A stretch of DNA of 63,751 nt, the filler included. It is 5 parts of 5 records of this genome, joined end to end, with 100 filler letters (N's around TTAATTAATTAA, not from the genome) between each part and the next. Parts side by side here need not be neighbours in the genome. Positions count along the whole stretch, not along the records: positions 29,893 to 42,304 come from DRR723986_5769; 4 more parts are not named here. One strand, given 5' to 3'. The translations under genes and the position numbers were made by a program. Every line of letters starts with the position of its first letter. The first letter of the stretch is position 1. Below the pieces are notes generated by a model. That model was not told the DNA's origin. It was given only the letters and a program-made list of their open reading frames with translations, and made no database searches. This document shows, piece by piece, positions 1 through 63,751 of this stretch.

Positions 1-30
1 GGCTGGCTGGCTGGCTGGCTGGCTGGCTGG
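1..30. repeat. (GGCT)n tetranucleotide microsatellite, at least 7.5 units, cut by window start
   Basis: ggctggctggctggctggctggctggctgg read directly. Confidence 0.95.
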
Positions 31-82
31 AAATTGTAACTTTGACATTGCCTGGCCACTTGGATTGCGTTAGGCAGTTTTA

Positions 83-100
83 GTAATGTAATAACATTAC
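83..100 (+). promoter_or_regulatory. Zur box upstream of zinT
   Basis: Near-palindrome GTAATGTAATAACATTAC, 48 bp upstream of a zinc-binding protein gene; matches alphaproteobacterial Zur operator form. Confidence 0.8.
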
Positions 101-148
101 GAATCATTTTGATACTTTCCCTCCCCCAATCAGCAGAGGATCAGATCC

Positions 149-835
149 ATGCAATCACGGTTTGGCAGGCTGGCGGGCGCATGTGCGCTCATAGCGTCGC
201 TTCTCGTTGCCGCTCCCATCCAGGCGCAGGAAGCCAAGGACAACTCGGCTAAACACGACCATTCGCACAAGCATTCACATGATCACTCGAGTGATGCCGA
301 GCGGCAGATTTACAAGGGTTACTTCGAGGACAGCCAGATCCAGCCGCGTCAGCTCACCGATTGGCAAGGCGAATGGCAATCCGTCTATCCATACCTTCAG
401 GATGGAACGCTCGATCCTGTCATGGCCCACAAGGCCGAACATGGCAGCAAGTCGGCTGAAGAGTACAAAGCCTACTACGAGACGGGCTACCGCACCGATG
501 TCGACCGGATCGTGATCGGTGCGGACAGCGTGACCTTCCAGACCGAAGCCGGCGCCTTCGAAGGGCAGTACGCTGCCGACGGCTTCGAGATCCTGAACTA
601 CAAAAAAGGCAATCGCGGCGTCCGCTTCATTTTCAGGAAAACCGCAGGTGATGACAATGCCCCGGCCTTCATCCAGTTCAGCGATCACCGGATCGCACCG
701 TCGAAGTCCGATCACTATCATCTTTACTGGGGTGAAGACCGGCAGGAAATCCTCAAGGAACTGACCAACTGGCCGACCTATTATCCGGCGGCATTGAACG
801 GAGACGAGATCGTCCGTGAAATGACGGCTCACTAA
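149..835 (+). CDS. zinT: ZinT/YodA periplasmic zinc-binding protein
   Basis: Signal peptide, His-rich N-terminus (HDHSHKHSHDH), DWQGEWQSVYPYL, QFSDHRIAP, HYHLYWG and NWPTYYP motifs. Confidence 0.93.
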   Translation: MQSRFGRLAGACALIASLLVAAPIQAQEAKDNSAKHDHSHKHSHDHSSDAERQIYKGYFEDSQIQPRQLTDWQGEWQSVYPYLQDGTLDPVMAHKAEHGSKSAEEYKAYYETGYRTDVDRIVIGADSVTFQTEAGAFEGQYAADGFEILNYKKGNRGVRFIFRKTAGDDNAPAFIQFSDHRIAPSKSDHYHLYWGEDRQEILKELTNWPTYYPAALNGDEIVREMTAH

Positions 836-861
836 AGCCGCATGCAGGCCGAAACCGATGA

Positions 862-987
862 TGCGCGCTGGCCGCCCCACCTCACAAGGCAGGTAGAGCG
901 CGCATCGTCTCGCGAGGGCGACGACAAACTACCCTCGCCAGCAGGCTTGAGCCACATCAACGCCTGCACTGCGGGCCGCGCCTAGGC
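862..987 (+). repeat. Direct repeat copy 1 (~126 bp), includes FNR/FixK-like box 947-960
   Basis: Aligns by eye with 2648-2774; shared blocks gcgcatcgtctcgcgaggg, gcttgagccacatcaacgcctgcactgc, ccgcgcctaggc. Confidence 0.9.
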
Positions 988-1027
988 GTGAGTTTTAATC
1001 AAAGTAATTCTCCGCTATGAAAGCAAA

Positions 1028-2398
1028 TTATGCCGAATTATCATTTCCGGATACTGCGTTGGCTTCGCTTTCTTCCTCAAGCGCCTGTACGGTGACATCA
1101 CTTGCTTCGTTACGCTGACTTCTGATTTGGGGAGCTTTTTCCCGCCATGGCACAATGAACTGCCCGACTTCTCGATAGAATTCGGGAACAATTTCCTCCA
1201 AATCAGATATAAAATTCTTTCTCTGCGTAAATCGACTAGAAAGTCTTCTAGAAATAAAAATCTGAAATCCCAGAACCTGAGAACCATTTTTGTTGAGCTC
1301 AATAATTGATGGGTCTTCTTTCAAGCTCTTGAAGTCTGCATGGTTATTCTCACTTCTGCCTGGCCATATGAATCTTATATGCAAATCGTCTGGAACCTTT
1401 TCCCTGAATTGCCTTAATAACCAATTCAAACGCGCCTTGGAACTTTGCTTATCCTTAGGCGCTGAAATAGACATACTTACCTCAACGGTACGGCGAGCAA
1501 TATCCGCTACAACTTCCAAAGGAGCAGCTGCATTCGGTATATCTAGCCACGTCTCTAATTTACATTGTTCCTTAAGATGTTGAAGTTCGTCTGCGATGCG
1601 CAAGCTAGGATCCGCGGCATGTTTACGCGACAAGCGCTCCGAAACCGGGGCCTCTGTCAGACGGCTGAGTATTAAAGATAGATCTTTCGTTTCTTGATGC
1701 CAGGCAATGAGTACAGTTTGGGCAATTTCTGATTTCGTTGAAATCTTGCTACCAGCTGATACTTGCTTGTTAAGCTCCACCCATTCAGGGGGCATACTAT
1801 CAAAACCTTTTACACCGGCGCTGTCATGGGTAAGAAAACGTCTAAGCTCTTCAAGTAGTAAATACTGGTCACGATCTTCGATAGAATTAGTCTTAATCAA
1901 CAAGTCTGCTGAGGTTAGCACAAACATCCACGACCAGTGAAAAATCGGTATTTTAGATCGTGTTTTCCGAACCGCTTCAATTGGATGATGATCAACTCTA
2001 GTTGCAAATTGATTGGATATTGTGAGAACACAATCAATTCCATTTTCCTTCGCCAAATTTCTATATTTTTCGATTTGATCCGAAGTTAATTCAGCAATAC
2101 CAACCTTCGCCTCAACTAGACAACGCCATTCTTTTTGTCCGTTTCTTACAATAATGAGACCATCTGGGCGGTCTTTTATTCCTTTGCTCTCATTTTTAAA
2201 TACAATTTCCGTCCAGCATTCAACGCTAGCTCGTTTTCCTATGGAAACCCCGATCGGCCTTAGTAACTCTCGAGAGAATTCATCTATTTTTGACAAGCAG
2301 GCTAACAAAATCGAAGTCGTTCGCCCTTCTTTACTTGTCGTTGCCAGTACCGGAAATAAACGAGCTGGCTCTCCTTGAATGAGATATTCTGGCCTCAT
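1028..2398 (-). CDS. Uncharacterised PD-(D/E)XK restriction-endonuclease-fold protein, AT-rich
   Basis: 456-aa ORF with RPDGLIIV...LVEAKVG motif; visibly lower GC than flanks. Confidence 0.75.
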   Translation of the reverse strand: MRPEYLIQGEPARLFPVLATTSKEGRTTSILLACLSKIDEFSRELLRPIGVSIGKRASVECWTEIVFKNESKGIKDRPDGLIIVRNGQKEWRCLVEAKVGIAELTSDQIEKYRNLAKENGIDCVLTISNQFATRVDHHPIEAVRKTRSKIPIFHWSWMFVLTSADLLIKTNSIEDRDQYLLLEELRRFLTHDSAGVKGFDSMPPEWVELNKQVSAGSKISTKSEIAQTVLIAWHQETKDLSLILSRLTEAPVSERLSRKHAADPSLRIADELQHLKEQCKLETWLDIPNAAAPLEVVADIARRTVEVSMSISAPKDKQSSKARLNWLLRQFREKVPDDLHIRFIWPGRSENNHADFKSLKEDPSIIELNKNGSQVLGFQIFISRRLSSRFTQRKNFISDLEEIVPEFYREVGQFIVPWREKAPQIRSQRNEASDVTVQALEEESEANAVSGNDNSA

Positions 2399-2647
2399 AA
2401 TGCTTCCCCCAATTCATTAATGTATTTAAGAGTGCTACTTTTGCGGGAAATGTCAAAATTTAATCTTAGAATCCTGACTTGAACAGAATCGGGAAATGAC
2501 GTCTATGATTCTGATCTAATTGGCAAAAATCAATATTTACTCTGATGATTTTTTGAAGGTTACGCCTGCCTTTCTAGCGGAGCCGTGACCATAGCTTCAC
2601 AAGCACTGGATAATGTTCCTTTGCTGAGAGCAAACTGAAATCGAAGC

Positions 2648-2774
2648 TGCGCGCTTGCCGCCCCCCCAATAAGGCAAGTAGAATGCGCATCGTCTCGCGA
2701 GGGTGACGACCGAGAAGCCTTGCCTACCAAAGCTTGAGCCACATCAACGCCTGCACTGCAGTCCGCGCCTAGGC
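2648..2774 (+). repeat. Direct repeat copy 2; promoter region of the AhpD-like gene
   Basis: Matches 862-987. Confidence 0.9.
2734..2747 (+). promoter_or_regulatory. FNR/FnrL/FixK-type box TTGAG-CCAC-ATCAA
   Basis: One mismatch to TTGAT-N4-ATCAA; putative -10 TAGGCT at 2770-2775 gives class II spacing; ATG at 2811. Confidence 0.65.
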
Positions 2775-2810
2775 TGCCTGACGTGATTTCCGGCAACATG
2801 GAGATGATGC

Positions 2811-3161
2811 ATGGCTGTTTCCGACTGGAACGAATTCGTTGCACAAACCGATGAACGCATGGCCGCCGTCCGCAAAGGCATTCCGGAGGTCGCAAAAGGC
2901 TTCGGATCCCTGGCGAAAGCCGCGACTGCTCCCGGTGCGCTTGACGCAAAAACCAAGGAACTGATCGCACTGGCCATCGGCATTACCGCGCGTTGCGATG
3001 GCTGCCTTGCCTATCACGCTCGTGCCGCAGCACGCCTCGGCGCGAACAGGGACGAGATCCTCGAAGTAATCGGCGTCTCGGTCTATATGGGCGGAGGTCC
3101 GTCCATGATCTACGGCGCTGAAGCGTTGGCGGCTTTTGACGGGCTGAAGGACGACGACTGA
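2811..3161 (+). CDS. Carboxymuconolactone decarboxylase/AhpD-family protein
   Basis: GALDAKTKELIALAI...RCDGCLAYH (CxxC) and YMGGGPS motifs. Confidence 0.9.
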   Translation: MAVSDWNEFVAQTDERMAAVRKGIPEVAKGFGSLAKAATAPGALDAKTKELIALAIGITARCDGCLAYHARAAARLGANRDEILEVIGVSVYMGGGPSMIYGAEALAAFDGLKDDD

Positions 3162-3194
3162 ACGATGCCTGTCCTGTGCGTTCAGGACATCCGT

Positions 3195-4046
3195 TCATCT
3201 CGTTTTCACCTCCCCTTCCAGGAGGGCTGTTGCCAGGGCTTCACAAGCGCTGGACTCAGCCCGTTTGCTGCGTACCAGGATGATGTCCAGCGGCTCCAGT
3301 GGCGGCAGACCTCGATCCTGATTGACACGGTCCACCGTTGGGGGAACCGCCATCTGCACGACGGCGGCAACGGCAAGGCCCGCCTCGACAAGCGTGACCA
3401 GCGCGGAATGGCTGAAACTGGAATAGGCGGAGCGGTATCGCAGGCCGCTGCGGCCCAGCGCCGCCAGGGTCACTGTCCGAGCCTGGCTTCCAGGCTCGTA
3501 AAGGGCTACGGGGAGCGGGTCACGCTCCAGCGCCTGACCATCGCGAGAGCTGATCCAGACCATCGGCTCCCGGCGGATCAGACGCCCTTCCGTGCCGCCC
3601 GTACGCGTAACGATCGCCAGGTCGATCTTGCCGTCATCGACCTGCGGCAGCAGTGCCGTCGACTGGGCACAGACGACATTCAGCTCCACACGTGGAAACA
3701 GGCTTGCGAACCGTCGCAAAACATCCGGCAGCATGGCGGCAATGTAATCGTCCGGCGCACCGATGGTGACCGTGCCTTCCATATCAGGCCTGCGAAAGGC
3801 TTCCACCGCCTCATCATGCAGGCGCAGTATCCGTCTGGCGTAACCTTCCAGCTCCTCTCCAGCGCGCGTGAGCGCGAGGTTGCGTGTATCGCGCACAAAC
3901 AACGGCTTGCCGATGCGGTCTTCCAGCCGCTGAATCTGCATGGACACGGTCGCAGGTGACTTGTGCACGCGCGTTGCCGCGCGAGAGAAGCTCATCGCGT
4001 CGACACAGGCGAGAAAGGTTCGCAGAAGAGCGTGATCGAGCTGCAT
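3195..4046 (-). CDS. LysR-family transcriptional regulator
   Basis: N-terminal HTH (SFSRAATRVHKSPATVSMQIQRLE) plus substrate-binding domain. Confidence 0.93.
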   Translation of the reverse strand: MQLDHALLRTFLACVDAMSFSRAATRVHKSPATVSMQIQRLEDRIGKPLFVRDTRNLALTRAGEELEGYARRILRLHDEAVEAFRRPDMEGTVTIGAPDDYIAAMLPDVLRRFASLFPRVELNVVCAQSTALLPQVDDGKIDLAIVTRTGGTEGRLIRREPMVWISSRDGQALERDPLPVALYEPGSQARTVTLAALGRSGLRYRSAYSSFSHSALVTLVEAGLAVAAVVQMAVPPTVDRVNQDRGLPPLEPLDIILVRSKRAESSACEALATALLEGEVKTR

Positions 4047-4193
4047 TATTCTTCAATTTTTTCAACAAGTATATTCAGATTATATCGTTTGACCAAACAA
4101 TGAAAGAGGCCTCAATTTACAGATCAACGGCGGAAATGCGTCGATGTTGTATCAGTTTGCGGTGTGCAATCGCCGCCAGTCAGGACACGTCTC

Positions 4194-5114
4194 ATGACCA
4201 GACAGACGGAAGGCATGATCGGCCTTATCGCGGCACAGACCCTGCTCGGTACAATCGGACTGTGTGTTCTGGAAAGTGGTGCGGACCCCGTTACCGTCGC
4301 CTTCTATCGATGTGCGATCGGAGGCCTGGCCCTGGTTCTCTACTGCTGGTATCGGGGTGATCTTGCCCGGCTTGCCGGACTATCGCCGCGCATCCTGGCC
4401 ATGGCTGTTGCCAGCGGCGTTCTGATGGCAGGCAATTGGGTGTTGTTCTTCGAAGGTATCCAGAGGACAGGCATTGCCGTTGCCACCATCACGTTCCACA
4501 TCCAGCCGTTTCTCGTGGTGGTTCTGGGCGCCTTCGTCTTTCGGGAAAGGCTACAGGCGGTCACTCTCCTGTGGATCGGTCTCGCTCTGGTCGGCCCTGC
4601 ACTGGCCACCGGGCTGAGCGGAATGGAACTGACGGCAGACCGGTCCTATTTCCTTGGCCTCGCCGCAACCCTGGCGGCCGCATTTCTTTATGCCGGCGTG
4701 ACAATCATCGCCAAGGGACTGACGGGAATTTCCGCTCCACAACTTGCCACCGTTCAGTTTGCCACAGGCACCTTGATGCTGGCAGCCTTCAGCCCGGCCG
4801 GTCCACTAACCCTATCGGCAGACCAATGGGGATGGCTGGCGATCATCGGCCTCGTTCATACAGGCGGTGTTTATGTCGTACTCTACAAGGCCTTGCCGAA
4901 ACTGACGACGCCAGTCATTGCCGTGCTGCTGTTCCTTTATCCGGCCAGTGCGGTGCTGGTGGATGCTCTTGCCTACGGCCATCTGATCAGCGCACTGCAA
5001 CTTGCCGGCCTGGGGCTCATCATCCTGTCCAGCCTTGCGGTTACGCTGCGGTGGGGCGTCCGGAGACTGACCACAGCCGCCGATGCACAGCTTGTACCGC
5101 CCACCACCCGCTAG
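4194..5114 (+). CDS. EamA/DMT-family transporter
   Basis: About 10 hydrophobic segments in two EamA halves; divergent from LysR; ATG 4194 preferred to GTG 4164. Confidence 0.88.
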   Translation: MTRQTEGMIGLIAAQTLLGTIGLCVLESGADPVTVAFYRCAIGGLALVLYCWYRGDLARLAGLSPRILAMAVASGVLMAGNWVLFFEGIQRTGIAVATITFHIQPFLVVVLGAFVFRERLQAVTLLWIGLALVGPALATGLSGMELTADRSYFLGLAATLAAAFLYAGVTIIAKGLTGISAPQLATVQFATGTLMLAAFSPAGPLTLSADQWGWLAIIGLVHTGGVYVVLYKALPKLTTPVIAVLLFLYPASAVLVDALAYGHLISALQLAGLGLIILSSLAVTLRWGVRRLTTAADAQLVPPTTR

Positions 5115-5133
5115 CGCTAGCGCACCTGACCCG

Positions 5134-5967
5134 TCACGACTCGTATTTCACATAGGCAAAGCGCCTGCTGTCCGGTGCCCAGGAGGGAACATTGAGCGTT
5201 CCCTGGCCGCCGAAGAGTGACCGCAGGATACGCGGAGTACCACCGTCGGCAGACATCAGGCGAAGTTCGACCGGCCGATTGGCCGGGTGTCCCGTCGTGC
5301 CAGCCTCATAGGCAAGATAGGCAACAAACCTGCCGTCGGGCGAAGGATGCGGAAACCAGTTGACCCGCTCATCGCTTGTCATCTGCTGCAAGTCGCTGCC
5401 GTCCGGCCTGATGCGCCAGAGCTGAACAGATCCCGATCTTTCACCGTTGAACCAGATCCAATTGCCGTCAGGCGTATAGTCCGGTCCGTCACAATGGTCG
5501 AAGTCACAGGTAACCTGTTTTTCCGCGCCACCGTTCAGGCCAATCGTAAACACCTGGAAGGTGTCGCCGGTTTCCGGCCGTTTGCCGACGTAGGCAAGTG
5601 TCTCTCCGTCCGGTGACCAGCCGTGCCAGTAGGATGGTGTCTGCGACGTTGTCCGCCGTGGCGCACCGCCTATTACCGGTAGCGTGTAGATGCAGCTTTC
5701 CCCTGCCTCTGTCCCGTCGCTGACTGCCAGCATCGTTCCATCCGGTGACAGGCCGTGGTCATTGTTGAGGGCTTTGGCATAGCCTGTGTCAATCTCGATC
5801 AACGCCGGATTGTCGAGCGGGAAGCGGTAGAGCCGGCCACCACCGTTCACAATCAGCGCGGCCCCGTCAGGCGTCCAGTTGGGCGCTTCCAGATGGCGGT
5901 CCGTTTCGTACAAAACGGTTTCCGTCCCGGTTTCAATTTCGATCGTTGCAAGAATGCTTTTCATCAT
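5134..5967 (-). CDS. TolB-like (PD40) beta-propeller protein
   Basis: Repeated WTPDG/SPDG/WAPDS motifs. Confidence 0.85.
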   Translation of the reverse strand: MMKSILATIEIETGTETVLYETDRHLEAPNWTPDGAALIVNGGGRLYRFPLDNPALIEIDTGYAKALNNDHGLSPDGTMLAVSDGTEAGESCIYTLPVIGGAPRRTTSQTPSYWHGWSPDGETLAYVGKRPETGDTFQVFTIGLNGGAEKQVTCDFDHCDGPDYTPDGNWIWFNGERSGSVQLWRIRPDGSDLQQMTSDERVNWFPHPSPDGRFVAYLAYEAGTTGHPANRPVELRLMSADGGTPRILRSLFGGQGTLNVPSWAPDSRRFAYVKYES

Positions 5968-6109
5968 CTGCTCCAGATTTCTTCGGAGCTTGGCACGGGA
6001 CAGCCCTTCGGAGAAAGCCCGGATATGGCGCTCAACAGCTGACCGGCGCTTCTAATCAAACTTGCTGTTGGGCAGCAGTTCGATTGGTGTGCTTACACCA
6101 GCACCTCGC

Positions 6110-7138
6110 TCAATCGCCGGCTGGCCCCCGGGTAGTTGCCCGCTGCACCAGATGTACGTCGCATACCCTGACCTGCTGCGGCAGGTCCGGGTTTTCCAGA
6201 CGTTGCATCAGCAGGTCGAGCGTCGCCTCACACAGGTCATGACGACTCTGGGAGAAGGTGGTCAGGTCGTAAGCCTTCCACGCGGCTTGGGGAATGTCGT
6301 CGTAGCCGACCACCTGAATGTCCTGTGGCACGCGCAGCCCGTGGATGTGGCGCAGGCCATCAAGTACCCCAAGCGCCAGGTAGTCAGCTGTACAAAAGAC
6401 GCCGTCGACCTCGCTGCGCACCCGGTGAACGAATTCCGCGGCCGCCAGTCCGCCGTCATAGGTCTGTGCGCCCCAGGCGATCCGTATCACCGGAACACCA
6501 CCGTCATTGGCCGCCTGTTCGAATGCGAGCGCGCGGCCGTTGATGGAAAAGGACGAGCGTTCCGGCGTGACGACCGCCAGCTTTCGGCACCCGCTTGCGA
6601 TCAGGTGTTCATACGCTTTCCGGCCACCGTCCTCGAAAGCGGTCACGACCCGGTCGACCGGTGCTCCCGGGTCACGCTTGTTGACCACCACCAGAGGCAC
6701 ACCGTTTTCGAGACATTCGATGCAGATCTCTTCCGGTGGGGTATCGGACGTGACGATGACCCCGGCGACACTGTATTGCAGCAGGGACCCGATCAGGTCG
6801 GCTACATCCGTTGATTTTTCTCCCCGCAGCAGTATCGGCCTGAACCCGCATTCCAGCAGCCCCTTGGACAGAAGGTCTATCTGCTCCGAGCGGAACGGAT
6901 TGTCGAGATCGGCGGCGACGACGCCCACCAGGTCGGACTTCTGCTTGTGCAGCGAGCGGGCCAGCACGTTGACCCGATAACCGAGTTCACGCGCGGCTGC
7001 GATCACCTTGTCCCGGGTTTCCTTGGAGACGCTGGCACCGTCGGTGAAGGTTCTGGAAACAGCCGAACGAGACACGCCCGCCAGGCGAGCGACGTCGAAG
7101 GAATTGACTGTTTTCTTGTGACCAGGAGCGTCAGGCAT
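6110..7138 (-). CDS. LacI-family transcriptional regulator
   Basis: DVARLAGVSRSAVSR HTH; VVGYDDIP C-terminal motif. Confidence 0.95.
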   Translation of the reverse strand: MPDAPGHKKTVNSFDVARLAGVSRSAVSRTFTDGASVSKETRDKVIAAARELGYRVNVLARSLHKQKSDLVGVVAADLDNPFRSEQIDLLSKGLLECGFRPILLRGEKSTDVADLIGSLLQYSVAGVIVTSDTPPEEICIECLENGVPLVVVNKRDPGAPVDRVVTAFEDGGRKAYEHLIASGCRKLAVVTPERSSFSINGRALAFEQAANDGGVPVIRIAWGAQTYDGGLAAAEFVHRVRSEVDGVFCTADYLALGVLDGLRHIHGLRVPQDIQVVGYDDIPQAAWKAYDLTTFSQSRHDLCEATLDLLMQRLENPDLPQQVRVCDVHLVQRATTRGPAGD

Positions 7139-7149
7139 GTTTCTTCCGT

Positions 7150-8631
7150 TTATATGCTTTTACCGAGCATCCGGGCGACGAGAAAGGGCTCATTCACGTT
7201 GAAGAGATCCGGCTTCAAGGCCAGCAGGCGTTTGATCTCGGAAGGGTCGTTGTCCATGTAGGCGATCATCGCCTTGCGCCCGGCCGCCCTCACCGCCTCA
7301 AAGGCTGCCGGACCGGCATTCGTCGCATTGAATTCGACAATCCCGGAACGGAAGGTGGAGAGGCACGTGTCGAGGGACTCGAAATCCTCCGCCCGCACCA
7401 TCAGTTTCGCTTGCGGAAAGGCATCGTGAATGGCTCGCAGTCTCCCGACATCGTGGGCCCAGAAGAACACGTCTTCGGCCGCCATCATTCGCAGTACCTT
7501 GGACACCGTATGGTGCGGATCCGCCTGTTTCAGCTCGACATAGAGCTTGCCGCCCATTCGCAGTGCCGTTTCCAGAACCGCACACAGGGGCGGGATGCTT
7601 TCTCCTTCGAAAAACGGATCGAACTTGCGGCCGGCATCCAGCAATGCCAACTCCGCACCCGTCTTTTCCGTGATTGCTCCACTGCCACTGGTGGTTCGGT
7701 CCAGCGTGGCGTCATGATGGACGACAAGCTGTCCGTCCGCCGTTTCCTGGACATCGATCTCGACATAGTCGAAGCCTGCTGCCCAGGCTGCCTTTGCCGA
7801 AGCCAGCGTGTTTTCCGGAGCCACCTTGCAGGCCCCCCGATGGCAGACGATTTCCGGGCTTGTGACAGCCGAGCGGGCGAACCTTGCGACCATTTCCGGC
7901 TGATCCGAACAGATACCGAGGATCGGCATCTTCACCAGAGCCTCAACCACATCGACGCGCTCTTCATGCCAGGTCACGACCGGCAGTCCGCGCTCTCTTG
8001 CCCTGGCAAAGAACGCTTCATCCAGCAAACGGTCCGGCCGTTGCCCCGCGCGCTCCCAGCAGGGATGGACGATTTCGGCGCCGCACTGATCGGCAATCGG
8101 AAAAGGATCCGTGCCCACCCCGACCAAAATGGACACGGGATAGGGACAGCCGCCAGCGATCAGTTCGGATGCATAGTCGGGCGTGTTTGCACCAACGATC
8201 ACCCGCTCGATCCGGTGGTCCAGAAGCTCCGCGATGGCCAGCGAGGCCGCCTCGCCTTCCTTGGCATCCAGATAGATGCCCGCGCCAAGACGGGCTGCAA
8301 GCCCGGCAATCTGCGAGAACAGAGGGGCTTCACGGCCAGACTCGGCGGTCAGAGCCTGCAGCCGGGCGGCGGTCACATCGGCAACCTTGAGGTCAAGTCC
8401 GCAGATTGCCTTGAGGTCTTCATCGTGAAAGGCAACCGGGATCCTGTCCACGGTCAGCCGAACATCGACCTCCCACATGTCCGCCCCAAGCTCATGGGCG
8501 ATTTCATATGCCCGCAACGTGTTGTCGAAGGCATAGGCGCTGGCACCACGGTGGGCGATGGAAAGCGGAACGGATCTCGGTTCGCCGAGCCAGGCGCGGC
8601 CCGGCTTGAAAGCTTGCAATGCCGTTTCCAT
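7150..8631 (-). CDS. Glycerophosphodiester phosphodiesterase with two tandem GDPD domains
   Basis: IAHRGAS...DNTL...EVDV and VCHRGAC...PENTL...EIDVQET...HHD motifs. Confidence 0.9.
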   Translation of the reverse strand: METALQAFKPGRAWLGEPRSVPLSIAHRGASAYAFDNTLRAYEIAHELGADMWEVDVRLTVDRIPVAFHDEDLKAICGLDLKVADVTAARLQALTAESGREAPLFSQIAGLAARLGAGIYLDAKEGEAASLAIAELLDHRIERVIVGANTPDYASELIAGGCPYPVSILVGVGTDPFPIADQCGAEIVHPCWERAGQRPDRLLDEAFFARARERGLPVVTWHEERVDVVEALVKMPILGICSDQPEMVARFARSAVTSPEIVCHRGACKVAPENTLASAKAAWAAGFDYVEIDVQETADGQLVVHHDATLDRTTSGSGAITEKTGAELALLDAGRKFDPFFEGESIPPLCAVLETALRMGGKLYVELKQADPHHTVSKVLRMMAAEDVFFWAHDVGRLRAIHDAFPQAKLMVRAEDFESLDTCLSTFRSGIVEFNATNAGPAAFEAVRAAGRKAMIAYMDNDPSEIKRLLALKPDLFNVNEPFLVARMLGKSI

Positions 8632-9689
8632 CAGAGCCTGCCGCCGTCCGGACCAAAGGCAAGAATGCGGTCTTCCGCAATGCCCCAGGTGACCTCGTCA
8701 CCCAGCTTGTAATTGCCGCCATGCGGCTGGATCGACCGCAGCACGGCACCGTTTTCCAGGGTGACGTCGTAAAGCTCTTCCCGGCCCTGGATCTCGACGA
8801 AGCTGACCTTTCCGGTCACCTTCAGCGGGTGGTCCGGCTGAAAGAACTCCGGACGAATGCCGAGACGCATCGGCGCGCCGTGACCGGGGGCTGCAATGCC
8901 GGACGGGATCGGCAGTTTGACCTTCGAGTTTGCCAGGCGGAAACCACCATCTTCTGTGGCTCCGTCCAGAAACGCGATCGGCGGATTGCCAAGGAAGCCT
9001 GCGACGAAGTCCGACGAGGGGTTGTCATACATTTCCGAGGGGCTGGACAGTTGGACGATCTCGCCCTTCTTCATGATCGCGATCCGGTCGCACATGGACA
9101 TGGCTTCGACCTGATCGTGTGTGACAAGCACCGCGGTAATGCCGGTTTCCTGCTGAATGCGCCGGATCTCCGAGCGCATTTCCAGACGCAGTTTCGCATC
9201 GAGGTTTGCCAGAGGCTCGTCGAGCAACAGAATGTCAGGCTCACGGACCAGTGCCCGTGCCAGGGCCACGCGCTGCTGCTGTCCACCGGACAGCTGCACG
9301 GGGCGGCGCGCCATCAACTCTCCGATCTGGACGAGACTGGCGATCTCCTGGACCTTGCGGTCAATATCGGCCTTGTTCTCCCGGCGCGCCTTCAGCGGAA
9401 ACGCGATGTTCTCGTGGACGGTCATGTGCGGGTAGAGCGCATAGTTCTGGAATACGACGCCGACGTTGCGTTGCTGCGAGGGAACGGTCGTGACGTCCCT
9501 TTCGCCAAACACAAGACGGCCACCGTCCATGCGGTGAATGCCGCACACGGCAAACAGCGTCGTGGATTTGCCGCAGCCGGAAGGCCCGAGCAGGGCCAGC
9601 ATCTCGCCGCTGTCGATCGTCAGGGACATGTTGTCGATGACGGTGGTCTCACCAAATTTCTTGGTGAAGTTTTCAAGTGCGATACGCAT
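8631..9689 (-). CDS. ABC transporter ATP-binding protein (UgpC/MalK-like)
   Basis: GPSGCGKST, LSGGQQQRVALARAL, LLDEP; real start MRIALENF at 9689 overlaps upstream stop. Confidence 0.95.
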   Translation of the reverse strand: MRIALENFTKKFGETTVIDNMSLTIDSGEMLALLGPSGCGKSTTLFAVCGIHRMDGGRLVFGERDVTTVPSQQRNVGVVFQNYALYPHMTVHENIAFPLKARRENKADIDRKVQEIASLVQIGELMARRPVQLSGGQQQRVALARALVREPDILLLDEPLANLDAKLRLEMRSEIRRIQQETGITAVLVTHDQVEAMSMCDRIAIMKKGEIVQLSSPSEMYDNPSSDFVAGFLGNPPIAFLDGATEDGGFRLANSKVKLPIPSGIAAPGHGAPMRLGIRPEFFQPDHPLKVTGKVSFVEIQGREELYDVTLENGAVLRSIQPHGGNYKLGDEVTWGIAEDRILAFGPDGGRL

Positions 9690-10516
9690 CAGCCTTTCGT
9701 GCCTCCGCCGTAGATGTTCATGAGTTTGCGGTTGAAAACCACGTAGATGAAAATGACCGGAAGGGCGTAGAACAGCCCGATGGACTTGAAGAGGTTGAAG
9801 TCCGGCTTGCGGTCGTCCGCGATGATGTTCTGGAGATAGGTCGCCAGCACCTGCGACGCACCACTGGGGGCCAGAACCTGCGGCAGGATGAATTCCTTCC
9901 AGGCTTCCAGGAAGGAGAACAGCGCCAGAGCAGCGATGCCGGGCTGCACCTGGGGCAGAACCAGCTTCCACCACACGGTGAAGCGGCTGGCGCCGTCGGT
10001 GATGCCCGCCATTTCGATTTCCCAGGGCACGGTGTCGTAAAAGCCCTTCATGATCCAGATGCCGAGCGGCAGCTCCAGAGCCGTCTTCACAAGGATCACG
10101 CCGATCAGCGTGTTGTAGAGGCCGCTCATCTGCAGCATCAGGAAGATGGCGATGATCAGGGTCACTGTCGGGAAGGCGTGCAGGGTCAGGACACCGCCAA
10201 GGAAGAACTTGCGGAACGGCATGTTCAATCGGGACAGAGCGTAGCCTGCCGTCAGCGACACCATTACCACGATCAGGCTGGTGGAACCGGCAAACAGGAA
10301 GGTGTTGGCCGTGACCGGCCAGATGCTTGCCCGTCCGGTTTCAGGCGTTTCGAACAGGAATTTCCAGTGTTCGAGGGTGAAGCTGTCCGGCAGGAGTGAA
10401 CCTGCCGTGGTGTCGGTGAACGTGTCCACCACCAGGTAGAAATACATTAGCACCAGTGGCAGCGACAGGATGCTGAGCAGCACCAGGACAGGCCAGACGC
10501 GGAAGTTGGGTCTCAT
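9689..10516 (-). CDS. Carbohydrate ABC transporter permease
   Basis: EAA-like loop (EIEMAGITDGASRF), TM segments. Confidence 0.92.
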   Translation of the reverse strand: MRPNFRVWPVLVLLSILSLPLVLMYFYLVVDTFTDTTAGSLLPDSFTLEHWKFLFETPETGRASIWPVTANTFLFAGSTSLIVVMVSLTAGYALSRLNMPFRKFFLGGVLTLHAFPTVTLIIAIFLMLQMSGLYNTLIGVILVKTALELPLGIWIMKGFYDTVPWEIEMAGITDGASRFTVWWKLVLPQVQPGIAALALFSFLEAWKEFILPQVLAPSGASQVLATYLQNIIADDRKPDFNLFKSIGLFYALPVIFIYVVFNRKLMNIYGGGTKG

Positions 10517-10529
10517 GTCCGTCTCTCCC

Positions 10530-11837
10530 CTATTGCTCGATACGCGGCTTGGCCACGAGTTCGTTGAAATTGAAGAGGCGCAGATAGATCAGCGATGCGG
10601 CAATGCCAATGACCACCAGGACCATCGCCAGCGCAGCCCCGAGACCGTATTGCAGAACACCGCCATAGTTGTTCAGCGCGGTGTGGAAGGTGTAGAGCGC
10701 CCACACTTCGGTTGCCTTGCCCGGTCCGCCGTCCGTCGACAGGTAGATGTAGTCGAAGGACGTCAGCAACGAGAGCGTCTGATAGGCGGTGGTGAACAGG
10801 ATCGGCCATCTGAGCTGCGGCAGGATGATGTAGCGGATCTGCTGGAGGCGATTGGCGCCATCCACCTCGCTTGCATGCAGCATGGTTTCGGGGATCGCCT
10901 TGATGGCACTGGAAAACAGGATCATGCCGAGCGACGCCCCGACGAAACCGTTGATGAGGATGACAACCACCCAGGCATTGATGTCCGAATGCAGCATCCA
11001 GTTTCGCGGCGGCACGCCGAAATTGGCCAGAAAGCTGGACAGGAAACCGGTGTCCCAGGCCATCCATTTCCACATCATCACGTAGATGACGGGCGGCAGG
11101 ATGCGCGGCAGGAACCAGATCGTCCGGAATGTGGTAGCGGCCGCGGCCGGCAGATAGAAAGTCGTCACAGCCAGGAAGAGACCGAATCCGATGTTGAAGG
11201 ACAGCGTCAGCGATACGTAGATCAGCGTGTTGCCGGCCGCCCGGAGCGAAGACGGCAGCGAGGCGATCAGGCTGTAGTTTTCCGTCGTCCAGACCCAGCC
11301 GGTGTAGGCGGTCCTGGCAAGCTGGTCGGTTTCGCTTTCCGGAAGGCCGAGCCCCAGCTCGCCAATGCCCGTCATGAAGGCTTCTTCGGTTTCGAAGCGC
11401 GTGTTGAGGATCGAGCGCTTGAAGAGATCGGCGGCTTTCTTCAGATCGCGTGTTGAGCGCGGGCGTTCCTTCAGGCGCTTCAGTTCGCGCTCCAGGTCAC
11501 GCCGGCCGGCAAAACTCTTGCCGGACAAACTGGCTTCGATCTCCTGCGCGAAAGCCTTGCCGTATTCGGCTTCGACGGCTGCGATACCGGCCGCGTCGAT
11601 CTTGTAGGTGTCCTCGGCCAGACGATCTGCCGTGGCTTCCGGAAACCCCTGGTCCTTGAGCATCCGGATCGTGCGTTCCGTAACCTCATAGGCACCGCCG
11701 GAAGAAATGCCGGTACCGGAACTCATGCTGGTGAAGGAAAACATCATTGTCAGCGCCACCGGCGCCAGAAACAGAAACACAATGATGAAGAGCGCAGGGG
11801 CCATGAACCCCAGCCCGAGCAGGTGCGCGCGTCGCAT
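10530..11837 (-). CDS. Carbohydrate ABC transporter permease with large periplasmic insert
   Basis: EAA-like loop (ASEVDGANRLQQ), TDGGPG motif. Confidence 0.9.
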   Translation of the reverse strand: MRRAHLLGLGFMAPALFIIVFLFLAPVALTMMFSFTSMSSGTGISSGGAYEVTERTIRMLKDQGFPEATADRLAEDTYKIDAAGIAAVEAEYGKAFAQEIEASLSGKSFAGRRDLERELKRLKERPRSTRDLKKAADLFKRSILNTRFETEEAFMTGIGELGLGLPESETDQLARTAYTGWVWTTENYSLIASLPSSLRAAGNTLIYVSLTLSFNIGFGLFLAVTTFYLPAAAATTFRTIWFLPRILPPVIYVMMWKWMAWDTGFLSSFLANFGVPPRNWMLHSDINAWVVVILINGFVGASLGMILFSSAIKAIPETMLHASEVDGANRLQQIRYIILPQLRWPILFTTAYQTLSLLTSFDYIYLSTDGGPGKATEVWALYTFHTALNNYGGVLQYGLGAALAMVLVVIGIAASLIYLRLFNFNELVAKPRIEQ

Positions 11838-11857
11838 CTTGTCCCCTTGAAATGTGA

Positions 11858-11879
11858 GCCGGGCGGCGGACCGCCCGGC
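11858..11879 (-). terminator. Intercistronic GC-rich hairpin after the SBP gene
   Basis: gccgggcgg-cgga-ccgcccggc perfect 9-bp stem. Confidence 0.6.
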
Positions 11880-11902
11880 AAGGCAGATGGAGAATGGATG
11901 GC

Positions 11903-13273
11903 TTAGCGGACGGTCAGGTCGTCGCCGAGCACGGCCGTCATTTCCGCTTCCACTTCGGCAACTGCGTCAGCCGGAGACTTCGTGCCGGTCCAGGCTGTTT
12001 CCAGTCCCTTGAACATGATCTCCGAGAACTTGCCGTAGTTCGGGTTGTTCGGCTGTGCATTGGCGTGCGGCAGCAGGCGACGGGTCGCTTCGGCCGCCCA
12101 ACGGTCGTTGGCGTAAAGCTCGATGTTGGACTGCTCCCGGGCGATGCCCAGGTGTGCAGACTTGATCGCGTGCAGCGTGTTGATGCGCGGTTCGGACGCG
12201 ATCTTGATCAGCTGTGCGGCGATCTCGATATCGTCTTCGTCATCCTGCTTGGTGAGCAGATAGGCCAGCGGATGGGTGATGGTGTTGGCCTGGCCGTTTT
12301 CATTGCCTGCCGGAATGAGCGAGAACTGGATGTTGCCGAAGAAATCGTCCAGGCCTTCCTTGCCGGTGTAGCGCGCATAGTGCCAGGTGCCGCCGTGCCA
12401 CAGGGCCGCCTTGCCGGCTGCCACTTCCGCATACCACTGGTCCCACTCGGTGCCGATGTGGTTCTTGCGGGTCACTTTCGCTTCGACAGCGTCCACGAAG
12501 AACTGGTAGAAATCGGTCATCGCCTGTTTGTCGAGGATCAGTTTACCGGTTTCGCTGTCCATCAGTTCACCGCCGAAGGACTGGTAGAACTGGGCATAAT
12601 CCGGCCCGTTGGAAACGCGCGGATAAAAGCCGTAGCCTTCTTCGACGATTTCCATGTCGACGGCTTTCTTGGCGTCTTCCAGTACGTTCTGGAGCGTGTA
12701 TTCGCCGGCTTCGACCTTGGCCGGAAGCGCGTCGATCTCTTCATCCGTGTAACCGATCTTCTTCATGGTTTCGCGCCAGAAGAAGAACGGACGGCTTTCG
12801 GCATCCTGCGGCAGACCGTAGACGACGCCGTTGTAGGTCGTGATATCGAGCAGGTTTTCGTAGATGTTGTTGATCGGCCAGGTGTCCATGTCGACATAAT
12901 CCTCGACAGGAACGATCAGGCCGGACTGGCTCCAGGGAGCGATATCCAGGTGGCTGGTCACAACAATATTCGGGGCGCTGCCGGCTTCAGCGGCCAGGGT
13001 CACGGCCTGCTTGAATTCCTCCCAACCGGCAAAGTCACGCTTCTTTTCGACAGTGATGTTCAGGTCTTCACCAGCAATCGCATATTCGCGGGACAGGATG
13101 TCAGCTGCCATCTCGATGGCATCGAGACGGTAGACGTCGCTGTCGTTGGAACCGCCTGCCCAGACGGTGATGGTGAGGTCTTTTGCCAGGGCGTCTCCGG
13201 CAAAAGCCGCGGTGGTGAGAGCCAGGACGGCAGCCGCTGTGGACTGGCGCAGTTTGGAAACGAGAATGCTCAT
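11903..13273 (-). CDS. ABC transporter solute-binding protein (carbohydrate/glycerophosphodiester)
   Basis: Signal peptide after MSILVSK start; first gene of the ABC operon. Confidence 0.9.
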   Translation of the reverse strand: MSILVSKLRQSTAAAVLALTTAAFAGDALAKDLTITVWAGGSNDSDVYRLDAIEMAADILSREYAIAGEDLNITVEKKRDFAGWEEFKQAVTLAAEAGSAPNIVVTSHLDIAPWSQSGLIVPVEDYVDMDTWPINNIYENLLDITTYNGVVYGLPQDAESRPFFFWRETMKKIGYTDEEIDALPAKVEAGEYTLQNVLEDAKKAVDMEIVEEGYGFYPRVSNGPDYAQFYQSFGGELMDSETGKLILDKQAMTDFYQFFVDAVEAKVTRKNHIGTEWDQWYAEVAAGKAALWHGGTWHYARYTGKEGLDDFFGNIQFSLIPAGNENGQANTITHPLAYLLTKQDDEDDIEIAAQLIKIASEPRINTLHAIKSAHLGIAREQSNIELYANDRWAAEATRRLLPHANAQPNNPNYGKFSEIMFKGLETAWTGTKSPADAVAEVEAEMTAVLGDDLTVR

Positions 13274-13343
13274 CGTATTTCGCCTGCTGTCTGTGTTGCG
13301 ACACCTCCCTCCCGGAAGTGCCATGTGGAAAGAATAAACATGT

Positions 13344-13361
13344 TTTGCACACGTGTGCAAA
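13344..13361. promoter_or_regulatory. LacI-type operator
   Basis: Perfect 18-bp palindrome TTTGCACACGTGTGCAAA with central CG, upstream of an operon encoding a LacI regulator. Confidence 0.8.
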
Positions 13362-13596
13362 GCGGGTTCTAGCGGGCGGGTGTTACGGGCATGTGACAGC
13401 GTTGCGAATTTAAGGTGCCGGACTATGCGACGACCCTGGCTTCATCTTGATCATAAAAGCCGATCACGACGGCGAGACGACAGACGGTGGGGCGCTTTAC
13501 TCGGCCTTGATGATTTTTGGCTATAGCAACACCCCGAACAACAATTTTCATGACCTTCCGGCTTCTGAGAAGCCGGACCAGCGGGGAGTTGAACCC

Positions 13597-13974
13597 ATAA
13601 AGCGCCTTGTTATCGATTTGGACGGAACCCTGACCCTGGCAGACACGTCCGACTACAGGAACGTCTCACCGAACCTGCCCCTCATCGAGAAGCTGCGGGA
13701 GTACAAGGAACAGGGCTTCGAGATCGTGATCCAGACCGCACGCAACATGCGGACACATGAGAACAATGTCGGCAAGATCACGGCGCACACGGTGCCGATC
13801 ATCATCGAGTGGCTGCAAAAGCACGACATTCCCTACGACGAGATCTTCGTCGGCAAGCCCTGGTGCGGACATGAAGGATTTTATGTAGACGACCGCGCCA
13901 TCCGGCCGGACGAGTTCGTCCGCATGTCAAAATCGGAGATCGACACCCTGCTCGACAACGCACCGAAAAACTGA
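13597..13974 (+). CDS. HAD-like capsule-biosynthesis phosphatase (EcbF/BcbF family)
   Basis: IDLDGTL, TARNMRTH, GKPWCGHEGFYVDDRAIRPDEF; conserved region begins at ATA 13597, start uncertain. Confidence 0.8.
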   Translation: MKRLVIDLDGTLTLADTSDYRNVSPNLPLIEKLREYKEQGFEIVIQTARNMRTHENNVGKITAHTVPIIIEWLQKHDIPYDEIFVGKPWCGHEGFYVDDRAIRPDEFVRMSKSEIDTLLDNAPKN

Positions 13975-13981
13975 CGTCAAA

Positions 13982-14015
13982 ACAGGCTTCGCAGCCGGCT
14001 GACCGCGAAGCCTGT
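13982..14015. terminator. Hairpin between convergent genes
   Basis: acaggcttcgc...gcgaagcctgt 11-bp stem. Confidence 0.7.
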
Positions 14016-14044
14016 CTATCTTTTAGCCGGCCGATTTATCGGTG

Positions 14045-15712
14045 TTACAGGTTCTGACCGTCCTGAACTTTCTTTCGGTAGACGGTCCAGGAAGGGCTGC
14101 TGGCAGCTTCTTCGTAGTGCTCCTGCACATACGGCCGGTAGATTTCCCAAAGCGCTTCTCCGGACGGGTCGCCATGACCCAGGATCACGAACTCCGCATC
14201 GGAGAAGAACTCTTCTTCCGGCTGGTGGATCTCTTTGGAGAAGGTTCTGCCATTGTGGAACCAGATCGGCACCCTGGCGGGTGAAGGCTTGTTGAGAAGG
14301 GCCGGAAACGGATTGGCGAAGTTGAGTGCCAGTACCGGCCCGGCATCCGGATCTGCAGCCCCGACTTCCTGCAGCAGGCTGAAACCATCCAGCATCCTGT
14401 TGTAGTCGACGGTTACTTCCTCATCAGGCTGCTCGAGCCAGCGCGGATGCAGCACGAAGCCTGCCTGCCCGGTATTGGCCAGCCGTTCGTCTGCCGGATA
14501 CTGCCGGCTTTGCAGGAATTGCGCGACCATGGCACCGCCATCACGGGCCGGATAGATGAGGGCGATTGCAATGGTGAGGACCGACAGGATCTTCAGCGTC
14601 AGGGCCTTCGACTGTCTTTCGACGGAGACCGCCGCTGTTTCCCCCTTGCGGAAAAGTCCGGCCCACTGTGCGGCGATGATCGGAAGCATGGCATAGACCG
14701 GGCTTTCCGACAGCCAATGGTTCTGCATGAGAATGACGCAGGCCATGGCAGCGGCGACCAGGATCAGGACCACGGGTGTGAAGCGTTTGGGTTCAGCACT
14801 GTTTTCGCACAGCAGGAGATAAAGCACAGCGCTGCCGATGGCCCAGACCGCAGCCTCCCCAAGCTGGGTAATCAGCTTGATGATGCGCCAGGTTTCCTTG
14901 GCAAATCCGGAGACGGTCTTGATGTCCGCAAGGTTCGCGCTGACCTGGCCCGTCACCAGCTCTGCGGCCGTAAGCGACGCCGCAAGGCCGATCAAGACCA
15001 CAACAGCATGCTTGATCGAGATGTTCCGAAACACCGTTGCCGCGACCAGCAAGCCCACGAGGGCGGCACCGAATGTGACCTTGATCAGAAAGACGACGGC
15101 AATCGAAAAGCCCAGCAGAAAAGCCTCCGGCACACCCCTGCGTCCCGGAGGACAGCAAAAGGCCACGGTTACAACAGCTGCAAGGGCCGCCGCCCAACGG
15201 TTATAGGGGGCAAGCCAGCTCATGCTGGTCTGGGCAAAGATCATGTCCGGTTCGCGCGGTGTCACGACTGTCGCAACCGCGACCAGCAGAACGAGGCCAA
15301 GCGTGCCGAAACTCACCTGTCGCGTCAGAGTGAGAACCGCCAGAACGAAGGTTCCAAGCCCGAATATGGCACTTGCCAGGGGAACCGAAGTCGCATCCTG
15401 CGGGCGCAGCTCGACAGCGATCCGGAAAACCCAGTCATAGACCGGTCCGATCGGACTGAAATAATCGACGCTGGAGGCCTGACCATAGGCAGATTTATTT
15501 GCCGTATCGAAGGCGGTCCAAAGGTCGTGCAGGTAACGCTCGTGATCAAAGAACAGGTGCGGCAGCGTCGCGCTGACGGCAATCAGCACACCGGCGGCCA
15601 ACAGGCCAAGCAAGCCGATAAAGCCGGAGGCATGGTCCTTTCGCAAATACCAGACTGCGACAAGCACCGGAAACAGCAAGATGGCAAAGGCATAAGTCGA
15701 AAGGGCAATCAT
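14045..15712 (-). CDS. Polytopic membrane protein, possible GT-C/GtrC-like glycosyltransferase
   Basis: More than 10 TM segments, periplasmic loop after TM2, soluble C-terminus; ATGA-coupled to upstream gene; function inferred from context. Confidence 0.6.
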   Translation of the reverse strand: MIALSTYAFAILLFPVLVAVWYLRKDHASGFIGLLGLLAAGVLIAVSATLPHLFFDHERYLHDLWTAFDTANKSAYGQASSVDYFSPIGPVYDWVFRIAVELRPQDATSVPLASAIFGLGTFVLAVLTLTRQVSFGTLGLVLLVAVATVVTPREPDMIFAQTSMSWLAPYNRWAAALAAVVTVAFCCPPGRRGVPEAFLLGFSIAVVFLIKVTFGAALVGLLVAATVFRNISIKHAVVVLIGLAASLTAAELVTGQVSANLADIKTVSGFAKETWRIIKLITQLGEAAVWAIGSAVLYLLLCENSAEPKRFTPVVLILVAAAMACVILMQNHWLSESPVYAMLPIIAAQWAGLFRKGETAAVSVERQSKALTLKILSVLTIAIALIYPARDGGAMVAQFLQSRQYPADERLANTGQAGFVLHPRWLEQPDEEVTVDYNRMLDGFSLLQEVGAADPDAGPVLALNFANPFPALLNKPSPARVPIWFHNGRTFSKEIHQPEEEFFSDAEFVILGHGDPSGEALWEIYRPYVQEHYEEAASSPSWTVYRKKVQDGQNL

Positions 15713-16467
15713 TTGGCAATCGTCCACTTTGCTGCGGAAGGCGGCGGAGAGGCAATGAACGCCTCCAGTTGCTCCGGCGTACCGAGCATTCCGACATCCT
15801 CGAACGCCAGCTGGCTGATGGAGACAGCCGCCCCGTCCGCGATGATCTGGTTGTACATCGGCGCGATGTAGCGCTCGCCCTTCTCCTCGCCGCTGTTGCG
15901 GAAGAAGCGGGCATAGACGTCCCGGTAGCGGGCGACACTGTCGAACCAGTAGAGGCCGACGGTCGCATGATCGGAAATGCGTTCCTTTTCGCGAAGCTCC
16001 ACCACACGTCCATCCGCATCGGTGCGTGCGAAGGACCAGCCGTTACCCGGTCCGGGAAAACACGGCACATGCCCGGCACAAACCGCCGGGTCTGCCGGCT
16101 TCATCGCACCCGGCGCCACGTAAGTGTCGATGTTGAAGATGGCGAGTGGCTGGTTTTCCGAAGCCGTGGCAACAAGTTCCAGAGCCGTTGTCGCCTGGCC
16201 GTCGGTGAGTTCGTCAAGCTCGACGATGCCGTCAACCTGAATGCCGAGCGCCTTGCAGCGGGCTATCAGGAAATCCGGCGCGTTCAATCCGCTGCGCACG
16301 GCAAAGCAGAACGACCAGCCCGCCTCGCGGTAGGCCTCCATCGAGAGCATGGACCAGTCGAACAGGGGGCGGCCGAGCGCCTCGATTTCATACTTCGGAC
16401 GGTCGTAGCCCGCCTTGGTGAAACGGCTGCCCATCCCGGCCATCGTAATCGCTACTACGCCGCTCAT
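15709..16467 (-). CDS. Sugar nucleotidyltransferase-like protein (GT-A fold, BcbE-like)
   Basis: ITMAGMGSRF...PKY, TDGQATT, FNIDT, LGTPEQL motifs. Confidence 0.8.
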   Translation of the reverse strand: MSGVVAITMAGMGSRFTKAGYDRPKYEIEALGRPLFDWSMLSMEAYREAGWSFCFAVRSGLNAPDFLIARCKALGIQVDGIVELDELTDGQATTALELVATASENQPLAIFNIDTYVAPGAMKPADPAVCAGHVPCFPGPGNGWSFARTDADGRVVELREKERISDHATVGLYWFDSVARYRDVYARFFRNSGEEKGERYIAPMYNQIIADGAAVSISQLAFEDVGMLGTPEQLEAFIASPPPSAAKWTIAK

Positions 16468-17939
16468 CAGCTGGCCTTTCTCTGCCGTTTCTGTCCGCTT
16501 TCAAGCTGATCGAGGATCGAGGCCGCGATCAGCGCAAAGCCGACGAGTTTGTCGGGGTGGTCGGTGTGAAGCGGCAGCATCGACAGGAACAGTGACAGTT
16601 CGACCGCACGCACATGGGCGATGTCGAGGCCTTCCGCCTCCAGCCTGTCGCAGAAGTGCCGCTCGGCCCAATCCGCGGGAGGCGCGATCGTCCAGTCGAG
16701 TTCCAACCGCAGTTCCTTGTTCAGATAGACGCGGAACAGGCCGTTGTTGACGTAGTCATAGCAGCCCAGAATGGAGTGACTGATCTTGGCGACATCATAA
16801 AGCGGATGCATCATCGCATCATCCGCGGACAACGCTCCGCGCGGATCGATCAGCCGCATCAGCCCGATCCGCCTGTCGAACAGGACGTTGGAAAAGCACG
16901 GATCGCCGTGGGAAAACACCAGCTGATCCGTCGTGCCGACCGCCTTTCGAATGAAGGGGCGCGCCTGCTCCAGCATGTCGGGCAAACCACCGCGCGGGCC
17001 GGCTTTTTCCAAAATCTGGCTGGTCTGTCTGCCGCGCTCCGTCTCCAGGAACCCCGCCAGCCGCTTGTCCAGTTTTTCCAGGATCTGGGTTTCGGCCCGC
17101 GCCCGGTCTTTCTTTCCCGGCGTTCTTGCGTTCAGGTAGTTGAAGATCTGATCGAGCAGGACCTTGAAATCACCTTCCGTGAACGAGTGATGCACCCATT
17201 GCAACGCCGCATCCGGGATCGCCAGATGCTCCATCTGGTAGCCGGCCTTCTTGCCGTCTTCCCAGAACCCGAACGTGGGCAGCAGGAAACGTTGCAGTTC
17301 AGGCGGTGCGGCATGGAAGAAGCCGTGCTCGGCACGCATTTTTGCAATGTCGGTGGACTGCTTGTGAAAGACGCTGTCTTCCGAACGAGCGGAATTGAAA
17401 TGCCGAAGTTCCGTCGCACCGGACAGAAACAGCATCAGGTTGCGCGGCTCGCGGATATCGATGAAGCGGGCGTGGTCCGTGATGATCTCGGTACGATCGC
17501 GCAACGACAGCAGCAGGAGACGGCGGGCCTCAGGCGTTTCCGCGCATAGAAGCGACGCGGCTTCGGCATGGAACAGAACGGCGACGGCCTCATCGTCGAT
17601 GACCGGGCTGGCGAGCATGGTCTTCAAGGCGTATCCGGCCTTGCGCACCAGCACCGAAAAGCCTTCCGGATCGAGCGGCGGCAGACAGAGCGGCACGCGC
17701 AGATAGATTGCGGCGTCGCCCCGGTCGCGGATGCGGTCTGCAAGCTCGACACCGCTTTCAGGCGACATCAGGTGTTCCACCGTTTCCGCACCGGCCTCCA
17801 GGGACATGGCCGTCAGTTCTTTAGCCAGTGTCTGGCGGCGGCGCATGATGTCGGAGAACCGGACTTCGCCAAGCGCGGCCCGCACGCTTTCTGCCGGCGG
17901 ATCCCGGTCGTCTAGGATTACGGAAAGTGCTTTCGTCAT
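16467..17939 (-). CDS. Aminoglycoside-phosphotransferase/choline-kinase-like protein
   Basis: HGDPCFSNVL, LIDPRG, YDVAKISHS; start MTKALS at 17939 overlaps upstream stop. Confidence 0.75.
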   Translation of the reverse strand: MTKALSVILDDRDPPAESVRAALGEVRFSDIMRRRQTLAKELTAMSLEAGAETVEHLMSPESGVELADRIRDRGDAAIYLRVPLCLPPLDPEGFSVLVRKAGYALKTMLASPVIDDEAVAVLFHAEAASLLCAETPEARRLLLLSLRDRTEIITDHARFIDIREPRNLMLFLSGATELRHFNSARSEDSVFHKQSTDIAKMRAEHGFFHAAPPELQRFLLPTFGFWEDGKKAGYQMEHLAIPDAALQWVHHSFTEGDFKVLLDQIFNYLNARTPGKKDRARAETQILEKLDKRLAGFLETERGRQTSQILEKAGPRGGLPDMLEQARPFIRKAVGTTDQLVFSHGDPCFSNVLFDRRIGLMRLIDPRGALSADDAMMHPLYDVAKISHSILGCYDYVNNGLFRVYLNKELRLELDWTIAPPADWAERHFCDRLEAEGLDIAHVRAVELSLFLSMLPLHTDHPDKLVGFALIAASILDQLESGQKRQRKAS

Positions 17940-18874
17940 AAGGCACCGGTCCTGTTCTGGGCACGTAGCGGTTCGTTGCGCACTCGCGGAAGGTAGATCC
18001 ACATGGCGAGCGGCCAGACCAGCGCAAGGGACAGAAGACACAGGCTGCTCCAGGCGCCGATGGCGCCCTGGAAACTGGCAACTGGCCCCTCGAACACCCG
18101 CTCGGCCAGAAGCACGATCCCGCTGGTTTCGACAAAATTGGCGGAGGTGTATGCCAGCACAGTCGCCGCCAGGGCTTCCAGGCCCCAGATGACCATGGAC
18201 ATGACCAGCAGCACCGGTCCTTGTACGCGGAAAAGATCGGCCCCTCGTGTCGTGATCTGACGCAATCCGTCCAGCTGACCCAGGTGCCGCAGGGAATTCG
18301 GGTTCCGGTGGTTCAGAACCACATAATGTTGCACGGCCCGCAGGATGCCGGGGCCAAGCACGAAGACGACAAGGCCCGCCAGCACTGCAAGGCTGGTGAC
18401 GGCCAGAAGGACCATAGGCCCGGTGGCCAGCGGACCGTGGTAGGCATAAACGACGACGAGCAGGACGAGGATCATTAATCCGTCGAAAAACCGCTCCAGA
18501 AGGATGATGATCAGCGCGCCGGGAAAGCTTTTGCCCAGATACCAGAGCTGGTGCAGCCTCAGGATCTCGCCAAGCTTGAAGGGAATGACGAGGGCGCCCG
18601 GGCTGGTCACCAGATGCAGCAGCGCGCTGGAGCGCCCGGAAATGCCGAGCAGCCGCGAGGCCATGATCGCAAGACGAACAGCCCGCACACAATGCGAGCC
18701 GAGATAGATGCCACCTGCAACAAAGAGCGCCTGCCACGGCTTGCCCGCAAGCTCACCCAGCCCCTGCTCGGCCAGCCACCAGATCGCGAGACCGAACGGC
18801 AGGAACAGGACCGCGTAATGCAGGGCGAGGCCGGCCGGCAACCTGGCCTGCCGCAAGCGTGAGGATGTCCGCAC
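17936..18874 (-). CDS. LPG_synthase_TM/flippase-like membrane protein
   Basis: VIPFKLGEILR and LERFFDG motifs; GTG start after GGTGAGG RBS. Confidence 0.75.
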   Translation of the reverse strand: MRTSSRLRQARLPAGLALHYAVLFLPFGLAIWWLAEQGLGELAGKPWQALFVAGGIYLGSHCVRAVRLAIMASRLLGISGRSSALLHLVTSPGALVIPFKLGEILRLHQLWYLGKSFPGALIIILLERFFDGLMILVLLVVVYAYHGPLATGPMVLLAVTSLAVLAGLVVFVLGPGILRAVQHYVVLNHRNPNSLRHLGQLDGLRQITTRGADLFRVQGPVLLVMSMVIWGLEALAATVLAYTSANFVETSGIVLLAERVFEGPVASFQGAIGAWSSLCLLSLALVWPLAMWIYLPRVRNEPLRAQNRTGAL

Positions 18875-18884
18875 AGACCTCACC

Positions 18885-19673
18885 TCAGGCAATCCGTGTC
18901 GAGGGATAGGCGGCGCGCGGTGTCTGCCGGTGATCGGTCGCAAAGAAAGCGGCCGGTTTGAACAGACGGAAGCTGACAATGCGCAGAAGCTGAAAGCCCA
19001 TCTTGCTCAGCTTGGCATTGGATATCTGGTCGTCTTCACGCCAGGTGAGCGGAAAGAACCCCAGCTGGAACCGGTTCCGGACAACACCCAGGATCAGGTA
19101 ATAGTTGAACGTCAGGTCGTCGGCGTATTTCAGGTGAAAGCCGGACTTGAAGGCCTCTACCTTGAACAGGTTCAGTCCGGAGCCGAGGTCGAAGAGACGC
19201 TGGCCGCTGATTGCCGAAAAGATCAGGTTGAAGGTGTGGTTGGCCGCCGTGCGCAGCAAGGAATAGCCCTCCAGCTTGGAGCCTTTCATGAAGCGCGCGC
19301 CCATCAGAAAGTCGAGATCCTTGTGACGGCCGGCCGCGATATGCGGCACCAGATCGGCAATCGCGCCCTGATCGTCACCATGCAGCACCACAAGATAGTC
19401 GTAGCCGTTCACCATCGCGAAATTGATCGCGACCTTATGCGAACCGCCGAGACCGTAATTGTCGTCGTTGTGCAGCAAGGCCGTTTCGGCATATCCGAGT
19501 TTCGCCAACCCCGCCTGTGCCGCCTCGCGCGTGCCGTCCGTCGACCGGTTGTCGACACACAGGACACCATCAACGACAGCCTGAACTTCCGGTGCCTCCA
19601 GTTGCTTCAGCACACGCGGGATCTGCGCTTCGCAATTGTAGCAGGGAATGAAAACGAGAACCCGGCCGGTCAT
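18885..19673 (-). CDS. GT2 glycosyltransferase (polyprenol-phosphate glycosyltransferase/GtrB-like)
   Basis: FIPCYN, VDNRSTDGT, NYGLGGSHK, LHGDDQ, GARF. Confidence 0.88.
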   Translation of the reverse strand: MTGRVLVFIPCYNCEAQIPRVLKQLEAPEVQAVVDGVLCVDNRSTDGTREAAQAGLAKLGYAETALLHNDDNYGLGGSHKVAINFAMVNGYDYLVVLHGDDQGAIADLVPHIAAGRHKDLDFLMGARFMKGSKLEGYSLLRTAANHTFNLIFSAISGQRLFDLGSGLNLFKVEAFKSGFHLKYADDLTFNYYLILGVVRNRFQLGFFPLTWREDDQISNAKLSKMGFQLLRIVSFRLFKPAAFFATDHRQTPRAAYPSTRIA

Positions 19674-19683
19674 GAAGGCCACC

Positions 19684-20217
19684 TCAATCTGACTTGCGGT
19701 GTTCGAGCAGAAACCGCATGAAAAAGAAATTCGCGACAAGGGTGAAAGGCGTGACCAGCATCTTGGCCGTGACCCCGCACAAGGTCACTGGCTTCAGTCC
19801 CAAACCGGCAACGAAGGCAGTGCCGTCAACTGTGACCAGCAACGACATCAAAGCCCAGCTCAACCCGGCCGTCAGAGCCGAGGCGGCGGTTACCGCGACA
19901 ACCTGCCAGATCCAGTAGAGCGCCAGGAGCACTGTCGTCGACCTGTTGCCGGCCTTCTCGAAGATGTGCTTGCCGGCAACGAAGAAAACGAAGGTCACGC
20001 CGCAGAAGGCACCGATGAAGTTTGCCCAGAACACGGGCAGGCCACTTTGCGTGAGCGTTGCCATGGTCAGGAAATCCAGGCACCAGCCTATGCCGGAGAT
20101 CAGGGCAAATCCCGAGAAGCGCTTTGCAATCGCATTGTAACGGTTCAAGGAAGACGACCCTGACTTTTGTTTGCCGTCGCGTTCCACGACGGTAGATGCG
20201 CTCCCGGCGTCCTTCAT
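19684..20217 (-). CDS. GtrA-family protein
   Basis: Four TM segments, FALISGIGWCLDF, final ANFFFMRF. Confidence 0.8.
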   Translation of the reverse strand: MKDAGSASTVVERDGKQKSGSSSLNRYNAIAKRFSGFALISGIGWCLDFLTMATLTQSGLPVFWANFIGAFCGVTFVFFVAGKHIFEKAGNRSTTVLLALYWIWQVVAVTAASALTAGLSWALMSLLVTVDGTAFVAGLGLKPVTLCGVTAKMLVTPFTLVANFFFMRFLLEHRKSD

Positions 20218-20599
20218 GAAACCACCGTCAGCAACCGCTGGAAAGACGGTCGATCCATATGCTGAAATTGCGCTCGGCCGGCATCGGAAAAACCTGTTCA
20301 CATCCTGAAAACAAAGAAGCCGTTTCCGTCGAACTGTCTGACCGAAACGACCTTATCTCATGCCGGGAAACACTAGCGGTGAATTGTTTCAATGCCGTTA
20401 ATCGGCGAATCTGACAATGGGTCTGGATATGTGGAAGGTGTCCGTGCCAACGCCCGCTGGGACGCGATGCAAGGGTTCGGGAACAGCTTCCCGGTGGCGG
20501 CAGAACAGTCAATCGGCGATCGCTCGCGGCAAAGGCAAACCGCACACGGCCCACTGCCTGGTCGGCTCAAAATGCAAATTTTTCGAAGAAAGACTGGAA

Positions 20600-20675
<76 letters not shown>

Positions 20676-20678
20676 ATG

Positions 20679-20778
20679 NNNNNNNNNNNNNNNNNNNNNN
20701 NNNNNNNNNNNNNNNNNNNNNNTTAATTAATTAANNNNNNNNNNNNNNNNNNNNNNNNNNNNNNNNNNNNNNNNNNNN
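20679..20778. other. Artificial contig linker
   Basis: N44-TTAATTAATTAA-N44; stops in all six frames. Confidence 0.98.
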
Positions 20779-21237
20779 CAGAATCACGCAAAGGTACGTC
20801 CAAAATTTCCAGCCTTCCCGCTTAAACGCTCAAACCGCCCACTCAACACTCAACCGCTCCCGTTCAGCGGCTCATCCCTCTCGCCGCTCAAATGTTAGAC
20901 CATTTTTTTCGGCGGATTCAGGGTAATTCCGCGGCCCCAGACACATCCAGCTATGAACATCGCGCCATGCACCGGACAGTCTATTTTTCGTCGATTGTTG
21001 TTGCTTCCTGCAGATGCTGTGACACAGAGCCCAAGTCACTCAGACTCCAAGCCCAATGACTCCTCGCACAGTCAGTGAATACAGACGCCGAGTCGCAAAC
21101 CTTGACGCTGAGCGGCAGTCTCAAAGTCTTGGGGCTCCCGGCTCAGCGACAAACAAAATCCTCAAAAAACGAGCCGAGCCGGACCCAAAAGGGACGGAAT
21201 GGCGCTGTAATCTGCCTGCCCCTAATCAACCAGGAAA

Positions 21238-23184
<1,947 letters not shown>

Positions 23185-23358
23185 ATGCTGCACGCGATTT
23201 ATTTGGGATTCGGCTAAAGAATCAACGCCGCAGGATGCGACGCGATAATGACGACAAAAAATACACAATTGCCACCGGATATTCGGAGACCTGTTGATGT
23301 ATTCAGAGCATTTTTTTTCTGGGCCGTTGGGCGCTAAAAACTGTTGAGCCAGGACCGC

Positions 23359-24909
23359 TCAGGACTGCGGCCTCTGCCGGTTGTAGAGCGTCGTGAGTTC
23401 GCGCAGGCGCGCGGCGGCGGCAGGCGTCAAATCCTCAAGCTCACAGCGGTAGAGCCAGTTGCCACGCGCCTGTCCGGGCTCGTTCATGCGCTGATGTTTG
23501 CCCTGCCCCAGGACGTCCTGCAGCGGAAACAAACACAGATATGCGGGCGAAGCCAGCGCCACGCGGATCATTTCCCACACGACCTTGGCCGAAGCGCGCA
23601 CGCCGGTGTATTGCTCCACAAAATCCTTGACTTCAGCCGCCGAATCGCGATGCCAGGCCAGACTGGTGGCATTGTCATGTGTGCCGCTGTACACCACGCA
23701 ATCGCGACTGAAATTGTGCGGCAGGAATTCATTGGCTGGATCGCGACTTTCATAGGCGAACTGCAACACTTTCATGCCGGGGAAACCGGACTCACGGCGC
23801 AGAGCCGTTACTTCCGGCGTTATCAGTCCCAGGTCTTCGGCTATCAGCGGAAGTTCGCCAAACTTGCGGCGCAGCGCCGCAAAAAGTGCGCTGCCGGGAG
23901 CTTTGATCCACTTGCCGTTGACGGCCGTTTTGTCCTGCGCGGGAATCGCCCAGAACGCTTCAAAACCACGAAAATGATCGATGCGCAGCACATCAAAATA
24001 GTCGAACATACGCTGGATGCGCGCAGCCCACCAGCCAAAGTCGTCGCGCTGCATCACGTCCCAATCGTAGAGCGGATTGCCCCAGCGCTGCCCCGTCTTT
24101 GAGAAATAATCGGGCGGCACGCCGGCCACCAGATGCGGGCGGCGCTTCTGATCCAGCATAAACTGCGCGTGATGCGCCCAGACGTCGGCCGAATCATCCG
24201 CACAGAAAATTGGAATGTCACCAATCAGATGCACACCACGTGCATGTGCGTAGCTGCGCAGTGCGCGCCATTGCTCGTCGAAGAGCCACTGCAGAAATTT
24301 GTGATAGTTGATCCTCTCGGCCTGATTCTGCCTGAGTGCATGCATTGCTGCGCCGTCACGCAGTTTGTACTCATCGCTCCACGAATACCAGGCCGCACCG
24401 CCGTGCATGTCCTTGAGCGCCATAAACTGTGCAAAGTCATTCAGCCAGGAGCTGTTGTAATGCAAAAACTGCTGGAAGCGGTGATGATCGTCAGAGCCAT
24501 GCATGCTCAGGAACCTCTGCCAGGCCTGCTGCAGAACCGGCTTGCGAATTGCCCTGGCGACTTCGACTTTGCTCTGGCGCCGCGCACGACGCACAGGCTC
24601 CGGCAAATCTTCGGGCTGCAGATACGAACGCGTCACCAGGTCTTCCAGACTTACGAAGTCCGGGTTTCCGGCGAAAGCCGAGTATGAAGCGTAGGGACTG
24701 TTGCCGTAACCCGTCGGTCCTATCGGCAGCACCTGCCAGCAGCTCTGCCCCGCGCTGCACAAATAATCCACAAACTCACGAGCTGTCGGCCCCAGGTCGC
24801 CCAGGCCGGTGTCTACCGATTCCGCCGATGGCGCCAGGGAGCTGATGTGCAGCAATATCCCGGAGTGCCGCAATGAATTTTTGGGAGAAACTGAATGTTG
24901 AAATTGCAT
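23359..24909 (-). CDS. malQ: 4-alpha-glucanotransferase (amylomaltase, GH77)
   Basis: GILLHISSL, GDIPIF, GVPPDYFS, GQRWGNPLY, RIDHFRGF, AEDLG, GTHDN. Confidence 0.96.
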   Translation of the reverse strand: MQFQHSVSPKNSLRHSGILLHISSLAPSAESVDTGLGDLGPTAREFVDYLCSAGQSCWQVLPIGPTGYGNSPYASYSAFAGNPDFVSLEDLVTRSYLQPEDLPEPVRRARRQSKVEVARAIRKPVLQQAWQRFLSMHGSDDHHRFQQFLHYNSSWLNDFAQFMALKDMHGGAAWYSWSDEYKLRDGAAMHALRQNQAERINYHKFLQWLFDEQWRALRSYAHARGVHLIGDIPIFCADDSADVWAHHAQFMLDQKRRPHLVAGVPPDYFSKTGQRWGNPLYDWDVMQRDDFGWWAARIQRMFDYFDVLRIDHFRGFEAFWAIPAQDKTAVNGKWIKAPGSALFAALRRKFGELPLIAEDLGLITPEVTALRRESGFPGMKVLQFAYESRDPANEFLPHNFSRDCVVYSGTHDNATSLAWHRDSAAEVKDFVEQYTGVRASAKVVWEMIRVALASPAYLCLFPLQDVLGQGKHQRMNEPGQARGNWLYRCELEDLTPAAAARLRELTTLYNRQRPQS

Positions 24910-24978
24910 GAAGACCTGGATCTGAGATTGAATGCTCAGGCGCAGTCCAACGGAGCGCCCAGACGAAGATTTGTGGGC

Positions 24979-25800
24979 TCAAGTGTTGGGTGCACACAGG
25001 GCGGCATAGGCCGTAGGAACACGGTCGCTACGCACATCATTAAACGCGTTGAATGACTTGTCGCGCGTTTCTTCCGGTGTGATATCCGTGTAAATCACGC
25101 AGTTGTCGCTTGGGTTGGCGCGCGCCACTTCTGTGCCGTCGTAAGCATAAACGGCGGAGTCGCCCTTAAAGAGCAGCGTTTCTTCCCCACGTGTTTCCGT
25201 GCCGGCGCGGTTGGCTACGGCAACGTAGACTTTGTTCTCAATGGCGCGCGCGGGCATGACTTTGCGCCAGGCTTCAGTCACAAGATTTGATGGGCAGGCA
25301 ATCAGGTCGGCACCGGCCAGCATGAGCGCGCGCGATGCTTCCGGAAAACGCCAGTCGTAACAGACCATCAGGCCGATATTCACCTTGCGTGCGGCATTGT
25401 AGACATTAAACCAGGGACGGTCGCCAATGTCAAACGCAAAGCGCTCCTTGTAGAACAGGTGAATCTTGCGGTAGACATGCATCTGCTCCTCTTCGGGCGC
25501 CGTCAGCACGCAGCTGTTGTAAATCTTGTCGCCGGCGCGCTCGGCAAAACCGGCGACAACAACGGCATTTTTGGCGGCCGCGATACGGCGGAAGAGCGCG
25601 CAGGACGGCCCCTCCAGTGTCTCGGCCAAAGCGGCGGATTCTTCGCGCGACTGGAAGAAATATCCGGTGGTGCACAGTTCCGGAAGCACAATGATATCGG
25701 CTTCAACATCCTGCATCAGGTTCTCAATCGCTGAGATATTGGCCTGGACGTCGCCATACACGGCCGAATACTGCACAACAGCTAGTCGTAGAGAAGACAT
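24979..25800 (-). CDS. Carbon-nitrogen hydrolase (nitrilase family)
   Basis: E-K-C triad: LPELCTTGY, YRKIHLF, VCYDWRFPE; start MSSLRL. Confidence 0.92.
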   Translation of the reverse strand: MSSLRLAVVQYSAVYGDVQANISAIENLMQDVEADIIVLPELCTTGYFFQSREESAALAETLEGPSCALFRRIAAAKNAVVVAGFAERAGDKIYNSCVLTAPEEEQMHVYRKIHLFYKERFAFDIGDRPWFNVYNAARKVNIGLMVCYDWRFPEASRALMLAGADLIACPSNLVTEAWRKVMPARAIENKVYVAVANRAGTETRGEETLLFKGDSAVYAYDGTEVARANPSDNCVIYTDITPEETRDKSFNAFNDVRSDRVPTAYAALCAPNT

Positions 25801-26112
25801 GGCGTTTTCCTGCATGAGAGAGTTGATGATGGACAAAAGTGCCTGGATTGGCCTGCAATTTACTGCGCCGCCAAGAATTTCGACAATCCATTTTGTTACC
25901 TGAGCGGCTGAATTGTGTCCTTTACCTGAGCCACAAAACTGGTGAGTAGCATTTGGAGACCGGGCTCGCACCTGCAGAGCCATCCCCCGCTTGAGTTTGC
26001 AGCAGAATGCATTGCTTATGTTTGGCATACGCTGTAAGTTCACGATTCGCCCTAGCCCCGGCAATACTTGCGCATACTCTTTTGTGGTCCTTTATCTAAA
26101 CTGGGCGACTTC

Positions 26113-29100
26113 ATGATGATCAGACCTCAACGACATTCCTGCCAGGCTCTGCCCCTGGCCCATAGATTTTCTGGCTTTCAGGCTTTTGCCGGCACTCGGG
26201 TTCTACGACTTGGAGTTCTCATTCTCAGCCTGCTGTGTACAGCAGCTGTTGAGAATCAGGCGCAAGACGTTTTTTATGAGGACGTTGTCCGCGGCGGCGC
26301 TACCGGCGGCGGTTATTCTCCGCCGGCAACCGAGCGCGGCACTGGAGATATTTCCGTTGCGCTCCCACAGGCCTGCACCATCAAACAGGCATACCTGCTT
26401 GCCGGGCGGCATGGTAAAGTACACCCACTGGAGATTACCTTTGCGGGCACCAGCATTACATTGGATGCCGGCAACCAGGTTTCAACCAATTTTGACACGA
26501 ACTTTGGCAAAAACTCCGGCGTGCATGCCGTGGACGTTACAGCTTTTGTGGACGCGTCCAGGAACATCTATACCATCAGTATTCCCGAACAGAAATTAAC
26601 ATCCAACCGCTACGCGGACTTCTACCTGTGGATTTGTTTTGAGCGCGCGGATCTAAAGAAGACGCATGTTGAAATACTGCTCAATACGTTCACATTCAGC
26701 AACGATCCGCTGCTCTACATTTTCAGCCTCACGCCGCCGAACTGCTTTGACATCGGTTTAGGCCTGATGTGCGGCTACATTTGTAATGCCGAGCTGGACG
26801 GTGCCAACCTGTTTATTGGCGAAGAATTTTTAGGACGTATCGGCGGCAATGACCCGCAGTCCGGTATCTGCGGCGGCCCGGCGGCAAACTTCAGCTACTT
26901 CGACGGCATTCTGCGTGGTTTGCTGGGAGACTCCGCCGACGATCAGATGATCGGCAATGACGTGCTCGCGAACCTCAACAGTTATCTGGGTAGCGGCGAC
27001 GTGGGTTTCAGCATGACACTTAACAGCAAACCCGATAACGCACTCTGGGCCATGTTCCTGAACTATGGCATCCCCGAGTTAGAAGTGGTGGTCGTAGATG
27101 GCACGCTGCCGCTCTGCCCCGGCGAAGAAGTTACGCTCAGTACCGAAGGTGACTTTGAGACTTTCCTCTGGTCCACCGAGAGCCAGGCAAAGTCAATCAC
27201 CGTCGATAAACCCGGATTTTATTCAGTGATTGGCTTTAACAGTGACGGCTGCAGTAAATCCGCTGAGATAGAAGTGCGCCAGCGCATTATCAATGCCGGC
27301 CTGCGCTTTGAGGACGACAACATACAGATTGACGCTGACGCGTGTGACACGCAGGTGGAAGAAAATTTAACAGTCATCAATGACCGCGCAGAAGCGATGA
27401 CCTGGGGTGAGGCCGTAAGCCGCAATCCGGCCCTGATGGCCATCATCCAGCAGCCCAGCCAGGGCCAGATGATTGCCGCCGGCGAGAGCGTCACAATCAG
27501 AGTGCGAATCCAAACTCCCATGCCGGGAACCTTCACAGGTGCGCTCGAAGTCAGCAGCTCTCCATGCGCCCTGCCGCTGGAAGCACAAGTCACGATCATT
27601 AAAGAAGCGAACAGATTAGCCGCAGACAGGGAGTCGATTGACTTCGGCACAATCCCTGCCTGCGTCGAGCCACGCCCCGCGGCTGTGACAATCACGAACG
27701 TCAGCAGTGTGCCCCTGAACATCAGTAAAGTTGAAGTCAGCCCCGGATACAGCGTTCTGCCGACTGCGGTGGAAGGCAGCCTGGCGCCCGGTGCTGTTTT
27801 TAACTTTGTGGTTCAACCGGACCTGGGTAACGGCACGGTTAACGGCACACTGAAACTGGAATACGAAAGCACCGAGCTGGAATGCGAAAAATCGCTGGAA
27901 GTTGCCCTGACTACCGAGTTTGTGGAAGATAATATTCAGCTGTCCAGCGCTGCGGTTACATTCCCACCCACCCTTAGCTGCGCCGGTGGCGCGCGCGCTG
28001 AAGTCGTCTTCAGCAACGCCGGAGAACGCACAGTTTCGATAGAAGCCATGCGGCCGAATCCCAACGTCACAGTGCTTGGCAGCCTGCCGCTGAATGTTCC
28101 GGCCCAAGGTAGCGCAAGCCTGGAGCTGCTCTTTAACCCGCCGCAGGCCCTGCAGGAAGTCGCCGCACTCCAGTTTGAAGTCGACGTTTGCCGGCAAGTG
28201 CATCAGGTGGCATATTCGGGGCTCAGCGAAGCACCGAACCTGAACCTGCCCAGGGAAATCGACTTTGGCGATCCGCTACTTTGCGGGCGCAACGACTCTA
28301 CTATCAGTCTGAAAATCTTGCCGGCACCGGCCTACGCGCAGAACTTTACGATTACAAATGTCAATATCAGTGGGCCCTTCCAGGCTTCGATCAGTGCCGG
28401 TGCAGTGCTGCCCGGCGGCCAGGAGGCGACTCTGGATGTAAGCTTTGTCCCGACGGCCATGGGAGATTTCAGCGGGTTTATCGACATCAGTTTTGATCCC
28501 TGCCAACAGACGCAGCGAATTATCCTGCGCGGCCGCCGGCAAGGCAACGGAGTTGATTTTGCACCGGCCGAACTCAATTTTGGCACGATGAAACCCGAGC
28601 AGCTTGTGGAGTTGCCGGTCACTCTGCGCAACAATTCGGATCAGACGCGCGCGATTGTTAAACTGCGCGGCGTTAACGCTCCATTTTTCATCAACCCCAG
28701 CATTTCACTGCCAATTATCCTGGAACCGGGCCAGGAAACAGTCATCTTGCTGCGTATGCGTTCGCTCATCAAAGGTGAGTTCAGCGATGAACTCCTGGTG
28801 TATACCGATGATACCAGTTGTGGTCCACTGCTGCGCGTACCACTGCGCGGCAGCGCCAATGCACGCGATAATTTGCTGGTAAGTTTCCCCGAATTGCGCT
28901 TCAGTGCCGGCACGACTACGGTTGGCCTGCCGCTTATCCTGCGCGAACTGGGGCCGGTGCGTTTACCTGCCGGCGGCCTCAACATCAGCGTCCGCCTGAA
29001 CCGGCACATTTTTCAGCCGAGTGGTTTCCGCGAAATTGCCGAAACAACAATTGCAGTTGACGGTGAGGACAACGTCATCAGCGCTCAATACACTTTGCCC

Positions 29101-29568
29101 AGGGACGCATTTGTGGGCGACACGTTGCTGCATCTGGATGGCCTGGTGATGTACGATGTTGACCACACGCTCGCCCCAATAACAATCGAATCCTTTGAAT
29201 GGACCGGCGCTACCGAGTTCATCACGGAAACGGCCGACGGGCGTTTGGCAGTTGAAAAATTCTGCGTTGACTTCGGCATGGATTTCGGCTTTGCACCGCG
29301 CTTTGGCATAGTGGATGTGCTCCCCAACCCCGCTACGGATGGACGCGTGGCCGTTAATGTACGCGTCTCCATTTCTGAAGAATCGACACTTGCGATTTAC
29401 GACAATTCGGGTTCCAGGCTCATAGAACAACGTTGGCCGGCCGCCAGTTTTGGTAGCGACGCACTGCGGCGTTTGGAGCTGGAACACGACTTGCCGAACG
29501 GACTCTACCACATCATTCTACGCGCGGGCGAACTGCAGGAGCACCGCTCACTTGTGATTGGCCCCTGA
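26113..29568 (+). CDS. Large secreted protein with tandem Ig-like (choice-of-anchor D-like) domains and T9SS type A-like C-terminal domain
   Basis: Repeated (I/L)DFG...V.I.N modules; C-terminal PNP...LAIYDNSG...LPNGLYHIIL; start approximate. Confidence 0.75.
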   Translation: MMIRPQRHSCQALPLAHRFSGFQAFAGTRVLRLGVLILSLLCTAAVENQAQDVFYEDVVRGGATGGGYSPPATERGTGDISVALPQACTIKQAYLLAGRHGKVHPLEITFAGTSITLDAGNQVSTNFDTNFGKNSGVHAVDVTAFVDASRNIYTISIPEQKLTSNRYADFYLWICFERADLKKTHVEILLNTFTFSNDPLLYIFSLTPPNCFDIGLGLMCGYICNAELDGANLFIGEEFLGRIGGNDPQSGICGGPAANFSYFDGILRGLLGDSADDQMIGNDVLANLNSYLGSGDVGFSMTLNSKPDNALWAMFLNYGIPELEVVVVDGTLPLCPGEEVTLSTEGDFETFLWSTESQAKSITVDKPGFYSVIGFNSDGCSKSAEIEVRQRIINAGLRFEDDNIQIDADACDTQVEENLTVINDRAEAMTWGEAVSRNPALMAIIQQPSQGQMIAAGESVTIRVRIQTPMPGTFTGALEVSSSPCALPLEAQVTIIKEANRLAADRESIDFGTIPACVEPRPAAVTITNVSSVPLNISKVEVSPGYSVLPTAVEGSLAPGAVFNFVVQPDLGNGTVNGTLKLEYESTELECEKSLEVALTTEFVEDNIQLSSAAVTFPPTLSCAGGARAEVVFSNAGERTVSIEAMRPNPNVTVLGSLPLNVPAQGSASLELLFNPPQALQEVAALQFEVDVCRQVHQVAYSGLSEAPNLNLPREIDFGDPLLCGRNDSTISLKILPAPAYAQNFTITNVNISGPFQASISAGAVLPGGQEATLDVSFVPTAMGDFSGFIDISFDPCQQTQRIILRGRRQGNGVDFAPAELNFGTMKPEQLVELPVTLRNNSDQTRAIVKLRGVNAPFFINPSISLPIILEPGQETVILLRMRSLIKGEFSDELLVYTDDTSCGPLLRVPLRGSANARDNLLVSFPELRFSAGTTTVGLPLILRELGPVRLPAGGLNISVRLNRHIFQPSGFREIAETTIAVDGEDNVISAQYTLPRDAFVGDTLLHLDGLVMYDVDHTLAPITIESFEWTGATEFITETADGRLAVEKFCVDFGMDFGFAPRFGIVDVLPNPATDGRVAVNVRVSISEESTLAIYDNSGSRLIEQRWPAASFGSDALRRLELEHDLPNGLYHIILRAGELQEHRSLVIGP

Positions 29569-29652
29569 TTCACGCAACATTATTGCGGCTGTTCGATTGC
29601 TGACTTGAGGTTTGAGCGCTGCGCCCGATTTTTGGCAGATCCATTGCGGACT

Positions 29653-29678
29653 TGCAGAGTGTCGGTGTACACTCTGCA
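29653..29678. terminator. Hairpin downstream of large secreted protein
   Basis: tgcagagtgt-cggtgt-acactctgca 10-bp stem; no clear U-tract. Confidence 0.45.
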
Positions 29679-29786
29679 GACCTGTGCATTTTCGGCTCAC
29701 AGCACTTAGGGCTAACAGACGAAAATCTACACCTCTCGAATCGCTAGACCTGTGCTTTTTCCGCTCACAGCACTTAGGGCTAACAG
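29678..29786. repeat. Two 41-bp direct repeats (29678-29718, 29746-29786) separated by 27 bp
   Basis: agacctgtgc(a/t)ttttc(g/c)gctcacagcacttagggctaacag, 39/41 identical. Confidence 0.9.
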
Positions 29787-29792
29787 CGCATT

Positions 29793-29892
29793 NNNNNNNN
29801 NNNNNNNNNNNNNNNNNNNNNNNNNNNNNNNNNNNNTTAATTAATTAANNNNNNNNNNNNNNNNNNNNNNNNNNNNNNNNNNNNNNNNNNNN
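29793..29892. other. Artificial contig linker
   Basis: N44-TTAATTAATTAA-N44. Confidence 0.98.
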
Positions 29893-29922
29893 GCCTAAAG
29901 CTAACAGCCTAAAGCTAACAGC
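29893..29922. repeat. Tandem 14-mer (GCCTAAAGCTAACA)x2 at contig start
   Basis: gcctaaagctaaca gcctaaagctaaca gc. Confidence 0.8.
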
Positions 29923-30137
29923 TTATCTTCTACGGGGCTGGACGTTGTGCGCAAAGTGCTCAACGAAAGTTCCCAGCTGTCAGACTAAGGAGAAAGAATT
30001 TTGCCGATGCCCCACTCCCAAGAAATTGCAAAAACACTATATTGAATTTCAGAAAACAGCGGAGACAAGAATCGGTGAAGTCCAATTCCAAATGTCCTTC
30101 GCCTGGGATCCGATCCATTCAATAGCCCCTAAGAATC

Positions 30138-31325
30138 ATGACTTTACCTGCCAAATGCGCTTTGTTATCAATCACGGTATTTCTGCTCATTAGCTGTGCT
30201 GACGACGAGCCGATTACTCCGGTCGATGATACCACAACTGATCCGGTCGACGACACAACCGTTGTTAAGAAACCAGGCTGGCATCTGCAGTACACAAACA
30301 GTGCATATGAATTCCTGGATGTCTTTTTTCTCGATTCACTGCGGGGCTGGATCCTCACCGATCAGCAAATCCTTCTAACTACTGTAGACGGTGGAAGTTC
30401 CTGGACCGAATTACCGTTCGAAACTAAATTTCATCGCAAAGTGCAGTTTAAACAAATAATGTTTGTTAATTATGGAGTAACAGGCTTTGCAACGGTCCAT
30501 TCCAGACCGATAGACGGCCCACTTCGAAATGGAGGTGCAGATATCCCGGCAGCCACAATGATTACAAACGATGGAGGCTACACCTGGGAAGAAACTTGGG
30601 ATATTAAAGCTCATGGGTTTGATGGTGAGCCGAGGAACCTAAAACACGCGACCATTAATTCCGGTTCTTCTTTGACTTCAACCATGGTATCAGCGACAGG
30701 CGATGAGTTCGCTTTTTTGCATTATTGGTCCACCGATAAGGAATGGGATTTTTCGAGGAAAGCCTTAAGGTTTGGAGAGAGCTATGACAGTATTTACACC
30801 GGTGGTTATGCACAGAGTAGCGTTACTTACAGAGTTGCCGTCGGTGGCCGCTACATCGGTAACAAATGGATCGGTCACACGGCGACGCCGAACCAAAGTA
30901 ATAATATGCACAACGAGAAATTGTTTCCAAACTACGGTCGCTTCAACGACGTTGACACATTCATAGGTCGCGCCTGGGTCTGTGGAGACTCTCCTGTAAT
31001 TTTATTTTCAGAACGATATGGCCTTAATGACTGGAAAGAAATCCCATTAAACACCACTTTAAAGGGCCAGCAAATATTTTTTCTAGACGAAAACAACGGT
31101 TGGCTGCTACTTGGAACACAAGACCCCGCCACGTACATCAAAAACTCACAGGACTTCATGCATTCTTCTGACGGCGGGCTGACATGGGAGCCTCAAGCCA
31201 TCAGGGATGATGGTTTTGCTGCTGACGGTTTCACAGACTTTCAGTTTCTGGCCAACAACTATGGATGGATCGTCTCGAACAGAGGTGAGGTATACCACAC
31301 GAAGTCGGGCGGCAGAGCGGAGTAG
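30138..31325 (+). CDS. Lipoprotein with Ycf48/BNR (Asp-box) beta-propeller
   Basis: Lipobox LLISC; TVDGGSSW, TNDGGYTW, SSDGGLTW; FFLDxxxGW repeats. Confidence 0.85.
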   Translation: MTLPAKCALLSITVFLLISCADDEPITPVDDTTTDPVDDTTVVKKPGWHLQYTNSAYEFLDVFFLDSLRGWILTDQQILLTTVDGGSSWTELPFETKFHRKVQFKQIMFVNYGVTGFATVHSRPIDGPLRNGGADIPAATMITNDGGYTWEETWDIKAHGFDGEPRNLKHATINSGSSLTSTMVSATGDEFAFLHYWSTDKEWDFSRKALRFGESYDSIYTGGYAQSSVTYRVAVGGRYIGNKWIGHTATPNQSNNMHNEKLFPNYGRFNDVDTFIGRAWVCGDSPVILFSERYGLNDWKEIPLNTTLKGQQIFFLDENNGWLLLGTQDPATYIKNSQDFMHSSDGGLTWEPQAIRDDGFAADGFTDFQFLANNYGWIVSNRGEVYHTKSGGRAE

Positions 31326-31624
31326 CCAAGACTCCTCAACGCTTCGCATGAAGTTATTGAGTCAATAGCGTTGCAAATTTTTAGTCTCAGGTCTTTTGGC
31401 TGATGGGTTTGGGAGCCTGTGGGAGTAGCACAGCTGTGCTAAGATAGATTTTATGCCGGAACTGTGCTTGCACTTGAATCTGCCTTAAGGGTGGGTTGTT
31501 TTGGAAAACTGCCTGGCGGGCATCTCGATTTGGGCGAGAGGTCCTCTGCAGGCACGGACAAGCGCTACATGGAGGCCATGTATTTTACTGTTTGCTAAAA
31601 TGCTAAAGTACATTAATTTGAAGC

Positions 31625-32002
31625 ATGTCAAATTCAACTTGCATCCGTGAAGCCGCCGATCAGGCCCAAATCTCTCGCTGCCGTGCGCGCATTAAAAACT
31701 CATTGCCGCAGCTGACATATCTGGCGCGCTTCCTTCAACTTGCCGGTAATACCAGCAGACTACAAATACTGTACTCTTTGTTGCACGAGGAACGCCTCTG
31801 CGTTTGTGACCTGAGCGATGTCCTGGGAATGAAAATCTCAGCAGTATCACAGCACCTGCGCAAACTCAAAGACTCTGGTATAGTTGTTAACAACAAGGAG
31901 GGGCAGACGATTTACTATAGTATCGCGCCACTATATGCTGAGCTCCTGGAATCATTGCCCCTGGATTCCACACAGCAATTGGCTCTTGAGCCGAACGCGT
32001 AG
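31625..32002 (+). CDS. ArsR/SmtB-family metal-responsive regulator
   Basis: RLQIL...LCVCDLSDVLGMKISAVSQHLRKLK. Confidence 0.93.
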   Translation: MSNSTCIREAADQAQISRCRARIKNSLPQLTYLARFLQLAGNTSRLQILYSLLHEERLCVCDLSDVLGMKISAVSQHLRKLKDSGIVVNNKEGQTIYYSIAPLYAELLESLPLDSTQQLALEPNA

Positions 32003-32094
32003 CGGCAAAACCGACGTGCGGGCATCCTGACTGGAACGCTCGGCTTAACAACCCAAATTGAATTTCTCCTTTAAACTAGATCTATTTTTTTGTT

Positions 32095-32838
32095 ATGCGA
32101 CCTGTCTTACTCTGGATCTTGATAGCTGCAGTCGCCTTTGGCCTCTCCAGCCTTGTCTTTTTCAACCGGGCAAATGCCACATCGGAATTGACGTTTTACC
32201 TGACACCTTTGGAGTGCAATGCTGCGGCCGGCCTTGGTTGCGGTAGCCGCGCCAAACCTGTTCTGCTGGAACTTGAGCGTCATCCCAGCATTGCCGAGGC
32301 CTGGCTGGATCGCCCCGGGTCTACAGTCACAGTCGTATGGCAGGGTGCAGAATCATCCGCCGAACAGCTGGAAATTGTACAGGCAATCTTCGTAAACAAT
32401 TCTGTCGACTTTGAACCGCTCAGCTCGAATGAAATTCCAGCTGAACTCCTAAACAGTTTTGAGAGTCGCAACGACTGGTACCGCGCCGCGGACGTGGATA
32501 TGTTAAGTCGCGAAGAGGCAAAAGCTATAGCGCAAACTTCCGCTAACGAGTTAATCGCCGCCGGACTTGTCAGCGACTCCGAAGCAGAGGCAATTGCAAC
32601 CGACATTGAAGCACATTTTGCCATCGAGCTTGTTAAGATTCGCAGCCTGGAACAATTACAAAACGACGAACAGACTTTCTACAGCGACATATTAGCGATT
32701 TGCCAAAGACACATTGGCGCAGAGCGCATGGCCGCCCTGTATGACCTTGCAACCCAGCGCACGGGACAGACATACTCCGAGCAAGAAGCAGACTCAAGTC
32801 CATCTGGTGCACCAGAGGCTGCAGCCGCACAGGATTAA
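32095..32838 (+). CDS. Exported protein with Cys-pair, HMA-like N-terminal domain (putative heavy-metal binding)
   Basis: N-terminal signal/TM; PLECNAAAGLGCGSRAKP motif; follows ArsR. Confidence 0.55.
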   Translation: MRPVLLWILIAAVAFGLSSLVFFNRANATSELTFYLTPLECNAAAGLGCGSRAKPVLLELERHPSIAEAWLDRPGSTVTVVWQGAESSAEQLEIVQAIFVNNSVDFEPLSSNEIPAELLNSFESRNDWYRAADVDMLSREEAKAIAQTSANELIAAGLVSDSEAEAIATDIEAHFAIELVKIRSLEQLQNDEQTFYSDILAICQRHIGAERMAALYDLATQRTGQTYSEQEADSSPSGAPEAAAAQD

Positions 32839-33383
32839 CAAACGGGCCTCAAAACATTAGAGTCACCGGATTGATGACACTCACGAAGGTTAGGATGTAG
32901 AGTCGGGGCATGCCACGGCTCTGCATTCCATTGAACATCACACCCTCTCCAGCTTCACCATCTATAATCTTTCAGACTCGCCTAGCACCCTAAAATCCGC
33001 GATTGTTCAGACCTGGAATCGCGGAATGGGACTCGATGCCAAACAAGAAAATCAGCAAGCCTGAGACCGAACGCAGTAGAGGGCTCAAAGCGGGGGAGTA
33101 CCAAAGTCAGGTAAGTAACGGTCCGAACAAACAGACTTTTAGTGGCCAAAACATCAAGTAATATTTCTGAATAATTCACCAGATTTTTGGAACACATGGC
33201 ACATTACCGGCATCACCGTCTAAATTTTTTCAATGAGATACAGTTGTCATACTCCACTCCACGCCTACTCCAGACTGCGGTAGATTAGAACAGCGACAAA
33301 GGCACGACTTAGGTTTATAGGGCGCTCAAAAGCTTTTCTGAGAGATAGCGGCTGGTGAATCTCAAACAAATAGTGAAATATCC

Positions 33384-33412
33384 TTGTATTTATTATTCTT
33401 ACTTTTTATTAT
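33384..33412 (+). promoter_or_regulatory. Putative sigma70-type promoter of the cas operon
   Basis: TTGTAT-17 bp-TATTAT in an AT-rich stretch about 170 bp upstream of cas8b. Confidence 0.5.
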
Positions 33413-33583
33413 TGCATCAGAAAATATCTACAAATACCACGCAACGGCAGTCAAAAATTTACTGCTTTTTATTGCAATAATATTTCTGGATTTTCGAGCC
33501 AAACATCTCAACCAGCAGTAAGCTTCGAAGAGTCGAATTGGCGCGACAATCCAAACACATTGGCCCCGAGTCAAATATCCATC

Positions 33584-35356
33584 ATGATCCAAAAACTCGC
33601 AAAGCTCGGAAGAATATTGCCGGATGAGATGGTTGACATTGATCCTCTCAATCTCGCAACTGGTGATTCCATTCCAGAACATATTGTGTTTATCTGTTTT
33701 GAGAGTAGAGGCTTGTCTTGGCAATTCAAGCAGGTCGAAATGGAAGAATTTGCCCTAAACAAACAGAACAACTACTTGCTGATTAGAGCCAAAGGCAATG
33801 GAAGATCAGAGTTCCCTACAATCGAAGTCTTTAACAACAGCGAAATTTATAAAGATGGTACGGTTGATTTTGAGTCAAGTAAAAAGGGAGCCAAACTTCT
33901 TTCTATTCTGAAGAAGCATTATAAAGAGCTTTCCGGCATTGTTGAACAACTTATCTCTAATCAAGAAATTGGCGTAGCACTAACCCAAAAAACTGAATTA
34001 CTTTCACAATTTGTGCTGTCGATCAAACTGAACAGCGAGATGGTTGGCACAGCGGCAGAGTTCCGTTCAAAAATAGCAGAAGTTCGAGAACGGGCTATCA
34101 ACAGAGATTACAAAGTCTTCCCTGCACAGAACAAGATTTGTTCGATTAGCGGCGAAGTTGGCGAAGTTTTTGGCAATAGCACATTCTATAGCTTTTACGC
34201 TACAAAAACCAATATTTCGGCTGTCGCCGGTGGATTTGATAAAAAACAGTCTTGGAAAAACTTTCCGACTTCCGAAGCTGGAATCTTGAATGTTGAACGC
34301 GGCAAGTGGTTCATAGAAAGACATCTGAGCTTTCGATTTTGTGGCGTAGACTATTTTTTGATACCAGAAGTACTGTTAACAGGCAGTAACACGCACAGTA
34401 TTCTACACGGCTTAAAACGCTTAGATGACTTTCGACTTAAAAATAGAAACTCAAAGTTCGTTGAACTAAACCTTGTCAAGATGCTCGCCTCTCAAAACAA
34501 TTCTGCGACATTCACGATGTTTTTCTTTGAAAGGAATAAGTCTCAGTTCAAAATATTACTTTCTATCGATGACATATCGCCGACTTATGCGGTCCGATTG
34601 CACAACACAATTGAACAAACTGAAGAATTGGCAATATTCAAAAACTTCACCGGAAAAGACGGTAAACCATACTCTGTAACGTTCGATTCTTTTGGGGCTT
34701 TGCGCACCTTCTTTCCCAATGCCAAGATTGAAGGCAATCACACTGCACGTTTTCTCGAAGTTGTTCGCGCTGTATTAATGCAAAGAACTGTTACACATTC
34801 CGTTCTTTTGCGCTACATCATGATGAAGATCCGGCGAATTTTCGTCGAAGGGAATAACCTTCGATTCTCTGTATTGCGGGCCTGGCTGATCCTTCTTGTT
34901 TTTGACCAAATGAAAATTGTTAAAGTTCCACACGATCAAACGGAAGCAGCTCCTATGAATATGAAGCTGGGTACTATGGGTGAAATCGTCCGAGAGTTTT
35001 TTAGCACTCACCCCGAATTTCACAAAAGGCAGGCAGCATGCCGTGGCGCGTTCCTACTCGGAGTCCTTGCCAAGAAAGTCCTTGACATACAGTACGGGGA
35101 GCGTCAGTCCGAACCCTTTCGGGCCAGACTTAACGGAATGCACATAAGTCAAAAGACTGTCAAACGCCTTATGGCCGAAATCCCAGTAAAACTGGAGGAG
35201 TACAACAAAAACTACCAATCGTACAAGGACTTAAACAAACTGGCTGCATCTGAACTAGCACATTTGGATGACAACCTGAGTGACGACGATCGGAGTTTTT
35301 ATTTTGCTCTTGGCATGGCACTTGAAGAGCATTTTCGAGTCAGCAACAAAGACTGA
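33584..35356 (+). CDS. cas8b: Type I-B Cascade large subunit Cas8b (Csh1/TM1802-like)
   Basis: ICSISG, AGGFDKKQSWKNFP, AFLLGVL, FYFALGM; first gene before cas7/cas5/cas3. Confidence 0.85.
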   Translation: MIQKLAKLGRILPDEMVDIDPLNLATGDSIPEHIVFICFESRGLSWQFKQVEMEEFALNKQNNYLLIRAKGNGRSEFPTIEVFNNSEIYKDGTVDFESSKKGAKLLSILKKHYKELSGIVEQLISNQEIGVALTQKTELLSQFVLSIKLNSEMVGTAAEFRSKIAEVRERAINRDYKVFPAQNKICSISGEVGEVFGNSTFYSFYATKTNISAVAGGFDKKQSWKNFPTSEAGILNVERGKWFIERHLSFRFCGVDYFLIPEVLLTGSNTHSILHGLKRLDDFRLKNRNSKFVELNLVKMLASQNNSATFTMFFFERNKSQFKILLSIDDISPTYAVRLHNTIEQTEELAIFKNFTGKDGKPYSVTFDSFGALRTFFPNAKIEGNHTARFLEVVRAVLMQRTVTHSVLLRYIMMKIRRIFVEGNNLRFSVLRAWLILLVFDQMKIVKVPHDQTEAAPMNMKLGTMGEIVREFFSTHPEFHKRQAACRGAFLLGVLAKKVLDIQYGERQSEPFRARLNGMHISQKTVKRLMAEIPVKLEEYNKNYQSYKDLNKLAASELAHLDDNLSDDDRSFYFALGMALEEHFRVSNKD

Positions 35357-35435
35357 GTTTCGCAGTATAACACTCTTGCTAAAACTCTATCACATCAACC
35401 AATCTATCAGAATTCTCATTTTGGAGACATCAGCG

Positions 35436-36329
35436 ATGCCAACAATCAGTAAACGCGAAGAATTTCTTTTTCTGTACGACATCAAAGATAACAACCCCAA
35501 TGGCGACCCCATGGATAGTAACAAACCACGCATCGACGAGGAAAGCGGCCATAACCTCGTGACGGACGTACGCCTTAAACGGACGATTCGAGACTACTTG
35601 CTTGAGTACGAGGGGTTCAACGGAACTGGTGATAGAGACATCTTTGTCCGCAGCATAGAGTCAACATCACAAAAGAAAGGAAAAACCAAAGGCTTGCAAG
35701 ATGGCAAAGAAAGAGCACTTGATTTTAAAAACAGCGCAGCGCTGATTACCAAACAGTGTATTGACATTCGCCTGTTCGGCGCTGTGATACCTGTCAAAGG
35801 AGATCCAATAAAGTATACTGGCCCAGTCCAAATGCGGATGGGCCGAAGTCTGCATAAAGTAGAGCTAAAGCACGTTAAAGGTACCGGTGCATTTGCATCC
35901 ACAGCGGGCAATGAGCAGCGCACATTTCGCGAGGAGTACATCCTCCCGTATTCACTTATCGCATTCTATGGAATTGTGAACGAAAAAGCGGCACAGGACA
36001 CAGGATTAACTGAGGCTGACCTGGATCTGTTTTATGAAGCTATGTGGAATGGAACACGTAACCTCATTAGTCGCACAAAGATTGGCCAGGAACCACGGGT
36101 CCTCATACGCCTACAGTACAAAACTCCCGGATTTTTCATAGGTGATCTCGACCGGAAAGTAACTTTCGATGTTGGCGAAAAGCGAGACGAACAGATCCGC
36201 GACATAGAAGATGGCACACTTGATCTTTCGAAATTGCAAGGCTCTCTAAAAGTACATTCCAAACATGTTTCCACTACTTCGACACGGGTCTCAGAGAGTG
36301 TACAATTACGTGGATGGGACCAGCGATGA
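35436..36329 (+). CDS. cas7: Type I-B Cas7 (Csh2)
   Basis: NPNGDP...PRID, VTDVRLKRTIRDY, IDIRLFGA, TGPVQ; GGAGA RBS before ATG 35436. Confidence 0.93.
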   Translation: MPTISKREEFLFLYDIKDNNPNGDPMDSNKPRIDEESGHNLVTDVRLKRTIRDYLLEYEGFNGTGDRDIFVRSIESTSQKKGKTKGLQDGKERALDFKNSAALITKQCIDIRLFGAVIPVKGDPIKYTGPVQMRMGRSLHKVELKHVKGTGAFASTAGNEQRTFREEYILPYSLIAFYGIVNEKAAQDTGLTEADLDLFYEAMWNGTRNLISRTKIGQEPRVLIRLQYKTPGFFIGDLDRKVTFDVGEKRDEQIRDIEDGTLDLSKLQGSLKVHSKHVSTTSTRVSESVQLRGWDQR

Positions 36330-37033
36330 AATTACCACAGTCCATTTTCAGCTTCGAACTATGGGGGAACCTGGCACACTTTAAGAAGTACTATACAACT
36401 TTGTCACCACTAACGTTCTCAATTCCGCCGGGAACGGCGATTCGTGGTATGCTTGGAGCGGTTTTAGGCCTTCCAAAATCAGATGCTCCCGAGACATTTC
36501 TTTCAACGTACATCGGTGTTCAAGTTATAAATCCAATCAGCAAATTGACACTTCAAATTAATAACGTGATGGTAAAGTCAAGGGAACACTTTTCCCGATA
36601 TGAAGCTCATAGCCAAACCAACTATGAATTCCTCAGAGATCCCCACTATCGAATTTTTGTGGCAAGTGAGGATGTAAATACTCATTCCGAACTGGCAAAA
36701 CGGTTGGGTGAACGTGATTGTGCTTACACACTTTCTCTTGGGATAACAGAAGCTCTGGCCAATTTTGGCAATTTCGAAACACATACGGTAGCTAGAGTTG
36801 GTACAGTGACAGACACAATAAGGACAATCATCCCAAGACACAGGATGCAGGCAACCAGCAAGACATTTAGTGACAACCATATCTTTGCTGAAAAAGTACC
36901 AATACGAATGTTAAACAGTCGTGAAGTGACTCAATACGAAGAATTCTTATTTGATTCAACTGGGCAGGGAGTACATGCCCGGCTTGAAAATGCAGTAACA
37001 CTTGATGACGGCAGTATTATCGCAATGATATAG
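36326..37033 (+). CDS. cas5: Type I-B Cas5
   Basis: FELWGNLAHFKKYYT...PPGTAIRGMLGAVLG; ATGA overlap with cas7. Confidence 0.92.
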   Translation: MKLPQSIFSFELWGNLAHFKKYYTTLSPLTFSIPPGTAIRGMLGAVLGLPKSDAPETFLSTYIGVQVINPISKLTLQINNVMVKSREHFSRYEAHSQTNYEFLRDPHYRIFVASEDVNTHSELAKRLGERDCAYTLSLGITEALANFGNFETHTVARVGTVTDTIRTIIPRHRMQATSKTFSDNHIFAEKVPIRMLNSREVTQYEEFLFDSTGQGVHARLENAVTLDDGSIIAMI

Positions 37034-37085
37034 AACGACTATCAATTCCCACTATCGCAAACTCTTAACCACAACTGTACTCGGT

Positions 37086-39515
37086 ATGAACAAATACTCG
37101 GTCCTGTTTAGTCACCCAGATTATTCTCTTGAAGACCATTTGTGCGGTGTACTAACAAATTGCAGAATACTCTCCGAAACACTCCAGCTTAGCAATGACA
37201 TTCGCCAGGCGATTGATTTTTGCGCAATCTTACATGATTTCGGCAAGGCAAGCTCGTACTTTCAGGATTACATCCGTATGGATGACCACGATAGACACCG
37301 CCTGACCAAGGACGAGCGTATGTTGAAAAGTCACGCATGCTTTTCAGCTATGTGGACTTTCATTATCACCAAGCAACAACTCAATAACGAGTCCGTTGCA
37401 ATTGTAGCTTACTTTGCAGTTCTCAAGCATCATGGCAACCTATCCAATGCTCAAGATATGCTATTTAAGGCTGCGACTGATCTTGACTTAATGAAATCAA
37501 TTAGTGAATCTATTGACTACACCGCAATGAATTCCATCGTTCGCAGACTGGGCTTCAACTTCACAGGAATCACGCACGAAAGATTCATAAATGAATGCGA
37601 CAAAACATTTCAACTAGGCTTCGTTCTTGCCAATGAGAACTTCGGCCGCGATGGAACACTCGACGACTACTTCAATCTCAACTTGCTTTACTCGATACTG
37701 CTCTCTGCCGATAAAGGCGAAGCAATCTTCAAATGTACTCCTTACCGCCGAACCAGTAATAGTTTGCCCGCAAATGCAGTCGACCGCTATAAACAGAAAC
37801 ACTTTGACGGAAAACCATCGGGGCTAAACATTCTTCGAGAATACGTTTACCAGGCGGTAAATCGCCAAATCCTCGAACACTCAGATAAGCGTTTTCTTAG
37901 TATTAACGTTCCAACCGGAATTGGTAAAACACTCACTGTCTTGAACGCAGCTTTTAAGTTGAAAGCTGTACGCCTGGACTTGCACAAAATCATATATTGC
38001 CTCCCATTCACCTCAGTAATCGACCAGAATGCTGCCGTTTTTACCTCGGTGTTGGCTAACTGCATAGAAGGGGAGCCAAGCTCTGACCACCTGATGTTAT
38101 ACCATTACCTTGCAGAGCGCGTTTATCGACCTGCAGATCATCTGGTTGAGATCGACAATCAACGTGCCGAATTCTTGCTAGAGTCATTTGAGTCGGATTT
38201 ATCCTTAACGACTTTCTATCAGTTGCTCCACGGCCTCCTCTCTGGACGCAATCACGAGGTTCGAAAACTGTGCAGTTTTGCAAATTCGATCGTAATCCTT
38301 GATGAAGTTCAAAGCATTCCGATAAAGTACTGGCCTCTGGTTCGGCGCATTTTCATTGAGCTATCCGAACGCCTTAACGTCACTACGATTCTGGTGACCG
38401 CAACAATGCCTCTAATTTTTAGTGAAAAAAAAGGCGAAGTTGTTGAACTTGTTGCCGACAAAGCAGATATCTTCAAGAAGATGGATCGGATTGATTTAAA
38501 CTGTTCCTTACTCAAGAAGCCTTTTTCAATTGAATCCTTCGCTGAACATCTGGCAAGCGAGATTGAGGCCAATTCAAAGCAATCGGTACTTGTGATTGTC
38601 AATACACGCCGAATGGCACGGACTCTCTATACAGAACTTAATTCGCGACTAGGGTTTAGCAAAGTAAAACAACCGGATGGCCTATACTGTCTGTCAACGG
38701 ACATTTATCCCAAGGAACGACTTCGTCGTATTCAGTTAATCAAACAACGAACTGAGGAAGACAATCGAGGCACCAAAACCAACCGTCCAACTATTGTCAT
38801 ATCAACGCAACTAGTAGAAGCTGGTGTAGATCTTGACTTTGACATTGTCTGGCGAGACATAGCACCACTTGACTCTATTTTTCAGGCTTGCGGACGTTGC
38901 AATCGCAATATGCGAAAAGGCTTTCGTGGACAAGTTAGACTTGTTGAGCTACTGGATGACAATGGCTCTTCTCCAGCATCATTTCTCTATGGACCTTATC
39001 TTATCTCACAGACCCGCGAGCTTCTTCAAAACCAACCACCAATCATTCCTGAAGCAGCCTTCTTCAAACTGTCACAAACCTATTCATGCACCCTGAACCT
39101 GGGAGTCAACAAATTTGAGTCGTTGTCTATTCTGGAAGCAATGACCAAATTAAACTACGATACGGCGTTCAATCTTGATTTTTGCAAAAGTGCGCGAAAA
39201 AAGGGTGTGCTTCCCGCAAAGCACAAACCGTTTTCCCTGATTGATGAGAATAACACAACTCCCATTTTCATTGCATCACAAGACCCCGAAGCGCTCCACC
39301 TACTTAACGAGTTCCAACAATTGCAAAATAACCGCACGATGAACAGGTTTGCTCGACGAAGTGCGATCAAAACACTCAATCGACAATTGGGGCAGTTTAT
39401 TGTTCACGTGCCAGAAAACAAGGTTCCAAAACAAAACCGGTGGCAGACCTTTCTTGTGGACGAAAACATCAATTGTATTTCCTACGATACTGAAACTGGT
39501 ATTTACTACGAGTAA
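37086..39515 (+). CDS. cas3: Cas3 HD nuclease-helicase
   Basis: LEDHL, LHDFGK, PTGIGKT, DEVQ, TATMP, STQLVEAGVDLDF, QACGRCNR. Confidence 0.96.
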   Translation: MNKYSVLFSHPDYSLEDHLCGVLTNCRILSETLQLSNDIRQAIDFCAILHDFGKASSYFQDYIRMDDHDRHRLTKDERMLKSHACFSAMWTFIITKQQLNNESVAIVAYFAVLKHHGNLSNAQDMLFKAATDLDLMKSISESIDYTAMNSIVRRLGFNFTGITHERFINECDKTFQLGFVLANENFGRDGTLDDYFNLNLLYSILLSADKGEAIFKCTPYRRTSNSLPANAVDRYKQKHFDGKPSGLNILREYVYQAVNRQILEHSDKRFLSINVPTGIGKTLTVLNAAFKLKAVRLDLHKIIYCLPFTSVIDQNAAVFTSVLANCIEGEPSSDHLMLYHYLAERVYRPADHLVEIDNQRAEFLLESFESDLSLTTFYQLLHGLLSGRNHEVRKLCSFANSIVILDEVQSIPIKYWPLVRRIFIELSERLNVTTILVTATMPLIFSEKKGEVVELVADKADIFKKMDRIDLNCSLLKKPFSIESFAEHLASEIEANSKQSVLVIVNTRRMARTLYTELNSRLGFSKVKQPDGLYCLSTDIYPKERLRRIQLIKQRTEEDNRGTKTNRPTIVISTQLVEAGVDLDFDIVWRDIAPLDSIFQACGRCNRNMRKGFRGQVRLVELLDDNGSSPASFLYGPYLISQTRELLQNQPPIIPEAAFFKLSQTYSCTLNLGVNKFESLSILEAMTKLNYDTAFNLDFCKSARKKGVLPAKHKPFSLIDENNTTPIFIASQDPEALHLLNEFQQLQNNRTMNRFARRSAIKTLNRQLGQFIVHVPENKVPKQNRWQTFLVDENINCISYDTETGIYYE

Positions 39516-39525
39516 CCCTCCCTCC

Positions 39526-40308
39526 ATGCACACACTTCCAATCACAACAGTTCATTTCCCGGACACACGCCTCTCTACGCGCGATGGCCACAAGCTGCGC
39601 GGCTACTTTGGCAATGTCTTCCGCGAACATTCAACTCTGCTGCATAATCACTTTGAAGATGGGACTCTGCGGCATGACTACCCCTTGGTACAGTACAAGG
39701 TAATTGACAACATCGCCACCCTAACCGGTCTGGGAGACGGCGCGGAGCTGCTGCGCGATCTATTTCTGCGTATCGATGGCATTACAATTGACGGCATGCA
39801 CATTCCGGTCTACAGCAAACATATTTACTTTCGCGAGGAACAGTTTGGTCCGGTTAACGAGCTGCGGCAGTATAATTTTAAGACCTTGTGGTTTGCGCTG
39901 AACACCAGAAACTATCGCGAATACCAAATTGCGACCGCAGCTGAGCGCCAGGAGCTGTTAAACAGAATTCTCATTGGCAATATTTTAGTTTTCTTCCGTG
40001 CCTTTGGTTTTATGATTGAAGAACGCTTGATGGCGATGCCACGCGTCCAGGAACGCTCAACGATGTTTAAGGATCAAAGGATGTGCGCCTTTCAGGGCGA
40101 CTTTGTTGCCAATACAATCTTGCCCGACTTTATAGGCCTGGGTAAATCCGTCTCGCGCGGATTTGGGTGTATTACAAATTCGACGCCTGTTAACCAGGTC
40201 GGCGGCAGCTACAACCACGCCGGCAGCTCCTCCACGTCGAATTCGCGCAGGAAAAGCCAAGTCGGCAGTCCAATATTTATGCGCAGCAAGGAAACGCGAA
40301 GAGTGTAG
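39526..40308 (+). CDS. cas6: Cas6 endoribonuclease (Cas6b-like)
   Basis: KLRGYFG, LLHNH, YPLVQYK, G-rich loop GLGKSVSRGFG; start MHTLP. Confidence 0.88.
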   Translation: MHTLPITTVHFPDTRLSTRDGHKLRGYFGNVFREHSTLLHNHFEDGTLRHDYPLVQYKVIDNIATLTGLGDGAELLRDLFLRIDGITIDGMHIPVYSKHIYFREEQFGPVNELRQYNFKTLWFALNTRNYREYQIATAAERQELLNRILIGNILVFFRAFGFMIEERLMAMPRVQERSTMFKDQRMCAFQGDFVANTILPDFIGLGKSVSRGFGCITNSTPVNQVGGSYNHAGSSSTSNSRRKSQVGSPIFMRSKETRRV

Positions 40309-40310
40309 TT

Positions 40311-40466
40311 ATGGACTAACATCTGTACACTTATCGCACGTATCTACATGTGCGTGACGGCATGTTTGAGGTCACTTTCAAAATACTGATACACACGCAG
40401 GATTTGTGCATTTGCTGTGGAACGGGAGTGGAGTCACACAAGCGGTCATTTGGTGCGGAGCGATAG
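40311..40466 (+). pseudogene. cas1: cas1 5' remnant with in-frame stop at codon 3
   Basis: Translates MD*HLYTYRTYLHVRDGMFEV...ESHKRSFGAER*, resembling the Cas1 N-terminus (MxLxxxTYGTYLHVKDxMFE); sits in the cas1 position; absent from ORF track. Confidence 0.75.
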
Positions 40467-40526
40467 CCATATTCGCAAGTGCATCCAGTTAACATCAGCG
40501 GCCTGACCAGCTACTTTTGTGGCGAT

Positions 40527-40901
40527 TCACTTTTCCGTTTCACTTTTCTCTGACAGCTCGACCGTAAGAAAACAAATCGAAACGACCGGCAGAAATTGCC
40601 AGCCGCAGTAGAATTCGTAATACTGCAACTCTTCGAGCGGGATATGCTCCTTAAACTGATTGGCTTTGACCTGTTCTGCAATTTTCGATTTATCGCCTGG
40701 CTGCCACCCATCCATGTCAGTGCCTATTCCATCACTAACCCTGAGGAACCTGGTTTTGGTAAATTTGTACACATACATCTTTTCTTGCCAATTCTTAAAC
40801 TCAAGAATAGTTGTATCCCCCAGAAGTGTAACCGAGCAAACCTGACCGTCAGCAGTGGCCAGAGTATTGAGATCAATGATTTCCACTGTTTGCCTCGTCA
40901 T
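40527..40901 (-). CDS. Hypothetical ~124-aa protein inserted antisense in the cas1 position
   Basis: Open ORF MTRQTVEII...; alternative upstream start 40943; no motif recognised with confidence. Confidence 0.6.
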   Translation of the reverse strand: MTRQTVEIIDLNTLATADGQVCSVTLLGDTTILEFKNWQEKMYVYKFTKTRFLRVSDGIGTDMDGWQPGDKSKIAEQVKANQFKEHIPLEELQYYEFYCGWQFLPVVSICFLTVELSEKSETEK

Positions 40902-41085
40902 CGTCGAACATGCACCACCTTCTGTGTGGCTGGAGCCGGACAAGTTTACAAATATTATTGCAATTACTGGTGAACAGGTCAGACAATTTCAGATTCGAGA
41001 CAAATTGAATGCAAGCCGACACAAGGTGTACAGTCAGTTTAGGGGGTTGAACCTGCGGGCTTAACAACTAACAAGAACATCAAAA

Positions 41086-41134
41086 AGCGCACCGCAGGTG
41101 AACGCGTTCAAGAGAGCGTACCGCAGGTAAACGC
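41086..41134. repeat. Two 20-bp direct repeats (41086-41105, 41115-41134) plus inverted core at 41051-41058
   Basis: agcgcaccgcaggtgaacgc / agcgtaccgcaggtaaacgc (18/20); acctgcgg is the reverse complement of ccgcaggt. Confidence 0.8.
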
Positions 41135-41254
41135 CACTACGCCCTCCGTTCTGCGACCATCAAATCCCTGACAGCAAGCAAACAAGAAGCACACAATCGG
41201 AGATGTTAAACATGGACTCAACAAGTTAAAATCCGCAAACTGACACCAGCTCCG

Positions 41255-41503
41255 CGCACAAAAGTCAGTAAAATTTGCCAAAAGATGGGTTTAACACGCG
41301 TACAGTATTCAGTGTTTCTCGGCACGCTGGACAAGAGCGAAAAGGACAGCCTTGAGCTTCAGATTACAGAGTTAATCAACGACGAACGCGACAGCGTTTA
41401 CATATTCCCGATGAGCCGGGACGAACTACGCGACTCTGTTTTACTTGGTCAGGCATTTGACAAAAATCTCGTGACGGATGAAGTCCAGGCGATGTTTCTA
41501 TGA
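41255..41503 (+). pseudogene. cas2: cas2, 5'-truncated
   Basis: RTKVSKICQKMGLTRVQYSVFLG...DSVYIFP is Cas2-like; upstream frame lacks the N-terminal YDI strand and hits TAA at 41207-41209. Confidence 0.8.
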
Positions 41504-42072
41504 GTATTACTCCTTCACACATCATTCAGTACTTATACTGCCCACGCTACATCTACTACGAATATGTCATGCGTCTCTCCGAACACGAGGAAAAGTACTA
41601 CAAGGTAGTCAAGGGCCGTGACATGCATGCTGCCAAGCAGGAAGTGAACGCTGACTACTTACGCAAAAAACTTGGAGTCAAGGCGCGGCATCACGCGCAG
41701 TACTTAACAAATGCGCAGTTACGCGGTGAGGTGGATGAAGTTCTGGAGTTAAGTGATGGCACGATGGCACCGCTCGACTATAAGTTTGCGAAGTGGGAAG
41801 AGCGCATGTACGCGGGCTACCGCACTCAATTGCATTGTTACGCAGTTTTGATAGAGGAAAACTTTGAATATCCGGTTCGCAGGGGCTACATCGTATACAT
41901 TCGAAGCAACAACCGGGTGGTAGAAGTCCCGATTGAGCCGAAATACTTACAAGGGATCAGGGACTCCATTGCGGCCATCATGGATATAGTAGAACACAAT
42001 CGTTTCCCTGCGGCAACCAAGTACGTCAGCCGCTGCCGAAACTGTTCATTCCGTTCAATTTGCCCTCAATAG
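41500..42072 (+). CDS. cas4: Cas4 RecB-like nuclease
   Basis: YCPR, RGEVD, PLDYK, QLHCY and C-terminal CRNCSFRSIC Fe-S cysteines. Confidence 0.93.
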   Translation: MSITPSHIIQYLYCPRYIYYEYVMRLSEHEEKYYKVVKGRDMHAAKQEVNADYLRKKLGVKARHHAQYLTNAQLRGEVDEVLELSDGTMAPLDYKFAKWEERMYAGYRTQLHCYAVLIEENFEYPVRRGYIVYIRSNNRVVEVPIEPKYLQGIRDSIAAIMDIVEHNRFPAATKYVSRCRNCSFRSICPQ

Positions 42073-42277
42073 CGGATTCCCGGGTAGCAAATTATGGCGC
42101 TTTAGCTTCGCTGTGCGCCTATCTTCTTGTTTATCAATGTGTTAGGAGCGTTGAAGTCAGCGCACATAGTCCAAAAAGCATCCATATTGTTGAATATGAG
42201 CCACATTTTTCTTACATTTGACCCACATTTTGAAACTGCTAGTTCCTTGAAAACCAAAGACTTAGGGCAAACTACGG
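42073..42277 (+). promoter_or_regulatory. Putative CRISPR leader
   Basis: Non-coding, AT-rich 205 bp between cas4 and the repeat-like sequence. Confidence 0.65.
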
Positions 42278-42304
42278 GTCCGAGACCTTAAATCCGATTA
42301 ACAT
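42278..42304 (+). CRISPR. First CRISPR repeat, truncated by contig end
   Basis: GTCCGAGACCTTAAATCCGATTAACAT resembles the 5' part of ~37-nt repeats ending GGATTGAAAC; only one partial copy, no spacers visible. Confidence 0.6.
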
Positions 42305-42404
42305 NNNNNNNNNNNNNNNNNNNNNNNNNNNNNNNNNNNNNNNNNNNNTTAATTAATTAANNNNNNNNNNNNNNNNNNNNNNNNNNNNNNNNNNNNNNNN
42401 NNNN
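42305..42404. other. Artificial contig linker
   Basis: N44-TTAATTAATTAA-N44. Confidence 0.98.
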
Positions 42405-42583
42405 CCGTTCTCGGCGATCTCGGGCGCGGTCAGGATGATGCCGCCTTCGGATGCTTCCGCGCCGCCGGTGAAGGCGGCCATTGCATCATCGAGTGCGGTT
42501 GCCATGGCCGAGCGCGGCAGGATGCCTGCCACGGCCGCGGCGCTCATCGCCGTAATCAGCGCTTGTCTGCGCGTCAGGTTCAT
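42405..42583 (-). CDS. soxY: SoxY sulfur carrier, 5' part only
   Basis: Tat signal (LTRRQAL) and LTAPEIAEN motif; follows soxX. Confidence 0.9.
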
Positions 42584-42620
42584 ATCTGGTTCCTCCTGAA
42601 TCTCTGGTTCGTCCTGCGGG

Positions 42621-43085
42621 TCAGTCCTGAAGCGTCATCAGGTAGGCGACCACGTCTTCCACCTGTTGCGCCGACAGGATCGACTGACCCACGAAATCTT
42701 CACGAGGGCGAATGAACCCCTCGTTCACGTAGAATGCCGGCATGATCGTGTCCGGAAACACGTTCTTCGAATTCACGATGATGCCGCGCAGATCCGCTTC
42801 GGACCAACGGTCACCAACGCCATCGAGCATCGGACCCACCTCACCGTGGAACGGCTGATCGGCAAGTTCGGTGTTTTCATGGCAGGCAAGGCAGTTGCCG
42901 AGACGACGACCGGCAAATACTTCACGACCCGCAGCCGCGTCGCCGGGCACGCCCGTCAGCGAAGCCTCGACCTCTCCGTATTCGCCGAACACCACATCAG
43001 CAGGCGCAACCGCAACCTCGTCCGCAAGCGCCGGAGCGGCGATCATAAGCACGCCAGCTGCAAGAGCTGTAAGTTTCACGTCCAT
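42621..43085 (-). CDS. soxX: SoxX c-type cytochrome
   Basis: SLTGVPGD, GNCLACH, GEVGP, TIMPAFY. Confidence 0.93.
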   Translation of the reverse strand: MDVKLTALAAGVLMIAAPALADEVAVAPADVVFGEYGEVEASLTGVPGDAAAGREVFAGRRLGNCLACHENTELADQPFHGEVGPMLDGVGDRWSEADLRGIIVNSKNVFPDTIMPAFYVNEGFIRPREDFVGQSILSAQQVEDVVAYLMTLQD

Positions 43086-43144
43086 TCCTCCCGTTTGTAT
43101 TCTTCTGTCCACAATAGAGTGTGCGGACGATTCCTTGCAACATT

Positions 43145-43164
43145 AAATTCGCATTTATGAATTT
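43145..43164. promoter_or_regulatory. Putative SoxR operator in the soxW-soxX gap
   Basis: AAATTC-N8-GAATTT inverted repeat; SoxR is known to bind this intergenic region in alphaproteobacterial sox loci. Confidence 0.55.
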
Positions 43165-43191
43165 GTCGCGCAGGAATCTTGCTTGTCCCCA

Positions 43192-43767
43192 TCACTCGAT
43201 GATCCCCATTTCCGTAAGCCTTCTCGCATGATAGCGCTGAAAACCCTCGTCCGTGTCATAGCCGTGTTCTTGCACCCAATTGAGCAGATTGAAGGTGGTC
43301 CAGCCGCCAAACGCGCCGGGCATGGTGGCCACGCTGGCCTGTTGTGCGGTCTGATCTTCGGGCACCTCTTCCGGCATGAACATCAGCGTCGGGGTAAACA
43401 GAATGCCCCATCGGCGGGCGATTTCGCGTTCGCTCATCGCTTCGCCGTCGAAATCGGTGACCTCCAGGCTGCCATGCAGGTTCAGCCGGATGACGAAGAA
43501 ATCCTCATCCAGCATCGTGGCGATGTTTTCGCGGGAAAACACGTTCTCATGCATTTCGTTGCAGTAGATGCAGCCGCGCTGTTCAAACAGGATCAGCAGT
43601 CGCTGACCATTGGCATTGGCATCGCTCAGATCGTCGCGCAGGTCGAGAAAGGTCTCTTCGATCCAGTCCTCCACATGCAGGCCATTGTCATCGAGCTCGG
43701 CAAGCGCAGGCAGTGCCAGACATGCACCAAGGGCGAGCCCGACAAACCCTGAAATCAACTGCTTCAT
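43192..43767 (-). CDS. soxW: SoxW periplasmic thioredoxin
   Basis: FEQRGCIYC, FTPT; position between soxV and soxX. Confidence 0.88.
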   Translation of the reverse strand: MKQLISGFVGLALGACLALPALAELDDNGLHVEDWIEETFLDLRDDLSDANANGQRLLILFEQRGCIYCNEMHENVFSRENIATMLDEDFFVIRLNLHGSLEVTDFDGEAMSEREIARRWGILFTPTLMFMPEEVPEDQTAQQASVATMPGAFGGWTTFNLLNWVQEHGYDTDEGFQRYHARRLTEMGIIE

Positions 43768-43789
43768 GATGCGTTCCTCCCGAACATGC

Positions 43790-44527
43790 TTAGCCAATGC
43801 CCGACCAATCCGGGCCGTATTCGATCATCCATTGTGCGACGACATTGATCGAATCCGTCGCGATCAACACGGCGAAGACGATCAGCAGCACGCCCATTCC
43901 CTTTTCGACCTTGCCCATGTGACGGCGAAACCGCCCCATCCAGCGCATGAAAGGGCCGACGAAGGCCGCCGCCACGATGAACGGCAGCGTCATGCCAAGC
44001 CCGTAAGTCATCAGCAACAGCGCGCCCTTGGTCGCGGTCCCCGCATCGGCGGCGGTAAACAGAATGGCGGCCAGAACCGGCCCTACGCAGGGTGTCCAGC
44101 CAAAGGCGAAGGCCAGCCCGATGACATAGGCCCCGACAACGCCCTTGCCGCGATCCACCTGATTGTCGGCGCGCAACTGGCGATACAGGATCGGGATCTT
44201 GACCACGCCCAGAAAATGCAGCCCCATCGCCAGAATGATCCCCGCCGCAATCCAGCGCAGCACCGGCATCGCATCGCGCACCGCCTGACCAAAGGTCGAG
44301 GCTGCCAGCCCTAGCGCCATGAAGATGGTCAGGATGCCGAGGCTGAAGGCAATCGCAGGCAGAATCGCCTGACGACTCGCGCCACGGGATTCGCGGGCGG
44401 CGGCAAGGTCATCGGCGCTCATCCCGGCGAGGTATGACAGGTAGAACGGCACAATGGGCAGGATACATGGGGATAGAAAGGACAGAAGTCCGGCAAGGGC
44501 TGCACCACCGAAGCTGATGTCGAACAC
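43790..44527 (-). CDS. soxV: SoxV (CcdA-family thiol-disulfide transporter)
   Basis: SFLSPCILP, FGWTPCVGP; GTG start. Confidence 0.9.
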   Translation of the reverse strand: MFDISFGGAALAGLLSFLSPCILPIVPFYLSYLAGMSADDLAAARESRGASRQAILPAIAFSLGILTIFMALGLAASTFGQAVRDAMPVLRWIAAGIILAMGLHFLGVVKIPILYRQLRADNQVDRGKGVVGAYVIGLAFAFGWTPCVGPVLAAILFTAADAGTATKGALLLMTYGLGMTLPFIVAAAFVGPFMRWMGRFRRHMGKVEKGMGVLLIVFAVLIATDSINVVAQWMIEYGPDWSGIG

Positions 44528-44555
44528 GCGCTTGCCCTCCCCTGCACTTGCCATA

Positions 44556-44585
44556 TTCACACATTCAAAATACATTATATGTGAA
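44556..44585. promoter_or_regulatory. Putative SoxR operator in the divergent soxV-soxS gap
   Basis: TTCACA-N18-TGTGAA AT-rich inverted repeat. Confidence 0.55.
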
Positions 44586-44596
44586 AGGCGTCAATC

Positions 44597-44986
44597 ATGA
44601 GTATGCGAATGAATGCCACTATCCTTGCCTCTGCCGCCGCTGCTTTTCTCGGGCTGACCAGCCTTGTCGCGGCCGATACTGCCCTTGTCATGGTCGAACA
44701 GGATGGCTGCATCTATTGCCGCCGCTGGCATGCGGATGTGGGCGAGATCTACCCGCTGACAGAGTTCGCCGAAACCGCGCCGCTGCGCATCGTGGACCTG
44801 CACGATCTGCCCGATGACCTGATCTTTGCGTCGCGCGTCGTGTTTACGCCGACCTTCGTTCTGATCGATGACGGGCGGGAAATTGCCCGCGCCGAAGGCT
44901 ATGTCGGGGACGAGCTGTTCTGGATGCACATGGAGTTGCTGGCTCGCGAATTGGAAGCGGCCCGGACCGGGGCCGAAACGCAATGA
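44597..44986 (+). CDS. soxS: SoxS periplasmic thioredoxin
   Basis: MVEQDGCIYCRRW, FTPTFVL, GDELFW. Confidence 0.88.
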   Translation: MSMRMNATILASAAAAFLGLTSLVAADTALVMVEQDGCIYCRRWHADVGEIYPLTEFAETAPLRIVDLHDLPDDLIFASRVVFTPTFVLIDDGREIARAEGYVGDELFWMHMELLARELEAARTGAETQ

Positions 44987-45202
44987 TACGCCCGACATCG
45001 CCAAGCCCCCCGCATGACTGCGCAAGCACCGCTCCCTGCGTCGCCAATGCGGTCATCGGTGCTCAAACAGAGGTCACACTGTCAGCAAACCATCTGAAAA
45101 CCTTCGTAAACACTAGACTAGTGCCATGCATTCGGTCCATATGCCCCGCAACCGTGTCGAAAGGCGCGAACCACCCGATCAGACGGAAATGGGCGAGGAC
45201 AT

Positions 45203-45550
45203 ATGGCGCTTCCGGCGCAGCTAGCGGACCTTGAGGACGACGAGATGGAGCGGCTTGCCGAAAACGCAACCGAAGCTGCCCAGTTGCTCAAGGCTGTCAG
45301 CCATGAAGGCCGCCTGATGATCCTGTGCCATCTGGCCACCGGCGAAAAATCCGTCACCGAACTGGAACAGTTGCTCCATGCGCGTCAGGCTGCCGTGTCG
45401 CAGCAACTGGCACGGTTGCGGTTGGAGGGTCTGGTTGCGACACGACGCGAGGGAAAGCTGATCTGGTATCGGTTGTGTGATGATCGTGCCATCAGAATTC
45501 TTGAACTCGTCTACGAGATGTTCTGTAATCCCGAGGTGCCCGAGGCCTGA
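45203..45550 (+). CDS. soxR: SoxR ArsR-family repressor of sox genes
   Basis: LKAVSHEGRLMILCHL...AVSQQLARLR, C-terminal YEMFC; sox context. Confidence 0.88.
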   Translation: MALPAQLADLEDDEMERLAENATEAAQLLKAVSHEGRLMILCHLATGEKSVTELEQLLHARQAAVSQQLARLRLEGLVATRREGKLIWYRLCDDRAIRILELVYEMFCNPEVPEA

Positions 45551-45585
45551 CCGAAGGTGGCCCGGTGCGTTTGGGAGGACGCCTG

Positions 45586-46638
45586 ATGCCAGAGATTTCC
45601 GACGCCGGACTTGCGGCCCTGATCGGGCTTGCCATGGGCGTTATCCTCGGACTGGCCTCGCGGATCGGCAAGTTCTGTTCGCTTGCCGCGATCGAGGACG
45701 CCACCTATGGGGGCAATGACAATCGGTTGCGGATGTGGGGCATTGCCCTTGGCGTTGCCATTCTGGGCAGTCATCTGCTGATGGTGGCGGGCCTGCTGGA
45801 CCCGGCGGATGTCTATTACCTGACCACCTGGACGATGACCGGGGCCGTTGCTGGCGGACTGCTGTTCGGCATCGGCATGGCCCTTGCCGGCAATTGCGGT
45901 TTTGGCGCCTTGGCCCGGATCGGCGGTGGAGATTTCCGGTCCGGTGTCGTGGTCGTGACCATGGGGATCATGGCCTATGCCACCATTTCCGGCCCGTTGG
46001 CCGGTCTGCGACTTGCCCTGTTTCCAAGCCGGGGGTCCGAGACGCCATTGGGCATCCCACAGTTGATCGAAACCAATACCGGGCTGCCCCCTTTGGCGAC
46101 GGCAGCCATCGTCGCGGCAATCCTGACCGGGGTGGCCCTGCGCGGTGCGGACTGGTCAGAATTTCGCCGCCATGCCATCTGGGCCGCCATCGTCGGCCTG
46201 ACCATCGCCGCCACATGGGGCGCGATGCAATGGCTGCATTTCGAAAGCTTCGAGGCCATCGGCGTTGCCAATCACACATTCGCCGCCCCGATCGGAGAAA
46301 CCATTCTCTTTGCCATGACCTCCAGCGGGTCTGCCGTATCATTCGGCATGGGGTCGGTTCTGGGCGTGGTCGCGGGGGCCTTTCTGGGCAATACGCGCCT
46401 TGGTCATTTCCGGTGGGAGGCCTGTGATGATGCCCGCGAACTGGGTCGGCAGCTGGTCGGCGCCTCGATGATGGGCGTGGGCGCGGTTCTGGCCGGTGGC
46501 TGTTCCATCGGACAGGGTCTGTCGGCATTCTCGGTTCTCAGCATCTCGGCCCCTATTGTTCTGATCAGCATCTATGCAGGCGCCCGGATCGGGCTGCATT
46601 TCCTGATCTACGGCCAGGGTTTCCGCAACGCGGACTAA
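45586..46638 (+). CDS. soxT: SoxT (YeeE/YedE sulfur-compound transporter)
   Basis: KFCSL, GNCGFG, GGCSIGQG conserved Cys motifs; soxSRT order. Confidence 0.85.
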   Translation: MPEISDAGLAALIGLAMGVILGLASRIGKFCSLAAIEDATYGGNDNRLRMWGIALGVAILGSHLLMVAGLLDPADVYYLTTWTMTGAVAGGLLFGIGMALAGNCGFGALARIGGGDFRSGVVVVTMGIMAYATISGPLAGLRLALFPSRGSETPLGIPQLIETNTGLPPLATAAIVAAILTGVALRGADWSEFRRHAIWAAIVGLTIAATWGAMQWLHFESFEAIGVANHTFAAPIGETILFAMTSSGSAVSFGMGSVLGVVAGAFLGNTRLGHFRWEACDDARELGRQLVGASMMGVGAVLAGGCSIGQGLSAFSVLSISAPIVLISIYAGARIGLHFLIYGQGFRNAD

Positions 46639-46724
46639 GCGTTTCCGCAGAAGTCTTTGTGATCCGGCCATATTCCCCTAGACTTCGCCCAAGGCGGGGG
46701 CCGAAGGGAACAAGGCGGGCGCAA

Positions 46725-47798
46725 ATGGCAATCGACTGGAACAAGGAACGCCAGAACGGCTTTGTCCTGCTGGTGCTGCTGGCGTGGCTGATCGGGGCCA
46801 GCCCGCATTTGATGGGATGGGCGCTTGCCGGGGCACCCCCCGATGCGCTGGTCTGGAACCTGACCCATTACCATGTCAGCTATCAGGAGTTCGGATTTCT
46901 GCGCAGGGGATTGATCGGATCTGCCATGGCCCCCCTGTTTGCTGTGCTTCCGGACGGGGGCCTTGCCGAATACGGCGTGATGCTCGGGCTGGATCTGCTG
47001 CTCTGCCTTGGGTTGGCTGTGGCTGCCTCCCGGCTGTTTCTACCGCTGGCGAATGCGGCCCCTGGACAACGGCTTTTTGCTGCGGCGGTACTCATCGCAC
47101 CTGCGGGGATGATGCAGATGGGCTATGATATGGCCCGGCTCGATCATGTGAATTTCGTGCTGACCGCGCTGGCGGTCGCTTCGGTGTTGCGGGGGCGGGC
47201 ATGGCTTGCTGCCATCCTCATGACCGCGGCCATGCTGGTGCATGAGGCCGTGCTGTTTTTCGGTGTCCCGGTTGTCATCGCCCTGGCCCTGCGCAGGTCG
47301 CTTACGGATACCGCCACCATCGCCCTGCCCGTGCTTGCCGCAGCCGCGGCGCTTGCGATCTGGGGAGGAACCGAGGCGGACCTGGCCACAGCCCTGCCGC
47401 CCGAGGCCAATCTCGCCGCGTCTGTCTGGAGCCGAGAGCTATTGGAACCCGCCCGAGGTTTCGCGCCGATTCATTACCTCGTGGCAGCCTACGCCGCGCT
47501 CGTGCCGCTGCTGCTGCTCCATCGCCACTACCGGCAAAACCAGGTTCCCCTTGACCTGCTGTTCATGGCCCCCGCCGCCAGCCTTGCGCTCTTCGCGCTC
47601 GGCGTTGACTATGGCCGCTGGTCGCATTGCCTGTTCTTCGCCGTGCTTCTGGTTCTTGCCGCCGCCCCGGCGCTTGGCCGTCAGCGGGGCGCAGACCTCG
47701 CGCCCCTGCCCGTCAAGATCGCCATAGCACCCTGGCTGCTGCCGGTTGGGCCTATCGGCATCGCGCTGCTCTACCCGTTCATCCCCTGGATCGTCTGA
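46725..47798 (+). CDS. Hypothetical polytopic membrane protein
   Basis: About 10 TM segments, FGFLRRGLIG, VHEA, DYGRW. Confidence 0.65.
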   Translation: MAIDWNKERQNGFVLLVLLAWLIGASPHLMGWALAGAPPDALVWNLTHYHVSYQEFGFLRRGLIGSAMAPLFAVLPDGGLAEYGVMLGLDLLLCLGLAVAASRLFLPLANAAPGQRLFAAAVLIAPAGMMQMGYDMARLDHVNFVLTALAVASVLRGRAWLAAILMTAAMLVHEAVLFFGVPVVIALALRRSLTDTATIALPVLAAAAALAIWGGTEADLATALPPEANLAASVWSRELLEPARGFAPIHYLVAAYAALVPLLLLHRHYRQNQVPLDLLFMAPAASLALFALGVDYGRWSHCLFFAVLLVLAAAPALGRQRGADLAPLPVKIAIAPWLLPVGPIGIALLYPFIPWIV

Positions 47799-47800
47799 TC

Positions 47801-47854
47801 CTTCATCTTGGACAAAATACCTCGGGGGGTCGCAGGGGGGCAGAGCCCCCCCGA
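47801..47854. repeat. Rhodobacteraceae-type REP-like intergenic element
   Basis: cttcatcttggacaaaatacctcgggggg...ggggggcagagcccccc hairpin; single copy here. Confidence 0.55.
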
Positions 47855-47923
47855 CGGCACGGCGAAGGCTCCCCTGAAAGGGGGGCTTGAGACGGGCCGT
47901 TCCGCCGCGACGCCTGCCACGGA

Positions 47924-48646
47924 TCACCCCGCCAGAATGACGCTCACCCGGCGGTTCTGACGGCCCTTTTTCTCGATCTTGCCAAGGGTCACCTTGCCGA
48001 TCTCGCCGGTGCGTCGCACATGGGTGCCGCCGCAGGGTTGCAGGTCGATCTGGCTCTTGCCCTCTTCTCCGATCCGCACCAGCCGCACCCGGCCCGCGCC
48101 CATGGGAGGCATGACCGACATCGTCTTGACCAGCCCCGGATTGGCCTCCAGTTCCGCATCCGTGATCCAGGTCTCGGTCACGGGCAGATCCCGGTCGATC
48201 AGCGCGTTCAGCTTGCCTTGCAGGACCATCTTGTCCTCGGGCGCGTCGGGCATGTCGAAATCGAGCCGGCCCTTTTCAGCGGAGATCGCCCCGCCGGTCA
48301 CCGGCAGAGGAATGACCACCGACAAAAGATGCAGCGCGGTGTGTACGCGCATATGGGCAAAGCGCCGGTCCCAGTCGAGCCGCTGTTCCACCGTCGCGCC
48401 AACGGGCGGTAGTTCCCCGGCCTCGGCAGGCACCATCACGATCTCGCCGCCCTCGCCCTTCACCGTGGTCGCAATCCGCAGCCGCCCGCCCGACCAGTCC
48501 AGCGTACCGCTATCGCCCGGCTGTCCACCGCCCTGCGCATAGAAGAGCGAGCCATCCAGCACTACGCCACCCTCATCCGTGATCCGCAGCACCGTTCCGG
48601 GCGCGGATTTTCGATAGGCATCTTCCATGAATAGCTGCTTGGTCAT
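47924..48646 (-). CDS. alaX: Alanyl-tRNA editing protein AlaX
   Basis: FYAQGGGQPGDSG, HMRVHTALH, QPCGGTHV. Confidence 0.92.
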   Translation of the reverse strand: MTKQLFMEDAYRKSAPGTVLRITDEGGVVLDGSLFYAQGGGQPGDSGTLDWSGGRLRIATTVKGEGGEIVMVPAEAGELPPVGATVEQRLDWDRRFAHMRVHTALHLLSVVIPLPVTGGAISAEKGRLDFDMPDAPEDKMVLQGKLNALIDRDLPVTETWITDAELEANPGLVKTMSVMPPMGAGRVRLVRIGEEGKSQIDLQPCGGTHVRRTGEIGKVTLGKIEKKGRQNRRVSVILAG

Positions 48647-51027
48647 CAGGACTGCTCCTCTTGCGGGGAGGCATCCGTGTCATCCCCGTCATCTTCAGTC
48701 TCCGTCCCGGTCAGGACGGTCGTGGTCTTCAATGCATCGGGATTGCGGATCCAGATATCGCGCTGTGCGAAGGGGATCTCGATCTTCGCTTCTTCAAAAC
48801 GCTTGGCAATCTCGTGGTTCATGTCGCTCTTCACGCTCAGCATCCAGTTCACATCCCGCAGGATCGCCCGGATCTCGAAGTTCAGGCTGTCAGCGCCAAA
48901 GCCTTGGAAGATGACATTGGGCGGCGGTGTAAGCAAGACCATCGGATGCGCCTCGGCCACCTCGCGCAGGATCGCCTCGACCTGCCGCGTGTCGGTGCCA
49001 TAGGCCACGCCCACGGGCACGATGACCCGTCCGGTCGAGTTGTGATGGGTCATGTTGGTGACCACGCCGGAAATCAGATCCGCATTGGGCACGATCACAT
49101 CGGACCGGTCGAAGGTTTCAATGCGCGTGGACCGGACCGAGATTTCCCGAACATAGCCCGCCGTGGTTCCGATCTGGATCCAGTCGCCTTCCTTGATCGG
49201 GCGTTCCACCAGCAGGATAATGCCCGACACGAAGTTCGACACGATGGCCTGAAGCCCGAAACCGATACCGACCGACAGGGCACCGGCGACAATGGCGATG
49301 GAACTGAGATCGATCCCCGCCACCGTAATCGCCACCAGAGCCGCAAGGAAAATCCCCACATAGCCGGTGCCGGTCACGACCGCATTGCGCCCGCCCGCAT
49401 CCAGTTTGGTCTTGGGCAGGACGGAATTTCGCAGGGTGCTCTGGATCAGCCGCGTCGCGGTGTAGCCCACGACAAAGACAATCGCGAAGCTGAGGAAACT
49501 GCGGGGGCTGATATGGACGCCACCAAGGTTGAACCCGAGGATCAGCTGTTCCCACAGATCCGCAAGCTGCGCCTCTCGCATCCCCCAGATCAAAGCGAAG
49601 ACCGGGACCGATGCCAAAGTCAGTAGAAAGCCGATCAGGGTCGGTGTCAGGGCCTCGTCCAACCCTTCCTGCCGGCCGGTCAGCGCGCCATAGACGTTGG
49701 CCACCAGCCGTTGCAGAACCCCCAGAAGCGCCAGCAGCGACAGCGACAGAACCGCGGGAAACAGAAAACTGGACCCGGCGGTGAAATATCCAACCCCAGC
49801 CAGAACCGGACCGGCAAAGCCAAGCAGAACAACCGCGCGACCGATCAGTCCGAAGATGCGGGTGCGCAGGCTGGCGGGATCTTCGATCTTGGTCTGGGCC
49901 CGCGCATGCAGGACCAGGAACCGACCAAGACGCGCCAACAGCAGGCCCGTCAGGATCACCACCGGGAAGAAGATCACCAGCCGTTCGGCAGGTTGAAACC
50001 CTTCACTTTCGGCAATCGCGTCCATAAGCTGCGACACGCCCATCAACAGGCCAAGCCACCCCGCGGTGCGCCGTCCCCGAGCCAGCCGGAAATCCGGCAG
50101 GTTCAGCGGCCTTGCTGCGGATTCCCGCGCTGGAAACACCTGACGCCCGATCCAGATGGCGACTGCCACGGTAATGGCGATCTGCGGGACCGCCGCAAGG
50201 ATGACTGAACTGCGCAATCCAACAAAACTGCTTTCCTCGACCGCCTGCGCCAGCGCGATCACGCCAAGCGCTGGCAGCCCATGCTGGGCCAAAGACAGGA
50301 AAAAGACCGACAACCGCGCCGTAGGTGAGGTTTCCTCCAGTTCCACCGGGCGGCGCATCATCCGGCCAACCCATCGCCAGCCGCGCAGGATCAGCACCAT
50401 GCCCACTAGCAGATAGAACAGAACCAGCGGTATGTTTTCCCCAAATTCCGCCTGATAGATGGGTGAGCTCCAGAGCCGCACATTCTCTGTCGCCAGAGCA
50501 TTCAGATAGGTAAAGACAGCCGAAATTGCCCCCGGCCAGTTGGCCGGGTTGATTGGCGACGGCTCCAAGGTCAGCAATGCGCCTGCCTGCCGCGACGCCA
50601 ACAGGCGATCAATCTCGCCAATCAGCCCCTGCGCGCGGCGCAATTCCGCCTCGGCCCGGCGTCCCGGCGCCTCCGCCTCGGCCAGCCGTGTGCCCAGATC
50701 GGCCCGCTGTGCTGCGATGGCGTCCGGTTCGGCGCTGCCATCTTCTGGCACCGGCCCAAGCGCCTCTATCTGCGCGCGAAGGGTTTCGATCCGCGCCGTA
50801 TTGGTGCTGGTCGCAGCGCGAAATTGTTCGCGAAATTCAACAAGCTGCGCGCGAAGCGTCTCGAACGCAGGGTCCGATGCCCGTTCGGAGTCGATCACCC
50901 CTTCCGCCCGGTCTGCGGTTTGGGTCCAAAGATCGTAGTCCGGCCCAACGGGCGTGTCCTGCGCCACAGCAAGGCTGGCAAGCGCGGTCAGGACGACCAG
51001 TGCGAGGGCAAAGAGCCTGCGGGTCAT
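48646..51027 (-). CDS. MscS/MscK-like channel with N-terminal DUF3772-type domain
   Basis: GALSVGIGFGLQ, NFVSGIILLVERPIKEGDWI, ISVRSTRIETFD. Confidence 0.9.
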   Translation of the reverse strand: MTRRLFALALVVLTALASLAVAQDTPVGPDYDLWTQTADRAEGVIDSERASDPAFETLRAQLVEFREQFRAATSTNTARIETLRAQIEALGPVPEDGSAEPDAIAAQRADLGTRLAEAEAPGRRAEAELRRAQGLIGEIDRLLASRQAGALLTLEPSPINPANWPGAISAVFTYLNALATENVRLWSSPIYQAEFGENIPLVLFYLLVGMVLILRGWRWVGRMMRRPVELEETSPTARLSVFFLSLAQHGLPALGVIALAQAVEESSFVGLRSSVILAAVPQIAITVAVAIWIGRQVFPARESAARPLNLPDFRLARGRRTAGWLGLLMGVSQLMDAIAESEGFQPAERLVIFFPVVILTGLLLARLGRFLVLHARAQTKIEDPASLRTRIFGLIGRAVVLLGFAGPVLAGVGYFTAGSSFLFPAVLSLSLLALLGVLQRLVANVYGALTGRQEGLDEALTPTLIGFLLTLASVPVFALIWGMREAQLADLWEQLILGFNLGGVHISPRSFLSFAIVFVVGYTATRLIQSTLRNSVLPKTKLDAGGRNAVVTGTGYVGIFLAALVAITVAGIDLSSIAIVAGALSVGIGFGLQAIVSNFVSGIILLVERPIKEGDWIQIGTTAGYVREISVRSTRIETFDRSDVIVPNADLISGVVTNMTHHNSTGRVIVPVGVAYGTDTRQVEAILREVAEAHPMVLLTPPPNVIFQGFGADSLNFEIRAILRDVNWMLSVKSDMNHEIAKRFEEAKIEIPFAQRDIWIRNPDALKTTTVLTGTETEDDGDDTDASPQEEQS

Positions 51028-51033
51028 GTTCCG

Positions 51034-52062
51034 TTACTCGAACACAGACGGCAGATCGCGCGGCGTGGCGTCCAGCCATGCGGGCACTGGCAGGCCCTTT
51101 TCGCGCAGGAAGCCGGGGTTGAACATCTTGGATTGATAGCGCGTGCCGTAGTCGCACAGGATCGTCACGATGGTATGCCCCGGCCCCATTTCCCGCGCCA
51201 TGCGTACCGCGCCCGCCATGTTGATGGCTGACGATCCACCGACGCAAAGCCCCTCTTCGGCCAGCAGGTCATAGGCCATCGGCAAGGCTTCCGCGTCCGA
51301 GATCTTGTAGCTCATATCCGGGCGGAAGCCCTTTAGGTTCGCCGTCTCACGCCCCTGCCCGATGCCTTCGGTGATCGAGCCGCCTTCGGATTTGAACTCA
51401 CCCGTCGTATAGAAATTATGAACGCCCGAGCCGTCCGGGTCCGCAAGGCCGATCTTCACGCCCTTGGGTTGCAGCGCCATACCGACACCCGCGATGGTTC
51501 CGCCCGAGCCCACGGCACAGATGAAACCATCGACCTTGCCGTCGGTCTGATCCCAGATCTCTGGCCCTGTCGTCTCGATATGCGCCTGGCGGTTTGCCAC
51601 GTTGTCGAACTGGTTGGCCCAGATCGCGCCGTTGGGTTCGGTCTTGGCCAAGGCTGTGGCCAGCCGTTCGGAATACCGCACGTAGTTGTTGGGGTTCTTG
51701 TAGGGCGCTGCTGGCACCTGCACCAGTTCTGCGCCCGCCAGACGGATCATGTCCTTCTTTTCCTGGCTCTGCGTCTCGGGGATGACGATGACCGTCTTGA
51801 ACCCCATGGAGGCCCCAACCAGCGACAGCCCGATCCCGGTGTTCCCGGCCGTGCCTTCGACAATCGTGCCCCCGGGCTTCAGGTCACCGCGCGCGATGGC
51901 GTCACGAATGATGAACAACGCCGCGCGGTCCTTGACGGATTGGCCGGGGTTCATGAACTCGGCCTTGCCGAGGATCTCGCAGCCGGTGGCATCGCTCAGC
52001 CGGTTCAGCCGGATCAGGGGCGTGTTGCCCACGGATGCTGCGAGATCTTTGTTGATGGTCAT
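51034..52062 (-). CDS. cysK: Cysteine synthase A
   Basis: GNTPLIRL, NPGQSVKDR (PLP lysine), GTAGNTG. Confidence 0.93.
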   Translation of the reverse strand: MTINKDLAASVGNTPLIRLNRLSDATGCEILGKAEFMNPGQSVKDRAALFIIRDAIARGDLKPGGTIVEGTAGNTGIGLSLVGASMGFKTVIVIPETQSQEKKDMIRLAGAELVQVPAAPYKNPNNYVRYSERLATALAKTEPNGAIWANQFDNVANRQAHIETTGPEIWDQTDGKVDGFICAVGSGGTIAGVGMALQPKGVKIGLADPDGSGVHNFYTTGEFKSEGGSITEGIGQGRETANLKGFRPDMSYKISDAEALPMAYDLLAEEGLCVGGSSAINMAGAVRMAREMGPGHTIVTILCDYGTRYQSKMFNPGFLREKGLPVPAWLDATPRDLPSVFE

Positions 52063-52177
52063 GTCCGGTCACTCCGCCGATATCTTGTGACCGCCCCGAA
52101 AGCGGTCCTTGTTGTTCAGAAGGGATAGGCGCGCACAGCGCCAAACTCAAGCAGGTAGCCGTGCGAATGGCATGTGC

Positions 52178-53293
52178 CTATGCGCGCAGCCGGTCACGGT
52201 TCAGCATCAGCCACTGGACCGAAAGAACCATCGGCGCATTCACCAGTTCCCCCGACTCCAGCATTTCCACCAGATGATCATAGGTCACAAGCAGGTTGCG
52301 GATATTCTCGCCCTCGGTATCGAGTCCGCCAACCAGCCTGCGGTCGTCCGACAGCGAGGCAATGCCGACATAAGACACGAGATATTGTGCGATCCCGCCC
52401 GGAGACGGGTAGTAGCCTGCCACCTTGTGAAGCGCCGTCAGCTCGATATGGGCCTCTTCACGGGTTTCCCGATAGGCGGTGTCTTCATAGCTTTCCCCGG
52501 CATCGACAATCCCCGCCACCGGTTCCAGCAGCCATGGCTGCGGATCGCCCTGCGCATAGGCCCCGATCCGCAATTGTTCGACGAGCATCACCATGTCGCG
52601 CACGGGATCATAGGGTAGCACAGTCACCGCATCGCCGACGTTGAAGATCGCCCGTGCCCCGGTATCGGACCACTGACCGTCAAAACGGCGGAACCGGGTC
52701 TGATATTCTTCGACGGTAAAGAATTTCTCATAGGGGCGTTCGAGCGAGGAAAGGGCGACATCCTCGCGCGTCAGAGGGCTGGACAGGGTCACCGGCCGCC
52801 GCCGGTTCTGTGCCAGCACATAAGACTGCGCGCGGGCGCGGATGATCGGGAAACGCGCCGCAACCTGTGCCGCAGTTTCCCGGCCAAAGGCCCGCATGAC
52901 CTCGCCCGCTGCAATAAGTGTCAACGGCCCCCACTGATCGACCCAATCCTGAAGCTGCCAATCCGCGCCGGGGTGCCATGGGGCATCCTTGGGCATGAAG
53001 ACACGGGCCGCAATCGGGCCATCTCCCCCTTGCACCGTGATCTCGACCAGATCGTAGGAAAAGGCCCCTTCGTAGAAGTTCAGCCGGTCAATGTCCTGAT
53101 CTGTCAGCCCCTGCGCCAGCACACCCTCGGCTTCGGCGTCCGCGTCCTCTGCCAACATGGGGAAGCTTTCCCCAAGTGCCCAGGTCACGCGGTAGCCGGG
53201 CAAGCGTGCAGGTTGGGGCGTCATGGACCGGCCAAGGACGACATCCAGCAACGGCTGATACCGCAGCGTGCCAAAGAAAAACAAAGATGTCAT
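52178..53293 (-). CDS. trgB: TrgB-like protein: gamma-glutamylcyclotransferase-like domain plus NUDIX (ADP-ribose pyrophosphatase)
   Basis: FFFGTL N-terminus; AGIVDAGE...RETREEA Nudix box; trgA-trgB-cysK order. Confidence 0.82.
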   Translation of the reverse strand: MTSLFFFGTLRYQPLLDVVLGRSMTPQPARLPGYRVTWALGESFPMLAEDADAEAEGVLAQGLTDQDIDRLNFYEGAFSYDLVEITVQGGDGPIAARVFMPKDAPWHPGADWQLQDWVDQWGPLTLIAAGEVMRAFGRETAAQVAARFPIIRARAQSYVLAQNRRRPVTLSSPLTREDVALSSLERPYEKFFTVEEYQTRFRRFDGQWSDTGARAIFNVGDAVTVLPYDPVRDMVMLVEQLRIGAYAQGDPQPWLLEPVAGIVDAGESYEDTAYRETREEAHIELTALHKVAGYYPSPGGIAQYLVSYVGIASLSDDRRLVGGLDTEGENIRNLLVTYDHLVEMLESGELVNAPMVLSVQWLMLNRDRLRA

Positions 53294-53302
53294 CGGGTCA
53301 GG

Positions 53303-53746
53303 TCAGCTCCAGCGGCGGTTCACGAACTCGGCCACGATCCCCGCAACCGCGCCTCCCCCGAACAAGATGATAAGCGTGGGCACCGCCGTCAAGACGGACA
53401 GCCCATATTCCATCAACAGATTCAGCGCCGCAATCACCGCTTCGCCCGGCCCGTCATAGCGCAGCCGGGTCGAGCGGTAGAACATTTCGTATATGCCGAA
53501 GATGGCGACGGCCCAGAACGCAATCATGAACGAGGTGCGCACGCCGGTCGTGATTGCCATGGACATCCCCTCGCCGACATTGCGCCCCATGGTCATCCAG
53601 CCCTGTCCGATGCCAAGCACGATGACGATCGGGATCAGCCAGAACCGCGGCTGCCCCGGCGGCAGGGTTTGCGCATAGGCGTCCGCCGCGAAAAATCCGA
53701 TGATGGCGAACAGTATGGCGGACACGAGCTTGGCAGTGGTTGGCAT
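53303..53746 (-). CDS. trgA: TrgA-family membrane protein
   Basis: MPTTAKLVSA start, 4 TM, RYDGPGEA; upstream of trgB. Confidence 0.82.
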   Translation of the reverse strand: MPTTAKLVSAILFAIIGFFAADAYAQTLPPGQPRFWLIPIVIVLGIGQGWMTMGRNVGEGMSMAITTGVRTSFMIAFWAVAIFGIYEMFYRSTRLRYDGPGEAVIAALNLLMEYGLSVLTAVPTLIILFGGGAVAGIVAEFVNRRWS

Positions 53747-53750
53747 GGGA

Positions 53751-54519
53751 TCACCCCGGTTTGGTCACGGAGATTTGCGTGACATCAGTATTGCCGCTGT
53801 GAAAGCTCGCTGCGCAAGAGGTCAGGTAGAAATTCCACATCCGGCGGAACCGGTCGTCAAAGCCTTGCGCGGCCACATCATCCCATCTTTCGTTAAAAGT
53901 ATCATGCCAGCGGCGCAGAGTCTGGCTATAGCTTTCACCGAACTCGTGACTGCCAGCAAAGGTCAGCCCGGCGGCTTCCACCTGCTGGCGCAGCACGCTT
54001 GGGCAGGGCAACATACCGCCCGGGAATATGTATTTCTGAATGAAATCAACGCCACGCTTGTAGACCTCCCACCGGGCGTCCTGCACGGTGATGATCTGCA
54101 ATGCTGCCACCGCGCCGGGTTTCAGCCGGTCACGCACGGTGGAAAAGAAGATCGGCCAGTATTTCTCGCCCACGGCCTCGAACATCTCGATCGAAGCGAT
54201 GCCGTCAAACTGGCCTTCCGTCTCGCGATAATCCTGCATTCGGATTTCGACCCGGTCGGACAGCCCCTGCCGCGCCATTCGCGCAACGGCGTAGTCGTGC
54301 TGTTCCCGGGAAATGGTCAGCCCGGTGACCCGCGCGCCCCGTTCCTTGGCCGCATATTCCGCGAACCCGCCCCAGCCACAGCCTATCTCCAGCAGGTGAT
54401 CGCCCGGCTTCACCCCGATCTTGTCGGCAAGGGCCGCGTATTTCGCCCGTTGCGCGGCTTCCAATGACTCCTGTCCGGTCTCGAACAGGGCCGAGGAATA
54501 GGTCATCGTGTCATCGAGC
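53751..54519 (-). CDS. cfa: Cyclopropane-fatty-acyl-phospholipid synthase family, 3' part
   Basis: MTYSSA, LEIGCGWG, SIEMFEAVG, FIQKYIFPGG; cut by contig end. Confidence 0.9.
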
Positions 54520-54619
54520 NNNNNNNNNNNNNNNNNNNNNNNNNNNNNNNNNNNNNNNNNNNNTTAATTAATTAANNNNNNNNNNNNNNNNNNNNNNNNN
54601 NNNNNNNNNNNNNNNNNNN
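54520..54619. other. Artificial contig linker
   Basis: N44-TTAATTAATTAA-N44. Confidence 0.98.
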
Positions 54620-56183
54620 CAATCCGCACCACGTTCTGGTTGATCTCTTCCGCCACCTGGCTCTGCTGTTCAGCGGCGGTCGCAATCTGAGTCACCTGAT
54701 CGTGGATCTGGGTCACTGACGTCACGATGGTGTTCAGTGCACTGGTGGCATGATTGATGCGTTCAACCGTCGCCTCCGAGCTCTTGCGGGAGTTGTTCAT
54801 ACGTTCCACCGAAGCCTTGGACTCCGCCACAAAGCCATCAATCATTTCCCGGATCTGATCAGCCGATTCCGCTGACCGCTTGGCCAGCTGGCGCACTTCG
54901 TCGGCAACCACCGAGAAACCGCGACCGTGCTCGCCGGCCCGGGCTGCCTCAATGGCAGCGTTCAGGGCCAGCAGGTTGGTCTGCTCAGTAACCGCGTGAA
55001 TCACATCCAGCACCTGCTGAATATCGTTCGACTTCTCGGCCAGGGCATTGATGCTGCGAGCGGTGTCTTCCATTTCCTGGGACAGCTGATTGACCGCCCC
55101 CTGAGCGCTATTAATGGTCTCGCCACCCTCTTTGGCCATGCGGTCCGCATCGGAAGCTGCGCCTTCCACCTCATTGGCATTGCCGGAGATTTGCTGAATC
55201 GTTGCCGCCATTTCGTTGATGGCCGAAGCAATCTGGTCGGTTTCCGAACCCTGCTCCTGAACCGACTGGCGGGTTTCATTCGCCACCCGGCTGAGTTCTT
55301 CAGCCGCCGAAGCCACCTGGTCGGTGGTAGAGCCGACCTCACGGATGGTGTCCTGAATCTTGATGACAAAGTGGTTGAAGCGGCGGCCCAGAACGGCCAG
55401 CTCATCTTTACCATCTTCCGGCAGGCGCTGGCGAAGGTCGCCCTCACCGTCGGCAATCTCCCGCATCATGTCGCTGACCTTGTTCAGCGGCGCAGTCACG
55501 GTGCGGCCAATGACCAACCCGATTATCAGTGAAATCACCACCACCACAATAGTCAGCAGCAAAATGAAGCCCATAGCAGACGTCATGGTTGCATCAATTT
55601 CTTCCCGGGCAGCGGCCACCGCTCTCTGAACATCGGTTACATACACCCCGGACCCTATCATCCAGTCCCAGCCCGGAATAATGGTGGAATAGGAGACTTT
55701 CGGTTCCACCTGGCCGGTAGCAGGGTTGGGCCACTCATAAGGCATGAAACCATCGTCACCTGCAGCGTCAAATAAGCCTCGCACCAACTTCTGCGTGTTC
55801 GGATTGGTGGTCGGCCCTTCTTTGGAGGGGGCCGGTGCATAGGCGAGATTGAACAGGCTGCGATCATAGGCGAAGACATAGTTGTTCTGGCCAAACTTGA
55901 TTGACCGCAACCGCTCTCGCGCCTCTTCCTGCGCTTCCTGCTCCGTAAAACCTGGAGTGGACTTGGCCTCAAGCACCACGGATTTCGCGGTTTCAACCAG
56001 GTTTTTCAAACCTTCCTTGCGCGCTTCCAACAGTTCCTGCTCGAGGCGTTCCAACTCTGCCTCTCCATTGGCCCGGATCTGGTTCGCCGTAATCCATGCA
56101 ATTGTTCCAGCCGTAATCAGTACAGGCACCAACACTCCAATCAGAAGCCGTGTTCTGATGGTCAGGTTGCTCATGAAGGTCAT
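54620..56183 (-). CDS. Methyl-accepting chemotaxis protein (Cache-HAMP-MCP signal), 3' truncated
   Basis: Two [43 protein letters not shown]. Confidence 0.95.
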
Positions 56184-56415
56184 GGTCTTCGCTCCGGGGT
56201 CATTTCTTGTAATCCTTTGATTATGCACAAACGCAGCCCGCACTCCGTTGCAGTTTGTTAAAAGCTGTATACCAAACGCAGGTCCGGAACAGGTTTTTGT
56301 GTAAACAAGCCCGTCATATCAGGGTCATACGTCTAAATACTTATCGGCCGTCATGTAAACGACTTGAGGCTGTGTCAGACTAAGGTCTGAATATTCAGCT
56401 CATGAGCAAGCATGC

Positions 56416-57753
56416 ATGAAACGGCTTTTTCTTATCCGCCACGCCAAATCGAGCTGGAACGACGACAGCCTCGGCGATCAGGAACGCCCGCTGAATGACA
56501 GAGGCCAAAGCCAGCTTGCGCCGCTCGCGCGGGCACTGAGATGCCTGGGCGCGCTGTCTGGCGCCGTTTATGCCAGTCCCGCTGTGCGAGCCCAGCAAAC
56601 GCTGGCAGGCGCACTCAGCGTCGACGCCCAGCCGGCCCAAGTCGTCACCGAAAACGAGCTTTACACCTTCGACTTCCGGCGTCTATTACGCTGGCTGCAG
56701 AATCTGGATAACGATCAGAACTGCATTACCCTTATCGGTCACAACCCGGCATTACTCGAACTGGCCGCCTTTCTGGCGCCTCAGGCTCCGTTCGAATTGC
56801 CAACCGCCAGTATCCTTGAGATCCGGCTGCCGGTAAGGCACTGGAAGAAAGTGGACAAAAACAAGGGTGCACTGGAAACCTTCCTGACGCCTCGTGATTT
56901 CAGTTACAACGAATTCCGGCGCAAGAACCGAAAAGCCAGTCCCGGCGCCACTGATCTGGACCAGAACACACTCCCGGAGGTTTTGCAGCAGCTGAACAAT
57001 CAGTTGGAACTGCTGACCCCGGGGGTCATTCTGGGGCTGGATGACGAATTTCTGCACCAGTACCGCATTGCCCTTCGCCGCAGCCGGGCCATTGCCGAAC
57101 GCCTGGCCGAGATTACCGGCGATCGCCAACTACAGGAGCATATCCGAGAACTGAAGCGACATGCCCGTGCCACCAGCGCCCTGCGGGATCTGCACGTATT
57201 TCTTCAGGATATCCACGAGCTGTGCCACGACAACCCACAACTCTGCACCACGCTGACCGACTGGGCGCGGCTCAGGGCATCTAAAGCACAACGCAAACTG
57301 GCCAAACGCCTTGGCCAGAAACGCTACCAGCAAAGCCTGTCGCGCTGGCGAGACTATATTGAGTCAAAATCTTTTCATAAGCTGGCTGCAAACCTGCGGA
57401 AAAAAGACATCCAGGCCGCGACAAATCGGCGCATGAAGCAGTTCAACCGGAAAACCGCAGAACTGCTGCACACCGCTCCGGATGAAGCCCTGCACCAGCT
57501 GCGCAAGAGCCTCAAGCGTATCCGCTATCTTCTGGAACTGGATGCCCAGTACAGCAAGCCATTCCGGAAAGAACTGCGCCAGCGACAGGATCTGTACGGC
57601 CGTTTCCAGGATCTGCATGTCCAGATCGAGCTGACCCGGCGATTCCTCGCCGACCACCCGGAGTGCGACGGGGTGTCACTGACTGGCAAACTTGAGCAAG
57701 AGAAAGCCAATACCCGCAGGCAAATACTGGCTATGGGTGGACTGAACGTCTGA
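56416..57753 (+). CDS. SixA-like histidine phosphatase fused to CHAD domain
   Basis: LIRHAKS, SPAVRA, IGHNP; then LHQYRIALRRSR, LRDLHV, LHQLRKSLKRIRY. Confidence 0.87.
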   Translation: MKRLFLIRHAKSSWNDDSLGDQERPLNDRGQSQLAPLARALRCLGALSGAVYASPAVRAQQTLAGALSVDAQPAQVVTENELYTFDFRRLLRWLQNLDNDQNCITLIGHNPALLELAAFLAPQAPFELPTASILEIRLPVRHWKKVDKNKGALETFLTPRDFSYNEFRRKNRKASPGATDLDQNTLPEVLQQLNNQLELLTPGVILGLDDEFLHQYRIALRRSRAIAERLAEITGDRQLQEHIRELKRHARATSALRDLHVFLQDIHELCHDNPQLCTTLTDWARLRASKAQRKLAKRLGQKRYQQSLSRWRDYIESKSFHKLAANLRKKDIQAATNRRMKQFNRKTAELLHTAPDEALHQLRKSLKRIRYLLELDAQYSKPFRKELRQRQDLYGRFQDLHVQIELTRRFLADHPECDGVSLTGKLEQEKANTRRQILAMGGLNV

Positions 57754-58509
57754 GGCCTCAAGAAGGAGGTTCGGGCCGAGCTTGGCCACCCGGACCTGTT
57801 CCGGATTCAGGCCCAGGTCTTCCAGGGTCTCATGGATGTCGTCCAGTGCATCGTCTTTCGGTGCCGCCAGCAGCAGCTCCCGAACCGATTCCAGAACCAT
57901 CTTCACCGGCACCGTCATAAAGTAGACCGAAATCACCAGCATCATTACCGGGTCGGCATACACGGCCAGCTCCGCCCAATGACTGCGTTCCAGCAGCCAG
58001 GCCGCGCCAAAACCAATCATTACGGCAGCGCTTAGGGCACTGTCCATCAGCCACTGGCGCTGTTCCGCCTGCACCAGCCCCGAACCATTGCGCAGACTTG
58101 ACCACCGTAGATACGCCCAGACCGCCAGACACCCCACCACGTTCACCGCACCAAAGATCATTGCCATGTCCGCCGCCACGGCACGGCCGCCCTGAAGCAG
58201 CGACACCACCGCCGATACCAACGACAAGATACACACCACTGCAATCACCAGACCTTTCACAGCGATCACTAGCGGCTCCACGGCCCCCATCCCGAATGGG
58301 TAATCGTCATTGGCCGGCCGGCGAACCAGGCGGGCGGCATAGAGTGACAGGAGCGACAACCCGAGGCTGATCAGGGAATAGGCACCATCGAAGAGAATAA
58401 CCAGGGAATCGACCCAAAGACCCCAGGTAATACCGGCGAGCGCAAACAGGCCCGCGCCCACCACTGACAATGTCAGCGCCAGGTTTTCCCGCGCCAGAGA
58501 AGTAAACAT
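57676..58509 (-). CDS. Cation diffusion facilitator (CDF) transporter, C-terminus probably truncated
   Basis: SLVILFDGAYSL, YPFG, QWLMD, ADP; six TM. Confidence 0.82.
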   Translation of the reverse strand: MFTSLARENLALTLSVVGAGLFALAGITWGLWVDSLVILFDGAYSLISLGLSLLSLYAARLVRRPANDDYPFGMGAVEPLVIAVKGLVIAVVCILSLVSAVVSLLQGGRAVAADMAMIFGAVNVVGCLAVWAYLRWSSLRNGSGLVQAEQRQWLMDSALSAAVMIGFGAAWLLERSHWAELAVYADPVMMLVISVYFMTVPVKMVLESVRELLLAAPKDDALDDIHETLEDLGLNPEQVRVAKLGPNLLLEASDVQSTHSQYLPAGIGFLLLKFASQ

Positions 58510-58601
58510 TTTGACCTCCTGAGAATTGCTGCCATATTAGCGGCATCATTCAACAGGTGTGAGTCGCTGAGCGACGGAAAATCCGTCGCAAAGAGCAAGC
58601 C

Positions 58602-59483
58602 ATGAAAACGTCACAGATCAAGACCTTCCTCTCGGTTGTGCGCAACGGCAGCGTCGCCGCGGCGGCCCGGGAACTGAACCGCAGCCGCACCACCGTCAGT
58701 ACCGTGCTGGCGTCCCTGGAGGATGAACTGGGGGTGGAGCTGTTTGAACGCAGCGGCAATCAACTGCACCTGACGGCCATCGGCCAGTCCATCCTGACCG
58801 ACTGCCGGCGATTCGACCAGGTTGCCAGCCAGATCAGGGCTCGCTGCCAGCACCACCTGAGTGGTGCCGAATCGGTCCTGCGCATTGCACGGGACGATGC
58901 CATTCCGGAAGATATCTGGCGGGACATTCTGCGCCGGCTGAAACAACGCTTCCCCCAGACCAGCCTGTCGGTTTACCTTGCCTCGCCCCGGGAACTGGCG
59001 CCGCTGGTTCGCAACCAGTCCGTGGATGTGGCCTATGGCCTGATGCCGGAATTGCTGAACGAAGGTTATCAATGGTTTCGGGAACTGGCTGATGTGCGCA
59101 TGCTCACCGTGGCGGCGCCGGATCACCCCCTGAGTCAGCTGAAACGGGTCACTCAGGACGACCTGGTCAGCCACACGGAAATCACCCTGGCCTACATGCT
59201 CGACGCCCAACTGGTGGCCGAATCCCCGGAAACCGCCAACTACCTCGCCTTTACCCAATACGAACTGATGCGGGATGCGGTGATTGATGGCGCTGGCTGG
59301 GCGGATTTACCCTTACCCCTGATTGCTGAGGCATTGCGCAAGGAACAGCTGAAAACCATCCACCACCGCAGCGCCCGCTGGTGGAAAGTGTTCAGTGCGC
59401 TGGAGTCAGAGCAGGCGCAAGGAGGCGCCGTGGTGGGCTGGCTCGCCAACGAACTGGAAGCCTATCTGGAAACCCTAGCCTGA
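58602..59483 (+). CDS. LysR-family transcriptional regulator
   Basis: GSVAAAARELNRSRTTVS...LEDELGVELFER. Confidence 0.92.
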   Translation: MKTSQIKTFLSVVRNGSVAAAARELNRSRTTVSTVLASLEDELGVELFERSGNQLHLTAIGQSILTDCRRFDQVASQIRARCQHHLSGAESVLRIARDDAIPEDIWRDILRRLKQRFPQTSLSVYLASPRELAPLVRNQSVDVAYGLMPELLNEGYQWFRELADVRMLTVAAPDHPLSQLKRVTQDDLVSHTEITLAYMLDAQLVAESPETANYLAFTQYELMRDAVIDGAGWADLPLPLIAEALRKEQLKTIHHRSARWWKVFSALESEQAQGGAVVGWLANELEAYLETLA

Positions 59484-59719
59484 TCGGGAGACTGAGGTCC
59501 TTCCGGACTCTCCGGACGGACATCCGCAGGCGCATCGTCATCACATTTCCGGCAATCCAGCTTAACCCCCAACATGGATTGCCGGCCTTCCACCGTGACA
59601 ACCCAGGGCCGGTTCACCCAAGGCGGATCATGGCGCACGTGCTGGTTATGGCCACACGCCAGCTGCGCTACCCAATGGCTTTCCCCGTCTTTGTGATAGC
59701 CGCTGATGGGTTGTTTCAT
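59462..59719 (-). CDS. DUF3565-like small protein
   Basis: HWVAQLACGHNQHVRHDPPW...LDCRKCD; ATGA-coupled to rarD. Confidence 0.75.
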   Translation of the reverse strand: MKQPISGYHKDGESHWVAQLACGHNQHVRHDPPWVNRPWVVTVEGRQSMLGVKLDCRKCDDDAPADVRPESPEGPQSPDQARVSR

Positions 59720-60612
59720 GCCGAAGCCTCTCTGTTCGATCGGCCCACCCAGGCCGACCACGAGTATATTGCCAACGCCACCCAGATCATCACAAAGCTC
59801 ACCAGTTTGGCGGTGCTAAGCGGCTCATGGAAGATATACAGCGCGATCAGAAACTGGATCGTGGGGTTGATGTACATAAGAAAGCCCACGGTAGACAGCT
59901 TCAAACGGCGCGCAGCCCCGGCAAAAGCCAGCAGCGGGATGGCGGTCACCGCGCCACTGGAGGCCAGTAACAATGCGCTGTAGGTGCTGTCCGAAAAGTG
60001 CGACAGCCCCTGCGATGACAGCCAGGCCAGGGTCAGCAAGCCCAACGGCAGCAATAACAGCGTTTCAACAAACAGACCGGAAAGGCCATCAAGTTCGACT
60101 TTCTTGCGCATCAGGCCATAGGTGCCGAAGCTGAACGCCAGTACCAGCGTAATCCACGGCAGCTCGCCCAGCAGCAACAGCTGATAGAGAATCGCAATCG
60201 CCGCCAGACCCACCGCCGCGGCCTGCAGCCGGGAAATACGCTCACCCAGGATCAGCAGCCCCATGACCACATTTACCAACGGCGTCAGGAAATAGCCCAG
60301 ACTGGCCTGCAACACATGGCGGGTTTCCACGGCATAAATATAGATACCCCAGTTCAGGGCAATAAACACGGCACAACCCAGCACATACCCCAGCCGGCGC
60401 GGCTGTCGCAGTGCCGCCACCACCGGCGGCCAGCGCTTGAGTATCGAGATGACCACGGCCAGAAACAGGCAGGACCAGATCACCCGATGGATCAGCACCT
60501 CCCAGGAAGGGATCCCCTTGAACAGGGCAAAATACAGGGGAAAGCTTCCCCACAGGGTGTAGGCGCCTAACCCGTAGACCACGCCTTTGGTGGTGTCATT
60601 CAGCGATTTCAT
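59716..60612 (-). CDS. rarD: RarD (EamA-family) transporter
   Basis: AYTLWG, HRVIWS, ASLGYFLTPL, YGLMRK, YINPTIQF. Confidence 0.92.
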   Translation of the reverse strand: MKSLNDTTKGVVYGLGAYTLWGSFPLYFALFKGIPSWEVLIHRVIWSCLFLAVVISILKRWPPVVAALRQPRRLGYVLGCAVFIALNWGIYIYAVETRHVLQASLGYFLTPLVNVVMGLLILGERISRLQAAAVGLAAIAILYQLLLLGELPWITLVLAFSFGTYGLMRKKVELDGLSGLFVETLLLLPLGLLTLAWLSSQGLSHFSDSTYSALLLASSGAVTAIPLLAFAGAARRLKLSTVGFLMYINPTIQFLIALYIFHEPLSTAKLVSFVMIWVALAIYSWSAWVGRSNREASA

Positions 60613-60756
60613 AGCTTCCTCATTGTCAGGCCCGTCAATCTAGCACAAACCCGCTGGGCAAAGGCTCATGCCTTAGTCAAAGACAACCTATAGGTGACTC
60701 GCCCGTGGTAAATGCCGTAACCTGAAAAGACACACCCACGCTCAAAGGGAACTGCC

Positions 60757-61137
60757 ATGAAGACTGCCCACGACCTTGTTGCCGAAGCCAAAAAAGAGAT
60801 TCAGGAGGTGCCGCTGGCCAACGCCGAGGCGGCCATTAAAAATGCCGATTTGCTGCTGGATGTGCGGGACGCCGATGAATACCGCTCCAGCCATATTCCG
60901 GGCGCCGTGAATATTTCCCGGGGCATGCTCGAATTCAAGTTCACCAACGACCCCGCGCTGGAGAACCGGCAGATGAAAATTGTGCTCTACTGCAAAACCT
61001 CCGGCCGTGCAGCACTCAGCGCCAAAGCGCTGAAAGAGATGGGCTATATGAACGTACAATCCATTGAAGGCGGCTTTGACGCCTGGCTGGAAGCGGGTAA
61101 AGAGGTCGCTCAGCCGGATCTGCCGAAATTCGAATAG
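60757..61137 (+). CDS. Rhodanese-like protein
   Basis: LLDVRD, HIPGAVN, YCKTSGRA, IEGGFDAW. Confidence 0.9.
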   Translation: MKTAHDLVAEAKKEIQEVPLANAEAAIKNADLLLDVRDADEYRSSHIPGAVNISRGMLEFKFTNDPALENRQMKIVLYCKTSGRAALSAKALKEMGYMNVQSIEGGFDAWLEAGKEVAQPDLPKFE

Positions 61138-61142
61138 AACGT

Positions 61143-61595
61143 TTAAAGACAACAGGCCTTGAACTTGCGACCACTGCCACAGGGGCAGGGGTCGTTTCGA
61201 CCGGGCTTCAGCACTCCCTCGCGGGTTTCGCCCTCACGGTAGAACCAGCGGCCATTCTCTTTGCTGAAGTCTGATCGCTCTTCCAGATAACCCCAACCAC
61301 CACCGGCACGATAGACCGCCCGGAAGTGAACCCGGCCCGTGTCGACACCGGCACTGGAGGAGAGTATCTGCAGCGAAACCCATTCCGGTGAGCCGGAAAG
61401 ATCCAGTTCCGCCGGCCGGGTCTCCGGATGCCAGGTCTCGAGCAGATAATCGGCATCCTTCACCACAAAGGCACTGAACCGGGAACGCATCAACGTCTCC
61501 GGTGTGGTGGCAGACGCGCCTGCATGGCAGGGCTGACAACACAGCAGGTAGGCTTTCCCGCTACCGCAGGGGCAGTTTTCCCCGGACACCTTCAT
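61143..61595 (-). CDS. ychJ: YchJ-family SEC-C protein
   Basis: CPCGSG at both ends, LMRSRFSAF, GRNDPCPCGSGRKFKACC. Confidence 0.9.
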   Translation of the reverse strand: MKVSGENCPCGSGKAYLLCCQPCHAGASATTPETLMRSRFSAFVVKDADYLLETWHPETRPAELDLSGSPEWVSLQILSSSAGVDTGRVHFRAVYRAGGGWGYLEERSDFSKENGRWFYREGETREGVLKPGRNDPCPCGSGRKFKACCL

Positions 61596-61752
61596 CCCTT
61601 TCCAAACCCTCATGAAGCCAGAATTTCGTTGGCCCGGCTGTCCGGCCAACGTAGGTAATGTCCGCAAACCTTACACGCTTTTGCCGACAGCATCGTATGA
61701 CAAAAGCCATACTGGAAATTAAACTGAATAAAAAGCAGACAGCGCACACCCC

Positions 61753-62709
61753 ATGAAATCCGGCATTCCGTCACTGAATCTGCCCGTTCACCGGGATCAG
61801 ACACCGCCAGCCACCGAGGAAACACACCCGGAAGGTCTTCAGGCCGTACTCGATAATCTGGATGCCCTGGTGTACGTCTCCGATTTTACAACACACGATC
61901 TGCTGTACATGAACGCTTACGGCCGGCAGATCTGGGGTGACATTGGCAACCGAAAATGCTGGCAGGTGCTTCAGGACGGTGACGGCCCATGCAGCTTCTG
62001 CACCAATCACCTGCTGATCAATGATCAGGGCGAGCCCAACAAACCCCATGTCTGGGAGTTCCAGAATCAACTGGACCAACGATGGTACCAGTGCCGTGAC
62101 CAGGCGATCCGCTGGACCGATGGCCGCCTGGTGAGGTTGGAGATTGCCACTGATATTACCGAACGTAAACAGATGGAGCTGAAGCTGCGGGCAGCTCACG
62201 AAAAAGCCAGGGCGGCAGCGCTGGAGGATGAACTTACCGGGCTGCATAACCGACGCGCGTTCTTCGAGTTCGGAGAGCAACTGCTGAACCAGTCTGCCAG
62301 GCATCAGACACCACTGACTCTGGTCATGATGGATCTGGATCACTTCAAGATCATCAACGATACCTACGGTCACCAGGCGGGCGATGAAGTGTTGAAGCAG
62401 GTCAGCGGGCTACTGAAAGCCCGGATTCGGGATTGCGATATTGTGGCCAGAATGGGCGGAGAGGAATTCGCCATTCTGCTACCGGACACCGACATGACGA
62501 TGGCACACGTGTTGGCGAGCCGCTTGCTGGCCTTGCTTTGTAATCTGGTGGTGTCTTACGAGAAAAGCAGAATCTCGCCGTCGGCAAGTATCGGAATCAG
62601 TAGCCTGGGAAACGGCGACCGCAGACTGGAAGATCTGATGTGTCGCGCAGACGAGGCCATGTACCAGTCCAAGGCCAGAGGAAGAAGCAGAGTGACACTG
62701 GCCACCTAA
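61753..62709 (+). CDS. PAS-GGDEF diguanylate cyclase
   Basis: DELTGLHNRR, DLDHFKIIND, RDCD I-site, GGEEF. Confidence 0.93.
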   Translation: MKSGIPSLNLPVHRDQTPPATEETHPEGLQAVLDNLDALVYVSDFTTHDLLYMNAYGRQIWGDIGNRKCWQVLQDGDGPCSFCTNHLLINDQGEPNKPHVWEFQNQLDQRWYQCRDQAIRWTDGRLVRLEIATDITERKQMELKLRAAHEKARAAALEDELTGLHNRRAFFEFGEQLLNQSARHQTPLTLVMMDLDHFKIINDTYGHQAGDEVLKQVSGLLKARIRDCDIVARMGGEEFAILLPDTDMTMAHVLASRLLALLCNLVVSYEKSRISPSASIGISSLGNGDRRLEDLMCRADEAMYQSKARGRSRVTLAT

Positions 62710-62725
62710 ACCCAGGAAGGCCTCG

Positions 62726-63556
62726 CTAACGGCCCTCCTCGGTATACCGGATGAGATACTCTTCAATCAACTCTTCCAGCCTGCCCTGCTCCGTCAACTC
62801 CAGCAACCTGGCTGCAAAAGCCTCTCGCAAGGCTTTGCTATTGCAGCGGGAAAGTTTCGGAAACGCGAAGAACAGGCCTTCTCTGCTCACAGGGGGCTCC
62901 AGCGCCACAAAGTCATTCGACATGCCATACCGGGCCAGCTTCGCCCGCCCCTGCAACAACTCGTACAGTACATAATCGATACGACCGATATCGGCCATCA
63001 GGTAGGACTGGTGAATGGAGCGGACGCCGAGGATATCCAGGTGATCGGCGGCAAAGCTGTCGAACCGCTCACCGAAACTGTTGTCGATCAGGGTGCTGCC
63101 TTGTTTCCCCTCCAGGTCCGGCCAGTGCCGATACTCAAACATCCTTTGCCGCGGCACCCAGACATTGGTATCGAGATGAATCATGGGCGGAAGAACATAA
63201 TCCAGGTACCCCAATCTTTCTGCCGTGATAAAGGCTCCGGCCACCAGATCGATCTCCCCCAACTCTGCCAACCGCTGTACCCGCGCCCAGGACCCAATAT
63301 TGCGGACATTGACCTTGATACCCAGGGGCTCCACCAACTCCCGCAGGAAATGAGGAACCGCGCCATTTAAAAGATCCGGCGACTCCACGCTCGGCCATAG
63401 GAGAGGCGGATACTCCGGATTACCACTCACTCTCAGCGTTGAACACTCAGACAAAGGGGCAGCTCGCAGACCAAAGGATGCGCATAGCAAAAAGAGCAAC
63501 GCATACCAGAACTTGTGCGCTTTCGAAGACACCCTGTTACAACGAATTTTCAGCAC
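62726..63556 (-). CDS. Periplasmic substrate-binding protein (family 3-like)
   Basis: Signal peptide, GNPEYPP, GSWARVQ, IDLVAG; start uncertain. Confidence 0.8.
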   Translation of the reverse strand: MLKIRCNRVSSKAHKFWYALLFLLCASFGLRAAPLSECSTLRVSGNPEYPPLLWPSVESPDLLNGAVPHFLRELVEPLGIKVNVRNIGSWARVQRLAELGEIDLVAGAFITAERLGYLDYVLPPMIHLDTNVWVPRQRMFEYRHWPDLEGKQGSTLIDNSFGERFDSFAADHLDILGVRSIHQSYLMADIGRIDYVLYELLQGRAKLARYGMSNDFVALEPPVSREGLFFAFPKLSRCNSKALREAFAARLLELTEQGRLEELIEEYLIRYTEEGR

Positions 63557-63655
63557 AGTGAAACCTTCCCGTGAGGAATAACCTCATGGCATTTAGTTAA
63601 CATCCTCAACTATTTTAAGTATAGCAGGGCGACAGTCCCGGCAAACGATTTTCTT

Positions 63656-63669
63656 TTGATATTAATCAA
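63656..63669. promoter_or_regulatory. FNR/Anr box
   Basis: Perfect TTGAT-ATTA-ATCAA. Confidence 0.75.
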
Positions 63670-63712
63670 GGATGGCGAGCTTATTTCGCAAATCGACGCG
63701 CAAGGTCGGAAT

Positions 63713-63736
63713 CAGGGAGCCATCGCTCCCTGTTTT
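63713..63736 (+). terminator. Intrinsic terminator-like hairpin
   Basis: cagggagc-catc-gctccctg followed by tttt. Confidence 0.6.
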
Positions 63737-63751
63737 CTTACGAGCGGCGGG

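Follow-up and report, generated by a model that had tools for sequence, protein, structure and literature searches.

A type I-B CRISPR-Cas locus with its cas1-cas2 span replaced by unrelated DNA and interference predicted to be intact

What has happened to the adaptation genes of a type I-B CRISPR-Cas locus that carries a mere stub of cas1 and an incomplete cas2, and what can such a locus still do? Cas1 and Cas2 are necessary for spacer acquisition and Cas4 cooperates with both of them. The window, i.e. the whole stretch of 63,751 nucleotides that was analysed, consists of five contigs joined end to end with N44-TTAATTAATTAA-N44 linkers as separators, and the locus lies on one of them, a metagenome contig of 12,412 bp with a GC content of 45.6% (29893..42304), compared with 55.5-62% in the four other segments. 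Because the window strings together separate contigs, the DNA flanking this contig in the window is not host context. The gene order on the CRISPR contig is cas8b, cas7, cas5, cas3, cas6, the cas1 stub, a stretch of unrelated sequence (about 870 bp), a cas2 remnant, cas4, a leader and a partial repeat; no viral genes were found on its 12.4 kb.

The reference layout is provided by an intact I-B locus in a Hyphomicrobiales MAG (contig CAYULF010000005.1, genome G001), hereafter L001, which shares with the window locus the gene order, the overlaps and the 37-nt repeat family, the Cas proteins of the two being 50-79% identical. L001 has a cas1 of 343-345 aa, a cas2 of 96 aa and 79 repeats, whereas the window locus has the segment of about 870 bp with an orphan gene instead. 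Full-length cas1 and cas2 directly follow cas6 in 13 of 20 related loci, namely 8 of 11 in the first set (cas1 covering 329-343 of 343 query residues, cas2 96 of 96) and 5 of 9 in a further set (cas1 336-343 of 343, cas2 95-96 of 96), and no truncated copy of either gene occurs among the 20. In the remaining seven, no cas1 was seen downstream of cas6 within the sequence examined (unrelated genes stand there in three, an array in one, and one contig stops 176 bp past cas6), so the reference layout is not universal in the wider family. One genome has its cas1 about 7 kb off on the same contig.

All interference genes are open frames on the plus strand. The large subunit, Cas8b of the TM1802/Cst1 type (33584..35356), matches its family over the full length (PF09484, E 3.3e-92, profile positions 1-601 of 602), scores 161.4 bits with TIGR02556 (cut-off 156.95) and 123.6 with TIGR02591 (cut-off 104.05), is called CAS-I-B by PADLOC (E 1.7e-88) and is 50% identical to that of L001. 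The Csh2-type cas7 (35436..36329; PF05107 E 2.3e-65, TIGR02590 263.6 bits, above its cut-off) starts with ATG preceded by GGAG and its product is 73% identical to L001 Cas7, while Cas5h/b (36314..37033; TIGR02592 117.4 bits, cut-off 97) has 239 aa, exactly the length of L001 Cas5. In cas3 (37086..39515) an HD nuclease is fused to a helicase, with Cas3_HD, DEAD and Cas3 C-terminal domains and a PADLOC Cas3b match at E 2.9e-191. The alignment of the window Cas3 with six relatives contains 87 invariant columns, including H50-D51, H115-H116, G278/G280-K281-T282, D406-E407 and Q600/R604/R607, and the window copy departs at just 4 columns that are otherwise invariant in the six. The last of these genes, cas6 (39526..40308), encodes a Cas6b with Cas6b_N and Cas6b_C domains (PADLOC Cas6b E 4.5e-87), 71% identical to L001 Cas6 across residues 1-222. 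Cas7, Cas5, Cas6 and the HD/helicase Cas3 all have the features that define type I-B. A type I-B CAST, in which cas3 is missing and Tn7-like tns genes adjoin the cas genes, was considered and rejected since cas3 is present and intact; none of the three ORFs upstream of the cas genes on this 12.4-kb contig has a transposase domain. The sequence-only reading had proposed a type I-B locus with intact interference genes, and the open frames, the full-length family matches and the retained Cas3 motifs agree with it.

The cas1 stub (40311..40382, plus strand, the end being approximate) comprises codons 1 to about 24 and reads ATG at 40311, GAC and then TAA at 40317-40319, after which the frame stays open to 40466. 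In tblastn, residues 1-26 of L001 Cas1 matched it with 54% identity (E 3e-6) and residues 22-42 of the Cas1 of another relative, L004, with 57% identity (E 2e-4); the relation to cas1 is also visible in a DNA alignment (A1). A Cas1 profile made from 12 related proteins and searched in six frames through the whole window gave, at E<1, a match to positions 4-24 of 335 only, and the full Cas1 (PF01867) integrase fold with its catalytic C-terminal domain is absent, about 24 N-terminal codons being matched. The region 40311-40466 had earlier been described as a stub of about 50 codons with a stop at codon 3; the stop and the Cas1 similarity are there, but the cas1-derived part reaches only to about 40382.

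At the other side of the lesion, the cas2 remnant (41255..41503, plus strand) corresponds to residues 15-96 and has 82 codons free of any stop or frameshift, 79% identical to residues 15-96 of L001 Cas2, with a match to positions 15-96 of 96 in the Cas2 profile and 14-96 of 96 in PADLOC Cas2b. Its first possible start, the ATG at 41285, would yield 72 residues, and from there the Pfam match (PF09827) covers positions 26-70 of 74, short of the complete ferredoxin-like fold of Cas2 (PF09827 / TIGR01573). The first strand of Cas2 bears a conserved Asp. The N-terminal LYDI segment, present in all seven relatives in alignment A3, is missing from the remnant, and this alignment, together with the profile start at position 15, bears out the earlier remark that cas2 lacks its N-terminal YDI strand. 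The stop of the remnant overlaps the start of cas4, and the same overlap exists in L001. Like the interference genes, cas4 (41500..42072, plus strand) is intact, as had been claimed: it scores 112.4 bits with TIGR00372 (cut-off 65), covers positions 1-188 of 189 in PADLOC Cas4b, and keeps every one of the 72 columns invariant across the window copy and seven relatives, including C14, D79-E80, D93-Y94-K95, Q110, Y114, C179, C182 and C188.

The gap between stub and remnant is occupied by a replacement segment of about 870 bp (40383..41250, GC 46.9%), which resembles neither cas1 nor cas2 whatever the frame and has a minus-strand gene. The adaptation module is destroyed, as had been said, but by replacement with foreign DNA and not by simple decay. 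Homology to L001 in blastn ends in cas6 and restarts at 41253, from where the identity is 74% as far as the end of the contig; tblastn, as proposed earlier for this region, and a profile search detected no Cas1 or Cas2 at E<1 inside the segment, and no plasmid, phage or Rfam match was found for it either. The orphan gene (40527..40901, minus strand), an open frame of 124 codons, is convergent with the cas operon and, through the insert, stands between cas6 and cas4. A single homolog, P0001 (113 aa, 31% identity, E 1.6e-11), was recovered among 1.84 billion protein representatives, and searches against Pfam, NCBIfam, PHROG and PADLOC assigned the gene to no family. Upstream of it lie two 20-nt direct repeats (family D2), 29 bp apart (41086..41134), each holding an 11-nt palindrome (CACCGCAGGTG and TACCGCAGGTA), and, read on the minus strand, the first of the two has the score of a terminator-like hairpin.

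The best fold matches of the AF2 model of the orphan protein are 8owu_E and 5v77_B, both with Z 6.1, a range (Z <8) in which a match can reflect a common arrangement. Two aligners give chain E of 8owu, the toxin or the immunity protein of that complex, as the best match: Foldseek with E 7e-3 and TM 0.40 for a low-confidence model (pLDDT 61), and VIA-align with 85 residues aligned at an rmsd of 4.8. The structure 8owu is a PT7/PIM7 polymorphic-toxin/immunity complex of Bacillus cereus (bioRxiv 10.1101/2021.10.19.465003). The orphan protein has a conserved Asp-Gly in the loop that precedes its first long strand, the location given for D17 of PIM7 in that paper; no toxin gene adjoins the orphan gene, and there is no sequence similarity to PT7/PIM7.

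The leader (42073..42277, plus strand) starts with a terminator-like hairpin after cas4, followed by a promoter-like TTGAC box; in five relatives leaders are 195-205 nt long, and a TTGACA box occurs in three of them and not in L001. It is followed by the first CRISPR repeat (42278..42304, plus strand), of which 27 of 37 nt are present before the contig ends. It had been overlooked that position 42304 is the contig end, falling within this repeat. The repeat is the sole match of its kind in the window and aligns with the first repeat of the L001 array of 79. The leader and these 27 nt of an L001-family repeat are what the contig has of a putative adjacent array, with no spacer in the window.

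These observations can be put together as a likely course of events, namely a type I-B locus whose cas1-cas2 span was replaced, recently, with interference predicted to be intact. About 1 kb, from approximately cas1 codon 25 to cas2 codon 14, has been swapped for some 870 bp of unrelated DNA, and the cas1 stub has additionally acquired its stop at codon 3. Having no Cas1 integrase and a Cas2 without its first beta-strand, the locus would be unable to integrate new spacers alone. To judge from the intact genes, the leader and the first repeat, crRNA processing by Cas6 from whatever array exists probably persists, and so, probably, does the destruction of matching DNA by Cas3 with Cascade (Cas8b, Cas7, Cas5); the locus would in that case be confined to the memory that it already has. 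Measured against the age of the family, the loss looks recent because Cas3 and Cas4 keep their invariant columns and the cas2 remnant is unbroken, and among the options offered by the sequence-only reading recent loss is the best supported. The remnant has a pN (non-synonymous divergence) of 0.112 versus L001, the lowest among seven genes compared. In five of these genes dS to the nearest relative has reached saturation, which puts selection after the deletion beyond measurement, and 'recent' is thus read solely from the absence of lesions. Nothing indicates that the 'frozen' state is under selection.

It could be argued that adaptation goes on, with a second cas1-cas2 pair elsewhere recognising the leader and repeat and still using cas4, an explanation that seems unlikely but deserves more weight than the other alternatives. 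In its favour, every invariant column of Cas4 is kept, the leader block by cas4 (42077-42136) is identical to L001 at 58 of 60 nt as against 65-74% for coding DNA, and outsourced adaptation has been proposed for provirus-borne I-B systems without cas1, cas2 and cas4 (PMC12596717). On the other hand, the conserved block holds the terminator-like hairpin and the promoter region, which interference would need too, and just one cas1 is present in the genome of L001. A search of the 63.7-kb window detected no further Cas1 or Cas2 at E<1, a result of little weight since the other contigs may come from other organisms.

That the assembler spliced in the 870-bp segment, the true genome having intact cas1 and cas2, is improbable. 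The contig is a short metagenome one and the junctions at about 40383 and 41250 are known from the assembly alone, yet such an error needs two junctions re-entering the same operon in the same orientation at about the same place, with no repeat at either of them (the nearest direct repeat, D3, is at least 80 bp from both), and the stub independently bears its stop, while the GC content of the insert is close to that of the contig. Equally doubtful is the view that the replacement was no random decay, that the integrase gave way precisely to a captured small gene, perhaps a toxin-immunity one, that selection keeps the memory-locked system and that Cas4 was retained for a role independent of a Cas1-Cas2 of its own; if this were true, Cas4 would serve a Cas1-Cas2 made elsewhere or take part in DNA processing in interference or repair.

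A regulatory or addictive role had also been supposed. Cascade would then serve a non-immune purpose, be it addiction as in CreTA or self-regulation as in CreR, and adaptation would have become dispensable. In CreTA and CreR mini-CRISPR modules a pair of degenerate repeats flanks a spacer-like guide with a partial match to a promoter in the locus. A motif in the leader, TTTGAAAC, resembles the 3' end of the repeat, stands 41 nt ahead of the first repeat and is common to L001, which gives a candidate degenerate repeat with a 41-nt 'spacer' (42230-42277). Such a role is nevertheless highly improbable and unsupported: of the 37 nt ending in TTTGAAAC only 14 agree with the repeat, the rest of the contig contains no match of at least 11 nt to the 41-nt stretch (nor does L001 to its counterpart there), the motif is not found in the leaders of three other relatives (L003, L009, L011), and Cas3 is intact.

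Returning to the recent replacement of the cas1-cas2 span, the locus is real but represents an ordinary kind of decay, and the kind of event is common: adaptation-less type I-B loci are already described in two published reports (PMC12596717, PMC8473940). Haloarchaeal proviruses (Naki and Gophna 2025, PMC12596717) carry type I-B systems without cas1, cas2 and cas4, and they share with the window locus an interference module kept without adaptation genes of its own. There, however, the whole module including cas4 is cleanly gone and the systems sit on proviruses, whereas the window locus retains the stub and the cas2 remnant together with an intact cas4, and viral genes are lacking on the contig. 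In Clostridium novyi sensu lato, plasmids and phages have partial I-B loci that lost Cas4, Cas1 and Cas2, some of them interrupted by transposases (PMC8473940), and the authors of that report argue that interference can continue. Those loci are of a different lineage (Cas6 37-38% identical to the window Cas6) and lost Cas4 as well, while the window locus keeps cas4 with no transposase seen.

What the present locus adds would be a cleanly mapped natural case, as far as gene content tells, of a type I system in which spacer acquisition was lost only lately and the interference genes were kept; the breakpoints are placed with a precision of a few codons, and a relative offers an intact locus for reference. 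Such loci are a natural start for asking how long interference and Cas4 outlast adaptation.

Six genes of the locus are read from the plus strand: cas8b (33584-35356; PF09484 with E 3e-92, and TIGR02556 with 161.4 bits against a cut-off of 156.95), cas7 (35436-36329; TIGR02590), cas5 (36314-37033; TIGR02592), cas3 (37086-39515; HD and helicase domains), cas6 (39526-40308; N- and C-terminal Cas6b domains, with the stop TAG at 40306-40308) and cas4 (41500-42072; TIGR00372). All of them are full-length when compared with the I-B families, and PADLOC assigned I-B models throughout; these matches, together with the conserved motifs, bear out the sequence-only reading, in which the six genes were described as open. 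Cas3 has 87 invariant columns in common with six relatives, including H50-D51 and H115-H116 of the HD domain, G278 and G280-K281-T282 of Walker A, D406-E407 and the arginines of motif VI, and it differs at only four columns which are invariant in the other six. Cas4 has 72 invariant columns in common with seven relatives, among them the N-terminal cysteine, the D-E...D-Y-K nuclease core, Q110, Y114 and the three C-terminal cysteines.

The ancestral arrangement can be seen in the nearest relative, the intact type I-B locus of a Hyphomicrobiales MAG (L001), where cas8b (600 aa), cas7, cas5 (239 aa), cas3 (817 aa) and cas6 stand ahead of cas1 (345 aa), cas2 (96 aa) and cas4 (190 aa), the last three with overlapping stops and starts. 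Behind cas4 come a leader of 205 nt and an array in which a 37-nt repeat occurs 79 times. Related loci were collected with Cas6 as a query from species-representative genomes (eight) and from the genomes of the order of the nearest relative (11 of 254), and with Cas4 as a query from metagenomes (five, two of them weak). The two weak Cas4-like loci, L012 and L013, matched none of the queries and were excluded from the scoring, and L014 and L016, which are L001 again, were counted once, leaving 20 distinct loci scored by tblastn. Cas1 lies directly after cas6 in 13 of these 20 (L001-L005, L009-L011, L015 and L020-L023), covering 329-343 of the 343 query residues, with cas2 covering 95-96 of 96, and no truncated copy of either gene was detected by tblastn in any of the 13. 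For the other seven (L006-L008, L017-L019, L024) cas1 was not found downstream of cas6 in the available flanking sequence: the contig of L006 ends 176 bp past cas6, L024 has an array downstream of cas6, and L017-L019 have unrelated genes there (PEP carboxykinase, dicarboxylate symporter, glyoxalase). The genomes of L017, L018 and L019 (G217, G212 and G213 respectively) carry cas1 elsewhere, in G213 on the contig of the operon itself, at a distance of about 7 kb. A related cas3-cas6 operon (Cas6 47-50% identical in these three loci) with unrelated genes directly behind it thus represents an alternative layout within this family.

Directly after the cas6 stop of the studied locus stands ATG GAC TAA (40311-40319), and the frame stays open to 40466 after the TAA at codon 3, just as had been described for the proposed cas1 stub (40311-40466). 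With L001 Cas1 as a tblastn query against 39500-42304 the only significant match was that of residues 1-26 at 40305-40382 (54% identity, E 3e-6); Cas1 of the related locus L004 matched 40311-40373 (E 2e-4), and the next-best Cas1 matches, with E of 0.08 or more, fell inside cas4 or cas6. A profile built from 12 related Cas1 proteins and run over the whole window in six frames (2,019 pieces) aligned its positions 4-24 of 335 to 40320-40382 (E 0.004) and gave no other match at E<1 in any of the six frames. The proposed stub is thus similar to Cas1 as far as 40382, and neither tblastn nor the profile supports the rest of it. An inverted or frameshifted cas1 within the sequence that follows was ruled out, as neither search gave a match there on either strand. 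The frame of cas2 is not open before 41210, and its first start codon is at 41285; a Cas2 profile matched the remnant with positions 15-96 of 96 and had no second match in the window. The remnant has no counterpart of the N-terminal segment in which all seven aligned relatives have an LYDI motif, and this agrees with the earlier observation that the YDI strand had been lost; the strand carries a conserved metal-binding aspartate. DNA homology to L001 ends inside cas6 and restarts at 41253 (L001 position 9806, cas2 codon 14), from where it continues with 74% identity up to the contig end. Judged from the sequence, the locus has therefore lost about 1 kb of its ancestral form, approximately from cas1 codon 25 to cas2 codon 14, and tblastn, the profiles and the DNA comparison all uphold the destruction of the cas1-cas2 module that had been claimed.

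The loss appears to be younger than the split that separates the locus from L001, its nearest relative, which is suggested by the undamaged state of cas4 and of the cas2 remnant: its 82 codons are free of stops and frameshifts, are 79% identical to L001 and, among the seven genes compared, diverge least at non-synonymous sites (pN 0.112). The intact cas4 is therefore read as a gene not yet decayed and not as evidence of function. Synonymous sites are saturated in five of the seven genes compared with L001, so dN/dS is uninformative on recent relaxation. The locus may use Cas1-Cas2 made elsewhere, and such a supply has been proposed for other adaptation-less I-B systems (PMC12596717). Misassembly as a source of the replacement is unlikely, since structural grounds speak against it.

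An unrelated segment of about 870 bp (40383-41250; GC 46.9%) occupies the lost cas1-cas2 span. Searches on the origin of this insert gave little: blastn against plasmids and phages found no match, none of the 338 pattern matches obtained in viral contigs with a two-protein profile was confirmed, no terminal repeats or target duplications were detected by an inverted and direct repeat search in and around it, and promoter-like and terminator-like signals were about as numerous as in shuffled sequence (promoter-like 3, shuffled 2.5; terminator-like 3, shuffled 1.9). Running from 40901 to 40527, an open frame of 124 codons lies on the minus strand of the segment, and its ATG is preceded by a GAAGGTGG box. 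Upstream of it, at 41086-41134, lie two 20-nt direct repeats, each containing an 11-nt palindrome. The outer bases of the palindrome read C...G in one copy and T...A in the other, a symmetrical change that would be expected of an operator bound by a dimer or of a hairpin.

The product of this orphan gene has one homolog among 1.84 billion cluster representatives, P0001, a protein of 113 aa which covers residues 16-118 with 31% identity (E 1.6e-11), and the gene encodes a real though very rare protein. Word-index searches for proteins of 62-217 aa yielded nothing besides P0001, no Pfam, NCBIfam, PHROG or PADLOC family was assigned, and a sequence search of the PDB gave no match at E up to 10. 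In the ESM Atlas unnamed clusters of 113-115 aa came top (0.91, the nearest being a 113-aa family), followed, as leads only, by YxiG-type families at 0.79-0.83. An AlphaFold2 model made from the two-sequence alignment was of modest quality (pLDDT 61.2, pTM 0.59). Two aligners ranked the same two chains at the top, 8owu_E, from the complex of the polymorphic toxin PT7 and its immunity protein PIM7, and 5v77_B, an uncharacterised Neisseria protein: Foldseek with E 7e-3 and TM 0.40-0.47, and VIA-align with 81-85 residues aligned at rmsd 4.8-5.0 and Z 6.1, a value below 8 that can reflect a common arrangement. The PT7/PIM7 paper locates a key residue of PIM7, Asp17, in the loop that joins helix 1 to strand A, and the orphan protein and P0001 share an Ala-Asp-Gly (residues 17-19) that lies in a loop of this type; the fold match is to 8owu chain E, which may be the toxin or the immunity chain. 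There is no toxin gene next to the orphan gene. An orphan immunity-type gene may tentatively be considered, as a lead whose likelihood we put on the low side.

The window consists of five contigs (1-20678, 20779-29792, 29893-42304, 42405-54519 and 54620-63751) joined by four N44-TTAATTAATTAA-N44 linkers (20679-20778, 29793-29892, 42305-42404 and 54520-54619), so the end of the locus at 42304 is a contig end, and findings which lean on or span neighbouring contigs of this source should be read with the concatenation in mind. The third contig, with the CRISPR-Cas genes, has 12,412 bp and a GC content of 45.6%, and the other four 55.5-62%; no Rfam family matched it at E up to 1. The preceding contig closes with two copies of a 41-nt repeat (29678-29786; 95% identical, 68-nt period) ending in GGGCTAACAG, and the CRISPR contig opens with two tandem copies of CCTAAAGCTAACAG (29893-29923). 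GCTAACAG is common to both ends, which could border the same repeat region or share it by chance. Upstream of the cas genes, at 30138-32838, are a 395-aa BNR/Ycf48-like lipoprotein-type protein, an ArsR/SmtB regulator and a 247-aa protein without a family match; no link of these genes to the CRISPR locus was seen.

After 27 nt of the first CRISPR repeat the contig breaks off, and repeats of this kind are the usual break point of short-read assemblies. Leaders of five relatives measure 195 to 205 nt, with a TTGACA box present in three of them and absent from L001. The leader of the studied locus is very well preserved: the block at 42077-42136, which holds a hairpin with a GC stem and then a T-rich run, is identical to L001 (10630-10689, after cas4) at 58 of 60 nt, and further conserved stretches lie between it and the first repeat. 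A related hairpin copy is found upstream of the L001 cas operon (697-735; 85% over 39 nt), and the element at both places looks like a reused terminator. Most loci of this cas family have CCGGGTG, a few bases and TTTAT after the cas4 stop (42075-42092 in the window); the motif was seen in the 20-30 nt that follow cas4 in L001, L002, L004, L005, L009 and L011, persists where the remaining leader has diverged, and may be a leader-end signal. The L001 array (10831-16666) has its 79 repeats in blocks, with at least three variants differing at repeat positions 11-13 (AAC, TCC, TAC), and two adjacent repeat-spacer units are 97% identical, that is, a duplicated spacer. TTTGAAAC, which resembles the 3' end of the repeat, stands 41 nt before the first repeat (42230-42277) and is common to L001, the 41 nt between being about 80% identical; neither the window locus nor L001 contains a partial target of at least 11 nt, the motif is not conserved in more distant leaders, and a mini-CRISPR guide of CreR/CreA type was rejected on both grounds. 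This was the sole guide-like candidate. The regulatory or addictive role that had been suggested for the locus finds no support.

Comparable losses have been described: type I-B loci without cas1, cas2 and cas4 occur in haloarchaeal proviruses (PMC12596717) and on Clostridium novyi plasmids and phages, some of them interrupted by transposases (PMC8473940), and cas1 deletions were described in strains of the Mycobacterium tuberculosis complex (PMC5310062). Particular to this locus are the precisely mapped replacement which spared cas4 and the uncharacterised small gene where cas1 had been; neither alters the class of the locus, and its kind is already known. By its signature genes the locus is of type I-B, with the adaptation module lacking. 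Cas1-Cas2 carry out spacer integration, Cas6 cleaves the repeats, and Cascade with Cas3 performs interference. The integrase gene is gone and cas2 decapitated, and all the parts for crRNA processing and interference are intact by sequence; from the established roles of these proteins, the locus would still be able to use its old spacers and would not add new ones by itself.
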